A DNA stretch of 64,000 nt from Ferruginibacter sp. (GTDB taxonomy: Bacteria > Bacteroidota > Bacteroidia > Chitinophagales > Chitinophagaceae): NCBI GenBank assembly GCA_030655145.1, contig JAURWD010000291.1:1181-65180 (forward strand), read 5' to 3'. Position numbers and translations under genes: made by a program. Below are positions 1 through 64,000 of the stretch, piece by piece (within the stretch, counting starts at the first letter, position 1; each line of letters opens with the position of its first letter). The notes below the pieces were generated by a model. It was not told the origin of the DNA, made no database searches, and saw only the letters and a program-made list of their open reading frames with translations.

Positions 1-117
1 TGGAAATTGATCCCAGTAAAAGAATGGCCGACCTGGATCAAAAAAACAATATGCTTCAACTCAATTGGTAACATCCTAAAAAGAGAGGGTTCAACCAGTT
101 TTCAAGAATGTTTTGAT

Positions 118-639
118 ATGAATATAACAACCCGTCGCGCCACTCTTGATGATGCACCGCAGCTGGCTGACATCGCAAGGCGTACATTTTTCGATACGTT
201 TACAGGCACCTGCACAGAAGTCGATATGGCATCTTTTCTCGAGGCCTATTATAACCTGGACCTGGTGAAAGCAGAATTATCGAACGAGCAGGATATGTAT
301 TTCTTGGCCGAGTCAGGCGGGCAGTTGGTTGGCTATCTCCGGTTCATGGAAGATTATGCAAGCCTGCCCATGATGAAGCAATGGAAGGCGTTGGAACTAA
401 AACGTATATACGTTGATAAGCCTTTTCATGGACAAGGTGTTGCGCAGGTTTTGATTGACCTGGTATTTACCTACGCTGCGGAACATCAATACGAAGTGGT
501 ATGGCTGGGTGTTTGGGAACACAATAAAAAAGCGCAACGCTTTTACGAGAAATATGGTTTTGTGAATTCGGGACATACCCACTATTTCCCGATAGGCAAT
601 ACGCCTCAAACAGATTTTTGGTTTTGGAAATATCTTTAA
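118..639 (+). CDS. GNAT family N-acetyltransferase
   Basis: The ORF 7..639 opens with TTG; the ATG at 118 (MNITTRRATLDDAPQ...) gives a typical ~170-aa GNAT. Acetyl-CoA motif A is visible (RIYVDKPFHGQGVAQVLI), followed by the C-terminal YEKYGF motif. Confidence 0.85.
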   Translation: MNITTRRATLDDAPQLADIARRTFFDTFTGTCTEVDMASFLEAYYNLDLVKAELSNEQDMYFLAESGGQLVGYLRFMEDYASLPMMKQWKALELKRIYVDKPFHGQGVAQVLIDLVFTYAAEHQYEVVWLGVWEHNKKAQRFYEKYGFVNSGHTHYFPIGNTPQTDFWFWKYL

Positions 640-640
640 C

Positions 641-673
641 GAAAAACCTCCAGTATTAGTGGAGGTTTTTTTA
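641..673. terminator. Bidirectional intrinsic terminator between convergent genes
   Basis: The 7-bp stem ACCTCCA/TGGAGGT (646-652 / 660-666) has a 7-nt loop. An A-run on the 5' side and T7 on the 3' side let it work on both strands. Confidence 0.8.
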
Positions 674-699
674 TTGTGCCCGTATGGTAATAATTGAAA

Positions 700-1335
700 T
701 TATCTGCCGAAGAATTTATTGACGGCTTCTATACGGTTACCAACATGCAGTTTTTCATAAATATGATATACATGTTTCCGCACAGTTTGGGGGCTAATGA
801 ATAATTGATCCGCGATCTCTTTGTACAGTAATCCTTTGGAAAGCATTTCGAGAATTTCTTTTTCTCGTTTTGATAATGCACCTAAAGAATCCACTTGTGT
901 TGCAGAAATCGATTTGTTTTGAAAGGTCGTCACTACTTTACGGGCAATCTGGCTGCTCATCGGGGCACCGCCCTCGTATAATTCTTTAATGGCATCCAGC
1001 AATTTATCAGGGGCTGTTTTTTTCAGTACGTAACCATTTGCACCGGCGCTCAGGGCTTCAAAGATTTTCTCGTCTTCCTCATAAACGGTACACATCATAA
1101 AGAGTGTTTCCGGCTGTTCTTCTTTCAATATTCTAACCGCTTCGATACCATTGATACCTCCGAGATTGATGTCCATTAAAACAACGTTGGGCTTGTAGAT
1201 GGGGATGTTTACGATGGCTTCCTCTCCATTGATGCAGGATCCGGCAAGTGTATAACCATCGGCCATATCGATGATCTGTTCTAAGGCGTTCCGGATGTCG
1301 TGGTTATCTTCGACTATGGCGACTGAAATATTCAT
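700..1335 (-). CDS. NarL/LuxR-family response regulator (REC + LuxR HTH)
   Basis: The receiver domain is visible (VAIVEDNHDIR..., VLMDINLGG, GANGYVLK). The C-terminal LuxR HTH follows (LSKREKEILEMLSKGLLYKEIADQLFISPQTVRKHVYHIYEKL). I chose the ATG at 1335 (MNISV). Confidence 0.9.
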   Translation of the reverse strand: MNISVAIVEDNHDIRNALEQIIDMADGYTLAGSCINGEEAIVNIPIYKPNVVLMDINLGGINGIEAVRILKEEQPETLFMMCTVYEEDEKIFEALSAGANGYVLKKTAPDKLLDAIKELYEGGAPMSSQIARKVVTTFQNKSISATQVDSLGALSKREKEILEMLSKGLLYKEIADQLFISPQTVRKHVYHIYEKLHVGNRIEAVNKFFGR

Positions 1336-1395
1336 GAATAACAAAGGTCTTCAAAATTAGGAGGGTGACAATACCCTAAAGTGAGTATAGAAAAA

Positions 1396-2010
1396 CTAGA
1401 AAGGAACGTGCAGGAGGAATTTCTCTTTGAAAAATGGTTCTTCAAAAAGCTTTTCAATTTCCCAAACCCTTGGTTTGCAGTTGCTTTCAAAAATTTCTGT
1501 TGCCAGGTCGCCACCTTTGAGGCAAATAAGACCGCCAGGCTCGCTGCCTTTTTTCAAAAGCGGTTTGCTCCATACCCACAGGTCTTTCAGCGGGGCGACA
1601 GCTCTTGACACAACCACATCAAATTTTCTGCTCTTGATGTCTTCAGCACGGGTATGCTGTGTTGTAAGGTTCTCAATATTTAGTGATGCCACGACCTCGT
1701 TAACAACCTTGAGTTTTTTGTTGATGCTATCTACCAGGTGAAACTGCACTTCCGGGAAAAAAATTGCCAGGGGGACACCCGGGAAACCGCCACCGGCGCC
1801 AAGATCCATCACTTGCTGGTTAGGTTTAAATTCAAACTGGGTAGCGATTGCCAGCGAATGAAGTACATGGTGCATGTAAAAATTTTCCATGTCCTTGCGG
1901 GAGATCACGTTTATTTTTTCATTCCATTCTGCATACAGCGCTTTTAAGCCATCAAATTGACGAAGCTGTTCAACAGAAAAATCCGCAAAGTATTTGGTAA
2001 CTATTTCCAT
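1396..2010 (-). CDS. rsmG: 16S rRNA (guanine527-N7)-methyltransferase RsmG
   Basis: The GidB/RsmG signature is present: SAM motif VMDLGAGGGFPGVPLAI, then DSINKKLKVV and VVSRAVAPL. The start is set at the internal ATG (MEIVTKYF), because the 60-aa upstream extension overlaps the neighbouring gene. Confidence 0.9.
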   Translation of the reverse strand: MEIVTKYFADFSVEQLRQFDGLKALYAEWNEKINVISRKDMENFYMHHVLHSLAIATQFEFKPNQQVMDLGAGGGFPGVPLAIFFPEVQFHLVDSINKKLKVVNEVVASLNIENLTTQHTRAEDIKSRKFDVVVSRAVAPLKDLWVWSKPLLKKGSEPGGLICLKGGDLATEIFESNCKPRVWEIEKLFEEPFFKEKFLLHVPF

Positions 2011-3122
2011 GCCTGGGCTGGTTTTTTTATCAATGTGCGTGCAAAGATGAGGTAATAAAAAAACATCCAAAGGTCGAAGAAGAAGAACCAGGGAAACAGG
2101 TCTTTCTCTCCTAATTTTTTCATTGCCGGGTGCAACACCAATCCTTGAACCAGCAAGCGCAGGCAGAAAATTACCAGCGCAAGTTTCCAACTGTACAACA
2201 CAAGCGTGGCGACAAATAAAGGATAGAACAAAAAATGAGAAAGGGAATAACCGCCTAACAAGAACTTATGAATCGGCCGGTAATATTTTGCAGTTGTGTA
2301 ATGCCGTTGTTTTTGACGGGCCCATTCGGCCCAGGTGCTGGCGGGTTCGCTTAAGGTAAATGCAGTATTGTCAACGTTAATCTTTGTATTTGTTTTGGTA
2401 CCTGCTGCGCCAATGAACAGATCGTCATCTCCACTCGCCACATGATTGTGAGCTGAGAAACCTTTGTGTCGAAAAAAAACCGTTTTACGATAACTGAGAT
2501 TTCTTCCCACACCCATGTATGGTTTGCCGGCCAGCGCATAACTCAGGTATTGAATCGCGGTGTGAAATGTTTCCCATCTTACCAATTTATTCAGGATGCC
2601 CTTTTTTTTATGATACGCGCCATAGCCCAAAACAATCTCGGTATTATCGTCGTAGGTTGCCTGCATCTGGCTGATCCAGTTTTCACTGGCAGGCACACAA
2701 TCTGCATCAGTTAATAAAACAATTTCGTGCTTCGCAGTTTTAATGCCGATGCTTAACGGAAATTTTTTGCCGGGAATCATCTTTGCTTCCTGCTTCAACT
2801 CCACCACCTTCAGTTGCCTGAATTCTTTCTGAAAAGCCTCCAGCAGGTATTTGCTTTCATCAAAGGAGTTGTCATCCACAACAATCACTTCATGGGTTGT
2901 GCTGTATTGCTGTACCAACGATCCAGGAAGATTTTTCGCTAAATTTGCCGCCTCGTCGCGGGCACAGATGATGACGGACACCGGGTTGGTATGCGAATGA
3001 TCCTTTACGTTGGGTTTGTAGTAACCCAGGCGAAGAAAAAAGAAAAGGTAGTAAAACAGTTGAGTTAAGGTAACCAGGCAGAAGGTATAAAATAATACCT
3101 GCCACCAAAGGGTAAAATTCAT
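2001..3122 (-). CDS. Family 2 glycosyltransferase (membrane-anchored)
   Basis: An N-terminal TM segment is followed by the GT-A fold motifs VSVIICARDEAANL, VVDDNSFDES and LLTDADCVP (DxD). C-terminal TM helices follow. The gene overlaps the rsmG start by 10 nt. Confidence 0.85.
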   Translation of the reverse strand: MNFTLWWQVLFYTFCLVTLTQLFYYLFFFLRLGYYKPNVKDHSHTNPVSVIICARDEAANLAKNLPGSLVQQYSTTHEVIVVDDNSFDESKYLLEAFQKEFRQLKVVELKQEAKMIPGKKFPLSIGIKTAKHEIVLLTDADCVPASENWISQMQATYDDNTEIVLGYGAYHKKKGILNKLVRWETFHTAIQYLSYALAGKPYMGVGRNLSYRKTVFFRHKGFSAHNHVASGDDDLFIGAAGTKTNTKINVDNTAFTLSEPASTWAEWARQKQRHYTTAKYYRPIHKFLLGGYSLSHFLFYPLFVATLVLYSWKLALVIFCLRLLVQGLVLHPAMKKLGEKDLFPWFFFFDLWMFFYYLIFARTLIKKPAQAWK

Positions 3123-3229
3123 ATACGAAAATAAGGATTGATGCCTAATCTCGATGAAATCACCTACTATAAAACAAAAACAATTTCAATTAAATCAATA
3201 CCAGGCACCGTTTTCTAACGGGTATTAAT

Positions 3230-4369
3230 ATGGCAGCATTACAATTTGATTTATCTCATACCGACCAGTTAACGAAAGCCCGCGTTGGTACGATCACTAC
3301 CGATCACGGCCAGATTCAAACCCCGATCTTTATGCCGGTTGGCACAGTCGGAAGTGTTAAGACCGTCACCCAGCAACAATTGGCAACAGATGTAAAGGCA
3401 CAGGTTATCCTTGGTAATACCTATCATCTTTTTTTGCGCCCCGGCCTCGAAACTTTGGAAGCTGCCGGTGGTCTTCACCGGTTTAATGGGTGGGATCGCC
3501 CCATACTTACAGACAGCGGTGGTTACCAGGTTTTCTCGCTGGCCAATAATCGAAAGATCAATGAAGAGGGGGTTATTTTTCAATCCCATATCGACGGGGG
3601 AAAGCATTTGTTTACACCAGAAAACGTGATGGATATCCAGCGCATAATCGGTGGTGATATCATTATGGCATTTGACGAATGTCCGCCCTATCCCAGTGAT
3701 TACAATTATGCGAAGAAGAGCATGGAGTTAACTCACCGTTGGCTTGATCGCTGTATCAAACGTTTCGACGAAACCGCTGGTAAATACAACTATACTCAAA
3801 ATCTTTTTCCCATCATCCAGGGAAGTACCTATGCTGATTTGCGCAAGGCTTCCTCCGAATTCGTCGCATCCAAACACGCGGTTGGTAATGCGATCGGAGG
3901 TTTAAGTGTAGGAGAACCGGTTGAAAAAATGTATGAGTTTACAGAGTACTGTTGTGATATTCTTCCGGCAGATAAACCCCGTTATTTAATGGGCGTTGGA
4001 ACACCGTGGAATATCCTTGAATGTATTGCGCTTGGAGTTGACATGTTTGATTGCGTGATGCCAACGCGTAACGGTCGCAATGCGATGTTATTTACCAGTA
4101 ACGGCGTCATCAATATTGACAACAAAAAATGGGAGCGGGATTTTTCACCCATCGATGTCGAAATAGACTGTACTGTCAGCAACTTTTACAGCAAGGCCTA
4201 TGTGCGGCACCTGATGAAGGCGAAGGAAATGCTGGGTTTAACCATCGCGAGTATCCATAACCTCGCGTTCTACTTGTGGCTGGTAACGGAAGCCCGCAAG
4301 CACATCACCAATGGGGATTTTCAATCCTGGAAAAATGAGCTTGTCCCAAGGTTACAGCAGCGGCTGTGA
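3230..4369 (+). CDS. tgt: Queuine tRNA-ribosyltransferase
   Basis: The full-length Tgt pattern is present: TPIFMPVGT, LGNTYHL, LTDSGGYQV, MAFDEC and GLSVGE. The zinc site CxCxxC-like region is also visible (CDCVMPTRNGRN). Confidence 0.95.
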   Translation: MAALQFDLSHTDQLTKARVGTITTDHGQIQTPIFMPVGTVGSVKTVTQQQLATDVKAQVILGNTYHLFLRPGLETLEAAGGLHRFNGWDRPILTDSGGYQVFSLANNRKINEEGVIFQSHIDGGKHLFTPENVMDIQRIIGGDIIMAFDECPPYPSDYNYAKKSMELTHRWLDRCIKRFDETAGKYNYTQNLFPIIQGSTYADLRKASSEFVASKHAVGNAIGGLSVGEPVEKMYEFTEYCCDILPADKPRYLMGVGTPWNILECIALGVDMFDCVMPTRNGRNAMLFTSNGVINIDNKKWERDFSPIDVEIDCTVSNFYSKAYVRHLMKAKEMLGLTIASIHNLAFYLWLVTEARKHITNGDFQSWKNELVPRLQQRL

Positions 4370-4512
4370 TAAATATGGAGGACAATCCTCCGTGTCGAGC
4401 TACAGTCCGGCGGTATCCCTTGCAGTTTGGGTTTCCGGAATTATTTCTATATTTAGGATGGAAATGAAAACCAGGACTTTAAGTCCATTTGACGAATTCA
4501 ATACATCCCACT

Positions 4513-5217
4513 ATGAAAAAATTGCTCCTATCATTATCCCTTGCTGTAAGTGTTATCCTCACCACAACAGCCCAGGAAACTCCCCTAAACCTTCCTAAAG
4601 ACGCCCCGGTTAACGTAGTAATTAAAGATGCGAAGACAGGTAATTTCTTAAATCACGAACTCGTGGTTTTCCGCAGCAAGATCAACAGCCGCGAATACCA
4701 GGGCCTAAGCGACGAACAGGGGAAATTTTCTTTGCGTTTACCCGCTGGTGATAAGTATGAAATTTTTGTCCTCGGATTCCAGGATTCCACCAGCTATAAC
4801 GTATTAGACATCCCAGCCCTGAAAGGAAATGGTTTTTACAAAAATCCTTTCAATGTAAATATTGAATTTGAGGCACCGGCTTCTTTTGTACTCGAGAATT
4901 GCACTTTTGAATCTGGCAAAGCAACACTGGTTCCCGAGGCTTACAAGGTGTTGAATGAGTTGGTAGAATACCTGAAGCGGAAGGATGATGAAAAGATAGA
5001 GATCGGTGGACATACCGACAATGTGGGGAAGGCAGAAGCTAATATGATCTTATCAAAAGACCGCGCCAACACTGTAATGGCCTACCTGGTAAGCCAGGGT
5101 ATTACACCCGATCGGCTGACTGCAAAGGGGTATGGTTTTACAGAACCGATAACTGACAATGATACGGACGAGGGAAGGCAAACTAATCGCCGCACCGAGG
5201 TTAAGATCATTCAATAA
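4513..5217 (+). CDS. OmpA-family protein with signal peptide
   Basis: The signal peptide is MKKLLLSLSLAVSVILTTTAQ. The C-terminal OmpA peptidoglycan-binding domain is visible (GHTDNVGKAEANMILSKDRANTVMAYL...NRRTEVKI). Confidence 0.9.
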   Translation: MKKLLLSLSLAVSVILTTTAQETPLNLPKDAPVNVVIKDAKTGNFLNHELVVFRSKINSREYQGLSDEQGKFSLRLPAGDKYEIFVLGFQDSTSYNVLDIPALKGNGFYKNPFNVNIEFEAPASFVLENCTFESGKATLVPEAYKVLNELVEYLKRKDDEKIEIGGHTDNVGKAEANMILSKDRANTVMAYLVSQGITPDRLTAKGYGFTEPITDNDTDEGRQTNRRTEVKIIQ

Positions 5218-5244
5218 GTCGGTCATTCGCGGGTTTAACAAATT

Positions 5245-5270
5245 CATGTACGACCGGTACATGATTTTCA
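5245..5270 (+). terminator. Putative intrinsic terminator after the OmpA-family gene
   Basis: The stem CATGTAC/GTACATG has a 5-nt loop and is followed by ATTTTC. The T-tract is short. Confidence 0.45.
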
Positions 5271-5335
5271 CAATTAGTTCACATCGCCATTTTTGATGCT
5301 GCGGCTTTTAAGTTAGTTTTGCCGCACAAGCATTC

Positions 5336-6424
5336 ATGAAGAAAATAGATAGTTACATACTGAAGAGATACCTGACTACCTTTTTTTTCTGTTTACTATT
5401 ATTTACGGTAATTGTTGTCGTAATCGACATTAGTGAAAAAACGGATGACTTTGTAAAATCCAAATTGCCCGTTAGCCGGATCATTACGGATTACTATTTT
5501 GGTCTCGTTCCCCGCATCGACGCGATGCTCTTTCCCTTGTTTGTTTTTATAGCGGTCATTTTCTTTACGGCGAAAATGGCGGATAAGTCGGAGGTGATTG
5601 CCATACTTGCCAGTGGCGTAAGTTTTAGAAGATTCCTGCTACCGTACTGGATCGGAAGTATTTTTTTGTCCTCCATGCTTTGGTTGATCTACCAGTTTGT
5701 ATTACCCAGGGCGAATGCTATTTGGGGTACTTTCGAGGCGAAGTATGTTGATTACTATTCGCCTACCGATCCACGTTCCTTTCCACAGAATTATTACTTC
5801 CGCATTGATTCAAACACCTACGCTGGCATTAAATATTACGATACCAGCAGCAAAGCCGGCGGGAACTTCTTCATCCAGCAATTTGCGCACAATACCCTCA
5901 AGTATAATTTACGGGCAGATAATATCATCTGGGACACCGCCTCCAGGAAATGGCGCCTGAACACCGTGATGGAGCGAACATTCACCGGCAACAAAGAAAC
6001 GGCGGTGCATAGTGACATGAAGCTGATGAATTACAATTTCAAACCGGTCGATCTGCGTAAGGATGAATATTTAAAAGACCGGTTGCCTACACCTGAGTTG
6101 AAACAGTTGATCGCAAAGGAAGAGATGCGGGGTTCTGAAGGCATCAATGCTTTGTTGGTGGAGCGATATAACCGCGATGCCATTCCGGTTTCCGTAATAA
6201 TCCTGTCGATGATAGGCGCTACGATTTCTTCAAGAAAGGTGAGGGGAGGGAGTGGTTTTCACCTGGCCGTAGGCGTTGTGCTCAGTGTGTTATATATCCT
6301 CTTCGGCCGTTTTGCGCTAGTGTTTGCAACTAAGGGGAATTTTACGCCAGTCCTGGCGGCCTGGGTACCCAACATAATTTTCGGCCTACTCGCTTATTAT
6401 TTCTACCGAAGAGCTGCCCGATAA
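5336..6424 (+). CDS. LptF/LptG-family LPS export permease
   Basis: The YjgP/YjgQ architecture is present: MKKIDSYILKRYL, three N-terminal TM helices, a periplasmic beta-jellyroll region and three C-terminal TM helices. Confidence 0.9.
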   Translation: MKKIDSYILKRYLTTFFFCLLLFTVIVVVIDISEKTDDFVKSKLPVSRIITDYYFGLVPRIDAMLFPLFVFIAVIFFTAKMADKSEVIAILASGVSFRRFLLPYWIGSIFLSSMLWLIYQFVLPRANAIWGTFEAKYVDYYSPTDPRSFPQNYYFRIDSNTYAGIKYYDTSSKAGGNFFIQQFAHNTLKYNLRADNIIWDTASRKWRLNTVMERTFTGNKETAVHSDMKLMNYNFKPVDLRKDEYLKDRLPTPELKQLIAKEEMRGSEGINALLVERYNRDAIPVSVIILSMIGATISSRKVRGGSGFHLAVGVVLSVLYILFGRFALVFATKGNFTPVLAAWVPNIIFGLLAYYFYRRAAR

Positions 6425-6455
6425 TAATACTCCAACTTTGACCGGTCCCCTGGTC

Positions 6456-6794
6456 TTAAGATGTTTTTTTTTCGCCGTTCCGGCGGGAAATTTCCACAAC
6501 AACTATGATGAGTAGCCCAGCGGTATAAGCAACAATGTCAAGCCAGGCAAAGGTATTTCCAACGACAACATTTGCCATTTCGTTCTGCCTGAGCTCGAGG
6601 TATGCGAGAAGGTTAAGCGCCTGCAGCACTTCAAGGCAACAGGCAAAAATCCAACTTCCGATGGCCACTTTCAGCCAGGGGAAATTGAAGCCACTTTGTA
6701 TAAAGCAGTACAACAACATTACGGCAAGCGTGTCTCCTCCGTATGGTCGCAGGAAAGCGTCGCGAACGAATAGTGCGATAATGACTTCGACCAT
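6456..6794 (-). CDS. Small polytopic membrane protein (DUF2809-like; label from memory)
   Basis: The ORF has three or four hydrophobic segments and the motif FLRPYGGDTLAVMLLY. The frame stays open upstream (FRFNRSYFLLAVLLL), so the true start may be a non-ATG codon further 5'. Confidence 0.6.
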   Translation of the reverse strand: MVEVIIALFVRDAFLRPYGGDTLAVMLLYCFIQSGFNFPWLKVAIGSWIFACCLEVLQALNLLAYLELRQNEMANVVVGNTFAWLDIVAYTAGLLIIVVVEISRRNGEKKTS

Positions 6795-6876
6795 TAATAG
6801 CAGAACGGCCAGTAAGAAATAACTCCTGTTGAAACGGAATATGGCTGAAGTTGTGAAGATCGTTTGGGTGTGAGCG

Positions 6877-7671
6877 TTAGCCTTTTAAAATTTTATTATA
6901 GCTGGTGGCGATTCCCTTGATCAACGAGGAGCTGAAGCCCTGGTGCTCCATTTCGTTAAGGCCCGCGATGGTACAACCTTTAGGCGTGGTAACTTTATCA
7001 ATTTCCTGCTCGGGATGGGTTCCTTTTTGCAACAGTAGTTCCGCCGCGCCCTTCACCGTTTGTGCAGCGATCAAATTAGCTGTCGCCGAGTCAAAGCCGA
7101 TCTCAATACCACCCTGGATGTTTGCCCGAATATAGCGCATCGCATAGGCGGTGCCGCAGGCTCCCAATACGGTAGCTGCGTCCATCAACTTCTCGTCGAT
7201 CACCGTTGTTTTACCAACCGTATTAAACAAATCGGTGACATACTTGATTTGGGTACTGCTACTGTTTGAAAAGCTTAGGCAAGTCATGCTTTGTTGAATG
7301 GCAATAGCAGTGTTTGGCATTGCGCGGCATACAGCAAGTTGTTTGGTAAGCGCCTGTTCAATGTCTTGAATGAGCACTCCCGTCACAACCGATACCACCA
7401 TGTGGCTGCTGGTGAGTTGCTTGAGAAATCCATTCAGCACGTCGATTACCTGCCAGGGTTTGATGGCCAGTATCACGAGGTCGCTTGCCTTCACCGCCGC
7501 CACATTGTCGCTCGTGATTTTCACTCCAATCGCTGCCAGGTGTTGAATGGTTGCGAGATTTCTTTTCGTAACCGTGATATCCGACGGCTTGCAGAATTTG
7601 CTTTTAATCAATCCTTCCGCAATCGCGGTACCCAGGTTTCCCCCACCGATGATCGCAATTTTCTTATTCAT
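6877..7671 (-). CDS. proC: Pyrroline-5-carboxylate reductase
   Basis: The Rossmann motif IAIIGGGNLGTAI is present, as is the ProC C-terminal dimerisation signature (TTPKGCTIAGLNEME). Confidence 0.93.
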   Translation of the reverse strand: MNKKIAIIGGGNLGTAIAEGLIKSKFCKPSDITVTKRNLATIQHLAAIGVKITSDNVAAVKASDLVILAIKPWQVIDVLNGFLKQLTSSHMVVSVVTGVLIQDIEQALTKQLAVCRAMPNTAIAIQQSMTCLSFSNSSSTQIKYVTDLFNTVGKTTVIDEKLMDAATVLGACGTAYAMRYIRANIQGGIEIGFDSATANLIAAQTVKGAAELLLQKGTHPEQEIDKVTTPKGCTIAGLNEMEHQGFSSSLIKGIATSYNKILKG

Positions 7672-7723
7672 AATTAAAAACTTAAATAGTTGTTCCTGCT
7701 TCGGAGTTGTTTTAATAATTGTG

Positions 7724-9961
7724 CTACAGTGCGGTCAAGGCCTGTTCGGACGCCTGCCCGGCTAGCAAATTGCCAATGGCATTGTCATATTTGTCCTTCC
7801 AACCGGTGATCGTTCCCCAGGGCTCATTGTCTATTGAAATGGCGCCGTCGGTAACTACGCCAAGATCTTCAACAGGGATATTCAACACAGAGATCTTCCG
7901 CATAAATTCCGCGTGTTGTTTTGCACTTACAGTAACAACAACCCGACTTTGCGCCTCGCCGAAAAGAAACGCGTCTTTCCTTATTTGTTCATTCGTTTCG
8001 ATGCTGTATCCCAGGTGACGATTGAAACCGCTTTCTGTTAGGGTAACAAACAAACCACCTTCACTTACATCGTGTGCAGATGAGATCAATTGATCATGAA
8101 TTAAAGATTCAATCACCCGATGCAGGGCAAATTCTTCGTCAAGGTCAAAATGAGGTGCAGGGCTAAACTCAACCCCATGAATTTTATGCAGATATTCAGA
8201 CGAGTTGATATCGTCGCGGCTTTCGCCTACTAAAATAATGTGGTCTCCGGCCTGTTTGTAATCCATGGTCATTTTTCTACTTGCATCTTCCAGTAGACCA
8301 ACCATGCCGATCGTCGGGGTAGGGTAGACCGGCCCTTCAGGCGACTGGTTATAAAAACTAACGTTACCACCTGTTACCGGGGTATCAAATTTTAAGCAGG
8401 CCTCACCCATGCCTTTGATGGCATTCACAAACTGGTAATACACTTCCGGATTGTACGGGTTTCCAAAGTTCAGGCAATTGGTAACGCCTAAAGGCTGACC
8501 CCCACTGCAAACGATGTTGCGGGCAGCTTCGGCCACGGCAATCATTGCTCCTTTGTACGGATCCGCAAACACATACCGGCTGTTGCAATCCGTGGTAAGT
8601 GCTAACGCTTTATTGGTTGGTTTCGCCACCACGATGGCCGCATCACTTGGAGCATTCGTACTCGTTGTGCCAGCGCCCACCATGCTATCGTATTGAGTAT
8701 AAACCCAACGCTTATTCGCAATATTTGGAATCTCAATCAGTTGCTCCGCTACCGACTGCAAGTTGATTGGCAGGTCGATGCTGGCAGGATCGAAATTGTT
8801 GATCTCTTTTAAGTAAGTAGGTTCTGTATACTCGCGGTCGTATTGCGGAGCTCCGCCACCAAGTACCAATTCAGCAGCTGGCAATGTTGCTTCAAGTACA
8901 CCGTTCATTGAAAATTCCAGCATACCCGTAGTCGTTACTACGCCAATTTCACTACACGGTAAGTCCCATTTTTCGAACACTTCCAATACTTCAGCCTCCC
9001 GTCCTTTTTCAACCACCATTAACATTCTTTCCTGGCTTTCACTCAGGAGCAATTCCCAGGCTTTCATATTTTGCTGGCGCATCGGCACTTTATCCAGGTC
9101 AATTTTCATCCCTGCATTTCCTTTGGCACTCATTTCGGCGGTTGAGCAAATGATGCCTGCTGCGCCCATATCCTGCATACCTACAATGGCGCCGGTTTTG
9201 ATCACTTCAAGACAAGCTTCCAGCAATTTCTTTTCCTGGAACGGATCTCCCACCTGCACCGCTGGCAAGTCTTCCGCGCTGTCTGCGGTAATATTTGCCG
9301 AGGCAAACGAGGCTCCACCAATGCCGTCTTTGCCCGTAGCGCTACCGACAAAGAAGACCGGGTTGCCTTCACCTTCAGCGATCGCAGAAATCGTTTCGCC
9401 ATTTTTCAGGATGCCCACGCTCATCGCATTTACGAGCGGGTTGGTATGATAACAGCCTTCAAAATATATTTCTCCACCTACGGTGGGAACACCAAAACAA
9501 TTTCCGTAATGCCCGATGCCATGAACAACGCCTGCTAACAAATGCTGAGTTTTAGCCTCGGTAAGATTTCCAAAACGGAGAGAATTTAAAGAAGCGATGG
9601 GACGGGCTCCCATAGTAAATATATCGCGGTGAATACCGCCCACACCAGTTGCAGCACCCTGGAAAGGTTCAATTGCACTGGGGTGATTATGACTTTCGAT
9701 TTTAAACACCACTCCATATCCATCCCCAATATCCATCAGCCCCGCATTCTCTTCACCCGCCTTTACCAACATTTTCTTTCCATCCCGCGGAAGCGTTTTT
9801 AACCACTTAATTGAATTTTTATAACTGCAATGCTCACTCCACATAGCGCTGAAGCAACAGAGCTCCGTGAAATTGGGTGTTCGTCCCAGTTTTTGTTTGA
9901 TGAGTTCAAATTCGTCGGCCGTTAGACGAAGTTGTTCGGCTGTAGTTGCTGTTATCTCCAT
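7724..9961 (-). CDS. purL: Phosphoribosylformylglycinamidine synthase subunit PurL (small-PurL type)
   Basis: The 745-aa product has duplicated AIR-synthase-like domains (SHNHPSAIEPFQGAATGVGG, DCNSRY..., GGNVSFYN). At this size, separate purQ and purS genes are expected elsewhere. Confidence 0.95.
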   Translation of the reverse strand: MEITATTAEQLRLTADEFELIKQKLGRTPNFTELCCFSAMWSEHCSYKNSIKWLKTLPRDGKKMLVKAGEENAGLMDIGDGYGVVFKIESHNHPSAIEPFQGAATGVGGIHRDIFTMGARPIASLNSLRFGNLTEAKTQHLLAGVVHGIGHYGNCFGVPTVGGEIYFEGCYHTNPLVNAMSVGILKNGETISAIAEGEGNPVFFVGSATGKDGIGGASFASANITADSAEDLPAVQVGDPFQEKKLLEACLEVIKTGAIVGMQDMGAAGIICSTAEMSAKGNAGMKIDLDKVPMRQQNMKAWELLLSESQERMLMVVEKGREAEVLEVFEKWDLPCSEIGVVTTTGMLEFSMNGVLEATLPAAELVLGGGAPQYDREYTEPTYLKEINNFDPASIDLPINLQSVAEQLIEIPNIANKRWVYTQYDSMVGAGTTSTNAPSDAAIVVAKPTNKALALTTDCNSRYVFADPYKGAMIAVAEAARNIVCSGGQPLGVTNCLNFGNPYNPEVYYQFVNAIKGMGEACLKFDTPVTGGNVSFYNQSPEGPVYPTPTIGMVGLLEDASRKMTMDYKQAGDHIILVGESRDDINSSEYLHKIHGVEFSPAPHFDLDEEFALHRVIESLIHDQLISSAHDVSEGGLFVTLTESGFNRHLGYSIETNEQIRKDAFLFGEAQSRVVVTVSAKQHAEFMRKISVLNIPVEDLGVVTDGAISIDNEPWGTITGWKDKYDNAIGNLLAGQASEQALTAL

Positions 9962-10306
9962 AATAGTTTAAGAAAGTGCGAAAGTACAACCTGTATTCCT
10001 TTTTATTTGGATGAGTGAACTTTATTATTCTTGCTAAAAGCGGGATCCACGGGCAGCCCAACGTCTAGGCTAAAAAAGTTTCACCATAAGATCCATTTAG
10101 CAGTTTGGATATTGCCTGTTATTATATCGACGATGCACCAAAACCTAATCCTATCAGCCATAATTTCTCCATACAAGTATTGCATTAAAAAATAATTACA
10201 TATTTGTATTTTGGCGAAAAAACTGATTTTTTTCTAAAACAAATAATGTTTTCGTCTAATTACGATTAAAAAAATCGTACTTTGTGCCCTCAAAACCTAA
10301 AAATAG

Positions 10307-12499
10307 ATGCAATCACTACGTTTTAAAGCAATTGACAACCTAAGGTTGAATGCTGAAGTTTCAGTAAAAGCCTCTACGAAAATCACCGGAATTTTTGGTG
10401 AGAACGTTTTTACAATGAAAGTAGCCCGCCAGTTTTTAAGCGACGAAGCTTACAAAAGCCTGGTGAACTCCATAAAAGGTGGTAAAAAGATCGATCGCAG
10501 TATGGGCAACCAAATTGCAAACGGTTTAAGAGCCTGGGGCGAAAGTAAAGGTGTAACTCACTACACACACTGGTTTCAACCCCTTACGGATTTGTCTGCC
10601 GAAAAACATGATTCGTTTTTTACTTTAAAAGGTGATGGCACTCCAATTGAAGAATTTGAAGGCGGAGCGCTTATCCAGCAAGAGCCGGATGCATCTTCGT
10701 TTCCTTCAGGTGGTTTACGTGCAACGTTCGAAGCTCGCGGTTATACTGCCTGGGATCCTTCCTCACCTGCATTTATCGTTGAGATCGGTCACGGAAAAAC
10801 TTTATGTATCCCGACCATTTTCGTTTCCTACACAGGAGAATCATTAGATGCAAAAACCCCCTTGATCAAGGCGCTGGTGGCTTTAGATAAGGCCGCGGTT
10901 GATGTAGCTCAGTATTTTGATAAGAATGTAACTAAAGTGACTGCAACCCTCGGATGGGAGCAGGAATATTTTGTGATCGATGCGAGCATGGCAAATGCCC
11001 GCCCGGATATCATCATGACAGGTCGCACCGTTTTCGGACATGCACCTGCAAAAGGACAGCAATTGGAAGATCATTATTTCGGCGCTATCCCCGAAAGAAT
11101 TTATGGTTTCATGCGTGATTACGAGCAGGAAGCTTACAAGTTGGGTATTCCATTGCGTACACGTCACAATGAGGTTGCTCCTTCACAGTTTGAGTGTGCT
11201 CCAATTTTTGAAGAGGCTAACCTGGCGGTTGATCATAACACCCTGCTTATGGATGTTATGACCCGCGTTGCAAAACGTCATGGGTTAATCGTTTTATTGC
11301 ACGAGAAGCCATTTGCCGGTATCAACGGAAGTGGTAAACATAATAACTGGAGCATTGCTACCGATACAGGCGTTAACCTACTTGCGCCGGGTAAGACCCC
11401 AAAGACAAACCTTATGTTCCTTACTTTCTTCGTTAACACGATTAAAGCGGTTCATGATTTCGCCCCATTGTTAAGAGCATCTATCGCAAGCGCAGGCAAC
11501 GATCACCGCCTTGGTGCAAATGAAGCGCCCCCCGCGATCATCTCTATCTTTATTGGAAAATACCTGACAGAAGTTTTGAACCAGGTTGAAACCAGGGTTG
11601 GTGGTAAATTTGATGAGCAGGACGAAGCCATGCTGAAACTGGACATTCATAAAACCATTCCGGAACTGATGCTGGATAATACAGATCGGAACCGTACTTC
11701 ACCGTTTGCGTTTACTGGTAATAAATTTGAGTTCCGTGCAGTTGGTTCGGCTGCAAACTGCGCTAACGCAATGACTGTGTTGAATTCAATTGTTGCGCAA
11801 ACTTTAAAGCAATTCAAGAAAGACGTTGATGCACTCATCGATGGCGGTGACAAGAAGGAAATTGCCATCATGCACGTTATCCAAAAATATATCGTAGAGA
11901 GTAAATCTGTTTTATTTGAAGGAGATGGCTACAGCGAAGAGTGGGCTGCAGAGGCAGAAAAAAGAGGCCTTCCAAATGTAAAAACTACACCGCTGGCTTT
12001 AGATGCTTACCTGCAGGAAGATGCTAAAAAATTATTTGAAGGCAACGACATCTATACACATTCTGAACTGGAAGCCCGTCATGAGATCATGCTGGAAGCG
12101 TACATCAAAAAAGTACAGATCGAAGCAAGAATCATGGGCGAACTCGCTACTTCACACATCCTGCCTTCTGCTGTAAAATATCAGAACATTTTGTTGGAGA
12201 ACGTGAAGGGATTAAAAGAAGTTGGCTTAGATGAAGCGGCTTATTCTAATCAAAAAAGTATTCTTGAAGAACTGAGCAACCACATCAACGCGATGAGTAC
12301 TGGGGTTCGGAATATGATTGAAGAAAGGAAAAAAGCAAATGCCCTTACTGATACCCGCGAAAAAGCAATTGCTTATTGCGACGATGTAAAAGGCAAGCAT
12401 TTCGATGACATCCGTTACCATGTAGATAAAATGGAATTGTTGGTTGATGATTCACATTGGTTATTGCCGAAATACCGTGAAATGTTATTCCTGAGATAA
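10307..12499 (+). CDS. glnN: Type III glutamine synthetase
   Basis: The ~730-aa length fits GS-III. Catalytic-core motifs are visible (HNEVAPSQFE, KPFAGINGSGKHNNWS, NRTSPFAFTGNKFEFR). Confidence 0.93.
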   Translation: MQSLRFKAIDNLRLNAEVSVKASTKITGIFGENVFTMKVARQFLSDEAYKSLVNSIKGGKKIDRSMGNQIANGLRAWGESKGVTHYTHWFQPLTDLSAEKHDSFFTLKGDGTPIEEFEGGALIQQEPDASSFPSGGLRATFEARGYTAWDPSSPAFIVEIGHGKTLCIPTIFVSYTGESLDAKTPLIKALVALDKAAVDVAQYFDKNVTKVTATLGWEQEYFVIDASMANARPDIIMTGRTVFGHAPAKGQQLEDHYFGAIPERIYGFMRDYEQEAYKLGIPLRTRHNEVAPSQFECAPIFEEANLAVDHNTLLMDVMTRVAKRHGLIVLLHEKPFAGINGSGKHNNWSIATDTGVNLLAPGKTPKTNLMFLTFFVNTIKAVHDFAPLLRASIASAGNDHRLGANEAPPAIISIFIGKYLTEVLNQVETRVGGKFDEQDEAMLKLDIHKTIPELMLDNTDRNRTSPFAFTGNKFEFRAVGSAANCANAMTVLNSIVAQTLKQFKKDVDALIDGGDKKEIAIMHVIQKYIVESKSVLFEGDGYSEEWAAEAEKRGLPNVKTTPLALDAYLQEDAKKLFEGNDIYTHSELEARHEIMLEAYIKKVQIEARIMGELATSHILPSAVKYQNILLENVKGLKEVGLDEAAYSNQKSILEELSNHINAMSTGVRNMIEERKKANALTDTREKAIAYCDDVKGKHFDDIRYHVDKMELLVDDSHWLLPKYREMLFLR

Positions 12500-12560
12500 T
12501 CAAATTTTCCCGCCGTATTTGATATTAATTTCAACGGCGATACATAGCTGGCAAGCAATC

Positions 12561-12601
12561 GTAATAACCGGTTCACGAAAGTGGCCGGTTATTACTTTTT
12601 G
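12561..12601 (+). terminator. Intrinsic terminator after glnN
   Basis: The 11-bp stem GTAATAACCGG/CCGGTTATTAC is followed by TTTTT. Confidence 0.85.
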
Positions 12602-12651
12602 GCACATTTGCGTTTTGCAACCCCGGGCAAAATGCTTCGGAATTTCGGCGA

Positions 12652-13581
12652 TCAAATTTTTGTAAGATAACGGTCAATAAACCGTTTGAAGGGTGGGAGT
12701 TTCAGTAACACCAGTTGAAAAAGAGCGATACCGGAAACGGCACAGGCGATGCCGGCAAGCACATCGATGATGTAATGGTGACTTGTATAAACTGCAGCGA
12801 ACCAGATACCTGCCGCGACGATAAAAAATACCCAGTTCATCCAGCCAAGTTTTTTCTGCATGGCATAGTAAAGCACAATCAGCGGGTAAGATGAATGTAA
12901 AGAGGGCATAGCGGCGAACACATTGGAACTCTTTTCATACAAACTTTTAAACACACCCGTGTTGAAGTACTCATCAAATTTATGCAGCCCGGCTGTATTA
13001 CCATTGGTGCCCTGGATAAATTCTGTGCCGTGAAGTTGGTAGTACCAGGGTGGGGCAGCGGGGTACACATAATAGATCACGAAGCCCAGCAAATTTACCA
13101 GCACAAACGTGAGTGCGAAGTGAAGAAATATTTTTTTGTCCACGAAGAACAGGTAGGCTGCAAATGCCAGTGGTACCGGTATCCAGCATAAATAAAACAG
13201 GCCCGAGAGTACATCAAGAAACGTGGTTCCATTCAACAGCCAGTATTCATTGGGCGTAACGACATTGCCGGCATAGTTAAATCCAAATAGTTGTTTTTCA
13301 GCCTGGTAGAGTTCCCCGATACGTACTTCATTCACCGTGTAATTGGGAAAGGCCTTCATATAATCGAACAGGATCCAATACACAATGAAAATAGCAAAAC
13401 CGGTTATGAATTTCCTGCTAATGGTCGAAGAAAAAAAGCACCCGTTGAAGAGGCCAACGAGGAAGAGTTGGTCCGTTTTAAAGCCAATTAAAAAAAAAGA
13501 AAATAAGAGATAGCCAAGGGAAAGAGCGAGAGATAATAAAATGTTGTTGATGGAAAACAACCGCGGATCTCTCGTTTGCAT
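12652..13581 (-). CDS. PAP2-superfamily membrane enzyme, inositol-phosphorylceramide/sphingomyelin-synthase-like
   Basis: The protein is polytopic and carries the lipid-phosphate-phosphatase C2/C3 motifs (PSLHSSYP and SHHYIIDVLAG). I set the start at the ATG at 13581 (MQTRDP); this gives a TGATG one-nt overlap with the upstream stop. The longer ORF reaches 13632. Confidence 0.8.
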   Translation of the reverse strand: MQTRDPRLFSINNILLSLALSLGYLLFSFFLIGFKTDQLFLVGLFNGCFFSSTISRKFITGFAIFIVYWILFDYMKAFPNYTVNEVRIGELYQAEKQLFGFNYAGNVVTPNEYWLLNGTTFLDVLSGLFYLCWIPVPLAFAAYLFFVDKKIFLHFALTFVLVNLLGFVIYYVYPAAPPWYYQLHGTEFIQGTNGNTAGLHKFDEYFNTGVFKSLYEKSSNVFAAMPSLHSSYPLIVLYYAMQKKLGWMNWVFFIVAAGIWFAAVYTSHHYIIDVLAGIACAVSGIALFQLVLLKLPPFKRFIDRYLTKI

Positions 13582-14210
13582 CAACTTTTTGTAGGTTGTT
13601 TTTCGAAATCCGATTTCATGACAATATCCCACAGGGAGGAGCTTACGCCATATCCTTTACTTGCATCCTGGTAATGGTGCAACATATGATGTTGCTTGAT
13701 TTTTTTTAAGACCGGGTGTTTAAAATTGTGGTGATGCATGGCATAATGCATCATGTCATAAAACAGGTACCCGAGCAGGAAGCCAGGGAAAAATGAAAAC
13801 AAAAACTGCCTGTCCAGGAAAAGAGAAAACAGCACGTAGAAAAGCGTTGCAAGAGGAATGCTTGCCGCTGGTGGCATCACTAACCTCTTTTTATCCCGTG
13901 GGTAATCATGATGAACTCCGTGAAAAATAAAATGGATCTTCTTTCCAAACTCGGAGGTAGGATGATAATGAAAAACAAAACGGTGCAGGACATATTCGGT
14001 GATGGTCCAGATGATCAAGCCACCAACAAAATATAAGGCAAAGTCTCCCAGGCTGATGCCGTTTGAAAAAGCACCATACGTGAAAAATAATATTGCGGGA
14101 ATGAAGATATACAGTGGTACAGTATAGTGGACTTTCGAAAGGCTGTTAAAAAGATTGCTTTTAAACAGTTTGATTGATTCTTCCGAATTTGACACGTAAT
14201 TCTTTTTCAT
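13581..14210 (-). CDS. Fatty-acid hydroxylase/sterol-desaturase-superfamily membrane di-iron enzyme
   Basis: Four His boxes are visible: HRFVFHYH, HGVHHDYP, HYAMHHH and HHMLHH. TM segments are present. Confidence 0.85.
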   Translation of the reverse strand: MKKNYVSNSEESIKLFKSNLFNSLSKVHYTVPLYIFIPAILFFTYGAFSNGISLGDFALYFVGGLIIWTITEYVLHRFVFHYHPTSEFGKKIHFIFHGVHHDYPRDKKRLVMPPAASIPLATLFYVLFSLFLDRQFLFSFFPGFLLGYLFYDMMHYAMHHHNFKHPVLKKIKQHHMLHHYQDASKGYGVSSSLWDIVMKSDFEKQPTKS

Positions 14211-14229
14211 CTTTAATTATTGCTTGTGG

Positions 14230-14763
14230 TCAAATTTTTAATTTCTCCCTGATCACCAACCGGCTTGCAGGCTCAATCCCGGAAACCTCAACATACTCGA
14301 TGTTCGGCGACCAGAAAGAACCACCTTCTTTGATCTTTAAAAAAATACTGGTAAGCATCACCTTCTTATTATTGATAATCGTGTAAACGCTTAATTTTTT
14401 ATCCGGACCTGGTTCCAGGTACATCTTATATTTTTTATAAGAAACGAACCGGAGTTCGTAGCGGTTATCTGCCAGTTTCGTGGTTTTTATCCCGTATGCA
14501 AACTTGCGCTGTATATAACTCAGTTCCTGCCGTTGTCCATTTTCCTGGTACCGGATCCAAAACTCGTGAATTGGATTCTCCCGGTCGATCTCACCGTTCT
14601 TATAGTTCAGCTCGTAAACGATCGTATTGGTATTTGGCGTGCGCTGCAGGTAAAACAATTGTTTCTGGTTGCCCATTGGTACCGGGAAACCATTTTGCGC
14701 TTCGGCTGCAAAATTAAGGCTTATAAAAAGGAAAATGAATAAAGGGAATTTCTTTAAATACAT
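14230..14763 (-). CDS. Secreted protein of unknown function (DUF4833-like; label from memory)
   Basis: The signal peptide is MYLKKFPLFIFLFISLNFAAEAQ. The ~155-aa mature domain has no recognisable catalytic motif. The gene sits 2 nt downstream of the CDP-alcohol transferase gene. Confidence 0.7.
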   Translation of the reverse strand: MYLKKFPLFIFLFISLNFAAEAQNGFPVPMGNQKQLFYLQRTPNTNTIVYELNYKNGEIDRENPIHEFWIRYQENGQRQELSYIQRKFAYGIKTTKLADNRYELRFVSYKKYKMYLEPGPDKKLSVYTIINNKKVMLTSIFLKIKEGGSFWSPNIEYVEVSGIEPASRLVIREKLKI

Positions 14764-14765
14764 GA

Positions 14766-15500
14766 TTATTTTCGGCTGTCTAACTCATCCAGCGCTTTTT
14801 TTGCGTCGACTAATCTTTTAAATGCAGTTATGTTTGTCAATACCGCCATAATGGTCAACGGCATTGTAAAGATCGACATGGTTTCAAATAACTGGTAGTT
14901 AGTGCCAGGTACGAAATATTTATATTCACCACCAATGAAATAGCCGATAACACCGCAGGCGAGGGCCGCCATACCGGTTAGCACTACCCGCTCCGGGCGT
15001 TGCATCAGGCCTCCCTTGTTTTGAATCCCAAGTCCTTCACTTCTCGCCCTGGTATAGCTTACCATCATGGAACCTATCAACGCGATGAAAGCAAAAAGGG
15101 AACTGAAAAAGTAGTGATGCGAAACCAGGTAATAACAGATCCCGAGAAACATGATCAACTCACTGTACCTGTCCAGCACTGAATCGAATAAGGCGCCAAA
15201 AGTTGAACTCATATTGCCTATTCTTGCCACCTGTCCATCAAGCATATCAAATAAACCCGCGAATAAAATAAGTGCTCCGGCCCAGGCCAGGTATGAGAGG
15301 TCTCCACGATTACCTTGCTCAGCTCCTTTAATAAAAATGACTGCAACGCCAATATTTAAGATCAACCCGGTAATAGTGACAATGTTTGGTGTAAAACCGA
15401 TCTTGATCAATGCCTTTACGATGGGGTTGATTACAACGTAAATCATTTTTTGAAGGCGGTCTCTTGTTAATTCATTTGCCATAAAGCATGTTTTATTCAT
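14766..15500 (-). CDS. CDP-alcohol phosphatidyltransferase (phosphatidylinositol-phosphate synthase-like)
   Basis: The family signature D-x2-D-G-x2-A-R-x8-G-x3-D-x3-D is exact (DMLDGQVARIGNMSSTFGALFDSVLD). About six TM helices are predicted by eye. Confidence 0.9.
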   Translation of the reverse strand: MNKTCFMANELTRDRLQKMIYVVINPIVKALIKIGFTPNIVTITGLILNIGVAVIFIKGAEQGNRGDLSYLAWAGALILFAGLFDMLDGQVARIGNMSSTFGALFDSVLDRYSELIMFLGICYYLVSHHYFFSSLFAFIALIGSMMVSYTRARSEGLGIQNKGGLMQRPERVVLTGMAALACGVIGYFIGGEYKYFVPGTNYQLFETMSIFTMPLTIMAVLTNITAFKRLVDAKKALDELDSRK

Positions 15501-18047
15501 TTAGAAATCGAACCTCAGTTTAGCCCTAAGGCCCCACGTATCGATATACGGATTATCCAGGTAAGTCAGCCTCTTCACAACATCTAACCTTAATAATCGA
15601 AAAATATTGGCTATACCTACACTCATTTCTATATATGGTGTTCCATTCAATGCAAAGGTCGTTGGTTTGCCTGTAGTTATATCTGTTGGAAACTTATAAA
15701 CCTCCTGGTTTTTGTCTGGATTATTTTCATCCCGAACCCCGCCGTAAAGTATTTTAAAGCTGGCAACTTCACGTAGTTTGAGCTTTTTTATCAATGGAAG
15801 TTTATTGAAGAAAAAGCCGTTAAAATAGAAGTCAAGATTGGCCGCTGCATACTTATCGCTTACAAACTCCATGAAATTCATCAGGTTATAAGAATGTATC
15901 TGGTAAGCATACGTTTGGTTCGCCCGGTGTACCATCAATAATGGGAACGGCAACTGGCCAAATGTATAACCACCTTCGAGCGAAACATCTGTGTAGCCTA
16001 GCTGCGACATGTAGATCCGCTTATCGATAGTGGTCGTAATATTTTTAAAATCATACTCCCCATTGATGAATCCTTTGAATCCCTGCGTGTAACGAACCTT
16101 AAATACCGGGTATTTATTGATGATCGGGATCCGGAAGTTTTTTCCCTGGTAGAACTGTTCGTTCGGCGCCCAGCGAAACTCAGCAGATAATTCAGATGTG
16201 ATCAGGTCATTTACAAATGAGTTGTCTTTCACTTTCTGGTAAGTGATGTCGCCGGCAGGTGTTTGTTCCCAGTTTTTGTAGGCAAAAGTGTATGACAAAT
16301 TCTTGCCAAACTCCCGTACATATTTCAGTTCAACAATATTATTGTAAAGCCACTTATTGTTGTTGCCTCGTTTAAATGATAACAGGAAATTGTCTTCATT
16401 GGTAAACAGCAGGTCTTGGCCGGGAATCTTCGTGTCATTCTGGTAGCTCAGCTTCAGGTAGTTTAGCGGGAAAGCATAAATAGACTTATGGTTGAATGAA
16501 TAAGTTGCGGCAGCCTGGTACTTCAGTTTCTTGTCCTTAAAGCCGTAGGCGAAGTAGTTTTCGAAGTAAAGAAAATTGCTAAACTTGGGCGTCGTTCTTC
16601 CACCTACTTTCAACTTAAATCCTTCAACAGGGTTGAAACTGTAGAATGTGTTGGTGTTACCAATTTCCCACGGGCCAAATGACTTGTAGCCGGAAAAAAC
16701 AAGGCTGACGATCTCGCCGAAGCGCTTGAATGACTTCATGTTCTTCAAACTGTCAATGTTATAATAAGCCTTCGTTTCCACCGTTGTCAGCGGGCTGTGG
16801 CGGTTAGCCGTCCAGAAACTATCCGGGGTATCCTTGGTTTCACGGACTACGAGATCTTTAGCACTATATACACTGTCCGCCGCTGGCTGATTGGTCACAA
16901 AATCTTTTACAGAAACGGTTCTTTCGCCCAGAACGCCTCCGGAGGCATTTTTTGTCAAAGCGAATTCAGCGAGCATGCTGCTTTTGGTAACATGAAACCT
17001 TCCATCAATTCCTTTCTCAAAATCCTGGTTAATCCTTAACTCACGTGTCCAGTTCAAATTCGCATTCTTGCTCACGGTCATGCTGATCTTCTGAACACCG
17101 TACTTTCCATCTAAGGTGACAAACATAGTACCGCGGAAAAGAAGATCGTTTGGATTCTTTGGCGTGAAATAAAGTTTCACCAATTTAATCCCATCGAGTT
17201 CGACCGTATCCCGGATATAATACCGGTAAAAGGTCGGCCCCACATCAGCGATCGGGCTCAGGAATTGCGTAGCTAGAATGTTGACGTTATTCTCGTAGAT
17301 GTTGATCTCAGCATACAGCCGGTTTAAGTACTGGCTAATACCGGCGTCATCCAGAAAGTCGCCATAATTCACCTTCTTCTCACCCAGCATTACAGTCTTA
17401 TCTTTCTCAGGATCCTTGCGGAGGTAGCGTTGAGATAATTTTTCTTCCAGGTAAACCGGCAGTAAAGATTTACCCTCGATGGTAGTGCTGTCAATATTTT
17501 CCAGGATAAATTTATAATTCCTGAACAAGCGGTTCTTAATTAGTTTTTCCGGTTTGTTTGTCAACGACAGCGACAACTTTTCATACTGCTGAAACTGGAC
17601 AAAATTGTAGGTCGTGATCTGGTTCTTAGGCTTGTTCTCAATAACGAGATCGATTAGTTGAACTGCCGGGTTATCCCGATTTCTGTACTTGCCTCTCTTC
17701 TTGGTTTTTACCACCACTTCTTTTAAGGCATCAGCGAGTTCCAATTCGATGTTGATCGTTTGTTCCTTACCGGTAGATACCTTTTTTGATATGGCTTTGT
17801 ACCCAGTTAATGAAAAGGAAATTGTTTTTAAATTATCCCGGTAGGTTACAATTGAGTAGCTTCCATCCTCGCCGGTTGTTACACCTTTGCCACCTTCGAA
17901 GTAAATACTTACGAACTGCAGCGGTTTCATGGTAATCGCATCTTTCACAAAGCCTTTTACAACAGTCTGTGCCTGCCCAACGGCACCCATCAGCAGTGTA
18001 AGCGTAAACAAAAGCCAACCCCTCTTTATCATTCTATTGAGTCTCAT
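15501..18047 (-). CDS. Large outer-membrane-barrel-like protein with an N-terminal carboxypeptidase-regulatory-like domain (DUF5686-like; label from memory)
   Basis: A signal peptide is followed by a CarboxypepD_reg-like beta-sandwich (VKGFVKDAITMKPLQFVSIYFEG...GSYSI). About 700 aa of alternating beta-strand-like sequence then ends in an aromatic terminus (LRAKLRFDF). The start is ambiguous: 18068 (the ORF track's first start codon), ATG 18047 or ATG 18032. Confidence 0.75.
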   Translation of the reverse strand: MRLNRMIKRGWLLFTLTLLMGAVGQAQTVVKGFVKDAITMKPLQFVSIYFEGGKGVTTGEDGSYSIVTYRDNLKTISFSLTGYKAISKKVSTGKEQTINIELELADALKEVVVKTKKRGKYRNRDNPAVQLIDLVIENKPKNQITTYNFVQFQQYEKLSLSLTNKPEKLIKNRLFRNYKFILENIDSTTIEGKSLLPVYLEEKLSQRYLRKDPEKDKTVMLGEKKVNYGDFLDDAGISQYLNRLYAEINIYENNVNILATQFLSPIADVGPTFYRYYIRDTVELDGIKLVKLYFTPKNPNDLLFRGTMFVTLDGKYGVQKISMTVSKNANLNWTRELRINQDFEKGIDGRFHVTKSSMLAEFALTKNASGGVLGERTVSVKDFVTNQPAADSVYSAKDLVVRETKDTPDSFWTANRHSPLTTVETKAYYNIDSLKNMKSFKRFGEIVSLVFSGYKSFGPWEIGNTNTFYSFNPVEGFKLKVGGRTTPKFSNFLYFENYFAYGFKDKKLKYQAAATYSFNHKSIYAFPLNYLKLSYQNDTKIPGQDLLFTNEDNFLLSFKRGNNNKWLYNNIVELKYVREFGKNLSYTFAYKNWEQTPAGDITYQKVKDNSFVNDLITSELSAEFRWAPNEQFYQGKNFRIPIINKYPVFKVRYTQGFKGFINGEYDFKNITTTIDKRIYMSQLGYTDVSLEGGYTFGQLPFPLLMVHRANQTYAYQIHSYNLMNFMEFVSDKYAAANLDFYFNGFFFNKLPLIKKLKLREVASFKILYGGVRDENNPDKNQEVYKFPTDITTGKPTTFALNGTPYIEMSVGIANIFRLLRLDVVKRLTYLDNPYIDTWGLRAKLRFDF

Positions 18048-18426
18048 TATTGATATTTTTAAAAACATAATTTTTTTGCAGCGGGTAATTATATGCGACT
18101 GCCACCGTCAGCGAGGTTAATAATTTTGCAAGGAGATAAAACATTCCTGCAAACCTTATCAACAGGAACACTCCCAAACTATTCAATAGCAGGTTACCCG
18201 TCCAGGTAATTAAATACCTTTTACCTTGTTGAACAGCACCTGCTCCCGCTGCTTCGAAAACCCATTGCCTGCAAATCCAGAAATTGATGATTCCGCCAAT
18301 GACCGTTCCGGTGATACTTGCATATACTGGATCGAAGTGAAGAAATTGTTTAAGCACAAATGTGACCAGGTAATCACAAAAGCTTGCAGTAAGGGAAGCT
18401 ATATTCGCTTTTAAAAATGTTTTCAT
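18034..18426 (-). CDS. GtrA-family membrane protein
   Basis: The 130-aa product has four TM segments and GtrA-like motifs (NFWICRQWVF and YNYPLQKNYVFK). Confidence 0.8.
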   Translation of the reverse strand: MKTFLKANIASLTASFCDYLVTFVLKQFLHFDPVYASITGTVIGGIINFWICRQWVFEAAGAGAVQQGKRYLITWTGNLLLNSLGVFLLIRFAGMFYLLAKLLTSLTVAVAYNYPLQKNYVFKNINNETQ

Positions 18427-18885
18427 TTAATTGAAATTATGCACTGTCACCATCGAGATATGAATGACTACCAGCGCATAAATTCCTGCCAGTGTATCAT
18501 CCGCCATTACGCCCCATCCTTTGGGAAGACTCTCTGCTTTTCTAACCCCAAGCGGTTTAACAATATCAAAAAAACGAAATGCCGCGAGGCTGATCAATAG
18601 GTACCAGATATTGTGTGGTACATATAATAACGCGATTGCCATCCCTGCTACTTCATCAATTACTACTTTACTACTGTCTTCTCCCCAATGCGCATCAACA
18701 ACATTCGAACTCCAGGTTCCAATGATGAGTATCGCGATGGGTACGAGCACCTGCCAATGTGTGTGCATGGCACTGGCAGGTACGAAGAACCAACATATAC
18801 AATAAGCAACTGCCGCAATTGTTCCGCCTCCTTTGATGTATCCGATTCCTCCAACGGATGCGAGCAGTTTATGAATTTTTATCAC
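18427..18885 (-). CDS. PgpA-family phosphatidylglycerophosphatase A-like (candidate phosphatidylinositol-phosphate phosphatase)
   Basis: PgpA motifs are present (GGIGYIKGGGTIAA, VVIDEVAGM, RFFDIVKP, GWGVMADD). It abuts the GtrA gene and overlaps the inositol-phosphate synthase stop by 4 nt. Confidence 0.88.
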   Translation of the reverse strand: MIKIHKLLASVGGIGYIKGGGTIAAVAYCICWFFVPASAMHTHWQVLVPIAILIIGTWSSNVVDAHWGEDSSKVVIDEVAGMAIALLYVPHNIWYLLISLAAFRFFDIVKPLGVRKAESLPKGWGVMADDTLAGIYALVVIHISMVTVHNFN

Positions 18886-20207
18886 AGCGTTTCTACCAAC
18901 TCCTGGTAGTAATCCAAGCCAAGGTGAGTAATTAGGTCTTCTCCCATGATGTGGCGCAATGTGTTCTGCATTTTCATCAGTTGTTTAAAAATGTCATGTT
19001 CAGGACTCAATTGCGGCAAAGTTTGTGGCGATTTAAAATAAAACGAAAGCCATTCCTGTATCCCACTCATGTCTGAGCGTTTTGCCAGGTCAAGAAACAA
19101 GGCCAGGTCTAATACGATCGGCGCAGCGAGAATTGAATCCCTGCAAAGGAAATTTATCTTTATCTGCATGGAGTAACCTAACCAGCCGAAGATGTCGATG
19201 TTGTCCCAGCTTTCTTTATTATCACCTGCCGGTGGATAATAATTGATCCGCACTTTATGGTAGAGATCACCATATAATTCGGGGTTCAACTCCGGGCGAA
19301 AGATCTCATCAAGCACACTGAGTTTAGAAACTTCCTTTGTTTTAAAATTATCCGGGTGATCCAGCACGTAGCCGTCCCTGTTACCTAAGATGTTTGTCGA
19401 GAACCAACCACGAACGCCGAGGGCTCTCGCGTGTAACCCGGGAGCCAGGATCGTCTTCATCAAGGTTTGACCTGTTTTAAAATCCTTTCCACCGATAGGT
19501 GTATTGGTTTCTTTTGCCAGCTCGATCAAGGCAGGGATATCACAGGTTAAGTTAGGTGCTCCGTTCGCAAATGGTACACCCGATTTGATAGCCGCGTAAG
19601 CATAGATCATGCTCGGTGCAATCAAACTTTCATTGTTTTTTAACGCTGCTTCAAAAAGTTCAATAGTGCTGTGGATATCAGTTGACTCAATATATTTTTC
19701 CGTGCTTCCACACCAGACCATCACCACGCGGTTACAATTATTTTCCAGTTTAAAACGCTCGATGTCTTCAATCACCTGCATGGCGAGATCGTACTTTGTC
19801 GCGCCGGTCTTTACATTCTTTCCATCAAGGTTTGAAACATATGATCTGTCAAATACTGCTTTCATCGGCTTGATCGCTTCAAGCTCAGGTTTGATGGCCT
19901 GCAACAAAGGAAGGTCTAACACTTTCGCGTTTAGCGCTGCCTCGTACACGTTATCTTCATACAGATCCCATCCGCCGAAGGCGATGTCATTCAGATCTGC
20001 CAGTGGAACAAATTCTTTGATCTTTGGAAACCTGTCTTCTGTGCGCTTACCCAACCGAATATTTCCCATCTGCGTCAATGAACCTATTGGCTGCGCTATG
20101 CCCTTCTTAACAGCTTCAACGCCCGCGATAAAAGTCGTAGCCACTGCTCCAAGGCCGGGTATTAAAATACCTAATCTTCCATCCGCTGGAATGATGTCTT
20201 GTCTCAT
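18882..20207 (-). CDS. myo-Inositol-1-phosphate (inositol-3-phosphate) synthase
   Basis: The 441-aa product has an N-terminal Rossmann fold (LGILIPGLGAVATT). Catalytic-region motifs follow (GKDFKTGQT, NILGNRDG, LCRDS). Confidence 0.93.
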   Translation of the reverse strand: MRQDIIPADGRLGILIPGLGAVATTFIAGVEAVKKGIAQPIGSLTQMGNIRLGKRTEDRFPKIKEFVPLADLNDIAFGGWDLYEDNVYEAALNAKVLDLPLLQAIKPELEAIKPMKAVFDRSYVSNLDGKNVKTGATKYDLAMQVIEDIERFKLENNCNRVVMVWCGSTEKYIESTDIHSTIELFEAALKNNESLIAPSMIYAYAAIKSGVPFANGAPNLTCDIPALIELAKETNTPIGGKDFKTGQTLMKTILAPGLHARALGVRGWFSTNILGNRDGYVLDHPDNFKTKEVSKLSVLDEIFRPELNPELYGDLYHKVRINYYPPAGDNKESWDNIDIFGWLGYSMQIKINFLCRDSILAAPIVLDLALFLDLAKRSDMSGIQEWLSFYFKSPQTLPQLSPEHDIFKQLMKMQNTLRHIMGEDLITHLGLDYYQELVETL

Positions 20208-20254
20208 AATGATTTAAATTTTGATTTATGATGCCTATCGTTGTAACTAACAGC

Positions 20255-21237
20255 CTACATCCATTTGTTCTTTGTGTACCAGGCAATTGAATCTTCCAGG
20301 CCTGTTTGCAGATCGAACTTAGGTGAGTACCTTAATTCATTTTTCGCTTTAGAAATATCGCAGATCCAGTTCTTTGCAGCGAGCTCATGCAGTTTTTCAC
20401 GACTGAGTACTGAAGGCTTTTTTAACCAGCCGTTGGTAGTTTCCAACACGAACGCCAGTGTTCGTACAATTGGCATGGGAATATGAAATCTGAACGCTGT
20501 TTTTTTCAGGATCGTTTTAATGATATCAGAAAACTGGTACCTGTTGTAACTATGACCATCTGTAACATTATAAATACCGGAGGCTTCTGGTATGAACAAG
20601 GATTGAACAGCAAGTTCTGCTACATCCTTTGCGTGTACAAAACTCAGAAACTGATCAAACTTCCCGATGTATGGATCGAAGCCTTTATTAACTGTCTTCA
20701 CCAGGATAAAAATATCTTTATCTCTCGGCCCATATATCGCGGTAGGCCGTAGAATGACCGAAGAAATTCCTACTCCTGATAAATTTTTTTCTGCCAGCAG
20801 TTTACTTCTTCCGTAAGCGGTAACAGGTTTCGGCGTATTTGTTTCCAGGATCTGCTTAGCCGGATCCGTTAAAGGTCCAACCGCTGCAAGACTACTGATA
20901 AACACAAACTTGCTAAACTGGTCACCAAGTTTTTCTGCTGCTTTTGCGAGGTTTAGCGTGAAGGTGGCATTGATGTAATCGTACGTATCCTGCCGCATTG
21001 CTTTTGTGATTCCCGCAGCGTGGATGATATGCCTGATGTTATTTTCCCTGAGCTGTTTTGCCAGGTCTTCTACATTTTCATAATCAAGATAAACATAGCG
21101 TACCGGAAGATCTTCAAGGTGTTTGATGTTACTGTTTTTGCGAACCGCTGCATAAACGATCAAACCTTTTTCAATCGCGGCATTCACAATGTGGTACCCA
21201 AGGAAGCCGCTTGCGCCGGTCACTAATACATGATCGC

Positions 21238-21241
<4 letters not shown>
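20255..21241 (-). CDS. NAD(P)-dependent epimerase/dehydratase-family (extended SDR) oxidoreductase; candidate 3-keto-sphingoid/ceramide reductase
   Basis: The Rossmann motif VLVTGASGFLG and the catalytic YxxxK (AYGRSK) are present. A 4-nt overlap links it to the upstream GNAT-like gene. Confidence 0.85.
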
Positions 21242-23576
<2,335 letters not shown>

Positions 23577-23602
23577 TTAAAGTGTTTTCTTTAAGCTTGA
23601 TA

Positions 23603-23618
23603 TCTATTGAAAAATAGA
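23603..23618. promoter_or_regulatory. Inverted repeat TCTATT-N4-AATAGA upstream of the lipid operon (candidate operator)
   Basis: A perfect 6-bp inverted repeat sits 36-51 nt upstream of the SPT-like ATG. It lies in the AT-rich 107-bp gap between the MarR gene and the operon. Confidence 0.25.
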
Positions 23619-23674
23619 ATTTATTATAATGGTAAACTTATATTTTTTATAAAGTTAATCAGTAACTGTTTTGC

Positions 23675-24115
23675 TTATTTGCATTTTTGTTGAATTTTTG
23701 CTAACACGCACATACAAGTGTTAAGATCTTCTTCATTAATTCCGTCTTTCAACACTTCATCCTGGTCCAGGAATTTGTTGTGCATCTCATCGATGATCGC
23801 CTTCCCGGTACTCGTCAGTTCGATCACATTTTTCCGCCTGTCGCCTGCAACCGGCACACGCTTCACAAATCCTTTTTCTTCTAATATGTCGATAGACCGT
23901 AAAATGGCAGATTTGGTTTTGTCCATTACCGAAGCAATGTCCTGCTGGATGAGTTCCTTGTTGTTACTCCTTGATATATAATACAGCACGCCCATTTGCT
24001 CAAAGGTAATATCGACTGTTAGACCGGAAAATGTTCCATTTATGGTCTTGAGTAACAATTTACCTGTGTGAACAATCATAAACCCCAAAGTATCCGGCAT
24101 TTCAGTACAGTGCAT
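23675..24115 (-). CDS. MarR-family transcriptional regulator
   Basis: The winged-HTH core is visible (FEQMGVLYYISRS...QQDIASVMDKTKSAILRSIDILEEKGFVKRVPVAGDRRKNVIELT). Alternative ATG starts exist a few codons in. Confidence 0.88.
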   Translation of the reverse strand: MHCTEMPDTLGFMIVHTGKLLLKTINGTFSGLTVDITFEQMGVLYYISRSNNKELIQQDIASVMDKTKSAILRSIDILEEKGFVKRVPVAGDRRKNVIELTSTGKAIIDEMHNKFLDQDEVLKDGINEEDLNTCMCVLAKIQQKCK

Positions 24116-24926
24116 ATATCAATAGTTGCGTAGTGAACTGTTGCAAAAGTAATAGTATTTACTGTCAACTTAAAAATTTATTTTCAAAGAACTACAAGCG
24201 AAACATTTTTCAACATGTAACCCCGTAGACGTTTTGAACTAAGCAAGATTTTAAAAAGAGCGAAAATTTTGAAGATATTTTCTTGCAACTGACCAGGCAG
24301 CTTCTCGGGAACAAAGTTATTTGATCGGGAAAATTTTTCTCTACCACTCATCCCAGCGCATCGATGGTCAGGTAGCCAGGCATAAATACACAAGCCCCTC
24401 CATTACTGGAAGGGCTTAGTGTAAATCAAGGTTTGATTAGGGCATCCACATCGATTGCTGCGGAAGAAGTTGAACCAATTGCTGGTTGGTTGGTAACTTA
24501 ACAGCCCTGGGCTGCGAAGTTGAACTGCCTACCTATAGGCAGTGGGAATGAGTTGACAAACCATCTGGGTGTTTTAAGCTGTTGTTGTTGATGGGTTAAA
24601 GGCTACTTGTGAGGGCCAGAACGGCGGCACAAAGCAGCACGATGAGTTCCTTTTGTCTTTGGAGGTTTAAGGTCGGCAGGGGAATTGCTTTAGCACCGAT
24701 TTGATAATTTGTCATAACGTGGTTTGAGAGGTAAGCGTTTTCTTGTGCTTATCGTTAGTCCACATTTGTGCCAAACCAGCTACGCATTGATAATCAGTAT
24801 TTTATCTTGAAGTACGACTGGCTTTTTTCCAGTATCCGGAAGCTTTTTCCATCGCGTGGACTTCCTACTTCGGCTTCGTGGCTCCGGGCATAGGAATAAT
24901 CCTAAATTGCAGCAATTTCAACCTTC

Positions 24927-26060
24927 ATGAAGTATTATATTATTGCGGGCGAAGCTAGTGGGGATTTGCATGCGGGCAATCTCGCGAAAGCTTTGCTCAA
25001 ACTAGATCCAACAGCAACTTTGCGGGGTTGGGGAGGAGATATTATGGAGGCGGCGGGGGTGCCGCTGGTTAAACACTATCGCGACCTGGCCTTTATGGGT
25101 TTCATCGAAGTGATCAGCAACCTACGCACGATCTTTAAAAACCTTGCATTCTGCAAATCAGATATCAGCGAATTCAAACCAGATGTCCTCATCCTGGTTG
25201 ATTACCCGGGATTTAATTTACGCATAGCGGAATGGGCTCGCCAACAAAACCTAAAGGTCATTTATTATATATCCCCGCAGGTTTGGGCCTGGAAAGAAAA
25301 CAGGGTGAAGGGTATCAAGAAGAATGTCGACAAAATGCTGGTCATTCTACCCTTCGAAAAAGAGTTTTATAAAACGTGGGACTTCGAAGTTGAATATGTC
25401 GGACATCCACTGGTTCAGGTGATCGAAGAATTTAAATCCTCCGCAGCATCAGGACCTCCCCACGACCTGGCCCGGGCAAGCAACAGTAATTCACTCATTG
25501 CCTTGTTACCAGGCAGCCGTAAGCAGGAGATTTTGAAAAAACTGCCGATCATGTTGGAGATCACCAGGCACTACCCGGGCTACCAATTTGTTGTAGCAAA
25601 AGCTCCTGGTTTAGATGCTGAGTTTTATGATGAATTGCTCGCACCTTACTCGAATGTATCATGGGTTGTCAATAAAACTTATGACTTACTCAACCATGCG
25701 GTGGCCGCACTCGTCACAAGTGGAACAGCTACCTTAGAAACGGCTCTTTTCGGCGTTCCGGAGGTTATTTGTTATAAAGGAAGCTCGATCTCTTACCAGA
25801 TTGCCAAACGCCTGATAAAGATCAAATATATATGCCTCGTAAACCTGATCATGGATAAGGAGGTAGTAAAGGAACTTATACAGGAGGAATTAACCGTTGA
25901 AAACCTGCGGAAGGAGCTCGATCTGTTGCTGATGGATAAGGAAAAGCAGGAACAGCTTGCGACAGATTACGCGGTATTGAAGGAACTGCTCAGCAAAGGA
26001 GGAAACGCTTCGGAAAATGCAGCAAAAAGTATCCATCGATTTATGATCATTAATCATTGA
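24927..26060 (+). CDS. lpxB: Lipid-A-disaccharide synthase
   Basis: The LpxB N-terminus is present ([17 protein letters not shown]). GT19 motifs follow ([10 protein letters not shown] and [15 protein letters not shown]). Confidence 0.93.
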
Positions 26061-26075
26061 AAGGTGGCATTAAGC

Positions 26076-26240
26076 CTACCTTCTGAGTAGCTTAACTGCA
26101 AGGATCACCATTCCCACAAGAAATAACAAAATGGAAATTCGGTTAATGCCATGCATATATTTGACCCATTGTGAATTAGGCGTATTCGGGTCTTTTTTCT
26201 TTAAATAGAGATATTGCGCAACCTGGTTCCAGACTCCCAT
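26076..26240 (-). CDS. Small (54-aa) single-TM membrane protein
   Basis: This ATG-initiated ORF is below the track cutoff: MGVWNQVAQYLYLKKKDPNTPNSQWVKYMHGINRISILLFLVGMVILAVKLLRR. It has one clean TM helix with positive flanks, protein-like composition, and fills an otherwise empty gap. Confidence 0.5.
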   Translation of the reverse strand: MGVWNQVAQYLYLKKKDPNTPNSQWVKYMHGINRISILLFLVGMVILAVKLLRR

Positions 26241-26366
26241 GACAAAATTGTTTAGACATTAAAAATACAAAATGGCCAGCGTTTTGTTGTAACTGTTAAA
26301 TCAAACTGGTCATAAAAACCACAAACTTTCATCGTTCGTAAATTGGATAGATAAATCAAATTTTTT

Positions 26367-26828
26367 ATGAAGAAGTTATTGGTGTTAGTTTTCCTGGTTT
26401 CGCTTTTCACTTCCGCCTCCTTCGCCCAGGCACATCGCTTTACGGTTGTAAAATCAGAAGGGGAGTGGAAGAAGCAATTGTCCCCGGAAGCGTTCCAGGT
26501 CGCCCGAAAAGAAGGAACTGAACGGGCATACTCCGGCAAGTATTGGAACAATCATGAGGCCGGAACCTACCAGTGTGTTTGTTGTAACCAGGAAGTTTTT
26601 AGTTCAACCACCAAATTTGAGAGCGGGACCGGCTGGCCAAGTTTTTACAAGCCTTCAAGTAAGTCAGCCGTCCTTGAAGAAGTTGACCGCACCTATAATA
26701 TGGACCGCACGAAAGTAACCTGTAGCCGTTGCGGAGCTCACCTGGGACACGTTTTTGAAGACGGGCCAAAACCCACTGGGCTCAGGTATTGCCTCAATTC
26801 CGTGGCCCTCAATTTCGTAAAAAAATAG
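26367..26828 (+). CDS. msrB: Peptide-methionine (R)-S-oxide reductase, secreted form
   Basis: The signal peptide is MKKLLVLVFLVSLFTSASFAQA. Two CxxC zinc motifs (CVCCNQ and CSRCGAHLGHVF) and the catalytic RYCLNS are present. Confidence 0.93.
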   Translation: MKKLLVLVFLVSLFTSASFAQAHRFTVVKSEGEWKKQLSPEAFQVARKEGTERAYSGKYWNNHEAGTYQCVCCNQEVFSSTTKFESGTGWPSFYKPSSKSAVLEEVDRTYNMDRTKVTCSRCGAHLGHVFEDGPKPTGLRYCLNSVALNFVKK

Positions 26829-26951
26829 CCGCCCTGGTTTTTTCTCACCGCGAAAACTGGCTTTCTTTGAGCCGGTTTTCCAATAAAATAATTGACGGGC
26901 TTAACAAACCAATGCTTTAATTTTATAGTCACCGAAAGCTACGGTAGCTAT

Positions 26952-27938
26952 ATGAAACAGTTATTGTTTATACAGCCCAATGAATTGCCCGGAATCGCAG
27001 CAAAGAAGCTAAAACAAGCTGGGTTTAGTGTAACTGTGCAGCCCTTCCAACAAGACTATCTTCCTCACGACATTTCAACTTTCGACCTGGTGGTACTTGA
27101 CAGTTTATTACAAGTACATGGGCACGAGGAACTTGTTCGACAGCTTGATGGTCACAGCCTGGTTGTGGTATACAACCCGTCCAAACTTCCTACACTTTCT
27201 ACTGCTCACCTGCCCACCGGCTGGATTGAAGTAAGCTCACTGCGCAAACTTCCCGGCGCTATCAAATCTCAAATAAAAAATTCCCGGAAGATGCCGGCTA
27301 TGCCGGAGATTTCTTCCCTACTACCGGGACTTTCCGTCACCAGGAAATTTTACCAGTACAAAAAGAAACAAGTCATATATGCAGAAGGTCATCATCCCTG
27401 CAACCTCTTATACATTGAAAAAGGAAAGGTTAAGGTCTTCAAGAAAAACAATGAAGGCAAGGAGTTGACGATTGCCTTATTAACCCGGGGAGACTATTTA
27501 GGTTATGCAGCGTTGCTGGAAGAAAGTGTTTACAAAGACTCTGCCCAGGCGATGGAGGACACCGAGATCACGGGAGTGCCGCGGGAGGAGTTCGAGGTGT
27601 TGATGAATACCGACAAATCAGTTGCAAAAAAATTCATCCGCTTGTTGGCTTCCAATGTAAGTGAACAGGAATCCCAACTATTAAAACTTGCCTACAATTC
27701 ACTGCGCAAGCGGGTTGCGGAAGCGTTGATGAATCTGGTGCAAAAATATAAAACCGAAGTACAGGCCCAATTCTCCATACATATTTCCCGTGAAGAACTT
27801 GCAAACATGGTTGGGACTGCCACCGAAAGTTTGATTCGCACCCTCAGTGATTTTAAACATGAAAAGTTGATACAGATAAAAGCGGGGAATATCATTATTG
27901 CAGATGGAAAAAAATTACGGCAGATCGCAGAATGCTGA
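26952..27938 (+). CDS. Crp/Fnr-family regulator with an extra N-terminal receiver-like domain
   Basis: The C-terminal ~210 aa form a cNMP-binding beta-barrel (IYAEGHHPCNLLYIEKGKVKVFK..GDYLGY) plus a Crp HTH (ISREELANMVGTATESLIRTLSDFK). The N-terminal ~120 aa have a flavodoxin-like alternating pattern. The start is the ATG at 26952. Confidence 0.8.
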   Translation: MKQLLFIQPNELPGIAAKKLKQAGFSVTVQPFQQDYLPHDISTFDLVVLDSLLQVHGHEELVRQLDGHSLVVVYNPSKLPTLSTAHLPTGWIEVSSLRKLPGAIKSQIKNSRKMPAMPEISSLLPGLSVTRKFYQYKKKQVIYAEGHHPCNLLYIEKGKVKVFKKNNEGKELTIALLTRGDYLGYAALLEESVYKDSAQAMEDTEITGVPREEFEVLMNTDKSVAKKFIRLLASNVSEQESQLLKLAYNSLRKRVAEALMNLVQKYKTEVQAQFSIHISREELANMVGTATESLIRTLSDFKHEKLIQIKAGNIIIADGKKLRQIAEC

Positions 27939-28096
27939 TCCACTCACCAAGAACTTTCTCTCGACCACCCCGTCTTATCCCTTACATCCTGCTAATCGAA
28001 GCTCATAATCACGACTTAAATTTTCTTCGTCAAATGGGGAAAATTGCTTTCCACCGTTAGCGAAAGAAAATGGCATTCGGGTTAACTTTGCCGGCT

Positions 28097-28390
28097 ATGA
28101 CAGTAACGATTCCACACGACCTACCGAAGCCAGAGGCTGAAACCCGCGTAAAAGGTTTGATCAGTAATGTAAAAGACCAGTTTGGAGATAAAGTGCAAGA
28201 CATCCAGGAAGACTGGCAGGGTGATACCGGTCGCTTTAAGTTTTCCATGAGTGGACATTCCGTTTCCGGCACCATCAAACTCCTGGAAAAAGCAGTGGAA
28301 GTAAATCTCGATCTACCATTTATTGCCACTTTCTTCAAAGGGAAAATCAAATCCGTTATTGAGCAGGAAGGAGCCCGGTTGCTTGCTTAA
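28097..28390 (+). CDS. Polyhydroxyalkanoic-acid-system-family small protein (PHA_gran_rgn-like)
   Basis: The ~97-aa product matches the family layout: ITIPH-type N-terminus, W.GDT..F.FS..G..V.G.I and a C-terminal KGKI...IE motif. I chose the ATG at 28097. Confidence 0.65.
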   Translation: MTVTIPHDLPKPEAETRVKGLISNVKDQFGDKVQDIQEDWQGDTGRFKFSMSGHSVSGTIKLLEKAVEVNLDLPFIATFFKGKIKSVIEQEGARLLA

Positions 28391-28768
28391 TGCGCCATCC
28401 ATTTCAATTTTTTAACTCTAGCGTCTTCATTTAATAAATGTCCGTGCCGGCAAACAGGGTATGTTCAGTTAGCTGGACTTCCTGTGTAAGAGATAATTTC
28501 ATTATCCTGCGGCCTGGCTGCTTTTTTTGCCCACAATTTTCTCCAGCAGATCAGCGTGTACGCGTTGCCTTTAGGTACTTCAATTTCCCGAACTGTCCCA
28601 CCATTTCTAGCTTTTATCAATAGTATTTTATCCGCCTTTTATCCTGTACCGACAAATCCTGGCACCCCGGCGATCCCAGGTGGTTGTACAACAATATCCT
28701 CTTTATCTTTAGGCAGCAGATAGTGGAGATCTTACCATCACACCTAAACAAAAACAAACATACTGCAT

Positions 28769-31627
28769 ATGTACTCCCGCGCTTTAACTGTGGCATTTTC
28801 TTGCCTCGTATTTATTCTGACCAGCTTTTCCCAAGGCATTCAACCGGGTTTTACAAAACTCCCGGATGGCATCATAGTTAAACTCAAATCTCCAGCGTTT
28901 GAATCAGCACGTATCGTTCGGCTGCAGGTGATCACTGACCACATCATCAGGGTAACTGCCTCGCCGTTGGATACTTTTTCTACGGAGAAAAGCTTGATGA
29001 TCAGCGGCAAAACGAGGAAGGTTGCCACCTGGCGATTAGCAGAAACTGCCAACGAGCTTACCCTCGCGACTGCCGAAATAAAAGCCTCCATCAATAAGCA
29101 AACTGCTGAAATAAGTTTTACGGACAAGACTGGAAAGCCGATCCTGCGGGAAGGAAGCACGGGAGCAAAATCCTTCCGGGAGCACGTGCTCGATGGTAGC
29201 CCATCCTACGAGGTAGCCCAATCTTTCCACTCGCCGGCGGATGAAGCATTTTATGGCCTGGGTCAGCATCAGAATGGGATTATGAATTATAGAAATACCC
29301 AGGTCGACCTCGTAAATTATAATTCTGTTATCGCGATTCCCTTCCTGGTTTCCAGTAAAAACTACGGGATCCTGTGGGACAATTATTCCATCACCAAAGT
29401 TGTTGATACCCGGGAATTCGATCCACTTTCCACGATGAAGTTATTTTCAAAAGAAGGCGACCAGGGTTGGTTGACAGCCAGCTACACCGACAGGAAAGAT
29501 GCGACAAAAATTATTTCGCGGGCAGAGTCCTTTATTGAGTACAATGATATTCCCGCGCTTAAAGACCTACCCAAAGGCGTGAACCTAAATGACGTGAATG
29601 TTACCTGGGAAGGAGCCATTGCCACCGATTTTACCGGCCTCCATACGTTATATTTAAAAGCTGCCGGATATGTGAAATTATGGATCGGTGATTCGCTCGT
29701 AGCAGATAAATGGCGCCAGTCATGGAATACGGGAACCGTGCTTGCCCAGGTATATTTGAAAAAAGGTGAGCAAAAGAAATTACGCATGGAATGGAACCCC
29801 GACGGGGGTGAATCATACATTTCTTTAAAATGGATGAGCCCCTTGCGGGATGCACAAAAAAACCGGGTCGGCTTCAAATCAGAGGCTGGTAATCAACTGG
29901 ATTATTATTTTGTTTATGGACAGAATCTTGATGAGGTTATAGCCGGCTACCGCGAGCTAACCGGTAAGGCTACCATGTTACCAAAGTGGGCATTTGGCTT
30001 TTGGCAAAGCCGTGAACGCTATAAAACACAGGATGAGATTCTCTCGACCGTGCGTGAATTTCGCAAGCGAAAAATTCCACTCGATAACATCGTGGAGGAC
30101 TGGAGTTATTGGGAGCAGGATAAATGGGGAAGCCAGGATTTTGACGTCAAGCGATTTCCAGATGTGGCTGGCATGATCAAAACTTTACACGAGGAATACA
30201 ACACTCAATTCATGATTTCAGTATGGCCAAAATTTTATGAGGGAATTGAAATTTTTAAAACATTCAATGACAGTGGCTGGCTCTACAAACGGAATATCGT
30301 GAATGCCAATCGTGATTGGATCGGGAAGGGTTATACTTCCAGTTTTTACGATGCCTTTAATGCGAATGCACGCAAAGGCTTTTGGAATTTGTTGAATAAT
30401 AAGTTGTATTCAAAAGGTGTGGACGCCTGGTGGCTGGATGCGACGGAGCCCGACATTCATAGCAACTTATCAGTAGCACAACGCAAAGAGTTGATGGGGC
30501 CAACAGCTATTGGCCCTGCAGCAAAATATTTCAATGCATTTGCCCTGCAGAATGCAAAAGGAATTTATGAAGGACAACGCGAAACCAATCCTGCAAAAAG
30601 GGTGTTCATCCTCACAAGATCTGCCTATGCCGGTTTGCAACGGTACGCTGCCGCCACCTGGAGTGGAGACATTGGTTCGCGGTGGGAAGATTTTAAGAAC
30701 CAGATTCCGGCTGGCTTAAATTATTCGCTTTCAGGATTGCCTTACTGGACGACAGATATCGGTGGCTTTTCAGTTGAGAAGAGGTATGAAGATGCCAAAG
30801 GTGAAGTGCTGGAAGAGTGGAGAGAGCAGATGACGAGGTGGTACCAGTTTGGCGCTTTTTGTCCCTTATTTCGCGTGCATGGCCAATACCCGTTCCGTGA
30901 AATTTATAACACAGCACCGGAAGATCATGAGGCCTACAAAAGCATGTTGTATTACAACAAACTTCGCTACCGCCTTATGCCTTACATCTATTCCGTAGCC
31001 GGCGAAGTTTATCACCATGACTACACCATGATGCGGGCATTGGCTATGGATTTCCCTACCGATCTACTGGTTAAGAACCTTGCTGACCAATATCTATTTG
31101 GTCCCTCGATATTAGTAGCACCCGTAACCGATTATCGGGCCCGTAGCCGGCGGGTTTACCTGCCGGCAAACAATGGTTGGTACGATGTGTACGACGGAAA
31201 ATTTTTACGTGGTGGTCAAACAATTACTGCAGACGCACCCCTTATGAAAATGCCACTCTTTATCAGGGAAGGTTCTATTGTGCCCGTTGGGCCCGAACTC
31301 CAGTACACTGCAGAGAAATCCGCGGACACGATCACCCTTTATGTTTACGGAGGCAAGGATGCCAGCTTCACCTTATATGAAGATGAGGCCACCAATTACA
31401 ACTACGAAAAAGGGCAGTTCGCAACCATCGATTTCAAGTATAACGCTGCCGCACAAACGCTGACCGCGGAGGACCGCAAGGGCAACTTCGCCGGTATGCT
31501 GAAAACCCGCCTGTTTAACATTGTTTACATCACCAACGCTTCGCCGCAGGCTTTCGAGCCGGGTAAAAACGTCCCGGTCAAATCAATGCAATACATTGGC
31601 AGGAAAATAACTGTTGGCTTGAAATAG
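28769..31627 (+). CDS. GH31 glycoside hydrolase with PA14 insert (alpha-xylosidase-like)
   Basis: A signal peptide is present. The GH31 nucleophile region is visible (KGVDAWWLDATEP) along with the downstream WSGDI motif. A PA14-like insert is present (TGLHTLYLKAAGYVKLWIGDSLV). Confidence 0.9.
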   Translation: MYSRALTVAFSCLVFILTSFSQGIQPGFTKLPDGIIVKLKSPAFESARIVRLQVITDHIIRVTASPLDTFSTEKSLMISGKTRKVATWRLAETANELTLATAEIKASINKQTAEISFTDKTGKPILREGSTGAKSFREHVLDGSPSYEVAQSFHSPADEAFYGLGQHQNGIMNYRNTQVDLVNYNSVIAIPFLVSSKNYGILWDNYSITKVVDTREFDPLSTMKLFSKEGDQGWLTASYTDRKDATKIISRAESFIEYNDIPALKDLPKGVNLNDVNVTWEGAIATDFTGLHTLYLKAAGYVKLWIGDSLVADKWRQSWNTGTVLAQVYLKKGEQKKLRMEWNPDGGESYISLKWMSPLRDAQKNRVGFKSEAGNQLDYYFVYGQNLDEVIAGYRELTGKATMLPKWAFGFWQSRERYKTQDEILSTVREFRKRKIPLDNIVEDWSYWEQDKWGSQDFDVKRFPDVAGMIKTLHEEYNTQFMISVWPKFYEGIEIFKTFNDSGWLYKRNIVNANRDWIGKGYTSSFYDAFNANARKGFWNLLNNKLYSKGVDAWWLDATEPDIHSNLSVAQRKELMGPTAIGPAAKYFNAFALQNAKGIYEGQRETNPAKRVFILTRSAYAGLQRYAAATWSGDIGSRWEDFKNQIPAGLNYSLSGLPYWTTDIGGFSVEKRYEDAKGEVLEEWREQMTRWYQFGAFCPLFRVHGQYPFREIYNTAPEDHEAYKSMLYYNKLRYRLMPYIYSVAGEVYHHDYTMMRALAMDFPTDLLVKNLADQYLFGPSILVAPVTDYRARSRRVYLPANNGWYDVYDGKFLRGGQTITADAPLMKMPLFIREGSIVPVGPELQYTAEKSADTITLYVYGGKDASFTLYEDEATNYNYEKGQFATIDFKYNAAAQTLTAEDRKGNFAGMLKTRLFNIVYITNASPQAFEPGKNVPVKSMQYIGRKITVGLK

Positions 31628-31705
31628 TCATTCCGGTTTAGAAAACAATCGTCATTTTCATCACGGCGAAAACGTTACCAGGTCTTTTCTGTCATACTTT
31701 AAAAT

Positions 31706-34171
31706 ATGCGTACAATACATTTTGCTGGAATCTTCCTGCTGTTGATCCTTACCAACAGAGCCGCCGCCCACCCTGGTCCAAGAACAGAGATTAATTTTAA
31801 CTCCGACTGGAAATTCCGATTGGATAGTGTGCGGGATTATAGCAAACTAACCGCGTCCGTTCCCGGCTGGAGAAGTTTAAACGTACCGCATGACTGGAGC
31901 ATTGAAATGCCCTTCGATTCAACAAGTCCAACAGGCACCGGTGGCGGGGCGTTACGAGGCGGCCTTGGCTGGTACACCAAGGAATTTACGCTGCCCCTGG
32001 CAGACCAGGGAAAGAAAGTCTCCATCCATTTCGACGGCGTTTATTGTCGTAGTTCAGTATGGCTTAACGGGCAGTTACTTGGCTACCGTCCCAACGGTTA
32101 TGTCTCTTTCAGTTACGACCTTACGCCCTTTCTTCGTTTTGGTAAAAAGAATTTAATCGTTGTGAAGGTCAATAACAACGAGCAGCCAAACAGCCGCTGG
32201 TATAGCGGCAGCGGCATTTACCGAAAAGTATGGCTACAGAAAACTTCCCAGACTGCGGTGGCGGAATGGGGCAGCTATATTACCAGCAACAGTATAAGTA
32301 AAGCGGAAACCAGGGTAAACATTCGTACAACACTTACGGGTGCACGAAATTTATCTGCATACGTTTTGAAAGTACTCATTTACGATGCAGCCGGTAAACA
32401 GGTATCTACTTCACTTAAATCCGTTACCGATTCTCGTCCCGGGCCAAGAGCGCAACAAGCTGCGGCTGCGAAAGAACAGCTACAACCCGAAGAAGAAATT
32501 CACCAGGCTGCCACCATCATGAACCCGCGTTTGTGGAGCACAACAGATCCACATTTGTACAAAGCTGTTACGCAGATCCAATCTGGCAATACACTCATCG
32601 ACGAGTATGTAACGATGTTCGGTATACGCAGTTTTAATTTTGATGTCGACAACGGATTTTTTCTCAATGGAAAGCCGCTTAAGATCCGCGGCGTGTGTAA
32701 TCACCATGACCTTGGTAGTCTCGGTACGGCGTTCAATCACCGGGCAGCAGAACGGCAGCTAGAAATATTGAAGGCAATGGGATGCAATGGGATTCGTACG
32801 GCGCACAACCCGCCGGCCCCTGGGCTACTGGACCTGTGTGACAAGATGGGATTCATTGTAATGAACGAAGCCTTCGACATGTGGGAAAAAAGTAAAAACC
32901 GATCCGACTATTCCCTGGAATTTAAACAATGGCATAAACGTGATCTTGAAGACCAGGTGAAGCGAGATCGCAATCATGCTTCCGTATTTATGTGGAGTGT
33001 CGGAAATGAGGTGGGCGAACAATGGGGTGATTCAACAGACGGAACGGCGAAGCGAATTATTACAGACCTGGTTGAGATTGTGAAACAACTCGATAGTTCC
33101 CGCTTAACCGTGACTGCCAATAATGAAGTAAATCCTACCTCCCGGTTATTGCGTGCAGGCATGACTGATATGGTCGGTTACAATTATAATCATCGGCAGT
33201 GGGAGGGTGCTCTCAGCAGGTGGGGCCGTAAGCCATTTATTGTAACCGAGTCAGTGTCTGCCCTGCAAACCCGCGGTCATTACGATATGCCGAGCGATAG
33301 TATGCGGTTGTGGCCCACCAGGTGGGATATTCCTTTGACCACGGGCAACCCAGACCTTACTTGCTCCGCTTATGAGAATTGTTACACGCCCTGGGGTAGT
33401 AGTCACGAACAAGCTCTGCAGGTTTTCGAAAAAATGAAACACGTTTCCGGCATGTATGTCTGGACTGGTTTCGATTATCTTGGTGAGCCGACGCCATATC
33501 CCTGGCCCGCCCGGAGCAGTTATTTCGGTATCATCGACCTGGCGGGATTTCCAAAAGACGCCTATTACCTCTATCAAAGTGTTTGGACCAGCAAGCCTGT
33601 ACTACATATTTTTCCTCATTGGAATTGGACGCCGGGAAAGGCCGTTGATGTTTGGGCTTACTACAATAATGCGGATGAAGTAGAACTGTTTTTGAATGGT
33701 AAATCCCTTGGGACCAAATCTAAAAAAGGTGATGAGCTGCATATTTCCTGGCGGGTAAATTTTGAACCTGGAACCATAAAGGCGATCTCCAGGAAAAGAG
33801 GGAAAATAGTTTTAGAAAAAGAGATCAGCACGGCAGGTAAAGCTGCAAAAATTATGTTGACTGCGGATAGAAGCCTCATCAGTAACGGAGGTGATGATCT
33901 GTCGTTTATCACGGCGAAAATTGTTGACGCAAACGGTGTAATGGTGCCGGATGCAACAAACCAGGTTACGTTTAAAATAACAGGTAGCGGCACCCTGGCA
34001 GCGACAGATAATGGAAGCCAGACCAGCCTCGAAAGTTTTCAATCTCCCAAACGAAAAGCATTTAATGGTATGTGCCTCGCAATTGTACGAGGTTCGGGGG
34101 CCGGGGAAATAAGCGTTACCGCGAGTGCGAATGGGGTAACAAGCGCAGCACTTCAAATAACTGTGGAGTAA
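31706..34171 (+). CDS. GH2 glycoside hydrolase (beta-galactosidase-like)
   Basis: A signal peptide and the GH2 sugar-binding N-domain are present. The acid/base region is visible (NHASVFMWSVGNE), and Ig-like domains follow at the C-terminus. Confidence 0.9.
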   Translation: MRTIHFAGIFLLLILTNRAAAHPGPRTEINFNSDWKFRLDSVRDYSKLTASVPGWRSLNVPHDWSIEMPFDSTSPTGTGGGALRGGLGWYTKEFTLPLADQGKKVSIHFDGVYCRSSVWLNGQLLGYRPNGYVSFSYDLTPFLRFGKKNLIVVKVNNNEQPNSRWYSGSGIYRKVWLQKTSQTAVAEWGSYITSNSISKAETRVNIRTTLTGARNLSAYVLKVLIYDAAGKQVSTSLKSVTDSRPGPRAQQAAAAKEQLQPEEEIHQAATIMNPRLWSTTDPHLYKAVTQIQSGNTLIDEYVTMFGIRSFNFDVDNGFFLNGKPLKIRGVCNHHDLGSLGTAFNHRAAERQLEILKAMGCNGIRTAHNPPAPGLLDLCDKMGFIVMNEAFDMWEKSKNRSDYSLEFKQWHKRDLEDQVKRDRNHASVFMWSVGNEVGEQWGDSTDGTAKRIITDLVEIVKQLDSSRLTVTANNEVNPTSRLLRAGMTDMVGYNYNHRQWEGALSRWGRKPFIVTESVSALQTRGHYDMPSDSMRLWPTRWDIPLTTGNPDLTCSAYENCYTPWGSSHEQALQVFEKMKHVSGMYVWTGFDYLGEPTPYPWPARSSYFGIIDLAGFPKDAYYLYQSVWTSKPVLHIFPHWNWTPGKAVDVWAYYNNADEVELFLNGKSLGTKSKKGDELHISWRVNFEPGTIKAISRKRGKIVLEKEISTAGKAAKIMLTADRSLISNGGDDLSFITAKIVDANGVMVPDATNQVTFKITGSGTLAATDNGSQTSLESFQSPKRKAFNGMCLAIVRGSGAGEISVTASANGVTSAALQITVE

Positions 34172-34287
34172 ACAAACACTGTTAATTTTCATTTGTACTT
34201 TAATATCCTTTTATGATGGCTTTTTTGCAAAGCCACGATTGCTGTCCTTTTCTCCATAGTTTTAGCAGCAATAACGCTGCTGAAAAA

Positions 34288-36063
34288 ATGAACACGAATT
34301 TCTTGCTTACCAAAATCTCTTTCGTTGTATGTTTCTTGCTACCTGCATTCATTGCACCAGCACAGAATACGCCGGCGGCAATCCAGGTGAACCAGGTTGG
34401 CTTTTACCCAAACGCTCCCAAAGTTGCAGTCGTTACGGTTAAGGCTACCTCGCCCGACTTTTTTGTGATCGGGTGGCAGTCGAAGGACACCGTTTTACGG
34501 GGTAAACTTAGTGAGAAGATCCAATCAGCAAATTCTTCCATCATCACTCGCATTGCCGATTTCAGTTCCTTAAAAAAGACCGGCACCTACCAGGTGGCAA
34601 TACCCGGGTCGCATTCTTCATATCCCTTTGTGATCAAGGAAAAAGTTTTGGCAGAGGTCGCCATTGCGGTGCTCAAAAGTTACTATTTCCAGCGCGTCTC
34701 CATGCCGCTCGATGAAGAGTATGCCGGTAAATGGAAGCGCCCTGCCGGGCACCCGGACACGGCGGTACTCATTCATCCGTCAGCGGTTTCGGAGAAGCGT
34801 CCAGCCGGCACTGTTATCTCCAGCCCAGGCGGGTGGTACGACGCAGGAGATTATAATAAATACATTGTGAACTCAGGTATTACAATGGCCACAATGTTTG
34901 CTGCCTACGAAGACTACGAAGTGTATTATCGTCAACTCAAAACCGGCATACCAGGATCGAACAACAGGCTGCCTGATATCCTTGATGAGTTGCTTGTGAA
35001 CTTACGCTGGATGCTCACGATGCAGGATCCGGCTGATGGCGGCGTATACAATAAATGCACGAACGCCAGCTTCGACGGAATGGTGATGCCCGGGGTAACA
35101 ACCGCTCCTCGCTACCTGGTGCAGAAAGGAACGGCAGCTACCCTGGATTTTGCTGCAGTAACAGCACAAGCCGCCCGAATATTTAGCCAGTTCAAATCGC
35201 AATTGCCCGGTTTCTCCGATAGTTGTCTGCAGGCAGCAACCTCCGCCTGGCGCTGGGCGGAAGCAAACCCCGCAATGCAGTACGACCAGGAAGCGATCAA
35301 TAAGAAATATCAGCCTCAAATATCTACCGGAGGCTATGGAGATCGGAATTACGACGATGAATTCTTTTTAGCGTCATGTGAACTGTTTGTAACGACAAAG
35401 GATACACGCTACCTGTCTCTCCTTAAACAGCAACTTAACCGGCCCATTCGCATACCATCCTGGAACCAGGTTGCGCTTCCTGGTCTTTACACCCTCCTAC
35501 GGCTGAAACCCCACATGGATGCTGAAACAAGCGCCCTTTTAAAAGATGTTCAAAAGCGTTTGCTCGCGTTTGCAGATACACTCGCAAATGGGGTCAACGG
35601 AAATGCTTTCCGCACCGTTATGGGGCGTTCAAGTTCAGATTTTAATTGGGGGAGTAATTCTAACGCGGCTAACCAGGGTGTATTACTGATCAATGCCTTC
35701 CTGCTTTCCAACAATAAAAAATACATGGATGCTGCACTTTCAAATATTGACTACATCCTGGGAAGAAACGCTACGGGTTATTGTTTTGTCACGGGAATTG
35801 GCACCAGGTCACCAATGAATCCGCATCATCGTCCATCCGTAGCTGATAGTATCACTGAACCTGTGCCCGGTTTCGTCGTTGGCGGTCCTAACCCGGGTCA
35901 ACAGGATAAATGCACCTACGCTTTCAAAGAACCGGAAACGAGTTATACCGATGTTGCCTGTTCGTATGCTTCTAACGAAATCGCCATCAACTGGAATGCC
36001 CCCCTGGTGTATCTCCTCAATGCTTTCGAAGCTTTACAAAGTAAAGTGGGCTATTCAAAATAA
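34288..36063 (+). CDS. GH9 endo-beta-1,4-glucanase with N-terminal Ig-like domain
   Basis: GH9 signatures are present (GGWYDAGDYNKY, HHRPS, YASNEIAINWNAPLV). The start is set at the ATG at 34288, which precedes a signal peptide. Confidence 0.88.
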   Translation: MNTNFLLTKISFVVCFLLPAFIAPAQNTPAAIQVNQVGFYPNAPKVAVVTVKATSPDFFVIGWQSKDTVLRGKLSEKIQSANSSIITRIADFSSLKKTGTYQVAIPGSHSSYPFVIKEKVLAEVAIAVLKSYYFQRVSMPLDEEYAGKWKRPAGHPDTAVLIHPSAVSEKRPAGTVISSPGGWYDAGDYNKYIVNSGITMATMFAAYEDYEVYYRQLKTGIPGSNNRLPDILDELLVNLRWMLTMQDPADGGVYNKCTNASFDGMVMPGVTTAPRYLVQKGTAATLDFAAVTAQAARIFSQFKSQLPGFSDSCLQAATSAWRWAEANPAMQYDQEAINKKYQPQISTGGYGDRNYDDEFFLASCELFVTTKDTRYLSLLKQQLNRPIRIPSWNQVALPGLYTLLRLKPHMDAETSALLKDVQKRLLAFADTLANGVNGNAFRTVMGRSSSDFNWGSNSNAANQGVLLINAFLLSNNKKYMDAALSNIDYILGRNATGYCFVTGIGTRSPMNPHHRPSVADSITEPVPGFVVGGPNPGQQDKCTYAFKEPETSYTDVACSYASNEIAINWNAPLVYLLNAFEALQSKVGYSK

Positions 36064-36121
36064 CCTGCATGCTGAATTTTTCTTCCTAACCCCCTTCTCA
36101 ATTTTTTATCAATTAATAGCT

Positions 36122-37870
36122 ATGAATTTATTTCTTCGTACCCCATTCAAATTGCTTCTTTTATTGATGTTGGTCACCGTAACATCCTGCAAAAAGAAGT
36201 CACCTGCACCTGAACCACCGCCTGTTGTGCCGCCGCCTGTAGTCGTGCCTCCAATCGTTACACCTGTTGATCCCGCGATCGCAAACACCATCGGATTTTT
36301 CCTGGATGACTGGCAACCGCGGAGCTTTACAAAACCAGCTTTCACCGAAGCAACGCCTTCAGCTACTGCATCAACAACCGTTACGGTAGATGCTGCGTCG
36401 GTCATCACTAAAATACCGCTCTCACAATTTGGCCAGAACGGGGTTTGGTGGATGGGGCCAACGATCACGGAGCCGGTGGCAGTAACCCATATCACCAACC
36501 TGCACCCGCATATCATTCGCTTCCCCGGGGGAAGTTCCAGTGATGTTTATTTCTGGAATGCACAGCAGGATCAGCGTCCTGCCGATGTACCCGCTAAGAT
36601 CTGGGACAAGGATGGAGCCGACAAAGATCCATCGTATATGTCAGGCAAAACAACCTTGAACTGGCAATGCTCGCTGGATAATTATTACAGCCTGTTACAA
36701 CAAACAAATAACCAGGGAATTGTTACGGTGAATTTTGGATACTCACGGTACGGCACAAGCGCAGATCCAGTCGCGGCTGCTGCGCACCTCGCCGCTGATT
36801 GGGTTCGGTACGACAATGGAAGAACCCGTTACTGGGAAATCGGCAACGAAAATTACGGCGACTGGGAGTGGGGGTATCGCATTAATCCCGCACTGAACAA
36901 AGACCGACAACCTGAATATCTAACCGGCGCCCAGTATGCAAAACATTTTAAGGTAATGGCCGACTCCATGAAGAAGGCCGCCACAGAATTGGGTAAAACC
37001 ATTTACATCGGCGCCGTTACCGTCGAGGCTGCACCTGAAGCCTGGCAAACCAACACCGTGAAAACATGGAACTCTGGTATGATGCCGGCCCTCAATACAA
37101 CGACTGACTTCTACGTCGTGCACAACTATTTTACAGCATACGATCAAAATTCAAATGCCGCTCATGTGTTAACAGCGGCACTTACCGTTCCCGGTCAAAT
37201 GATGAGTTATGTTCAGCAAACACTGCAGGCAAACGGTGCCGCGATTAAGCCGGTGGTGATGGATGAATGGAATATGTGGGCAAAGGATTCCAAACAACAG
37301 GTTTCAAATACCAGTGGCGTTTTTGCATTATTGGTAATGGGCGAAGCTTTAAAAAATAAGTATGGCATGTCTGCCCGCTGGGACCTGATGAATGGCTGGG
37401 CAAATGGGAATGATCATGGGATGTTCAGTTCCGGCGACGAGCCGGGAGTAACCAAATGGAGTCCACGTCCTTCTTTCCATTACATGTATTATTTTCAAAA
37501 ATTACTGGGTGACCGTATGGTGGCGACTTCCCTCGTTGGTAGCAGCGATATCAAGGCTTATGCCTCCACTTACACATCCGGTGAGGCTAATGCAACGCTG
37601 ATCAATGTAGGTGCAGCAGCGCAGACAGTAGAATTAAAATTCACCAACTTTGCCCCCGGCTCGCGCTATTATTGGTACAGCCTGGAGGGAAGTAATGACA
37701 ATGGTGAATTTTCAAGAAAGGTGATCGTGAACGGCGCCGGACCTTCCGGTGAAGCAGGCGGGCCATCCAATTACGCAACGCTGGCCGCAAGATCCGCATT
37801 GGTTTCAAGCGGAATGAAGATCAGTGTTCCGGCAAGAGGTACGGTGATCGTGGTTGTTGAAAAAAAGTAA
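36122..37870 (+). CDS. Lipoprotein glycoside hydrolase, clan GH-A TIM barrel (GH51/GH39-like, arabinofuranosidase-like)
   Basis: A lipobox (LVTVTSCKK) is followed by a Pro-rich linker (PAPEPPPVVPPPVVVPPIVTP). The acid/base motif is YWEIGNENYG and the nucleophile-like motif is VVMDEWNMW. The family assignment is approximate. Confidence 0.75.
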   Translation: MNLFLRTPFKLLLLLMLVTVTSCKKKSPAPEPPPVVPPPVVVPPIVTPVDPAIANTIGFFLDDWQPRSFTKPAFTEATPSATASTTVTVDAASVITKIPLSQFGQNGVWWMGPTITEPVAVTHITNLHPHIIRFPGGSSSDVYFWNAQQDQRPADVPAKIWDKDGADKDPSYMSGKTTLNWQCSLDNYYSLLQQTNNQGIVTVNFGYSRYGTSADPVAAAAHLAADWVRYDNGRTRYWEIGNENYGDWEWGYRINPALNKDRQPEYLTGAQYAKHFKVMADSMKKAATELGKTIYIGAVTVEAAPEAWQTNTVKTWNSGMMPALNTTTDFYVVHNYFTAYDQNSNAAHVLTAALTVPGQMMSYVQQTLQANGAAIKPVVMDEWNMWAKDSKQQVSNTSGVFALLVMGEALKNKYGMSARWDLMNGWANGNDHGMFSSGDEPGVTKWSPRPSFHYMYYFQKLLGDRMVATSLVGSSDIKAYASTYTSGEANATLINVGAAAQTVELKFTNFAPGSRYYWYSLEGSNDNGEFSRKVIVNGAGPSGEAGGPSNYATLAARSALVSSGMKISVPARGTVIVVVEKK

Positions 37871-38050
37871 CATTGATCGCCTTTGCTAATTTCAGTTCAA
37901 CGGCCGGATATTAAATGTTAGATTTTTAATTTCGACGTCCCCATTTCGATTTTTTGTTCATGTGAATTTTAAAGCACATTTGCCAAGAAATTCGGACCAG
38001 CCCCTATATTTCATAACTAAGAACCATGCCTTGTTAATTTTATATTCTTC

Positions 38051-40834
38051 ATGTTCGACTTATCTAAACAGATCGCTTTGAAAAACATTCTCCTCTTATT
38101 TGCGCTGTGTATCTCCTCCGCTTATTTGGCCGCCCAGGAAACAGTCATTCAATATTTATCCGGCACTGACAAAGACCATACTGTGCCCTGGGAATTTAAT
38201 TGCACCAAGGGAAGAAACAGCGGGAAATGGACCACCATCGCGGTGCCGTCAAACTGGGAACAACAAGGTTTTGGCGGTTATAGTTACGGTCATGATAAAG
38301 TAAAAACAGAAGAAGAAGGTTTGTACAGGCACAACTTTACAATCGATCAACGCTGGTCCCAAAAGAAAGTCTTCATCGTTTTCGAAGGTTCGATGACCGA
38401 CACCGAAGTAAAGATCAACGGTCAGCAGGTGGGGCCAGTTCACCAGGGAGGTTTTTATCGCTTTAAATATGACATCAGTTCATTTTTAAAATACGGCGCC
38501 CGCAATTTGCTTGAGGTGAAGGTGAGCAAACAATCCACCAATGCCTCCATCAACAGGGCCGAACGTGGTGGCGACTTCTGGGCACTCGGCGGAATATTTC
38601 GCCCGGTGTATCTTGAACTGTTACCGGAGACCTTCATTGACCGGGTAGCCATCAACGCGACCGCCGATGGGATGTTGAAATTGCATGTGTTTGCCGGCAA
38701 TGCACGGAAGGGAGATATGGTTTCGGCACAATTGCAAACATTGGCTGGTAAAAATATTGAAGGGTCGTTCGGTTTGCCGCTTAATACCACTGGCCCGGAA
38801 ACCCGGCTCCAACGGAAGTTCAACAAACCAGCGCTCTGGAACCCGGAGACGCCGAATCTTTACCAGCTAAAAATTACCATTCAAAATGGAGCGAACCAGG
38901 TGCACACAGGGACACAGCGTTTGGGTTTCCGCACGGCGGAATTAAGATTGAATGACGGCTTTTATGTGAACGGAACGCGGGTGATTTTCAAAGGAGTAAA
39001 TCGCCATAGCTCCTGGCCACTGACGGGCAGAACGCTGAGCAAAGCCATCAGCATCCAGGATGTACAATTAATGAAGGAGATGAACATGAATGCCGTGCGT
39101 ATGTCACATTACCCGCCCGATCAACATTTTTTAGACGTTTGCGATTCCCTGGGCTTATTTGTGTTAGACGAGCTTACCGGGTGGCAAGCTGCTTATGATA
39201 CAGTTGCCGGGCGTCCGCTGGTAAAAGAACTGGTGATTCGCGACGTAAATCATCCGTCGGTGGTGATGTGGGCCAATGGAAACGAGGGTGGCTGGAACCG
39301 TGCGCTCGACAATGATTTCAAACTATATGATCCACAGGAGCGCCTTGTATATCATCCCTGGGAAAAGTTCAATGGTACGGATACAAAGCACTATCCTGAT
39401 TTTACTTACGTGGTAAATTCTGCCCTGTACAACAAGGAAGTGTACTTCCCCACCGAGTTTATGCATGGCTTATATGATGGTGGGCATGGTGCTGGGCTGG
39501 ATGATTTCTGGAACGGGATCCTGGCGCATCCGCATGGTACCGGCGGTTTCCTCTGGTCGTTTAGCGATGAAGGTGTTGTGCGCATGGATAAAGACAGCAT
39601 CATCGATACCGATGGCAACCATGCACCTGATGGAATCGTTGGTCCGTACCGCGAAAAAGAGGCAAGTTTTTATACCATCAAGGAAATTTGGTCACCGGTT
39701 CATGTGAAGCAACAATTTATTTCCCCGGGTTTCAACGGCCAGCTCGACATCGAAAACAGGTATCTCTACACCAACCTTGACCAGTGCAAATTCCAGTGGC
39801 GGTTGACGCGGCTAGCCTTACCCGGCGCACCCGATATCAAACCCGTGAGCAACATAACAGGAACGCCCCCACGCTTCTCGCTTGCTCCGGGCGAAACAGG
39901 AAAGCTGGCGCTTGGTCTTCCTGCCGGCTGGCAGGATTATGATGTATTATATGTAACCGCCTACGATCGCACTAACAAAGAATTATTTACCTGGAGTTGG
40001 CCGCTTGACCAACAAAGAAAAGTTGCTCGTTTTTTTCCTGTTGCTCAAAAAGCTGCCGGGGAAGTAACGGCTATGGCTGACGGAACCCAGCTGATCGTTA
40101 CAACCGGCAACCTGCAGTATTATTTTGATACCATTTCCGGCATGTTGTCAAAGGTGATGAAAGGGAACACAACGATCTCCTTATCAAAAGGTCCGCTTGT
40201 TAATGGCATCAAGTACAATTTAAAAGCGTTTAAGCATTACCGCCAAGGGCCGGAATATGTTGTTGAACCGGTGTATGAAGGAGAATCTTTCGTTGCCATT
40301 CGCTGGACATTCACGGCCGGCCGACCTGCGCGCCTTGACTACAGTTATAATAAGCGGGGAGAGGCGCCCGTGTTAGGCCTCAGTTTTAATTACCCCGAAG
40401 AAAAAATTACCGGCATGAAATGGCTTGGCCGAGGGCCTTACCGCGTCTGGAAGAATCGCCTCAAAGGACAACAATTTGGCGTGTGGCAAAAAGCTTACAA
40501 TAACACCATTACCGGCGAGAGCTGGAAATACCCTGAGTTTAAAGGCTTCCACGCGGATATGCGTTGGGTTGTCGTTGAAAATAAAGAAGCTGCTTTCACG
40601 GTGTTTTTTGAAGGAGCTGCTTTTCTCCAAATGTTGAAACCGGCAAGACCGGTAGGGTCAGTGAATGATAACACGGACCCTCCCTATGCGGAAGGAAATC
40701 TTGGATTTCTTGACGCGATCAGCCCGATCGGAACAAAGTTCCAGGCAGCCAATAAACTAGGTCCGCAAAGCCAGTTAAACATGCAATTAAATTATGGTGC
40801 CATTAAGGGAACGCTGTGGTTTGATTTCAGGTAG
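38051..40834 (+). CDS. GH2 glycoside hydrolase (LacZ-like, with C-terminal beta-galactosidase small-chain domain)
   Basis: A signal peptide is present. GH2 motifs are visible (NAVRMSHYPP and VVMWANGNEGG). The C-terminal domain-5-like region is WLGRGPYRVWKNR. Confidence 0.9.
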   Translation: MFDLSKQIALKNILLLFALCISSAYLAAQETVIQYLSGTDKDHTVPWEFNCTKGRNSGKWTTIAVPSNWEQQGFGGYSYGHDKVKTEEEGLYRHNFTIDQRWSQKKVFIVFEGSMTDTEVKINGQQVGPVHQGGFYRFKYDISSFLKYGARNLLEVKVSKQSTNASINRAERGGDFWALGGIFRPVYLELLPETFIDRVAINATADGMLKLHVFAGNARKGDMVSAQLQTLAGKNIEGSFGLPLNTTGPETRLQRKFNKPALWNPETPNLYQLKITIQNGANQVHTGTQRLGFRTAELRLNDGFYVNGTRVIFKGVNRHSSWPLTGRTLSKAISIQDVQLMKEMNMNAVRMSHYPPDQHFLDVCDSLGLFVLDELTGWQAAYDTVAGRPLVKELVIRDVNHPSVVMWANGNEGGWNRALDNDFKLYDPQERLVYHPWEKFNGTDTKHYPDFTYVVNSALYNKEVYFPTEFMHGLYDGGHGAGLDDFWNGILAHPHGTGGFLWSFSDEGVVRMDKDSIIDTDGNHAPDGIVGPYREKEASFYTIKEIWSPVHVKQQFISPGFNGQLDIENRYLYTNLDQCKFQWRLTRLALPGAPDIKPVSNITGTPPRFSLAPGETGKLALGLPAGWQDYDVLYVTAYDRTNKELFTWSWPLDQQRKVARFFPVAQKAAGEVTAMADGTQLIVTTGNLQYYFDTISGMLSKVMKGNTTISLSKGPLVNGIKYNLKAFKHYRQGPEYVVEPVYEGESFVAIRWTFTAGRPARLDYSYNKRGEAPVLGLSFNYPEEKITGMKWLGRGPYRVWKNRLKGQQFGVWQKAYNNTITGESWKYPEFKGFHADMRWVVVENKEAAFTVFFEGAAFLQMLKPARPVGSVNDNTDPPYAEGNLGFLDAISPIGTKFQAANKLGPQSQLNMQLNYGAIKGTLWFDFR

Positions 40835-40908
40835 CCAGGGGCAATCAATCTTTATCAGTTTTTAATTGCCTGGTGCGGAAACCTGCCGAAGGTTTTTGCC
40901 GGACTGAG

Positions 40909-41628
40909 TTAATCGCCTTCCCACAGCCAGCGGCGGGGCTTTCGCCGGGTCCCCGGTTTTAATTTGAATTTTAGAATGCTGTTTTTCTGGATGTATGCAA
41001 CAGCCTCATCTACGGAATCTGTGAAGAGAAACAGGTTCGTGTCAGTGGCGGATATGGTACCCGCAGCCTTCATCAGGTCGATGTGTTCCACCAGTTGCCG
41101 GTGAAACTCGGTGTCAAAAATTACGATCGGGAACTCCTGTATCATCTTTGTCTGGATCAGCGTAAGGGCTTCGAAATATTCATCCAGCGTTCCAAAACCA
41201 CCTGGCATCACTACGAAAGCGTATGAATATTTGATCAGCAATGTTTTTCGAACGAAGAAATATTTTATGTTCACCCATTTATCGAGGTAGGGGTTGTGAG
41301 CCTGTTCAAACGGTAATACGATATTGCAGCCGACGCTTCTTCCACCCACATCTTTAGCACCTTTGTTAGCGGCCTCCATAATGCCCGGGCCGCCACCCGT
41401 CATGATCGTGAATCCGAGGCCGGCGATCTTGGCTGCAAGCTCTTCGGTTTTTTCGTAGTAAGGATGGCCGTCTTTAAAGCGGGCGGAACCAAAGATGGTC
41501 ACACAAGGACCCACGAAATGCAGCTTGCGGAAACCTTTAATAAATTCAAGCAACACATTTACGGTGAATGTAAACTCCGTCCACCGGTTTTGCGGACCTT
41601 CTAAAAACTTGATCTCTGATTTCGTCAT
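40909..41628 (-). CDS. LOG-family (TIGR00730) protein, long type
   Basis: The Rossmann-like core carries the PGGxGTxxE motif (VVMPGGFGTLDEYFEAL) and GGGPGIMEA. Confidence 0.88.
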   Translation of the reverse strand: MTKSEIKFLEGPQNRWTEFTFTVNVLLEFIKGFRKLHFVGPCVTIFGSARFKDGHPYYEKTEELAAKIAGLGFTIMTGGGPGIMEAANKGAKDVGGRSVGCNIVLPFEQAHNPYLDKWVNIKYFFVRKTLLIKYSYAFVVMPGGFGTLDEYFEALTLIQTKMIQEFPIVIFDTEFHRQLVEHIDLMKAAGTISATDTNLFLFTDSVDEAVAYIQKNSILKFKLKPGTRRKPRRWLWEGD

Positions 41629-41870
41629 GGTAGCAATTTCTCAAATATACACTGTTGTGTAACCACTGGGCTGCGCTTCCCGCATAAAATCAGCACCGCC
41701 GCGCGGCAGCTCGTAAAGTGCATGTTTTTGCCGGGCTGCAATTTTCCAGATAATGGAAATTCCTTCCATTTTCAGGAATGGGCAGCAGTGTTATTTTAAT
41801 TTAACGCATTAGAAATCAGGCTTATCTGATTGTGGCATTGTTATCGTTTAGTAAGGGAAAATGATTTATC

Positions 41871-42299
41871 ATGCGGGTCAGAAAAGATTTTAAAATATTT
41901 GTTGTTGATGGTGACATGTTCTCTCTCAACCTCTACGAACAACACCTGCTCAACCTGGGTTACACGGACGTTTCAACCTTTCACCAGGCTTCTGACTGCC
42001 TCACTGCGCTTACGGATTCTCCCGACATTGTGTTCCTCGATCACAACATTGACGCTGCTGATGGCGTGTCATTTTTACGCAAGATCAAAAGGTTCAACCC
42101 CAACATTTACGTCATCTTTATTGCGGGTCTTGATGAAGTTGAAGCCGTGGTTAGTTCATTAAAGCATGGCGCCTTCGATTTTATCGTCCGCGGCGACAAT
42201 GATGTCAAAACGCTTGATAATGTCATTGGACGGGTTCAGCGCGTTCAGCTCCTCTTAAAAAAAAATAGCACCGGGGTCTTCCAACCCCGGGAAAAGTGA
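41871..42299 (+). CDS. Stand-alone receiver-domain protein
   Basis: It contains a REC fold only (IFVVDGD..., IVFLDHNI). By eye the conserved T/S and K positions look substituted (IFIAG, DFIVRG). Confidence 0.85.
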   Translation: MRVRKDFKIFVVDGDMFSLNLYEQHLLNLGYTDVSTFHQASDCLTALTDSPDIVFLDHNIDAADGVSFLRKIKRFNPNIYVIFIAGLDEVEAVVSSLKHGAFDFIVRGDNDVKTLDNVIGRVQRVQLLLKKNSTGVFQPREK

Positions 42300-42454
42300 T
42301 CTTCCGCCAGGATGATCCGTCATAGTCCAGGTAGTGTTGCCTCCCCGGCAATTCTAGAAAGAAATCCAGAATATGGAACAATCTTTTTAGTGGAATATGC
42401 GTTAGGTAGTTCCGTATGCTGGAATAGCTCAACACCGGCAGCACCCCGATATCT

Positions 42455-43804
42455 ATGGACTCCTATAAAATTTTCATCGTCGAAGATGACCCTTGGTATG
42501 GCGAAATTCTTGAATACCATCTCTCTTTAAACCCCGACTATATTATTACCCGTTTCTCTACGGGAAAGGAATGCCTGGCCAATATGCATAGACAGCCAGA
42601 CCTGATCACCATCGATTTTTCGTTGCCCGATTATACCGGTGACAAACTCTTGCAAAAGATCCGGGAAGTAAACGATGACATCCCCGTGATCGTTATCAGC
42701 GGCCAGGAAGAAATTGCCGTCGCGGTAAAAATGTTGAAAATGGGCGTGCGGGATTATCTCATCAAAGATGAGAATACGAAAGACATTTTGTGGAACGCCG
42801 TGATCAAAGTGCGGGAAACAGGGAATCTTAAAAAGGAAGTCGCCTCCCTGCGGGAAGAACTCTCTCAAAAATTTTCGTTTGATAAAAGCATCAAGGGCCA
42901 AAGTCCGGCATTGAACAATATTTTCCGCCTCATGGAGAAGGCGACCAAAACCAACATTAATGTATCCATCACCGGCGAAACTGGTACGGGTAAAGAAGTA
43001 GTGGCAAAAGGCATCCACTACAACAGCGACCGCAAACGCAAACCTTTTGTGGCCGTCAACATGGCCGCGATTCCCAAAGAACTCATCGAAAGCGAATTAT
43101 TCGGCCACGAGAAAGGAGCCTTTACGGGTGCTGTTGCCCGTAAGGAAGGAAAATTTGAAGAAGCCAATGGCGGAACCATTTTTCTTGATGAGATCGCGGA
43201 AATGGATCTCAGCATGCAAAGCAAGATCCTACGCGTGCTGCAGGAACGTGAGGTTGTGCGGGTAGGGGGAAATGAAAAAGTGAAACTGGATGTTCGCGTG
43301 ATCATCGCTACGCATAAAAATATTAGTGACGAAGTAAAGAAGGGCAATTTCCGGGAAGATCTTTATTACCGCATCATCGGGTTGCCGATCGAATTGCCAC
43401 CCTTACGGGAACGTGGAAACGACGTATTGATCCTGGCTAAACATTTTGCCGATGAGTTTGCGAAGGACAACAAGTTTGGCGTGATCCTTTTGTCGCAGGA
43501 AGCAAAAGAAAAGCTCCTGCGCTATAATTACCCGGGCAATGTCCGCGAGTTAAAAGCGATCATAGAGCTGGCCGTGGTAATGTGTGATGGAAAAGAAATT
43601 TTCGCCGATGATATTTCTTACAATTCAAGCCGTGGTGACGAAGCGTTTACGTCAGAGGAAAAAACATTACGTCAATATACCTGCGACATCATTCGCTATT
43701 ACCTGAAGAAATACGACGAGGATGTCCTGGCCGTTGCCAACAAACTGGACATTGGCAAATCCACGATTTACAAAATGATTCAAACAAAGGAAATTGCCTG
43801 TTAA
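42455..43804 (+). CDS. Sigma-54-dependent response regulator (NtrC family: REC-AAA+-HTH)
   Basis: The REC domain is present (IFIVEDD, ITIDFSLPD, DYLIKD). The AAA+ domain shows Walker A GETGTGKE, the GAFTGA loop and Walker B TIFLDEI. A C-terminal Fis-type HTH follows. Confidence 0.93.
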   Translation: MDSYKIFIVEDDPWYGEILEYHLSLNPDYIITRFSTGKECLANMHRQPDLITIDFSLPDYTGDKLLQKIREVNDDIPVIVISGQEEIAVAVKMLKMGVRDYLIKDENTKDILWNAVIKVRETGNLKKEVASLREELSQKFSFDKSIKGQSPALNNIFRLMEKATKTNINVSITGETGTGKEVVAKGIHYNSDRKRKPFVAVNMAAIPKELIESELFGHEKGAFTGAVARKEGKFEEANGGTIFLDEIAEMDLSMQSKILRVLQEREVVRVGGNEKVKLDVRVIIATHKNISDEVKKGNFREDLYYRIIGLPIELPPLRERGNDVLILAKHFADEFAKDNKFGVILLSQEAKEKLLRYNYPGNVRELKAIIELAVVMCDGKEIFADDISYNSSRGDEAFTSEEKTLRQYTCDIIRYYLKKYDEDVLAVANKLDIGKSTIYKMIQTKEIAC

Positions 43805-43874
43805 GCTGCATCATAGGATGCATGCTCACCAGTCTTTTAAATAGCTAAGTACGAGAGATATAATACTAAGTTGT

Positions 43875-46800
43875 ATGCGGGTTAATAAATTATTACAAAC
43901 ACAAATAAAACGGTACCTGCCTGCAGATCTGCAAAAACAGGAAGCCGTCATTAATTTCATTAATGAGGTCAGTAATACTTACGGCCTCTACCAGGAAGAG
44001 CTAAAGCCGGCTGCGGAAGCGCATGCGCATAAAATGGATAATGCGGAAGTACCTGCCGAGTTCGTACTACCGCCTAGGAATAGCCGCTTTACCAATTCAG
44101 ATCCGGCACATATTGCGTTGATCGAAACTATTAACCAGCGCGCCATTGTACAGGCAGTAGATGAAAGCGAACACATAGCTGAAAGAAAGAAGGCAGAGGC
44201 CGCTTTGAAGAATTCTGAGCAGTTACTCTCCACGGCCGTAAACACGCTGACGCACCTCATTACAAACCTCAATAACGGCATCTTGCTTGAAGACGAGCAT
44301 GGACAGGTGATTCTTGCCAATCAACTATTCTGCGACAACCTCGGCCTTGAGGCCGCGCCGGATGAAATTATCAAACATACCGGGCAGAATTGGGTTGAGC
44401 AAACAAAGCACCTGCTGAAAGATCCTCCAGGCTATATTGATCGCATTGCCACTCTTCTATCAAAAAAGGAACCCGTCACCGGGGAGGAACTTTACCTCGC
44501 AGACGGCAGGATCTTAACACGTGATTTTATTCCCCTGTTCATTGACAAAGAATACAAGGGACATCTTTGGAAATTTGAGGATGTTACCCGCGAAAAAGAA
44601 AACCAGCAGGCGTTACAGCGTCTATCCCTGGTAGCGAGTGCGAATGAAAATGGTGTGGCGTTTAGCGACGACACCGGTATGATCTTGTGGGCCAACGAAG
44701 GATTCTCCAAACTAACAGGCTATTCTTTCGAAGAAATGATCGGCCAAAACGCAGTACATCTTGGAATTGGCCCACTCTCTGACCGGGAGACGATTGCCCG
44801 GATGGCCGACCTCTTCCTTGCGGGAAAAAATTTCTCCCTGGAAGTGATCCATTACCGCAAAGACGGCACCTGGTTCTGGGCAAGAATAACGGGACAATCT
44901 ATACGCTACTGGCGCGAGAACGTTTCGGAGTTTTTTGCCATCATGGAAGACATTACGCAGGAAAAGGAGCAGCAGGAACAACTGCGGGTATTATCGCTGA
45001 TCGCGGAAGAAAACCTGAACGCGGTCATCATTATGGATGCTGACGGCGGCGTAAACTGGGTAAACAAAAGTTTTGTCCGCAATACAGGTTTCAGCCTCGA
45101 AGAAATGAAGGGCAAACAGCCAGGCGAATTACTCTACGGACCAAAAACAGACCCTGAAACCATCAAGTATGTGCGGAGCGCTATTGCCAATGGAAATTCC
45201 TACAATTGTGAAATGCTCACTTATACGAAGGCTGGAAAGCAAGCGTGGTTGCGTATCCAGGGCCAGGCCCTGAAAAATGAGAAGGGTGAACTTACCGGCT
45301 TCTTTGCCCTCGAAGAAGACATCACCAACGAAATAGAAAACAAGTCCAGGATCGAAGAATATGAATCAAGGTTCCGGAAGGCCTTTGAACAAATAGGCGA
45401 CAATGTTTGGGAACACGATTTCAAAAAGAACGTCACTTATTTTTCCAATACCAAGAGTCATTTGCTTGGTTACGAGGTAGAAGATTTTAAAAATAATCCC
45501 GACCTCTGGTTGGATAAAACACATAAAGACGATAAGCAGATCTGGGAAGAGAATTATTCCCGGTACCTAACCGGCGATTTAGATCATCACATTCTCGAGT
45601 ACCGCGTGTTGCATCGCGATGGCTCGGTGCGGTGGGTAATGGATAGGGGCGTAGTGATCGAACGTGACGCTGACGGACTTCCATCTAAAGTGATCGGTAC
45701 ACACACTGATATCACCGAACGCAAACAGGCAGAAGAATTACTGCAGACGAAAGAAGAAAAATATCGCAGCATCATCGCCAATATGAACCTTGGTTTAATG
45801 GAGGTAGATACAGAAGAGAACATCCTGTTTAGTAACCAGAGTTTTTGTGATATGAGTGGTTACGATTATGAAGAACTGATCGGCAAAAGAGCTTCGCATA
45901 TTTTTAGCAAAGGCGAGAATATCGAACTCATGGAAAGTAAGAACGAGGCTCGCAAAAAAAGTGGGTCAGATGCTTACGAGATTGCCGTAAAAGATAAACG
46001 TGGCCAGTTGCGCTGGTGGTTGATGAGTGGTGCAACCCGCTATAATGAATCAGGCGACCTGGTAGGTTCTATTGGGATTTACCTGGATATCACTGAACAG
46101 AAACAATTGGAGATCGATCTCATTGAAGCACGTGAACAAGCCGAGGAATCCACCCGCAGTAAGGAAGTGTTCCTGGCAAATATGAGTCACGAGATCCGTA
46201 CGCCAATGAACGCCATCCTTGGTATGGGACAACAGCTTGCAAAAACGAAGCTCGACAGCAAACAGTTGTTCTACCTGGATACGATCAACTCAGCCTCTGA
46301 GAACCTGTTGGTGATCATCAACGATATACTTGATCTCTCGAAGATCGAAGCAGGAAAATTAAATCTCGAAAGCATCGGCTTCGAACCGAAGGCGGTGATA
46401 AGCCGGGCAATGCAGGTGTTGGTGCATAAGGCGGAAGAAAAAGGGCTTACGATCACCAATTCAAAATTTGACACCAGCCTTTCAGCGGTGCTGATGGGCG
46501 ACCCTTACCGGTTGAACCAGGTATTGCTCAACCTTATTAGCAACGCAATCAAATTTACAGAGAAGGGTGGCGTAGATCTCTCCTGTACGGTGCTGAACGA
46601 AACCTCGCTAACGCAAACAATTTTTGTAGAGGTACAGGATTCCGGCATCGGCATGGATGAACATTTTGTAAAAAACCTCTTTGAGAAATTTTCGCAGGAA
46701 GACCTTTCGGTTACGCGGCAGTATGGTGGTACCGGCCTCGGGATGAGCATCTGTAAAGACCTCATTGAATTGATGGGCGGTGAGATCATCGTGAAAAGCA

Positions 46801-47666
46801 CCAAGGGTGTGGGCACGTCGATTTCTTTCATCGTCGAGTTTGCCAAGGGCAGCCTCGCCGATCTTCCTTCAAAGCAAAATATTTTCATAAACAACGACAT
46901 GCTTGCCAACAAGCGCATCCTCGTTGTGGATGATAATAATATGAACCGGCTGGTGGCTAAAACCATCCTCAACAATTACGGGGCCGTTACTTCAGAAGCC
47001 GTGAACGGTAAAGAGGCGATTGAGCTGTTGATGGAAAAAGAAATTGACCTCGTGCTAATGGACATCCAAATGCCGGTAATGGATGGTATGGAAGCAACGA
47101 AGATCATTCGGCGCGATATCAGTACTACCTTGCCGATGATCGCACTTACTGCTAATGCGATTAAGGGAGATAATGATAAATGCATTGCGGTAGGTATGAA
47201 CGCTTATTTATCGAAGCCATTTAAAGAAGAAGACTTGTTGAAAACCGTAGCTTTTTGTTTGGGTGAAGGCAAGACGAATTTTGTGTTGTCTGTAAAAAAG
47301 GAAGCGGAGCAGATCAGCCAGTTGTACGACCTCGCGGCCATCAGGGCCATTAGTCGGGGTAATGAAGAATTTGTGTTGAAAATGGTGAACATGTTCATAG
47401 AACAGGCGCCGGCGCAGGCTGCTGAAATGGAATTGCATTTTCACCACAGCGATTATAAATCAATGGGAGCGGTAGCACATAAGATCCGCCCGAGCATTGA
47501 TAACATGGGAATTGAGTCTTTGCGGGAGCCGATCCGGGAGATTGAAAAAATTGGTAAGTCGGGTGGAGACATAAATCGTTTACCTGAATTGCTGGATGAA
47601 GTGTCTGCCGGTTTGCGTGAGGTGATCGATGCATTGCAACAGGAAACAGTTGCGATGCTCTCCTAA
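43875..47666 (+). CDS. Hybrid sensor histidine kinase (multiple PAS/PAC, HisKA, HATPase_c, REC, Hpt)
   Basis: The 1263-aa product has at least five PAS/PAC repeats. The H-box is SHEIRTPMNAI and the G-box region GTGLGMSIC. The REC domain shows ILVVDDNNMNR and LMDIQMPVMDG, and the C-terminal Hpt shows AHKIRPS. Confidence 0.93.
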   Translation: MRVNKLLQTQIKRYLPADLQKQEAVINFINEVSNTYGLYQEELKPAAEAHAHKMDNAEVPAEFVLPPRNSRFTNSDPAHIALIETINQRAIVQAVDESEHIAERKKAEAALKNSEQLLSTAVNTLTHLITNLNNGILLEDEHGQVILANQLFCDNLGLEAAPDEIIKHTGQNWVEQTKHLLKDPPGYIDRIATLLSKKEPVTGEELYLADGRILTRDFIPLFIDKEYKGHLWKFEDVTREKENQQALQRLSLVASANENGVAFSDDTGMILWANEGFSKLTGYSFEEMIGQNAVHLGIGPLSDRETIARMADLFLAGKNFSLEVIHYRKDGTWFWARITGQSIRYWRENVSEFFAIMEDITQEKEQQEQLRVLSLIAEENLNAVIIMDADGGVNWVNKSFVRNTGFSLEEMKGKQPGELLYGPKTDPETIKYVRSAIANGNSYNCEMLTYTKAGKQAWLRIQGQALKNEKGELTGFFALEEDITNEIENKSRIEEYESRFRKAFEQIGDNVWEHDFKKNVTYFSNTKSHLLGYEVEDFKNNPDLWLDKTHKDDKQIWEENYSRYLTGDLDHHILEYRVLHRDGSVRWVMDRGVVIERDADGLPSKVIGTHTDITERKQAEELLQTKEEKYRSIIANMNLGLMEVDTEENILFSNQSFCDMSGYDYEELIGKRASHIFSKGENIELMESKNEARKKSGSDAYEIAVKDKRGQLRWWLMSGATRYNESGDLVGSIGIYLDITEQKQLEIDLIEAREQAEESTRSKEVFLANMSHEIRTPMNAILGMGQQLAKTKLDSKQLFYLDTINSASENLLVIINDILDLSKIEAGKLNLESIGFEPKAVISRAMQVLVHKAEEKGLTITNSKFDTSLSAVLMGDPYRLNQVLLNLISNAIKFTEKGGVDLSCTVLNETSLTQTIFVEVQDSGIGMDEHFVKNLFEKFSQEDLSVTRQYGGTGLGMSICKDLIELMGGEIIVKSTKGVGTSISFIVEFAKGSLADLPSKQNIFINNDMLANKRILVVDDNNMNRLVAKTILNNYGAVTSEAVNGKEAIELLMEKEIDLVLMDIQMPVMDGMEATKIIRRDISTTLPMIALTANAIKGDNDKCIAVGMNAYLSKPFKEEDLLKTVAFCLGEGKTNFVLSVKKEAEQISQLYDLAAIRAISRGNEEFVLKMVNMFIEQAPAQAAEMELHFHHSDYKSMGAVAHKIRPSIDNMGIESLREPIREIEKIGKSGGDINRLPELLDEVSAGLREVIDALQQETVAMLS

Positions 47667-47687
47667 AAAATAAGTGCTTAAGAAATT

Positions 47688-47725
47688 ATGCAAATACTCC
47701 CAGGTATTTGCATTTTTGCTTTTGG
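47688..47725 (+). terminator. Intrinsic terminator after the hybrid kinase
   Basis: The 10-bp stem ATGCAAATAC/GTATTTGCAT is followed by TTTTTGCTTTTG. Confidence 0.85.
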
Positions 47726-47818
47726 GACTACTCCATGCACCAACTTAGAGGAAACTTTGGCCGGCATGCAACGCTCCCGGAATTTTGGCTGTCAGCACGT
47801 CGACATAAAATATGCTAC

Positions 47819-48535
47819 ATGAGAAACATCCTTCCATTCTGCCTCCTGATATTGCTTGGTTCCTGTTCCAAAGACGCTGGCAATACTACTGGTATGAAGT
47901 TAGAGAGTGTAACAATGGACGGAAAAACATATGAGCGTTTCTCTTACGATGCTAAGGGCAGATTGGAAAATTTCGATCTTTTTGGTCACTGCACGGTTTC
48001 ACCAATGGATGAGGAGAAATATAGTTACGATGGAGACCGCCTGGTGAAAACCCTCGCAATAAGCCGAAGTATTTATTCATCCTCCACCGCCAGTTGTGAT
48101 CCGGCTGGTGGACTACGCACAGAAAAGACCTACACTTACAACAGCGCCGGGAAAATTGAAAAAATTAACCTGCCCAACAGCAGCGTTCAATTTTATTATA
48201 ACAATGCGGGTTTGGTAGAGAGACAAGTGATCGACAATAACCCGGCATACACCTATCGTTACGAATACGATGCAAGGGGCAACCTGGTAACCTACACCGA
48301 TAACCAGGGCGGCGTTACCACCTACGAATATGACAATAAGAAAAATCCCTACTACCTGGTAAAACTGCATCCTTCGATCATCACCGCTTTTAATGCCAGT
48401 CCCAACAACGTAGTACGTGGCATGGGTAGTGGCGTTGTTTTCTTTACCCGCCAGTTTACCTACAATTCGCAGGATCTCCCTGCTACGGTGGTGGAATCAA
48501 ATATCGCTTCGGTCTATACCTATAATTATAAGTAA
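47819..48535 (+). CDS. Small lipoprotein built of YD (RHS-type) repeats
   Basis: The lipobox is LLILLGSCSK. About seven YD-repeat units follow (FSYDAKGRL, YSYDGDRL, YTYNSAGKI, YEYDARGNL, YEYDNKKNP, FTYNSQDL, YTYNYK). The start is the ATG at 47819. Confidence 0.8.
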   Translation: MRNILPFCLLILLGSCSKDAGNTTGMKLESVTMDGKTYERFSYDAKGRLENFDLFGHCTVSPMDEEKYSYDGDRLVKTLAISRSIYSSSTASCDPAGGLRTEKTYTYNSAGKIEKINLPNSSVQFYYNNAGLVERQVIDNNPAYTYRYEYDARGNLVTYTDNQGGVTTYEYDNKKNPYYLVKLHPSIITAFNASPNNVVRGMGSGVVFFTRQFTYNSQDLPATVVESNIASVYTYNYK

Positions 48536-48606
48536 GCGGCCAGGTCGCTCGTTTTGCTCCAACTTAGTTCATGCTGCCTGCATTATATTCGCTGTCAGTT
48601 AGCAGT

Positions 48607-49224
48607 ATGATCTCCATTCACCATTTTATTCCATCTTTTTACCAGCAAATAAACCTGGATCCCCACCTTGAACCCTGGATAATTACAAGAGACATGGTTC
48701 AGCTCATTGAACAATTGCTACTCGCGGTTGGTGAGGATTACCGGGTGGAGGGTGGCGTGGCAATACACAGGTCTGCCGTGGTTGAACCGGGTGCCGTCAT
48801 AAAGGCTCCAGCTATCATCGGCGCCTCCTGCTTTATTGGGGCACATGCTTACATTCGGGGTGGAGTGTTTCTAAGTCACTCCGTGAAAATTGGCACAGGG
48901 TGCGAGATCAAATCGAGCATTGTATGCTCAGGCAGTGCGATCGCTCACTTCAATTTTATTGGCGACAGTATCATTGGAAGTAATGTAAATTTCGAAGCGG
49001 GATCCATCACGGCGAATCATTATAATGAACGGACCGACAAAAGCATCAGCGTAGTGAATAACGGCAACCTGGTTGCAACCGGTTGTACCAAGTTCGGCGC
49101 CTTGGTGGGAGATGGCTCCCGTGTCGGCGCAAATGCTGTCCTTTCACCAGGCACGCTGCTACCAATTGGCAGCATCGTTAAGCGACTTGAATTGATCGAT
49201 CAACAGGCACCGTTTTCCGCTTGA
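48607..49224 (+). CDS. Left-handed beta-helix (hexapeptide-repeat) transferase-family protein
   Basis: Repeated [LIV]-G-x4 hexapeptides are visible (IGASCFIGAHAYIRGGVFL, IGTGCEI, IGDSIIGSNV, VGDGSRVGANAVL). I chose the ATG at 48607. Confidence 0.75.
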   Translation: MISIHHFIPSFYQQINLDPHLEPWIITRDMVQLIEQLLLAVGEDYRVEGGVAIHRSAVVEPGAVIKAPAIIGASCFIGAHAYIRGGVFLSHSVKIGTGCEIKSSIVCSGSAIAHFNFIGDSIIGSNVNFEAGSITANHYNERTDKSISVVNNGNLVATGCTKFGALVGDGSRVGANAVLSPGTLLPIGSIVKRLELIDQQAPFSA

Positions 49225-49526
49225 TCATGAATGCTTATTGATTTCCCTAGAAGTCTTTCCCTAAAATTCTCCAGGTTTTTAGCCTGTTCTTTATTGCGGC
49301 CAGGCCGCGAATACTTCCCTTATTCTTGCCTCTTTGTATCTAATCCAGCAAAATGGTAGAGTTTGTATTCATATTTGAATATTAATGAATCATTTTTCAC
49401 CACTCATCCTGTGTTTTTTTGCATTCAGCATATCTGTTTTTTCGATGTCTAAATAATCAATCAATTTGTAAGCGTAAATGTTAAACGACATTAGACGTTT
49501 AGTTAAAAATTTTATAACGCACCTGT

Positions 49527-49979
49527 ATGACCATCCGGAAAGCAACTGTTAATGATGTTAAACTCCTGGGTGATCTGTTTGATAGCTACCGCGTGTTTTA
49601 TAAAAAAGAACCTGATCCCGCTGGTGCGCAACAATTTGTTTCTGAGCGCATCACGCAGAACGAATCCGTCATTTATGTTGCTGAGCACGACGATCATTTG
49701 CTTGTAGGCTTCGTGCAGCTCTATCCATTATTCTCCTCAACACGTATGAAACGATTGTGGTTGTTGAACGACCTGTATGTGCAGCCGGAATATCGCGGCC
49801 TTGGCGTATCAGTTGCACTCATTGATGCCGCGAAAGAACTTTGCCGCACTACTGAAAGTTGCGGGATGATGCTGGAGACTGCCAAAGGCAATATCATTGG
49901 CAATAAGCTCTACCAAAAAACCGGCTTTGCATTGGATGCGGATCACAATTATTTTGAATGGGAAGTTAAATCTGTATAA
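49527..49979 (+). CDS. GNAT family N-acetyltransferase
   Basis: GNAT motif A is present (LYVQPEYRGLGVSVALI), followed by the C-terminal YQKTGF motif. Confidence 0.88.
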   Translation: MTIRKATVNDVKLLGDLFDSYRVFYKKEPDPAGAQQFVSERITQNESVIYVAEHDDHLLVGFVQLYPLFSSTRMKRLWLLNDLYVQPEYRGLGVSVALIDAAKELCRTTESCGMMLETAKGNIIGNKLYQKTGFALDADHNYFEWEVKSV

Positions 49980-49996
49980 CGCTAAATTTCCAGAAC

Positions 49997-50854
49997 ATGA
50001 TGCCGAACTCTCACATTACCGTGCAGTCACTTGCTTGCACCGATGTGCAAACTTTAAGAAATTGTTTTAATGCATCTTTCAGGCAATACTATGTTCCGCT
50101 GCAGTTTACAAAAGAGCAGTTTGCTGAAAAGATCACAACAGAAGCCATCGATCTGAAACTTTCATTTGGCATTTTTGACGAAGACCTGTTAGTAGGATTT
50201 ATTCTCCATGGGATCGACAGTGTCGGTAACCAGAAGGTGGCTTATAATGCAGGTACGGGCATCTTGCCCGATTACCGCGGGCATAAGCTTTCCTATCTTT
50301 TATATGAATACAGTATTGGCCAGTTAAAAAAAGCGGGAGTTACAAAAACTATCCTGGAGGTTGTAGAACAAAATATGCCGGCGATTAAAAGTTATGTGCG
50401 CATGGGATTTTCTGTAACTCGCAAACTCAACAGTTACCAGGGCAGGCCCATTTTGAACGAAGTACCTTCCATCGAAATAGAGACATTGCCCGCACCGGAC
50501 TGGGCCCTTATCAAAAGAAGTTGTGAATGGAATCCTTCCTGGCAATACAACACCAACTGCATCAAACGGGCGCAGAGTAACTACAAATTACAGGTTGCCC
50601 GTTGCGATCAGCAGCCGGTAGCTTATTGCATCAGTAATTTGGAAACGGGGCGGATAGCCCACTTTGGCTGTTGTGATATCGAATACAAAGAAAAATACCT
50701 GTCGGCTTTGTTCAATGAAGTGAATGGGGTAAATGGGGATCACCTTACTTCCGTCATCAATGTGGACACGAATGCGCTTTACGCGAATACCTTCCTGTTG
50801 TCTATCGGGCTGCGCAGGTTATTTACTGCTTGCGAAATGGAAATGGCCTTGTAG
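49997..50854 (+). CDS. GNAT-domain protein (N-terminal GNAT plus C-terminal extension)
   Basis: GNAT motif A-like sequence is present (GILPDYRGHKLSYLL and YVRMGF). The additional ~130-aa C-terminal region is unassigned. Confidence 0.8.
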   Translation: MMPNSHITVQSLACTDVQTLRNCFNASFRQYYVPLQFTKEQFAEKITTEAIDLKLSFGIFDEDLLVGFILHGIDSVGNQKVAYNAGTGILPDYRGHKLSYLLYEYSIGQLKKAGVTKTILEVVEQNMPAIKSYVRMGFSVTRKLNSYQGRPILNEVPSIEIETLPAPDWALIKRSCEWNPSWQYNTNCIKRAQSNYKLQVARCDQQPVAYCISNLETGRIAHFGCCDIEYKEKYLSALFNEVNGVNGDHLTSVINVDTNALYANTFLLSIGLRRLFTACEMEMAL

Positions 50855-50896
50855 ATAAGTAACTGGTGAGCACAGTTTGATGCGCTTAATGTGGTC

Positions 50897-51478
50897 TTAA
50901 ACAGTTGGGGGAGTTAACCACTTTACTACCTCTGGCGCCTGGTAGTCCTGCATGCGATCGAGGAGTCGCTCTACCTGGTCATCAACCAATAACATATCCC
51001 GGTTTATTTCTTTTAGAAAACCAGCGTCCACCATTGTTTGTATCATCGTGATCAGCGGATCGTAAAAGCCCCCGACGTTGAGTAGGCCAATGGGTTTTTT
51101 ATGAAGGCCGAGTTGAGCCCAGGTCAGCATTTCAAAAAGCTCTTCAATGGTTCCGAAGCCGCCCGGCAAGGCAATTACGCCATCACACAATTCACTCATG
51201 GTTGTTTTACGCTCATGCATGGATTCAACCAACACCAGGTCTGTCAACTTTTCGTGTGCAAGTTCCTTCGCCTGCAAAAAACGCGGTAACACACCGGTTA
51301 CTTTTCCGCCGGCCTCCAGTACTGCTTCGGCGATCAAGCCCATAATTCCAACCTTTGCTCCTCCATAAACAAGCTCGATCTTGCGACTAACGAGCGCCTT
51401 TCCCAACTCGATAGTACGGTTCTTAAAAACAGCTTTATTGCCCAGGCTGGATCCGCAGAAGACGGTGATCTTTTTCAT
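50897..51478 (-). CDS. LOG-family (TIGR00730) protein, short type
   Basis: The 193-aa product has the motifs ITVFCGSS, VYGGAKVGIMG and ALPGGFGTIEELFEML. Confidence 0.9.
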   Translation of the reverse strand: MKKITVFCGSSLGNKAVFKNRTIELGKALVSRKIELVYGGAKVGIMGLIAEAVLEAGGKVTGVLPRFLQAKELAHEKLTDLVLVESMHERKTTMSELCDGVIALPGGFGTIEELFEMLTWAQLGLHKKPIGLLNVGGFYDPLITMIQTMVDAGFLKEINRDMLLVDDQVERLLDRMQDYQAPEVVKWLTPPTV

Positions 51479-52152
51479 AAGTCGCTTGATAATTGTTTGG
51501 AGAAGGCCTAATTATTTCTGTAAAAGTATCATTTATTTTTAACGGAGTATTACTTGTCCAGACAGTGAATCCGGGTGCGTGGATTTTAAAATTTTCCAGA
51601 CTTCGGCAGTACGCTGAACTTTTGCTTAGTTTTTAAAATGGGAAAAATACCTCACTTACAGTAATGGGTAGACGTTTTTTACAAATAATCTCTTCCCGCA
51701 AAATTCCACATCGCTAAAATGCAGGAGCTTACATAAGGTTTCCAGGACAAACCCGGTGGTAAATATGCAGTATTTACCAGCATATCAGGCGCTGAAATAG
51801 ATCAATGTAGAGCGCTATCGAAATACTTTTGAAATTTTTTTTTAGAAAAAATTAATTTTTTTTTTCATGCCTTTTTGATGAAGTGTAACGTGCTGGTTTT
51901 TAGTAGTAAACAGCGTATACCTGAAAGGATTTTGTGAAATACAGGTGCAACTTCTCGGCATTCAAAATGACTTTTTTTCTGCACCAAATTCAGTTTTGGT
52001 CTGAATATTGTTTTCTCTACCCCGCACATGGGTACCTAACTCCCAAGGAAGTTTCCATGATTAATCCGTCGCTTGGCTTTCGTACTTAGTCATGTGCCAA
52101 CAATCATTAAGGCAAGCAATCAAATTTTTCAAACAGAATTAAATTACAAAAG

Positions 52153-52851
52153 ATGAAAAAATTATTTAGTCTATCCGTTGCAGCAATGTTAGGTCTCGCT
52201 GCTTTTGCTCAGGATACTATTCCAAACAGGCAGAATTCAAACCCTGCAAACAGGGACACCATTCCCGCTACGAATCGTAATTGGAATGATTCTTTGAATA
52301 AGTCACGTACCATGGACAGTAGTTATCAAAAAAGAAACTATCCGGATTCTTTGACGAACGACACATCTTCATTTGCAAGAAAGAATGAAATGAATGATTC
52401 AATGAGCACCAACACTACTACAACAGATTCATTAAGCACTGCAAATACTACGCAAACTTCAACATTGAACAAGGCTGATAGTATGACAACAAGTGCGAAA
52501 GCAACAACTACTACAACCACGACCACGCTGGATTCTACAGTAGTGTTAAGTGATCGTGTGATCATGCGTGACGACGCGATGTTTGTCATCAAAGATGGTC
52601 AGACAAATAGCCTCACTGAAACCTATAAACTGGAAAGCGGTGCTACTGTAACCAGCGACGGAACAGTAACATATCCAAGTGGTAAAACAGTGAAATTGAA
52701 GAATGGCCAGTTCATTGAGATCACCAAGTCAACCTCAAGCGATAAAGACAAGGACGAGATGACAACCGGTGATAAGAAATTAACGAAGACAGAGAAGTCG
52801 ACAAAAACAACAAAGAAGACTACGAAGAAAACTAAGCCACGTACGGACTAA
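52153..52851 (+). CDS. Secreted low-complexity Thr/Ser/Asn-rich protein with a Lys-rich tail
   Basis: The signal peptide is MKKLFSLSVAAMLGLAAFAQ. A T/S/N-rich region with a T8 run is followed by a short folded-looking segment (VIMRDDAMFVIKDGQTNSL...KLKNGQFIEI). The tail is KSTKTTKKTTKKTKPRTD. Confidence 0.7.
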   Translation: MKKLFSLSVAAMLGLAAFAQDTIPNRQNSNPANRDTIPATNRNWNDSLNKSRTMDSSYQKRNYPDSLTNDTSSFARKNEMNDSMSTNTTTTDSLSTANTTQTSTLNKADSMTTSAKATTTTTTTTLDSTVVLSDRVIMRDDAMFVIKDGQTNSLTETYKLESGATVTSDGTVTYPSGKTVKLKNGQFIEITKSTSSDKDKDEMTTGDKKLTKTEKSTKTTKKTTKKTKPRTD

Positions 52852-52894
52852 TTTTTATCTATAGTTAGATAGGGTATACATATAAACAACAGAA

Positions 52895-52935
52895 AACCCT
52901 CACCTATAAAACGGTGAGGGTTCTTTTATTTTTGG
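52895..52935. terminator. Bidirectional intrinsic terminator between convergent genes
   Basis: The 10-bp stem AACCCTCACC/GGTGAGGGTT is followed by CTTTTATTTTT on the plus strand and by TTCTGTTGTTTAT on the minus strand. Confidence 0.85.
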
Positions 52936-53103
52936 CAGACACTGCGTTTTTCCAGCTTGCAGAAAGAGCATTCATAGCAGGTCTTGGATGAAGGTAGATG
53001 AAGCTTCTTCAGTGCTACCAGGTTGCTGTTTCAGAACAGATTTTATATGATGGCCTGGTTGCGAATACGCATTGTAGTGAGTCTATGTGCTTTCTGTGCG
53101 CAG

Positions 53104-54639
53104 CTACTTTATTAGCATCAGTGATGCCATCGTTTCTATTCCTGTAAATAAATTGCCGAGTCGAATATTTTCATTTTCAGCATGCTGGTTGTTGTCATGA
53201 TTGGCGATCGGAACCGTCACCGTTTTTGCATTTAAATATTTTTCAAATACAAAAAGAGGCAGGGTGCCACCCATTGTCGGTTGTAATACGACCTGTTCAT
53301 TCGTGGTTGTTTTCACAGCTGCAATAACTTTTTGTACAATGGGCAAGTCCATCGAAGTTCGCTGCGCATTTACGCCATCCTCTCCCGGAATTACCTTGAT
53401 GATCTTTTCATACTTTGCCCGCTCAGCATCTGTGGGTTCGTTACCGGTTACAAAGAAGCCCTGTGATTTTATGTGAACAATTACTTTTTGTTGCTGCCTC
53501 TGCCAATCGTTGCCCAAAACCAACCGAAGATCAAGGACGGTGGTTGCCTGTGTCGGAATTTGGTTGGAAGCCATCTTTCCAACATTACCACTTAGTATCC
53601 CATTGATGTTTAACGAAGGCAAATTAATTGCTTCACTCAATGTGGTGCCTTTCATTTCTTCTGCAAAAATTCCAAGTTCATTTTTCATTTGTTCGTCAAC
53701 TGACGGAACTTCGTTTAGAGATTTTTTTTCAAAAGCTGTGAGTGGAGTGACATCATCATAAAATCCTTTTATCGTTACTCTCCCCGTTTCGTCTTTCATA
53801 GAAGCTAATAATTTAACCAGTCGCAGGGCGGGATTGGGCGCCCAATTGCCGTAATGCCCGCTATGCAACGGTCGTTTGGATGCATACACCGTGAGATCAA
53901 GATGTGTATCTCCGCGAACGCCAAACGCAATTTGCTTTTTGCCTGATTGATGAACTGGCCCGTCACAAATGATCCATAGGTCCGATTGTAATAATGATTT
54001 GTATTTTTCCAGTATTTCATTCAGGTGAGGCGATCCCATTTCTTCTTCTCCTTCAAAGAAAAACTTAAGATTGCATCCCGGAGTTAAACCAGTTTTTTTG
54101 ATGGCGTCATAGGCATTTAGGATGGCGGCCACACCCGCCTTGTCGTCGGAGGCACCTCTTGCATATATTCTCCATTCGCTGTTATAGATGCCATCGGCCG
54201 GTGAAGCAATGGGTGCTCCGGCTTTGTCAATAGCTTTCGAAAACATCTTCGGCTCAAATGGACTAAGTTCTTTCGCCCATTGTTCAGGATTGACGGGTTG
54301 TCCATCATAATGCGCATAAAATATGAGCGTTTGTTTTGCACCAGGCACCATCACTTCGCCGTAGATGACTGGTGGAACTCCGTTTGTTGAAGCATGCAGT
54401 AACTGTACTTTTTGAATGCCTCGTTTGTTCATCATTGCCATAATGAAAGCGACATTCTTCTGTAAACCTGCGGGATCTGCAGCCACATTCGGCAGCGAAA
54501 GAAATTCAGTAAATTCCTTCATGACCACATCGGCATTTTTTGCTCCGTGTTTCCTGATCGTTAGCACTTCGGCTGATTGTGCCGAAACCAATTGATTCAG
54601 CAGGAGGGTGAAAAGCAAAAGGATACAAGAATTTCTCAT
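53104..54639 (-). CDS. M20-family metallopeptidase (dipeptidase-like), secreted
   Basis: The signal peptide is MRNSCILLLFTLLLNQLVSAQS. M20 metal-binding motifs are present (YAHYDGQP, ASDDKAG, EGEEEMGS). The start is the ATG at 54639. Confidence 0.88.
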   Translation of the reverse strand: MRNSCILLLFTLLLNQLVSAQSAEVLTIRKHGAKNADVVMKEFTEFLSLPNVAADPAGLQKNVAFIMAMMNKRGIQKVQLLHASTNGVPPVIYGEVMVPGAKQTLIFYAHYDGQPVNPEQWAKELSPFEPKMFSKAIDKAGAPIASPADGIYNSEWRIYARGASDDKAGVAAILNAYDAIKKTGLTPGCNLKFFFEGEEEMGSPHLNEILEKYKSLLQSDLWIICDGPVHQSGKKQIAFGVRGDTHLDLTVYASKRPLHSGHYGNWAPNPALRLVKLLASMKDETGRVTIKGFYDDVTPLTAFEKKSLNEVPSVDEQMKNELGIFAEEMKGTTLSEAINLPSLNINGILSGNVGKMASNQIPTQATTVLDLRLVLGNDWQRQQQKVIVHIKSQGFFVTGNEPTDAERAKYEKIIKVIPGEDGVNAQRTSMDLPIVQKVIAAVKTTTNEQVVLQPTMGGTLPLFVFEKYLNAKTVTVPIANHDNNQHAENENIRLGNLFTGIETMASLMLIK

Positions 54640-54768
54640 AAAATGGAATTGAAGCAGTTTAGTCATCATGACGCTAAAGTTACCATGACGCAAGGCAGAA
54701 CAAAAACAAGTTTGAAAAAATTTGTTATCTGTGCATCGGTTGATAGATGCCGCTGTAAAAGTTGAAGT

Positions 54769-55023
54769 TTATTTAAACCTGATCTTGTAGGCTAGTATAA
54801 CAACTGCAAACAGGAAGGTGATACCGTTAGCGATCATCACGGGAAAATTGTCGCTTAAAATTCCATAGAGAAGCCAGAGGAGCGTACCAAGAGCGAAAAT
54901 TGAGTACATGGAAAGTGAGATCCCGGAAGTGTCTTTCGTTTGAATGGTTTTTATGGCCTGCGGCAGAAAAGAAACGGTGGTACAAAAAGCAGCAGACAGG
55001 CCCAGGATCGTGATCATATTCAT
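54769..55023 (-). CDS. SemiSWEET / PQ-loop family transporter
   Basis: The ~84-aa product has three TM helices and a PQ motif (SFLPQAIKTIQTKDTSGISL). The ORF opens with TTG at 55032; I prefer the ATG at 55023. Confidence 0.8.
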   Translation of the reverse strand: MNMITILGLSAAFCTTVSFLPQAIKTIQTKDTSGISLSMYSIFALGTLLWLLYGILSDNFPVMIANGITFLFAVVILAYKIRFK

Positions 55024-55049
55024 AACCAACAAAAGTAAACTAAAGGTCT

Positions 55050-55098
55050 CCTAAAAGAAACAGCCTGTAGAAATGGTGGTCCATCGCTACAGGCTGTT
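55050..55098 (-). terminator. Intrinsic terminator after the 81-aa hypothetical gene
   Basis: A perfect 12-bp stem AACAGCCTGTAG/CTACAGGCTGTT has a 16-nt loop. On the minus strand it is followed by TCTTTTAGG. Confidence 0.65.
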
Positions 55099-55132
55099 AA
55101 AAAGGTGTTGTGTTTCTGAGGAAAAACAAAAA

Positions 55133-55378
55133 TTAGCTCACCGCGACAGTCGCCTGAAAGGTGTTGCTGTACTGGTAAGTTGCTTCCTGCCTTGAGGTAG
55201 CATTAAACTTGTTGATAAGCCGCGAATTGATCATTGCTTCCAATAAAATGATGTTGGATTCACAGTCGCTAAACTGCTGGCTGCCTGATTCATGTTCGAG
55301 CATCTTTCGGTAATCTGTGGTGTTTTTAAGGAGCATTTCCAATAAAGCACCGGTTTCGAGGGATTGCAAATTTTGCAT
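55133..55378 (-). CDS. Hypothetical protein (81 aa)
   Basis: The ATG at 55378 (MQNLQSLETGALLEMLL...) starts a helical-looking product with no recognisable family. A terminator lies downstream. Confidence 0.5.
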   Translation of the reverse strand: MQNLQSLETGALLEMLLKNTTDYRKMLEHESGSQQFSDCESNIILLEAMINSRLINKFNATSRQEATYQYSNTFQATVAVS

Positions 55379-55565
55379 ATGTGTAAGTTTTAATCCTAAC
55401 CTTGCAAAAGACATGCACTTTTTCAGCTTACATATTTTGCGGTACCCTGTGAGACCGTAATTTCCGCAGAAAGCCTCACCAGCCAAGCAATTAAGAGTTC
55501 AATTCTTAAAGCCGGGAAATTTCCTTTGTTCAGATTTCGGTTTTAAAGAAATAATAGATTGCGGA

Positions 55566-56120
55566 TTAAAGTTCCCGAAATACGCGACAGGGATTCCCCA
55601 CAGCTACCACATTGGCGGGAATATCTTTGGTTACGACGCTTCCGGCGCCGATGGTGCTGTTAGTGCCAATTGTAACCCCGGGGCAAATAATGGTGCCGCC
55701 GCCGAGCCAGACATTGTCTTCGATGGTGATGGCGGAGGCAAGCTCCGGTCCTTTTATTCGCTCTGCTGCTAAAATGGGATGATGTGCCGTATACAATTGC
55801 ACGTTGGGAGCAAGAAAAACATTGTTGCCTATGGTGATGTTTGCACAGTCAAGAAACACACAATTGAAGTTGGCAAAGAAATTTTCACCCACGCGGATAT
55901 TTGTGCCGTAGTCGCAGAAAAAAGGCGTTTGTATATCGATGTTAGTTCCCATCTGCCCCAACAATTTCTTCAATATTGCGCCGCGGATTTCACGGTCGTA
56001 GGTCGTTTGATTATATTGTTGCATCAGCTCTCTCGCCGCAACCCGCATCGCTAACAATACCGGGTCCCCGGCGTCGTATAATTCGCCGGCAAGCATTTTT
56101 TCAAGATTCGTTTTGCTCAT
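55566..56120 (-). CDS. Maltose/galactoside O-acetyltransferase family (hexapeptide)
   Basis: The Maa/LacA N-terminal helix is present (MLAGELYDAGDPVL), followed by the hexapeptide LbH core and the C-terminal GNPCRV motif. Confidence 0.9.
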   Translation of the reverse strand: MSKTNLEKMLAGELYDAGDPVLLAMRVAARELMQQYNQTTYDREIRGAILKKLLGQMGTNIDIQTPFFCDYGTNIRVGENFFANFNCVFLDCANITIGNNVFLAPNVQLYTAHHPILAAERIKGPELASAITIEDNVWLGGGTIICPGVTIGTNSTIGAGSVVTKDIPANVVAVGNPCRVFREL

Positions 56121-56183
56121 TCCATAAAGTTACCGGATTTGATTTTGAGACTTCAATGGCTCCAACAGCCATTCGCATGTCTT

Positions 56184-56981
56184 TCAATGTTCCGCAACTT
56201 GTTGGTCTGTACTGAAGGAACTTAAATATGTGCTCTCACGGACCAGGCCCGGGTAAAAATAGGGGGTGAGTTCGGGGCTGTCAGTGGTGCCGGCTAGCTT
56301 GTTGTCTCTGGGATTTGATATTGTTGCCACCGGGTAGTTAGGAACGTTCAGCCCGAGCGTGATGTTTCTCGTTGCCCGAAGCAGGCCGTCCTTTTTCACC
56401 GGGGTCAAAATACCACTTCCGCCTCTCGGATGCTTCCGGTCTTTTTCCGCACCGCTTAAGTAAGGATCATCTGCAAAAACGAATTCATCGATCCAATATG
56501 CGGTTTTGCCGGGTTCCTTAATGGTTGGATGAATGTGTTTTGGATTGTTGCTGTTTGGATAAGAGGCGGGCACCAAGGTCAGAATTTTGTAAGCGCCACG
56601 TTCGTCAGTCTTCAGCCATCCGCGTATGTAGCCGTGTCGCCTGCCCCAGCCCGTTTCATTGCCTTTTGTAGCATATACACCTGTTTGATCGGTGTGGTAA
56701 ACATAAAAAGTAACACCAGTAGCAGGGGTGCGTCCATCGCGTTGATAAACGGTGCCGCTGATCTCTATCTTCGGACCATTTCCTTCAAACCCCGGCAAGG
56801 TCAGGGAACTGCTGAGCATTTCAAATGGTACGGGGGTTTCATAGACTGCTTCACAGCCTTCACAATCATCGCCTACCTTGATCATGGACGCTTCTTTTGC
56901 AGGTGTTACTGCACCTTGTTGGGAGCACCCGGTTGTTGAAATGGCCGTTACCAGGATAAAAACTAAAATGATTGATTTCAT
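56184..56981 (-). CDS. Intradiol ring-cleavage dioxygenase-like lipoprotein
   Basis: The lipobox is AISTTGCSQ. The dioxygenase core is visible (TGVYATKG...RHGYIRGWLKTDERGAYKILTLVPASYP...HIH). Confidence 0.8.
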   Translation of the reverse strand: MKSIILVFILVTAISTTGCSQQGAVTPAKEASMIKVGDDCEGCEAVYETPVPFEMLSSSLTLPGFEGNGPKIEISGTVYQRDGRTPATGVTFYVYHTDQTGVYATKGNETGWGRRHGYIRGWLKTDERGAYKILTLVPASYPNSNNPKHIHPTIKEPGKTAYWIDEFVFADDPYLSGAEKDRKHPRGGSGILTPVKKDGLLRATRNITLGLNVPNYPVATISNPRDNKLAGTTDSPELTPYFYPGLVRESTYLSSFSTDQQVAEH

Positions 56982-57147
56982 AATATTTTATTTAAACACA
57001 AATATGAAAACCGGCTGGCCGTGGTGCAAATTATTTACATAAGGAGGAACAAATGCTTGATGAAGGGATCAAGCATTTCGTCAGCTAAACGATGCATTAG
57101 ATGTAATGGCTTTTCGCATTTCAGTTTTATCTCTCTAATATTGTTTT

Positions 57148-58164
57148 ATGCATACGGCGGCTTTTTTTATAAAGTATAAAATTCATCACCTTGTCTTTTG
57201 GATCATGCTGTTTGGCCTATGGTACTTTCTGCGTTATGAAGATTATTCCACAACAGCACGGGCCTTCCAGGTAACGCTGATAAAAGTTGTTGACCTGGCG
57301 CTCATGATCACGATCACCAATTATATCCTGATCCCCAAGCTGCTTTACCGAAAAAGATATTTGTTGTTTACCTGCTGTTTCGTGTTGTTAGTGGTAACCA
57401 GTAGTGTGCTAAAAATGCAAGTGCTTGGACGCTTAATGAATAATCCTGCCTTGTTCGAATTTGCCGGAAATGTGAAGGCAAGAATTTACGATAATGTGAT
57501 ACCACACTTTTTCCTCGTGATCGCCGGTGCGGCCATAAAACTAATGCTCGATTATGGTGACTTGCAACAACGCATGGCCGACACTGCCCGCGAAAAAGCA
57601 GAGGCCGAGCTGAACTTCCTTAAGTCGCAGATCAACCCACATTTTTTATTTAATTCACTCAACTCGGTCTACTTCCTGATTGATAAAAGCAATCCCGGTG
57701 CCCGCAACGCCTTGCACAAATTTTCCGATATGTTGCGGTACCAGTTGTACGAAATGAATGATGACCGCATCCCCATTGAGAAAGAGATTAAATACCTGCA
57801 GGATTACGTGGATCTCCAGCGGCTGCGCACTGATGAAAATTTTGAAGTTAACATGGAGATCGACCCGACGGTAAAGGGATTTTCTATTGAGCCATTGTTG
57901 CTGATTCCTTTTGTTGAGAATGCGTTCAAACATATTTCTCACGGCCCAAAGAACTTCATCAACATTGAAATGAATCATACCGCAGATGAGTTTTTTTTCG
58001 AAGCGATCAATTCGAAAGAGGCAATGCAGAGCGATAATAATCATAAAGGCATTGGGTTGGAGAATGTACAACGAAGACTGGCACTCTTATACCCTGGAAA
58101 ACACCACCTGCAGGTTAATGATAGTGATACGACATTCAAGATTCACCTTTCAATAAAGCTCTAA
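57148..58164 (+). CDS. LytS/YehU-type sensor histidine kinase
   Basis: N-terminal TM helices are followed by the His_kinase internal region (LKSQINPHFLFNSLNSV). The ATPase N-box-like motif is FVENAFKH, followed by GIGLENV. Confidence 0.9.
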   Translation: MHTAAFFIKYKIHHLVFWIMLFGLWYFLRYEDYSTTARAFQVTLIKVVDLALMITITNYILIPKLLYRKRYLLFTCCFVLLVVTSSVLKMQVLGRLMNNPALFEFAGNVKARIYDNVIPHFFLVIAGAAIKLMLDYGDLQQRMADTAREKAEAELNFLKSQINPHFLFNSLNSVYFLIDKSNPGARNALHKFSDMLRYQLYEMNDDRIPIEKEIKYLQDYVDLQRLRTDENFEVNMEIDPTVKGFSIEPLLLIPFVENAFKHISHGPKNFINIEMNHTADEFFFEAINSKEAMQSDNNHKGIGLENVQRRLALLYPGKHHLQVNDSDTTFKIHLSIKL

Positions 58165-58173
58165 TTTCACCAC

Positions 58174-58893
58174 ATGCGCATTCGCTGTATAATCATTGAT
58201 GATGAGCCCCTTGCCCGCCGGGGCCTGAAGGAGTATATTGATGAGGTTGAATTTTTGGAATGCGTGGGCGACTTTGATGCTGCGTTGAAAGCAACAGAAC
58301 TGATAGCCAGCGGCGAGGTTCAGTTGATTTTCCTTGACATTCAAATGCCCCGGATCACCGGGCTTGACTTTATTCGCACGCTTCCGCAAGCACCCCCGGT
58401 GATATTCACTACCGCTTATCCCAATCATGCGCTCGAAGGTTTCGAGGTAAATGCCCTCGATTACCTCGTAAAGCCGATCTCATTTGAACGTTTTTTAAAG
58501 GCCGCGCTAAAAGCAAAGGAATATTATTCCCTGCGGGAAAAAGAACTGGCTGAACCCCGTGGTGGTACAGATCATTTCTATATTAAGTCTGACAACAAAC
58601 TGGTGAAGATCGCTTTCGATGACATTTTGTTTGTTGAGGGATTACAGAACTATGTTTGTATTCACACCAGTGCAAAAAAATACGTTACCTACCTTACTTT
58701 TAAAGCCGTGGATGAGTACCTGCCAGCCGCCCAATTTTTAAAAGTCCATAAATCTTACCTGGTTGCAGCAGCGCAGGTTGACAGCATCGAAGGGAACGAG
58801 GTGATCATCGGGCAGCATCATATTCCCATCAGTCGGAACCTGAAAGATGAAGTAATGGAAAAGCTGTTGGGTGGAAGGTTCTTAAAACGCTAG
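58174..58893 (+). CDS. LytTR-family response regulator
   Basis: The REC domain is present (CIIIDDEPLAR, IFLDIQMP, DYLVKP). The C-terminal LytTR DNA-binding domain follows (VHKSYLV...). Confidence 0.92.
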   Translation: MRIRCIIIDDEPLARRGLKEYIDEVEFLECVGDFDAALKATELIASGEVQLIFLDIQMPRITGLDFIRTLPQAPPVIFTTAYPNHALEGFEVNALDYLVKPISFERFLKAALKAKEYYSLREKELAEPRGGTDHFYIKSDNKLVKIAFDDILFVEGLQNYVCIHTSAKKYVTYLTFKAVDEYLPAAQFLKVHKSYLVAAAQVDSIEGNEVIIGQHHIPISRNLKDEVMEKLLGGRFLKR

Positions 58894-59072
58894 CCTGCTA
58901 TCCCAAGTCAGGTTTTGAAGGCTTTTTCTCGTTCTTGTAAAAGAATTTCCCCAGTTTCTAAATTGTCTCCGCTCGCTTCGGCCTCATCGCTTCCGGCCGG
59001 GAAAACTTTGCAAATTATTTATGCCCATTTTAGCCAAGTTGTTTTTAGATTTATGCTCCCAAAATCATCTAT

Positions 59073-59432
59073 ATGACCATTCATGAAATTGCCGATCGCC
59101 TGGTTCAGTTGTGTGCCCGCGGTCAGTTTGAAGAAGCACAAAAAGAACTTTTTGCTGACGATGCTGTCAGCCTGGAACCATATGCTACGCCGGCGTTTGA
59201 AAAAGAGACAAGAGGTTTGCCCGCGATCCAGGAGAAAATCCGGAAGTTTAACGATATGGTACAAACCATGCACAACCTGGAGGTGTCGCCACCACTCGTC
59301 GCGACAGAAAGTTTCGCCGTCACCATGCGTCTTGACGTTACAATGAAGGAGCAGGGAAAAATGGACATGACTGAGCTATGCTTATACAAGGTTAAAGACG
59401 GCAAGATCATTTCCGAAGAATTCTTTATTTAG
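59073..59432 (+). CDS. SnoaL-like / NTF2-fold protein
   Basis: The 119-aa product has the typical N-terminus (IADRLVQLCARGQFEEAQKELFADDAVSLEP) and an alpha+beta cone pattern. Confidence 0.8.
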   Translation: MTIHEIADRLVQLCARGQFEEAQKELFADDAVSLEPYATPAFEKETRGLPAIQEKIRKFNDMVQTMHNLEVSPPLVATESFAVTMRLDVTMKEQGKMDMTELCLYKVKDGKIISEEFFI

Positions 59433-59560
59433 CTCCAGGTCTTCAATTATTAGTTGTTTTCCTGTACCGTCTTCAAAAACTTCTCCACCGGTTTTTTTCG
59501 AATGATCCTGTTCCGAAAAGTTTGGTATTATTTTTTACGCGAAAGGTTAAAATATTCTAT

Positions 59561-59857
59561 ATGATCTACAAAGGAAAAGATCCAATTGAAGGAACCGACA
59601 AAACCAGCGAGCAACTGTTTGCCGATGAAAAAACGGATGAGAAGATCCGCCGCCATTTCTCCGATATCAACGACGTGATCACGGAAGCGGATATTGAAAA
59701 TGTGAAAACAAATTTTGGTGAAGCCGGTACCACCCTGGATACGAACCTGCCCTTGACCAGGCCTGCGGATAAACAGGAAAGCAATGCCGGGGAAGAAGAA
59801 AGTGAAGAACAGGAAACCACTCCCGTGGTAACTCCCTGGAACGTTATAAAACCCTAA
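59561..59857 (+). CDS. Acidic hypothetical protein (98 aa)
   Basis: This ATG-initiated ORF has protein-like composition (MIYKGKDPIEGTDK...EEESEEQETTPVVTPWNVIKP). I prefer it over its antisense shadow ORFs. No family was recognised. Confidence 0.5.
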   Translation: MIYKGKDPIEGTDKTSEQLFADEKTDEKIRRHFSDINDVITEADIENVKTNFGEAGTTLDTNLPLTRPADKQESNAGEEESEEQETTPVVTPWNVIKP

Positions 59858-59889
59858 GATAAAGTTGTGGAGGCCACACTCCTTATGGT

Positions 59890-59927
59890 ATAAATAAAAG
59901 AAGGTTTTGGTGTAAACCAAAACCTTC
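59890..59927 (-). terminator. Intrinsic terminator (expression platform of the TPP riboswitch)
   Basis: On the minus strand, the 11-bp stem GAAGGTTTTGG/CCAAAACCTTC has a 6-nt loop and is followed by TTTTATTTAT. Confidence 0.85.
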
Positions 59928-59929
59928 GT

Positions 59930-60020
59930 GTTTCAATCACTCCCTTCGACGGAATTACCCGTATCAGGTTCAAAGGGTCTGCTCTCAGGTTGAACTTTAA
60001 ACCACCCCTTATCAAGAAAC
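59930..60020 (-). promoter_or_regulatory. TPP (THI-box) riboswitch aptamer
   Basis: The minus-strand read is GGGGUGG-UUUAAAGUUCAA-CCUGAGA-GCAG-ACCC-UUUG-AACCUGAU-ACGGGUAAUUCCGU-CGAAGGGA. It matches the conserved THI-box blocks (GGGGUG, CUGAGA, ACCC, AACCUGAU, UAAU loop, CG.AGGGA). P2, P3, P4 and P5 pairings can all be drawn. Confidence 0.85.
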
Positions 60021-60092
60021 TATTTTAAAAGTTCAAAAAACATGCCATCGGACTTTTCTAAGGCATACATTTTTGCACATTTTAATTCAGGA

Positions 60093-60506
60093 TTAGATCG
60101 TGCTGGTTTCTTTCATTCCGAGTTGGGCCCGAAATCTCGCGATGGTATTTTGCGCTTCGAGTAACCTTATTTTTAGCGCGTGAATTTCTGGTTCGCCAGC
60201 AAGCAACAAGGCTTCGGTTTCTTCATTGCTCCGCTGCAAAAGAAGAATGTCTTCATCGAGTATCTTGTTCAACTCCTCAGCCTGTTTTAATTTCTTCGAA
60301 TGCTCTAACTCTGCTGCCATTTTAAATTGATGCACCTGCACATTCTCTTTTTGCAAGGTCTCTTTCATCAACCGCTCGCTTTCCAGGTAGCCTTGGGTAC
60401 TCTTCTGAAGTTTCGCCAGCTTCATGAGGGTGATCGTGCGTATGATCCAGGCAGCGCCGAATCCCACAATAAATGCGATGCCGGCGTAGATATATGTTTG
60501 TACCAA
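60093..60506 (-). CDS. Membrane-anchored coiled-coil hypothetical protein
   Basis: One N-terminal TM helix (YIYAGIAFIVGFGAAWII) is followed by ~100 aa of heptad-like charged sequence. The ORF opens with TTG, so the start is uncertain. Confidence 0.5.
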   Translation of the reverse strand: MVQTYIYAGIAFIVGFGAAWIIRTITLMKLAKLQKSTQGYLESERLMKETLQKENVQVHQFKMAAELEHSKKLKQAEELNKILDEDILLLQRSNEETEALLLAGEPEIHALKIRLLEAQNTIARFRAQLGMKETSTI

Positions 60507-60887
60507 TGTATTCCCGATTTAAACTGGCAGACCAAAATGATTTACCAGTGGATGATTATTTGTAAGCCCGACTAAGGATAATTCGAATGGCATCTCTTGC
60601 CAAAATTTATGCCGGATGAGGTTTCCAGGGATCTGTTGTTTTCCCTTTTGATAGGATACTGATGGGATAAAATCGCTGTAAAATTAAAAAACAAAAACTA
60701 CGAATGTCATTTATCTCCCTAAAAAATTGACAAACAAACAAAAGAGGAAATTTTTTCAGTAAAACATAAAGCGTTAACTGGTTGTATTTGTAGGTCTGCA
60801 TAGTGAGCTATACTGTTCACAGAACAGTTAACAGAACCCGGCCTCCTAAGTTGTTTTCTGTATATTAGCCCCCCAAAACTTTACTTC

Positions 60888-62528
60888 ATGATTAAAATAA
60901 GCGCAGCTTTTTTTTGTAACCTGGTGTTAATTGCTGCAGTTGCCCAGGGGCAGGAAAATTATTCCAACTTTTCCGGCCAATTGAGCCGGTTGTCGGCCCT
61001 GTCTAAGTCCTACCCACAATTGACGAGGCTAACCTCTCTTACAAAAACTGCCGGTGGAAAGGACATTTGGCAACTAACGCTCGGCTCTGGCAATGTTGAT
61101 CAAAAGCCCGCCATTGTCATCGCGGGTGGGGTAGAAGGCAACCACGTCCTCGGCACGGAGCTGGCCATAAGTTTCGCGGAGAACCTGTTGAAGGGTTCCG
61201 GCTCAGACAGCATCAAAGCATTGTTAGCAAAGACAACCTTTTACATCTTCCCCAACCTGTCTCCAGATGCGATGGAACAGTTTTTCGACAAAATGAAATA
61301 CGCCCGCCAGGGGAATGCAACCAGCACGGATGATGACCGCGATGGCCGATCAAATGAAGATGGTTTTGAAGACCTGGATGGAAATGGAAAGATCACCTGG
61401 ATGCGCATTGAGTCACCGGTTGGCGATTATAAAACGCATCCTGACGATGTGCGGGTACTGGTAAAAGCAGATGCCGCAAAAGGCGAGCAGGGTAAATACC
61501 TGGTCAGATCGGAGGGCAGCGATAATGATAAGGACGGTGAATTCAACGAGGACGGTGCAGGCGGTGTGTGGTTCAACAAGAACCTCAGTTACAAACATCC
61601 ATCATTTACCCAAGGCTCCGGAGAGTTTGCTGTTTCTGAACTAGAGACAAGGGCAGTGCTCGATTACCTGTACGATCGCTTCAATGTGTACGCGGTGGTG
61701 AGTTTCGGAAGCCTGAATAACCTAAGCAATCCTTACACTTTTACCGCAGCAACTGCCACTCAACCAAGGGTAGCAAGCTGGCTGGAGGCGGATGTAAAAG
61801 TCAATACAATGGTCTCTGATCTTTACACCAAACAATTGACTGCAAAAGATGCTCCCAAGACCACTGAAGCGGGTGGCGATTTTTTATCCTGGGCCTATTA
61901 TCATTATGGCCGCTACAGTTTCAGCACACCGGGATGGTGGGTTCCAAAAACAAAACCCGACTCGTTGAAAAATGAAAAGGCCTTTGCGGTCGATGATGTG
62001 GGCGCACATTATTTTCGGTGGGTAGCCCAACAAAATCTGAAGCCGGAGTTTACAGAATGGAAGACAATAACACACCCCGATTTCCCCGGTCAAAAAGTGG
62101 AGGTTGGTGGACTTGATCCATTCGCGCTGTATACGCCTCCATTCAACCTGGTGGCGGGCATCGCTAAAAAGCATACAGAGTTTTTGGTGAAACTAGCCGC
62201 TCTTCAACCGGAGATCGACATTATAAATATCAAGACTGAAAAGCCGGGTAGCGGATTGACCAGGGTAACAGTTGACATAATCAATAAAGGCGCCCTGGCC
62301 TCGCCTTCAAAACTGGGTGAGCGCAGTTACTTTGTGAAACGGATCAACGTAAAAATAAGTGTCAACGGAAATCAATCAGTGATCAGCGGGCGCAAAATAC
62401 AGGTGCTGAATTCATTGGATGGTTATGGTTCTCAAAAATTATCCTGGCTTATCAAAGGCACCGGCAAGGTTGTTTTGGAAGCCGGCAGTCCGACCACGGG
62501 AAGTAAAACAATCGAAATCAATCTTTAA
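60888..62528 (+). CDS. M14 carboxypeptidase-like protein, apparently lacking the canonical zinc ligands
   Basis: A signal peptide is present. It aligns by eye with the downstream M14 paralog, including an Asp-rich insert (DDDRDGRSNEDGFEDLDGNGKITWMR). It has VEGNH where the paralog has IHSNE, and SFGS where the paralog has SYHN. Confidence 0.8.
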   Translation: MIKISAAFFCNLVLIAAVAQGQENYSNFSGQLSRLSALSKSYPQLTRLTSLTKTAGGKDIWQLTLGSGNVDQKPAIVIAGGVEGNHVLGTELAISFAENLLKGSGSDSIKALLAKTTFYIFPNLSPDAMEQFFDKMKYARQGNATSTDDDRDGRSNEDGFEDLDGNGKITWMRIESPVGDYKTHPDDVRVLVKADAAKGEQGKYLVRSEGSDNDKDGEFNEDGAGGVWFNKNLSYKHPSFTQGSGEFAVSELETRAVLDYLYDRFNVYAVVSFGSLNNLSNPYTFTAATATQPRVASWLEADVKVNTMVSDLYTKQLTAKDAPKTTEAGGDFLSWAYYHYGRYSFSTPGWWVPKTKPDSLKNEKAFAVDDVGAHYFRWVAQQNLKPEFTEWKTITHPDFPGQKVEVGGLDPFALYTPPFNLVAGIAKKHTEFLVKLAALQPEIDIINIKTEKPGSGLTRVTVDIINKGALASPSKLGERSYFVKRINVKISVNGNQSVISGRKIQVLNSLDGYGSQKLSWLIKGTGKVVLEAGSPTTGSKTIEINL

Positions 62529-62546
62529 CCAGTAGCCACCATTCTC

Positions 62547-64000
62547 ATGAAAATATTTACCAGCTATTTTTTCCGCATACTGTTCAGCCTGGCAATCATT
62601 CAGCCCGCGGCTGCCCAAACCGCCAGCCAGTTATTTAAAGCCTCTGGTTCACCCGTGAATCCGAAGGTTCCCATGAGCTGGAACCGTTTCAATGACCATG
62701 CAGGCATCTCCGAGATCTGCAAAAAGATCGCGGCTGCTCATCCCAACCTCGCGAAATTGCAATCCATCGGTAAGTCTTTTAAGGGCCGTGATATCTGGTG
62801 CCTCACCATTACTGATTTTAAATCGGGCGAAGCCGATAAAAAACCCGGGATGTACATTGACGGCAATATCCACAGCAACGAGGTGCAGGGAAGTGAGTTT
62901 GCGCTGTATACCGCCTGGTACCTCACCGAAACTTTCCAGGATACGAAGTTTGTGCGGGAACTCTTGGCCGATAAGGTTTTTTACATTGTTCCAACGATCA
63001 ACCCTGACGGTCGCGACAGTTATTTTCACGAGCCAAATACGAGTAACTCTCCACGTTCCGGTGTTTTGCCGGTGGATAACGACCGCGATGGGCAAGTGGA
63101 TGAAGATGGCTACGATGACCTGGATAAAGACAATGAGATCCTGAGCATGCGCCGGAAAGATCCGAACGGTCGCTATCGAATTGACCCGATGGATCCGTCG
63201 CGGATGATCCGCGTAGGCCCCGATGAAAAAGGAACGCACGAATTACTAGGGCTCGAAGGTATAGACAATGATGGCGATGGTGCGGTTAACGAAGATGGCT
63301 ACACGTTTGAATATGACCCTAACCGCGACTGGGGTTGGGGATGGCAGCCGAATTACATTCAAAATGGAGCTTACAAGTATCCCTTTTCCTTACCCGAAAA
63401 TCGCGCTGTGATGGAATTTGTGATGAAGCATCCCAACATAGCGGCGGCGCAGTCGTACCATAACGCCGGGGGTATGATCTTACGCGGACCGGGTGATCCC
63501 AACGACCTGGTCACCTACAATGCCCAGGATGTACAGGTTTATGATGTGATCGCGAAAAAGGGAGAGGAGTTGATCCCGGGTTATAAATACCTCGTTGTTT
63601 ATAAAGACCTGTATTCTGCTTACGGTGGCGAGTTGGATTGGTTCTATGGCGGCCGTGGCATTTACACTTACTCGAACGAGTTGTGGACGCCGTATCTCAT
63701 GTTTAATAAGGACGCAACACGTGATCCACTGGATAATACTTCGTTCCAGTTTGACCGGTATTTACTTTTTAAAGATGCCTTTGTAGAATGGCATGAATAC
63801 GATCATCCACAATATGGCAGGATTGAGATCGGGGGTTTTAAGAAAAATTTCGGCCGGGCACATCCGGGCTTTTTACTCGAAAGTGATGCACACCGCAATA
63901 TGTCATTCACCATTTACCATGCTTATCACACGCCACTGTTAGCAGTTGACACTATTTTGGAAAAAGATTTGGGTAATGGCCTGAAGGAAGTTACGGCCAC
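62547..64000 (+). CDS. M14-family metallocarboxypeptidase (3' end truncated by the window)
   Basis: The frame is open from the ATG at 62547 to the window end, so it is missing from the ORF track; I translated it by hand and found no stop. It has a signal peptide, the HxxE zinc motif (GNIHSNEVQG), the second His region (AAQSYHNAGG) and the insert DNDRDGQVDEDGYDDLDKDNEI. Confidence 0.85.
   Translation, partial: MKIFTSYFFRILFSLAIIQPAAAQTASQLFKASGSPVNPKVPMSWNRFNDHAGISEICKKIAAAHPNLAKLQSIGKSFKGRDIWCLTITDFKSGEADKKPGMYIDGNIHSNEVQGSEFALYTAWYLTETFQDTKFVRELLADKVFYIVPTINPDGRDSYFHEPNTSNSPRSGVLPVDNDRDGQVDEDGYDDLDKDNEILSMRRKDPNGRYRIDPMDPSRMIRVGPDEKGTHELLGLEGIDNDGDGAVNEDGYTFEYDPNRDWGWGWQPNYIQNGAYKYPFSLPENRAVMEFVMKHPNIAAAQSYHNAGGMILRGPGDPNDLVTYNAQDVQVYDVIAKKGEELIPGYKYLVVYKDLYSAYGGELDWFYGGRGIYTYSNELWTPYLMFNKDATRDPLDNTSFQFDRYLLFKDAFVEWHEYDHPQYGRIEIGGFKKNFGRAHPGFLLESDAHRNMSFTIYHAYHTPLLAVDTILEKDLGNGLKEVTA

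Follow-up and report, generated by a model that had tools for sequence, protein, structure and literature searches.

Control by a riboswitch of something other than the gene directly downstream has been proven for a handful of elements that respond to SAM or B12, and for none that respond to TPP, the most widespread riboswitch class. Some of these RNAs act in trans, as do SreA and SreB (SAM) in Listeria and EutX/Rli55 (B12); SreA and SreB sit upstream of their own operons, and the long form of EutX/Rli55 carries a protein-binding site. Others govern an antisense transcript. In Clostridium acetobutylicum, an S-box (SAM) riboswitch controls an antisense RNA to the ubiG-mccBA operon, for which the promoter and the antisense RNAs were shown experimentally (PMC2566862), and in Listeria monocytogenes a B12 riboswitch controls AspocR, which is antisense to pocR (summarised in PMC9943018). 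On a larger scale, Serrano-Gutierrez and Merino (2023) catalogued 1,185 antisense-oriented riboswitches, with 83 TPP cases (of 9,849) among representative genomes, a frequency that is not above chance (P=1.00; PMC9943018). The antisense TPP cases include Bacteroidetes, e.g. Aequorivita and Anseongella, many of the small hypothetical "targets" were attributed to annotation errors, and we found no Chitinophagaceae or Ferruginibacter entry in the supplements. Orphan or antisense riboswitches had been called rare in the sequence-only reading that this work follows up, which overstates the case given the number of TPP examples already catalogued. Computational lists of antisense TPP riboswitches cannot separate function from accident, and our literature search returned no experimentally validated antisense- or trans-acting TPP riboswitch.

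The locus considered here lies in a stretch of 64,000 nucleotides from Ferruginibacter sp., the whole of which was analysed and is referred to below as the window. A cmscan of the entire window with Rfam 15 returned a match to RF00059 (TPP) at 60019..59923 on the minus strand, which scored 60.0 bits against a gathering score of 54.3 (E 2.9e-9) and aligned to positions 1-105, that is, the full TPP model. The blocks GGGGUG, CUGAGA, ACCC, GAACCUGAU, the UAAU loop and CG-AGGGA are all aligned to the TPP consensus, just as had been read from the minus strand by eye, and those that contact the ligand, namely CUGAGA (the pyrimidine sensor), ACCUGAU...CG-AGGGA (the pyrophosphate sensor) and the UAAU loop, carry the posterior probability symbol '*' in the alignment. 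The only departure from the model is the missing variable distal P3 helix. TPP is the sole Rfam family above threshold in the window, with the same outcome in a permissive scan of 55-64 kb; a weak snoRNA match at 59487-59593, with 27.6 bits where the gathering score is 101, was set aside as chance. By its RF00059 score and its conserved blocks, the minus-strand element is a TPP riboswitch. Its parts and the genes around it are as follows.

60034..60046, minus strand: conserved motif GGCATGTTTTTTG, which lies 13-15 nt before P1 and delimits the module on its 5' side
59923..60019, minus strand: TPP riboswitch aptamer (THI element), Rfam RF00059, distal P3 helix absent
59962..59976, minus strand: aptamer core CCCUUUGAACCUG (P2 3' strand, J2-4 and P4 5' strand), whose sequence complements AAGGUUUUGGU, the 5' arm of the terminator; the stronger antiterminator candidate
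59930..59934, minus strand: P1 3' strand GAAAC, for which both the P1 5' strand GUUUC (60020..60016) and the terminator 5' arm GUUUU(GG) are potential partners; a candidate antiterminator
59890..59927, minus strand: intrinsic terminator from the terminator scan, a 12-bp stem (59927..59900) and a T-run (59899..59890)
60093-60506, minus strand: cc137, a 137-aa membrane-anchored coiled-coil protein with no Pfam family, upstream of the riboswitch
59561-59857, plus strand: acid98, the gene for a small acidic protein of 98 aa, which converges on the riboswitch and is the presumed target of read-through antisense transcription
59073-59432, plus strand: SnoaL_5 gene (Pfam)
58174-58893, plus strand: Response_reg+LytTR gene (Pfam)
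57148-58164, plus strand: His_kinase gene (Pfam)
56184-56981, minus strand: dioxygenase-like lipoprotein gene, the next same-strand gene beyond the four plus-strand genes
55566-56120, minus strand: Mac acetyltransferase gene, on the same strand as the riboswitch

In its aptamer, its ligand-contact blocks, its covarying P1, P2, P4 and P5 and its adjoining terminator, whose 5' arm could pair alternatively with aptamer segments, the element is like any canonical RF00059 riboswitch with a terminator platform. Its setting differs. A TPP riboswitch usually occupies the 5' leader of a gene for thiamine biosynthesis, salvage or transport, whereas this one leads into no gene at all: the four genes that come next are on the other strand and are real, as judged by Pfam and by conservation of their orthologues. 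The Pfam survey of genes from 22 to 64 kb returned no thiamine-related family, and on the surveyed side the nearest 37 kb at least are free of thiamine genes. The claim that no same-strand gene follows is thus upheld, and this is truly a riboswitch without any downstream ORF on its own strand. The same-strand coiled-coil gene noted upstream is also present, as cc137, although it ends 73 nt before the aptamer and not 72.

Against the other described systems, the likenesses and differences are of several kinds. With SreA/SreB and EutX/Rli55 the locus has in common a riboswitch and terminator that would yield a small stable RNA of ligand-dependent abundance or length, but the present locus shows no recognisable trans target or binding site. 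The ubiG S-box is likewise a terminator-bearing riboswitch downstream of, and convergent with, the genes affected, where ligand ends the antisense transcript early (PMC2566862); it differs in ligand (SAM as opposed to TPP) and in phylum (Firmicutes as opposed to Bacteroidota), and the ubiG operon is metabolically tied to the ligand, whereas the present case is known from sequence alone. AspocR offers a second orphan-looking vitamin-cofactor riboswitch that faces the 3' end of a gene, and there the ligand shortens the antisense RNA, but its target is a transcription factor with a B12-needing regulon and no comparable logic is visible for acid98. The locus falls in the same arrangement class as the entries of the PMC9943018 catalogue, with the difference that the facing gene, acid98, is conserved and real and that the riboswitch is conserved across saturated divergence; the warning about annotation errors is inapplicable here because acid98 is such a gene. 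We therefore place the locus among antisense-oriented TPP arrangements, of a kind experimentally shown so far only for SAM and B12, and unusually well conserved.

One alternative is that the riboswitch regulates a small ORF further along its own strand that has escaped annotation. A 130-codon frame with a TTG start, 59528..59920, is indeed open antisense across acid98. It begins inside the terminator, however, and is interrupted in two of the related loci described below (L083 and L085), and it is the antisense frame whose second codon positions coincide with those of the sense gene, a frame that stays open whenever the latter has no TTA, CTA or TCA codons. The conserved product across this interval is the sense protein and not the antisense translation, and the variable spacers have no ORF of at least 25 aa in common. 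We rejected the frame as a shadow ORF and consider this explanation scarcely credible. The minus-strand ORFs are not all ATG-less shadows, as had been stated, in that 59123..59410 starts with ATG, though it lies antisense inside the SnoaL gene.

A further objection is that the riboswitch is an excludon-like, very long leader, from which read-through would continue about 2.9 kb across four genes into an mRNA for the dioxygenase-like lipoprotein and the Mac acetyltransferase. Both of these genes are on the riboswitch strand, and their order is kept in three relatives (L083, L085 and L130). Neither has a known thiamine link, however, and several terminator-like hairpins lie on the way. A long untranslated antisense leader of this length (2.9 kb) is, moreover, prone to Rho termination, and we regard the proposal as highly improbable.

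The relatives that bear upon these questions are Chitinophagaceae metagenome contigs fetched for close homologues of cc137 and acid98. The order cc137, TPP riboswitch and then, convergently, acid98, SnoaL, LytTR and kinase was found in L083, L130, L131, L132 and L085/L086, in which cc137 is 91%, 86%, 85%, 90% and 76% identical, respectively, to that of the window. The module thus occupies the same position in four lineages, always after cc137 and facing acid98, and the TPP scores of the five further distinct copies (61.1-67.7 bits) are all above the gathering score. In one more contig (L133) the gene order is partly kept and the contig ends inside the terminator.

Other relatives lack the module. 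In L135 and L139, the stop codons of cc137 and acid98 are 10 nt and 63 nt apart, with neither module nor terminator between them; L084 lacks both the module and acid98; and in L134 the acid98 side is replaced by an IS transposase next to cc137, and a TPP element is undetectable. None is present at a locus with a 73%-identity cc137 (L140), and a cc137 profile scan found neither a TPP element nor acid98 at 43 metagenome loci of 46-75% identity. A search by way of the M14 peptidase yielded 80 genome loci (80 species) of at most 72% identity (76% for one partial match), with no TPP element and no cc137/acid98 neighbourhood, but these loci are uninformative on the riboswitch because the conserved block ends upstream of the peptidase. 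The arrangement is, in short, conserved yet dispensable, as sister lineages have the same gene order without the module.

No flanking direct or inverted repeats that might suggest a MITE-like insertion were found, and the module was probably inherited vertically between cc137 and acid98 in one Chitinophagaceae clade. Trees of short proteins interleave carriers and non-carriers, and on this weak phylogeny we tentatively suggest ancestral presence in a small clade followed by repeated loss. Searches with nhmmer and a module profile detected no remnants in L134, L135, L139 or L084. Smith-Waterman comparison with shuffles likewise found none in L134, L135 or L084, and in the L139 spacer it gave a 19/22-nt match to the P4/P5 segment, a weak remnant at a shuffle p of about 0.01. 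A by-eye impression of a degenerate aptamer in L134 found no support from either method.

The module itself comprises about 152 nt, made up of the GGCAT-N-TTTTTTG motif, the aptamer and the near-invariant terminator. From GGCAT to the T-run it is 82-98% identical between lineages. By comparison, four-fold degenerate sites of cc137, SnoaL, LytTR and kinase are 18-45% identical between the window and the other lineages, which is to say saturated, and the spacers directly flanking the module (27-46 nt upstream and 35-179 nt downstream) are 3-77% identical and mostly far less conserved. Conservation stops sharply at the T-run. When all 35 pairs of aptamer and terminator are considered, 92.8% of cells hold standard pairs; sliding the partners lowers this to 35-64%. 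Changes on both sides were seen in 3 of the 23 aptamer pairs counted (in P1, P3 and P5) and in one pair at the base of the terminator. P1, P2, P4 and P5 are maintained by base-pair covariation in the six copies, with modest statistics, since these rest on six sequences (10-37 of 500 shuffles reach the observed values). The ligand-contact blocks are invariant in the six copies, except that AGGGA is AGGAA in L131 and L132. Taken together, these observations indicate that the orphan module is under selection.

They also bear on the suggestion, made in the sequence-only reading, that the riboswitch is a relic left by a lost or rearranged thiamine transporter gene, in which case it would once have preceded a thiamine gene and would now be non-functional. 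Such a history would fit the lack of any thiamine gene nearby, the loss of the module from some sister lineages and the match in L139, if this is a deletion remnant. The first of these points holds, but no relative among the loci examined has a same-strand gene after the riboswitch. Further, every copy is above the Rfam gathering score, and conservation in four lineages ends at sharp boundaries. A decaying relic is very unlikely because the module is 82-98% identical, with compensatory changes that maintain its helices, where neutral sites are saturated. The description best supported by these comparisons is that of an apparently functional, selected TPP-sensing terminator module which serves no ORF.

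As to how the module would operate, the terminator is the more easily described part. The scan places it at 59927..59900 on the minus strand as GAAGGTTTTGGT-TTAC-ACCAAAACCTTC, then TTTTATTTAT, and the pattern occurs only once in the window. The hairpin and T-run are where the earlier reading had put them, with a stem of 12 bp and not the 11 bp then given. The predicted folding energy is -16.9 kcal/mol in the window and ranges from -13.5 to -16.9 kcal/mol across the six orthologous copies, in which 100% of stem cells are paired and 9 of the 12 pairs are invariant. The terminator-type OFF platform that was originally proposed is supported.

For the terminator 5' arm AAGGUUUUGG, two kinds of alternative partner are predicted in most copies, the P1 3' strand and upstream aptamer segments. 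Pairing of the 5' arm with the P1 3' strand UUGAAAC appears in folds of transcripts cut before the terminator 3' arm, at -2.6 to -5.5 kcal/mol, and pairing with the upstream aptamer segments comes to -7.6 to -10.5 kcal/mol by RNAduplex in the six copies. The best RNAduplex partner is the aptamer core in L083, L130 and L085; the optimal partner in the window, AGAGCAGACCCUUUG, overlaps that core, and in L131 and L132 the P3 segment AAAUUAGAACCUG takes its place. A complementarity between leader and P3 in the window, which also appears in its minimum-free-energy fold, is not kept in other copies. In these models the platform resembles an OFF switch, the aptamer core and the P1 3' strand both being able to pair with the 5' arm of the terminator. 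Sequestration of the core and P1 segments in the ligand-bound fold is the usual OFF logic, and under it the arms of the terminator cannot drift. The terminator is, however, far more stable than any antiterminator predicted here, and termination could therefore be nearly constitutive, in which case the short terminated RNA may predominate under most conditions.

This last consideration leads to another possibility, that the module is a stand-alone TPP-binding small RNA of about 135 nt, which runs from just past GGCAT-TTTTTTG to the T-run and acts in trans, through base-pairing or by binding a protein as SreA and SreB exemplify for trans action, or buffers or reports TPP, with read-through being incidental. 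That the conserved sequence goes no further than a discrete module, sharply bounded by the upstream motif and the T-run, is consistent with such an RNA, as are a near-invariant terminator so much stronger than its predicted competitors that the short form should dominate, and the presence or absence of the module as a unit between otherwise identical gene orders. On the other hand, a three-way constraint among P1, antiterminator and terminator accounts for the unchanging terminator as well, no canonical promoter was found, and the locus with the IS transposase and no TPP element (L134) weakly suggests that retention depends on context, albeit as a single case. On balance we consider a stand-alone RNA rather unlikely.

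The source of transcription has two possible forms, an own promoter and co-transcription with cc137. The motif GGCATGTTTTTTG is a candidate promoter -7 element or RNA-level element. Eleven positions of GGCAT-N-TTTTTTG are invariant in the six copies, with the spacers further upstream diverging, and it is a near, inexact match to the Bacteroidota -7 box TAnnTTTG, which shows roughly 3-fold enrichment in the intergenic DNA of the window. Upstream of the aptamer, the search turned up neither an exact Bacteroidota -7/-33 promoter nor a clear -33 element nor a sigma-70 type site. This lack of an exact promoter counts against antisense control, and it agrees with the idea that the riboswitch is a 3'-UTR element of cc137, which would have no promoter of its own and in which TPP would set whether the mRNA ends at the hairpin or runs on, and so the stability of the cc137 mRNA and, secondarily, interference with acid98.

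A 3'-UTR element of this sort would also accord with the absence of any strong terminator in the interval from the cc137 stop codon to the aptamer; the window has just a stem of 5 bp with a 15-nt loop there, and it is not kept as a hairpin in other copies. In the module-less relatives, moreover, the closely spaced stop codons of cc137 and acid98 (10-63 nt) with no terminator between them imply that these genes naturally transcribe into each other. Yet GGCAT-N-TTTTTTG belongs to the module and is missing from the module-less L135 and L139, as expected of a promoter element, and cc137, with about 600 homologues mostly in Ferruginibacter-like Chitinophagaceae, is widespread without a riboswitch (the 43 metagenome loci and L084, L135, L139 and L140). 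We judge dependence upon the cc137 mRNA to be improbable.

The fixed convergent position of the module leads us to the reading that we tentatively hold to be the most likely function, TPP-gated antisense read-through into acid98, for which the S-box/ubiG system (PMC2566862) and the B12/AspocR system (PMC9943018) serve as precedents. The stop codon of acid98 (59857) lies just 32 nt past the end of the T-run (59890), acid98 is conserved as a protein, and the arrangement is kept in four lineages. With TPP bound, P1, P2 and P4 would be locked, the 12-bp terminator would form, and transcription would stop about 32 nt short of the acid98 stop codon. Under low TPP, the 5' arm of the terminator could instead be taken up by the aptamer core CCCUUUGAACCU, by the P1 3' strand GAAAC or by both, and RNA polymerase would read through. 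The resulting transcript would be antisense to acid98 and, if it runs far enough, possibly also to the SnoaL, LytTR and kinase genes (57148..59432 on the plus strand). It might then lower or otherwise alter the expression of these genes, either by interfering with their transcription or by forming duplexes. The dependence of termination upon ligand and the effect upon acid98, like the source of transcription, we infer.

Several observations weigh against antisense gating of acid98. The weakness of the predicted antiterminators has been noted above, and in L083, L130 and L085 the stretch from the terminator to acid98 is 80-180 nt long and holds a strong hairpin of its own, which could limit the overlap. 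L135 and L139 keep cc137 and acid98 without the module, and acid98 consequently does not need it. The sharp end of conservation at the T-run fits a terminated RNA as the functional product equally well, and the survey frequency of the antisense TPP orientation, as given at the outset, is no higher than chance. Antisense gating and a trans-acting terminated RNA, the other two options of the sequence-only reading, are both live, and the sequence by itself cannot separate them.

Nor has acid98 a known thiamine link. Searches of Pfam, NCBIfam and PDB by sequence returned no relatives of it, and none that would tie it to thiamine; calmodulin matches (E >= 0.4) were rejected as compositional, and the AlphaFold model (pLDDT 55) is too poor for a fold search. 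What can be said is that the N-terminal 52 aa and a TPWN motif at the C-terminus are conserved among its orthologues, and that it belongs to a family of small proteins of 59-143 aa (223 cluster representatives at E <= 1e-3) with the core motif KI(R/H)(R/K)H(L/F)SDINDVI(T/S)E-x-DI-x-NV(K/R)T, often followed by the C-terminal TPWN.

In a wider sense, it is possible, if somewhat doubtful, that the module is a free-standing, selected TPP-sensing RNA gene, uncoupled from thiamine metabolism, which would make acid98, and possibly the LytTR two-component module, responsive to vitamin B1 status through antisense or trans action. The locus is moderately surprising and directly testable, yet it introduces no new principle. 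To the computational catalogues it adds evolutionary evidence, and an orphan element under selection is, for that reason, well suited to experimental study. Confirmation of the free-standing reading would make this the first TPP riboswitch with a demonstrated role beyond the control of a thiamine gene in cis, and would give Bacteroidota their first demonstrated case of a riboswitch that acts antisense or in trans. Should the antisense or trans model prove true, cofactor status would be tied to a small protein and a two-component module in soil Bacteroidota, and a Pfam-less family of small proteins would have its first functional lead.

The gene that faces the riboswitch, acid98 (window 59561-59857, plus strand; a 98-aa acidic small protein), belongs to a family of 59-143 aa proteins with 223 cluster representatives at an E of 1e-3 or better (members P0122-P0280), for which neither Pfam nor NCBIfam holds a model. 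Its members share an invariant core, ..KI(R/H)(R/K)H(L/F)SDINDVI(T/S)E.DI.NV(K/R)T.., behind which come an acidic linker that varies and, in many cases, a C-terminal TPWN(V/L/I); the AlphaFold model of acid98 has a pLDDT of 55. The features that surround and overlap this gene, in the window and in the related Chitinophagaceae metagenome locus L083, are as follows.

Window about 59501-59560 and L083 about 3798-3850, plus strand: conserved stretch 5' of acid98, from comparison of the two.
L083 3451-3496: hairpin, CCCGAAAAGTCATCGTGCCGG/CCGGCACGATGACTTTTCGGG, a perfect palindrome of 21 bp that lacks a T-run; equivalents occur in L130 and L085, two further riboswitch-bearing loci.
Window 59528-59920, minus strand: 130-codon open frame, antisense across all of acid98.

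The conserved upstream stretch reads gatcct...aaaa(g/t)TTTGGTA(t/c)TATTTTTTAC...TAAAA(A)TATT in both loci and ends just 5' of the ATG, and it is probably the promoter or operator of acid98; it is possibly a site for a LytTR regulator. At the other end of the gene, the L083 hairpin lies between the acid98 stop codon and the riboswitch terminator, a site occupied by different hairpins in other lineages, and these structures may serve as a stabiliser of the acid98 3' end or as a barrier to read-through. The terminator stem-loop itself (window 59902-59919) is 72% alike over 18 nt to the P3 hairpin of the aptamer (59987-60004; AGGTTTTGGTGTAAACCA vs AGGTTGAACTTTAAACCA), a resemblance which may be due to chance or may be a trace of the expression platform's origin.

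In the relative L134 (1277-2077), the gene for the membrane-anchored coiled-coil protein cc137 (81% identical) is directly followed by an IS element (Transposase_mut), neither acid98 nor the riboswitch is detectable at this locus, and another strong terminator, AAGCTTAGTGAAA...TTTCACTAAGCTT with a T-run, closes the cc137 side. The 63-nt spacer of L139 (1737-1800), a relative that lacks the riboswitch, holds GAACTGAAACGGTAAATGCCG, which agrees with the aptamer's P4/P5 segment at 19 of 22 positions in the correct orientation (p about 0.01 by shuffling), and this stretch could be a deletion scar.

Elsewhere, window 28769-40834 and 40909-51478 hold a glycoside hydrolase gene run (GH31, GH2, GH9, GH2), after which come a sigma-54 activator, a multi-PAS hybrid kinase of 1263 aa and, in addition, two LOG-like genes; a 639-aa ORF at 35951-37870 has no match in Pfam.

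Window 40909-41628 and 50897-51478: the two LOG-like (Lysine_decarbox/SLOG) genes.
Window 52153-52851, plus strand: 232-aa secreted protein, extremely Thr-, Ser- and Asn-rich, with runs of T.

The last of these is a low-complexity surface protein, possibly glycosylated, and the ORF antisense to it encodes a run of V.

The 130-codon minus-strand frame shares second codon positions with acid98 and is a shadow ORF, one by which gene callers could be misled. In one assembly a gene of 45 aa is also annotated on top of the riboswitch (L001 1156-1293).
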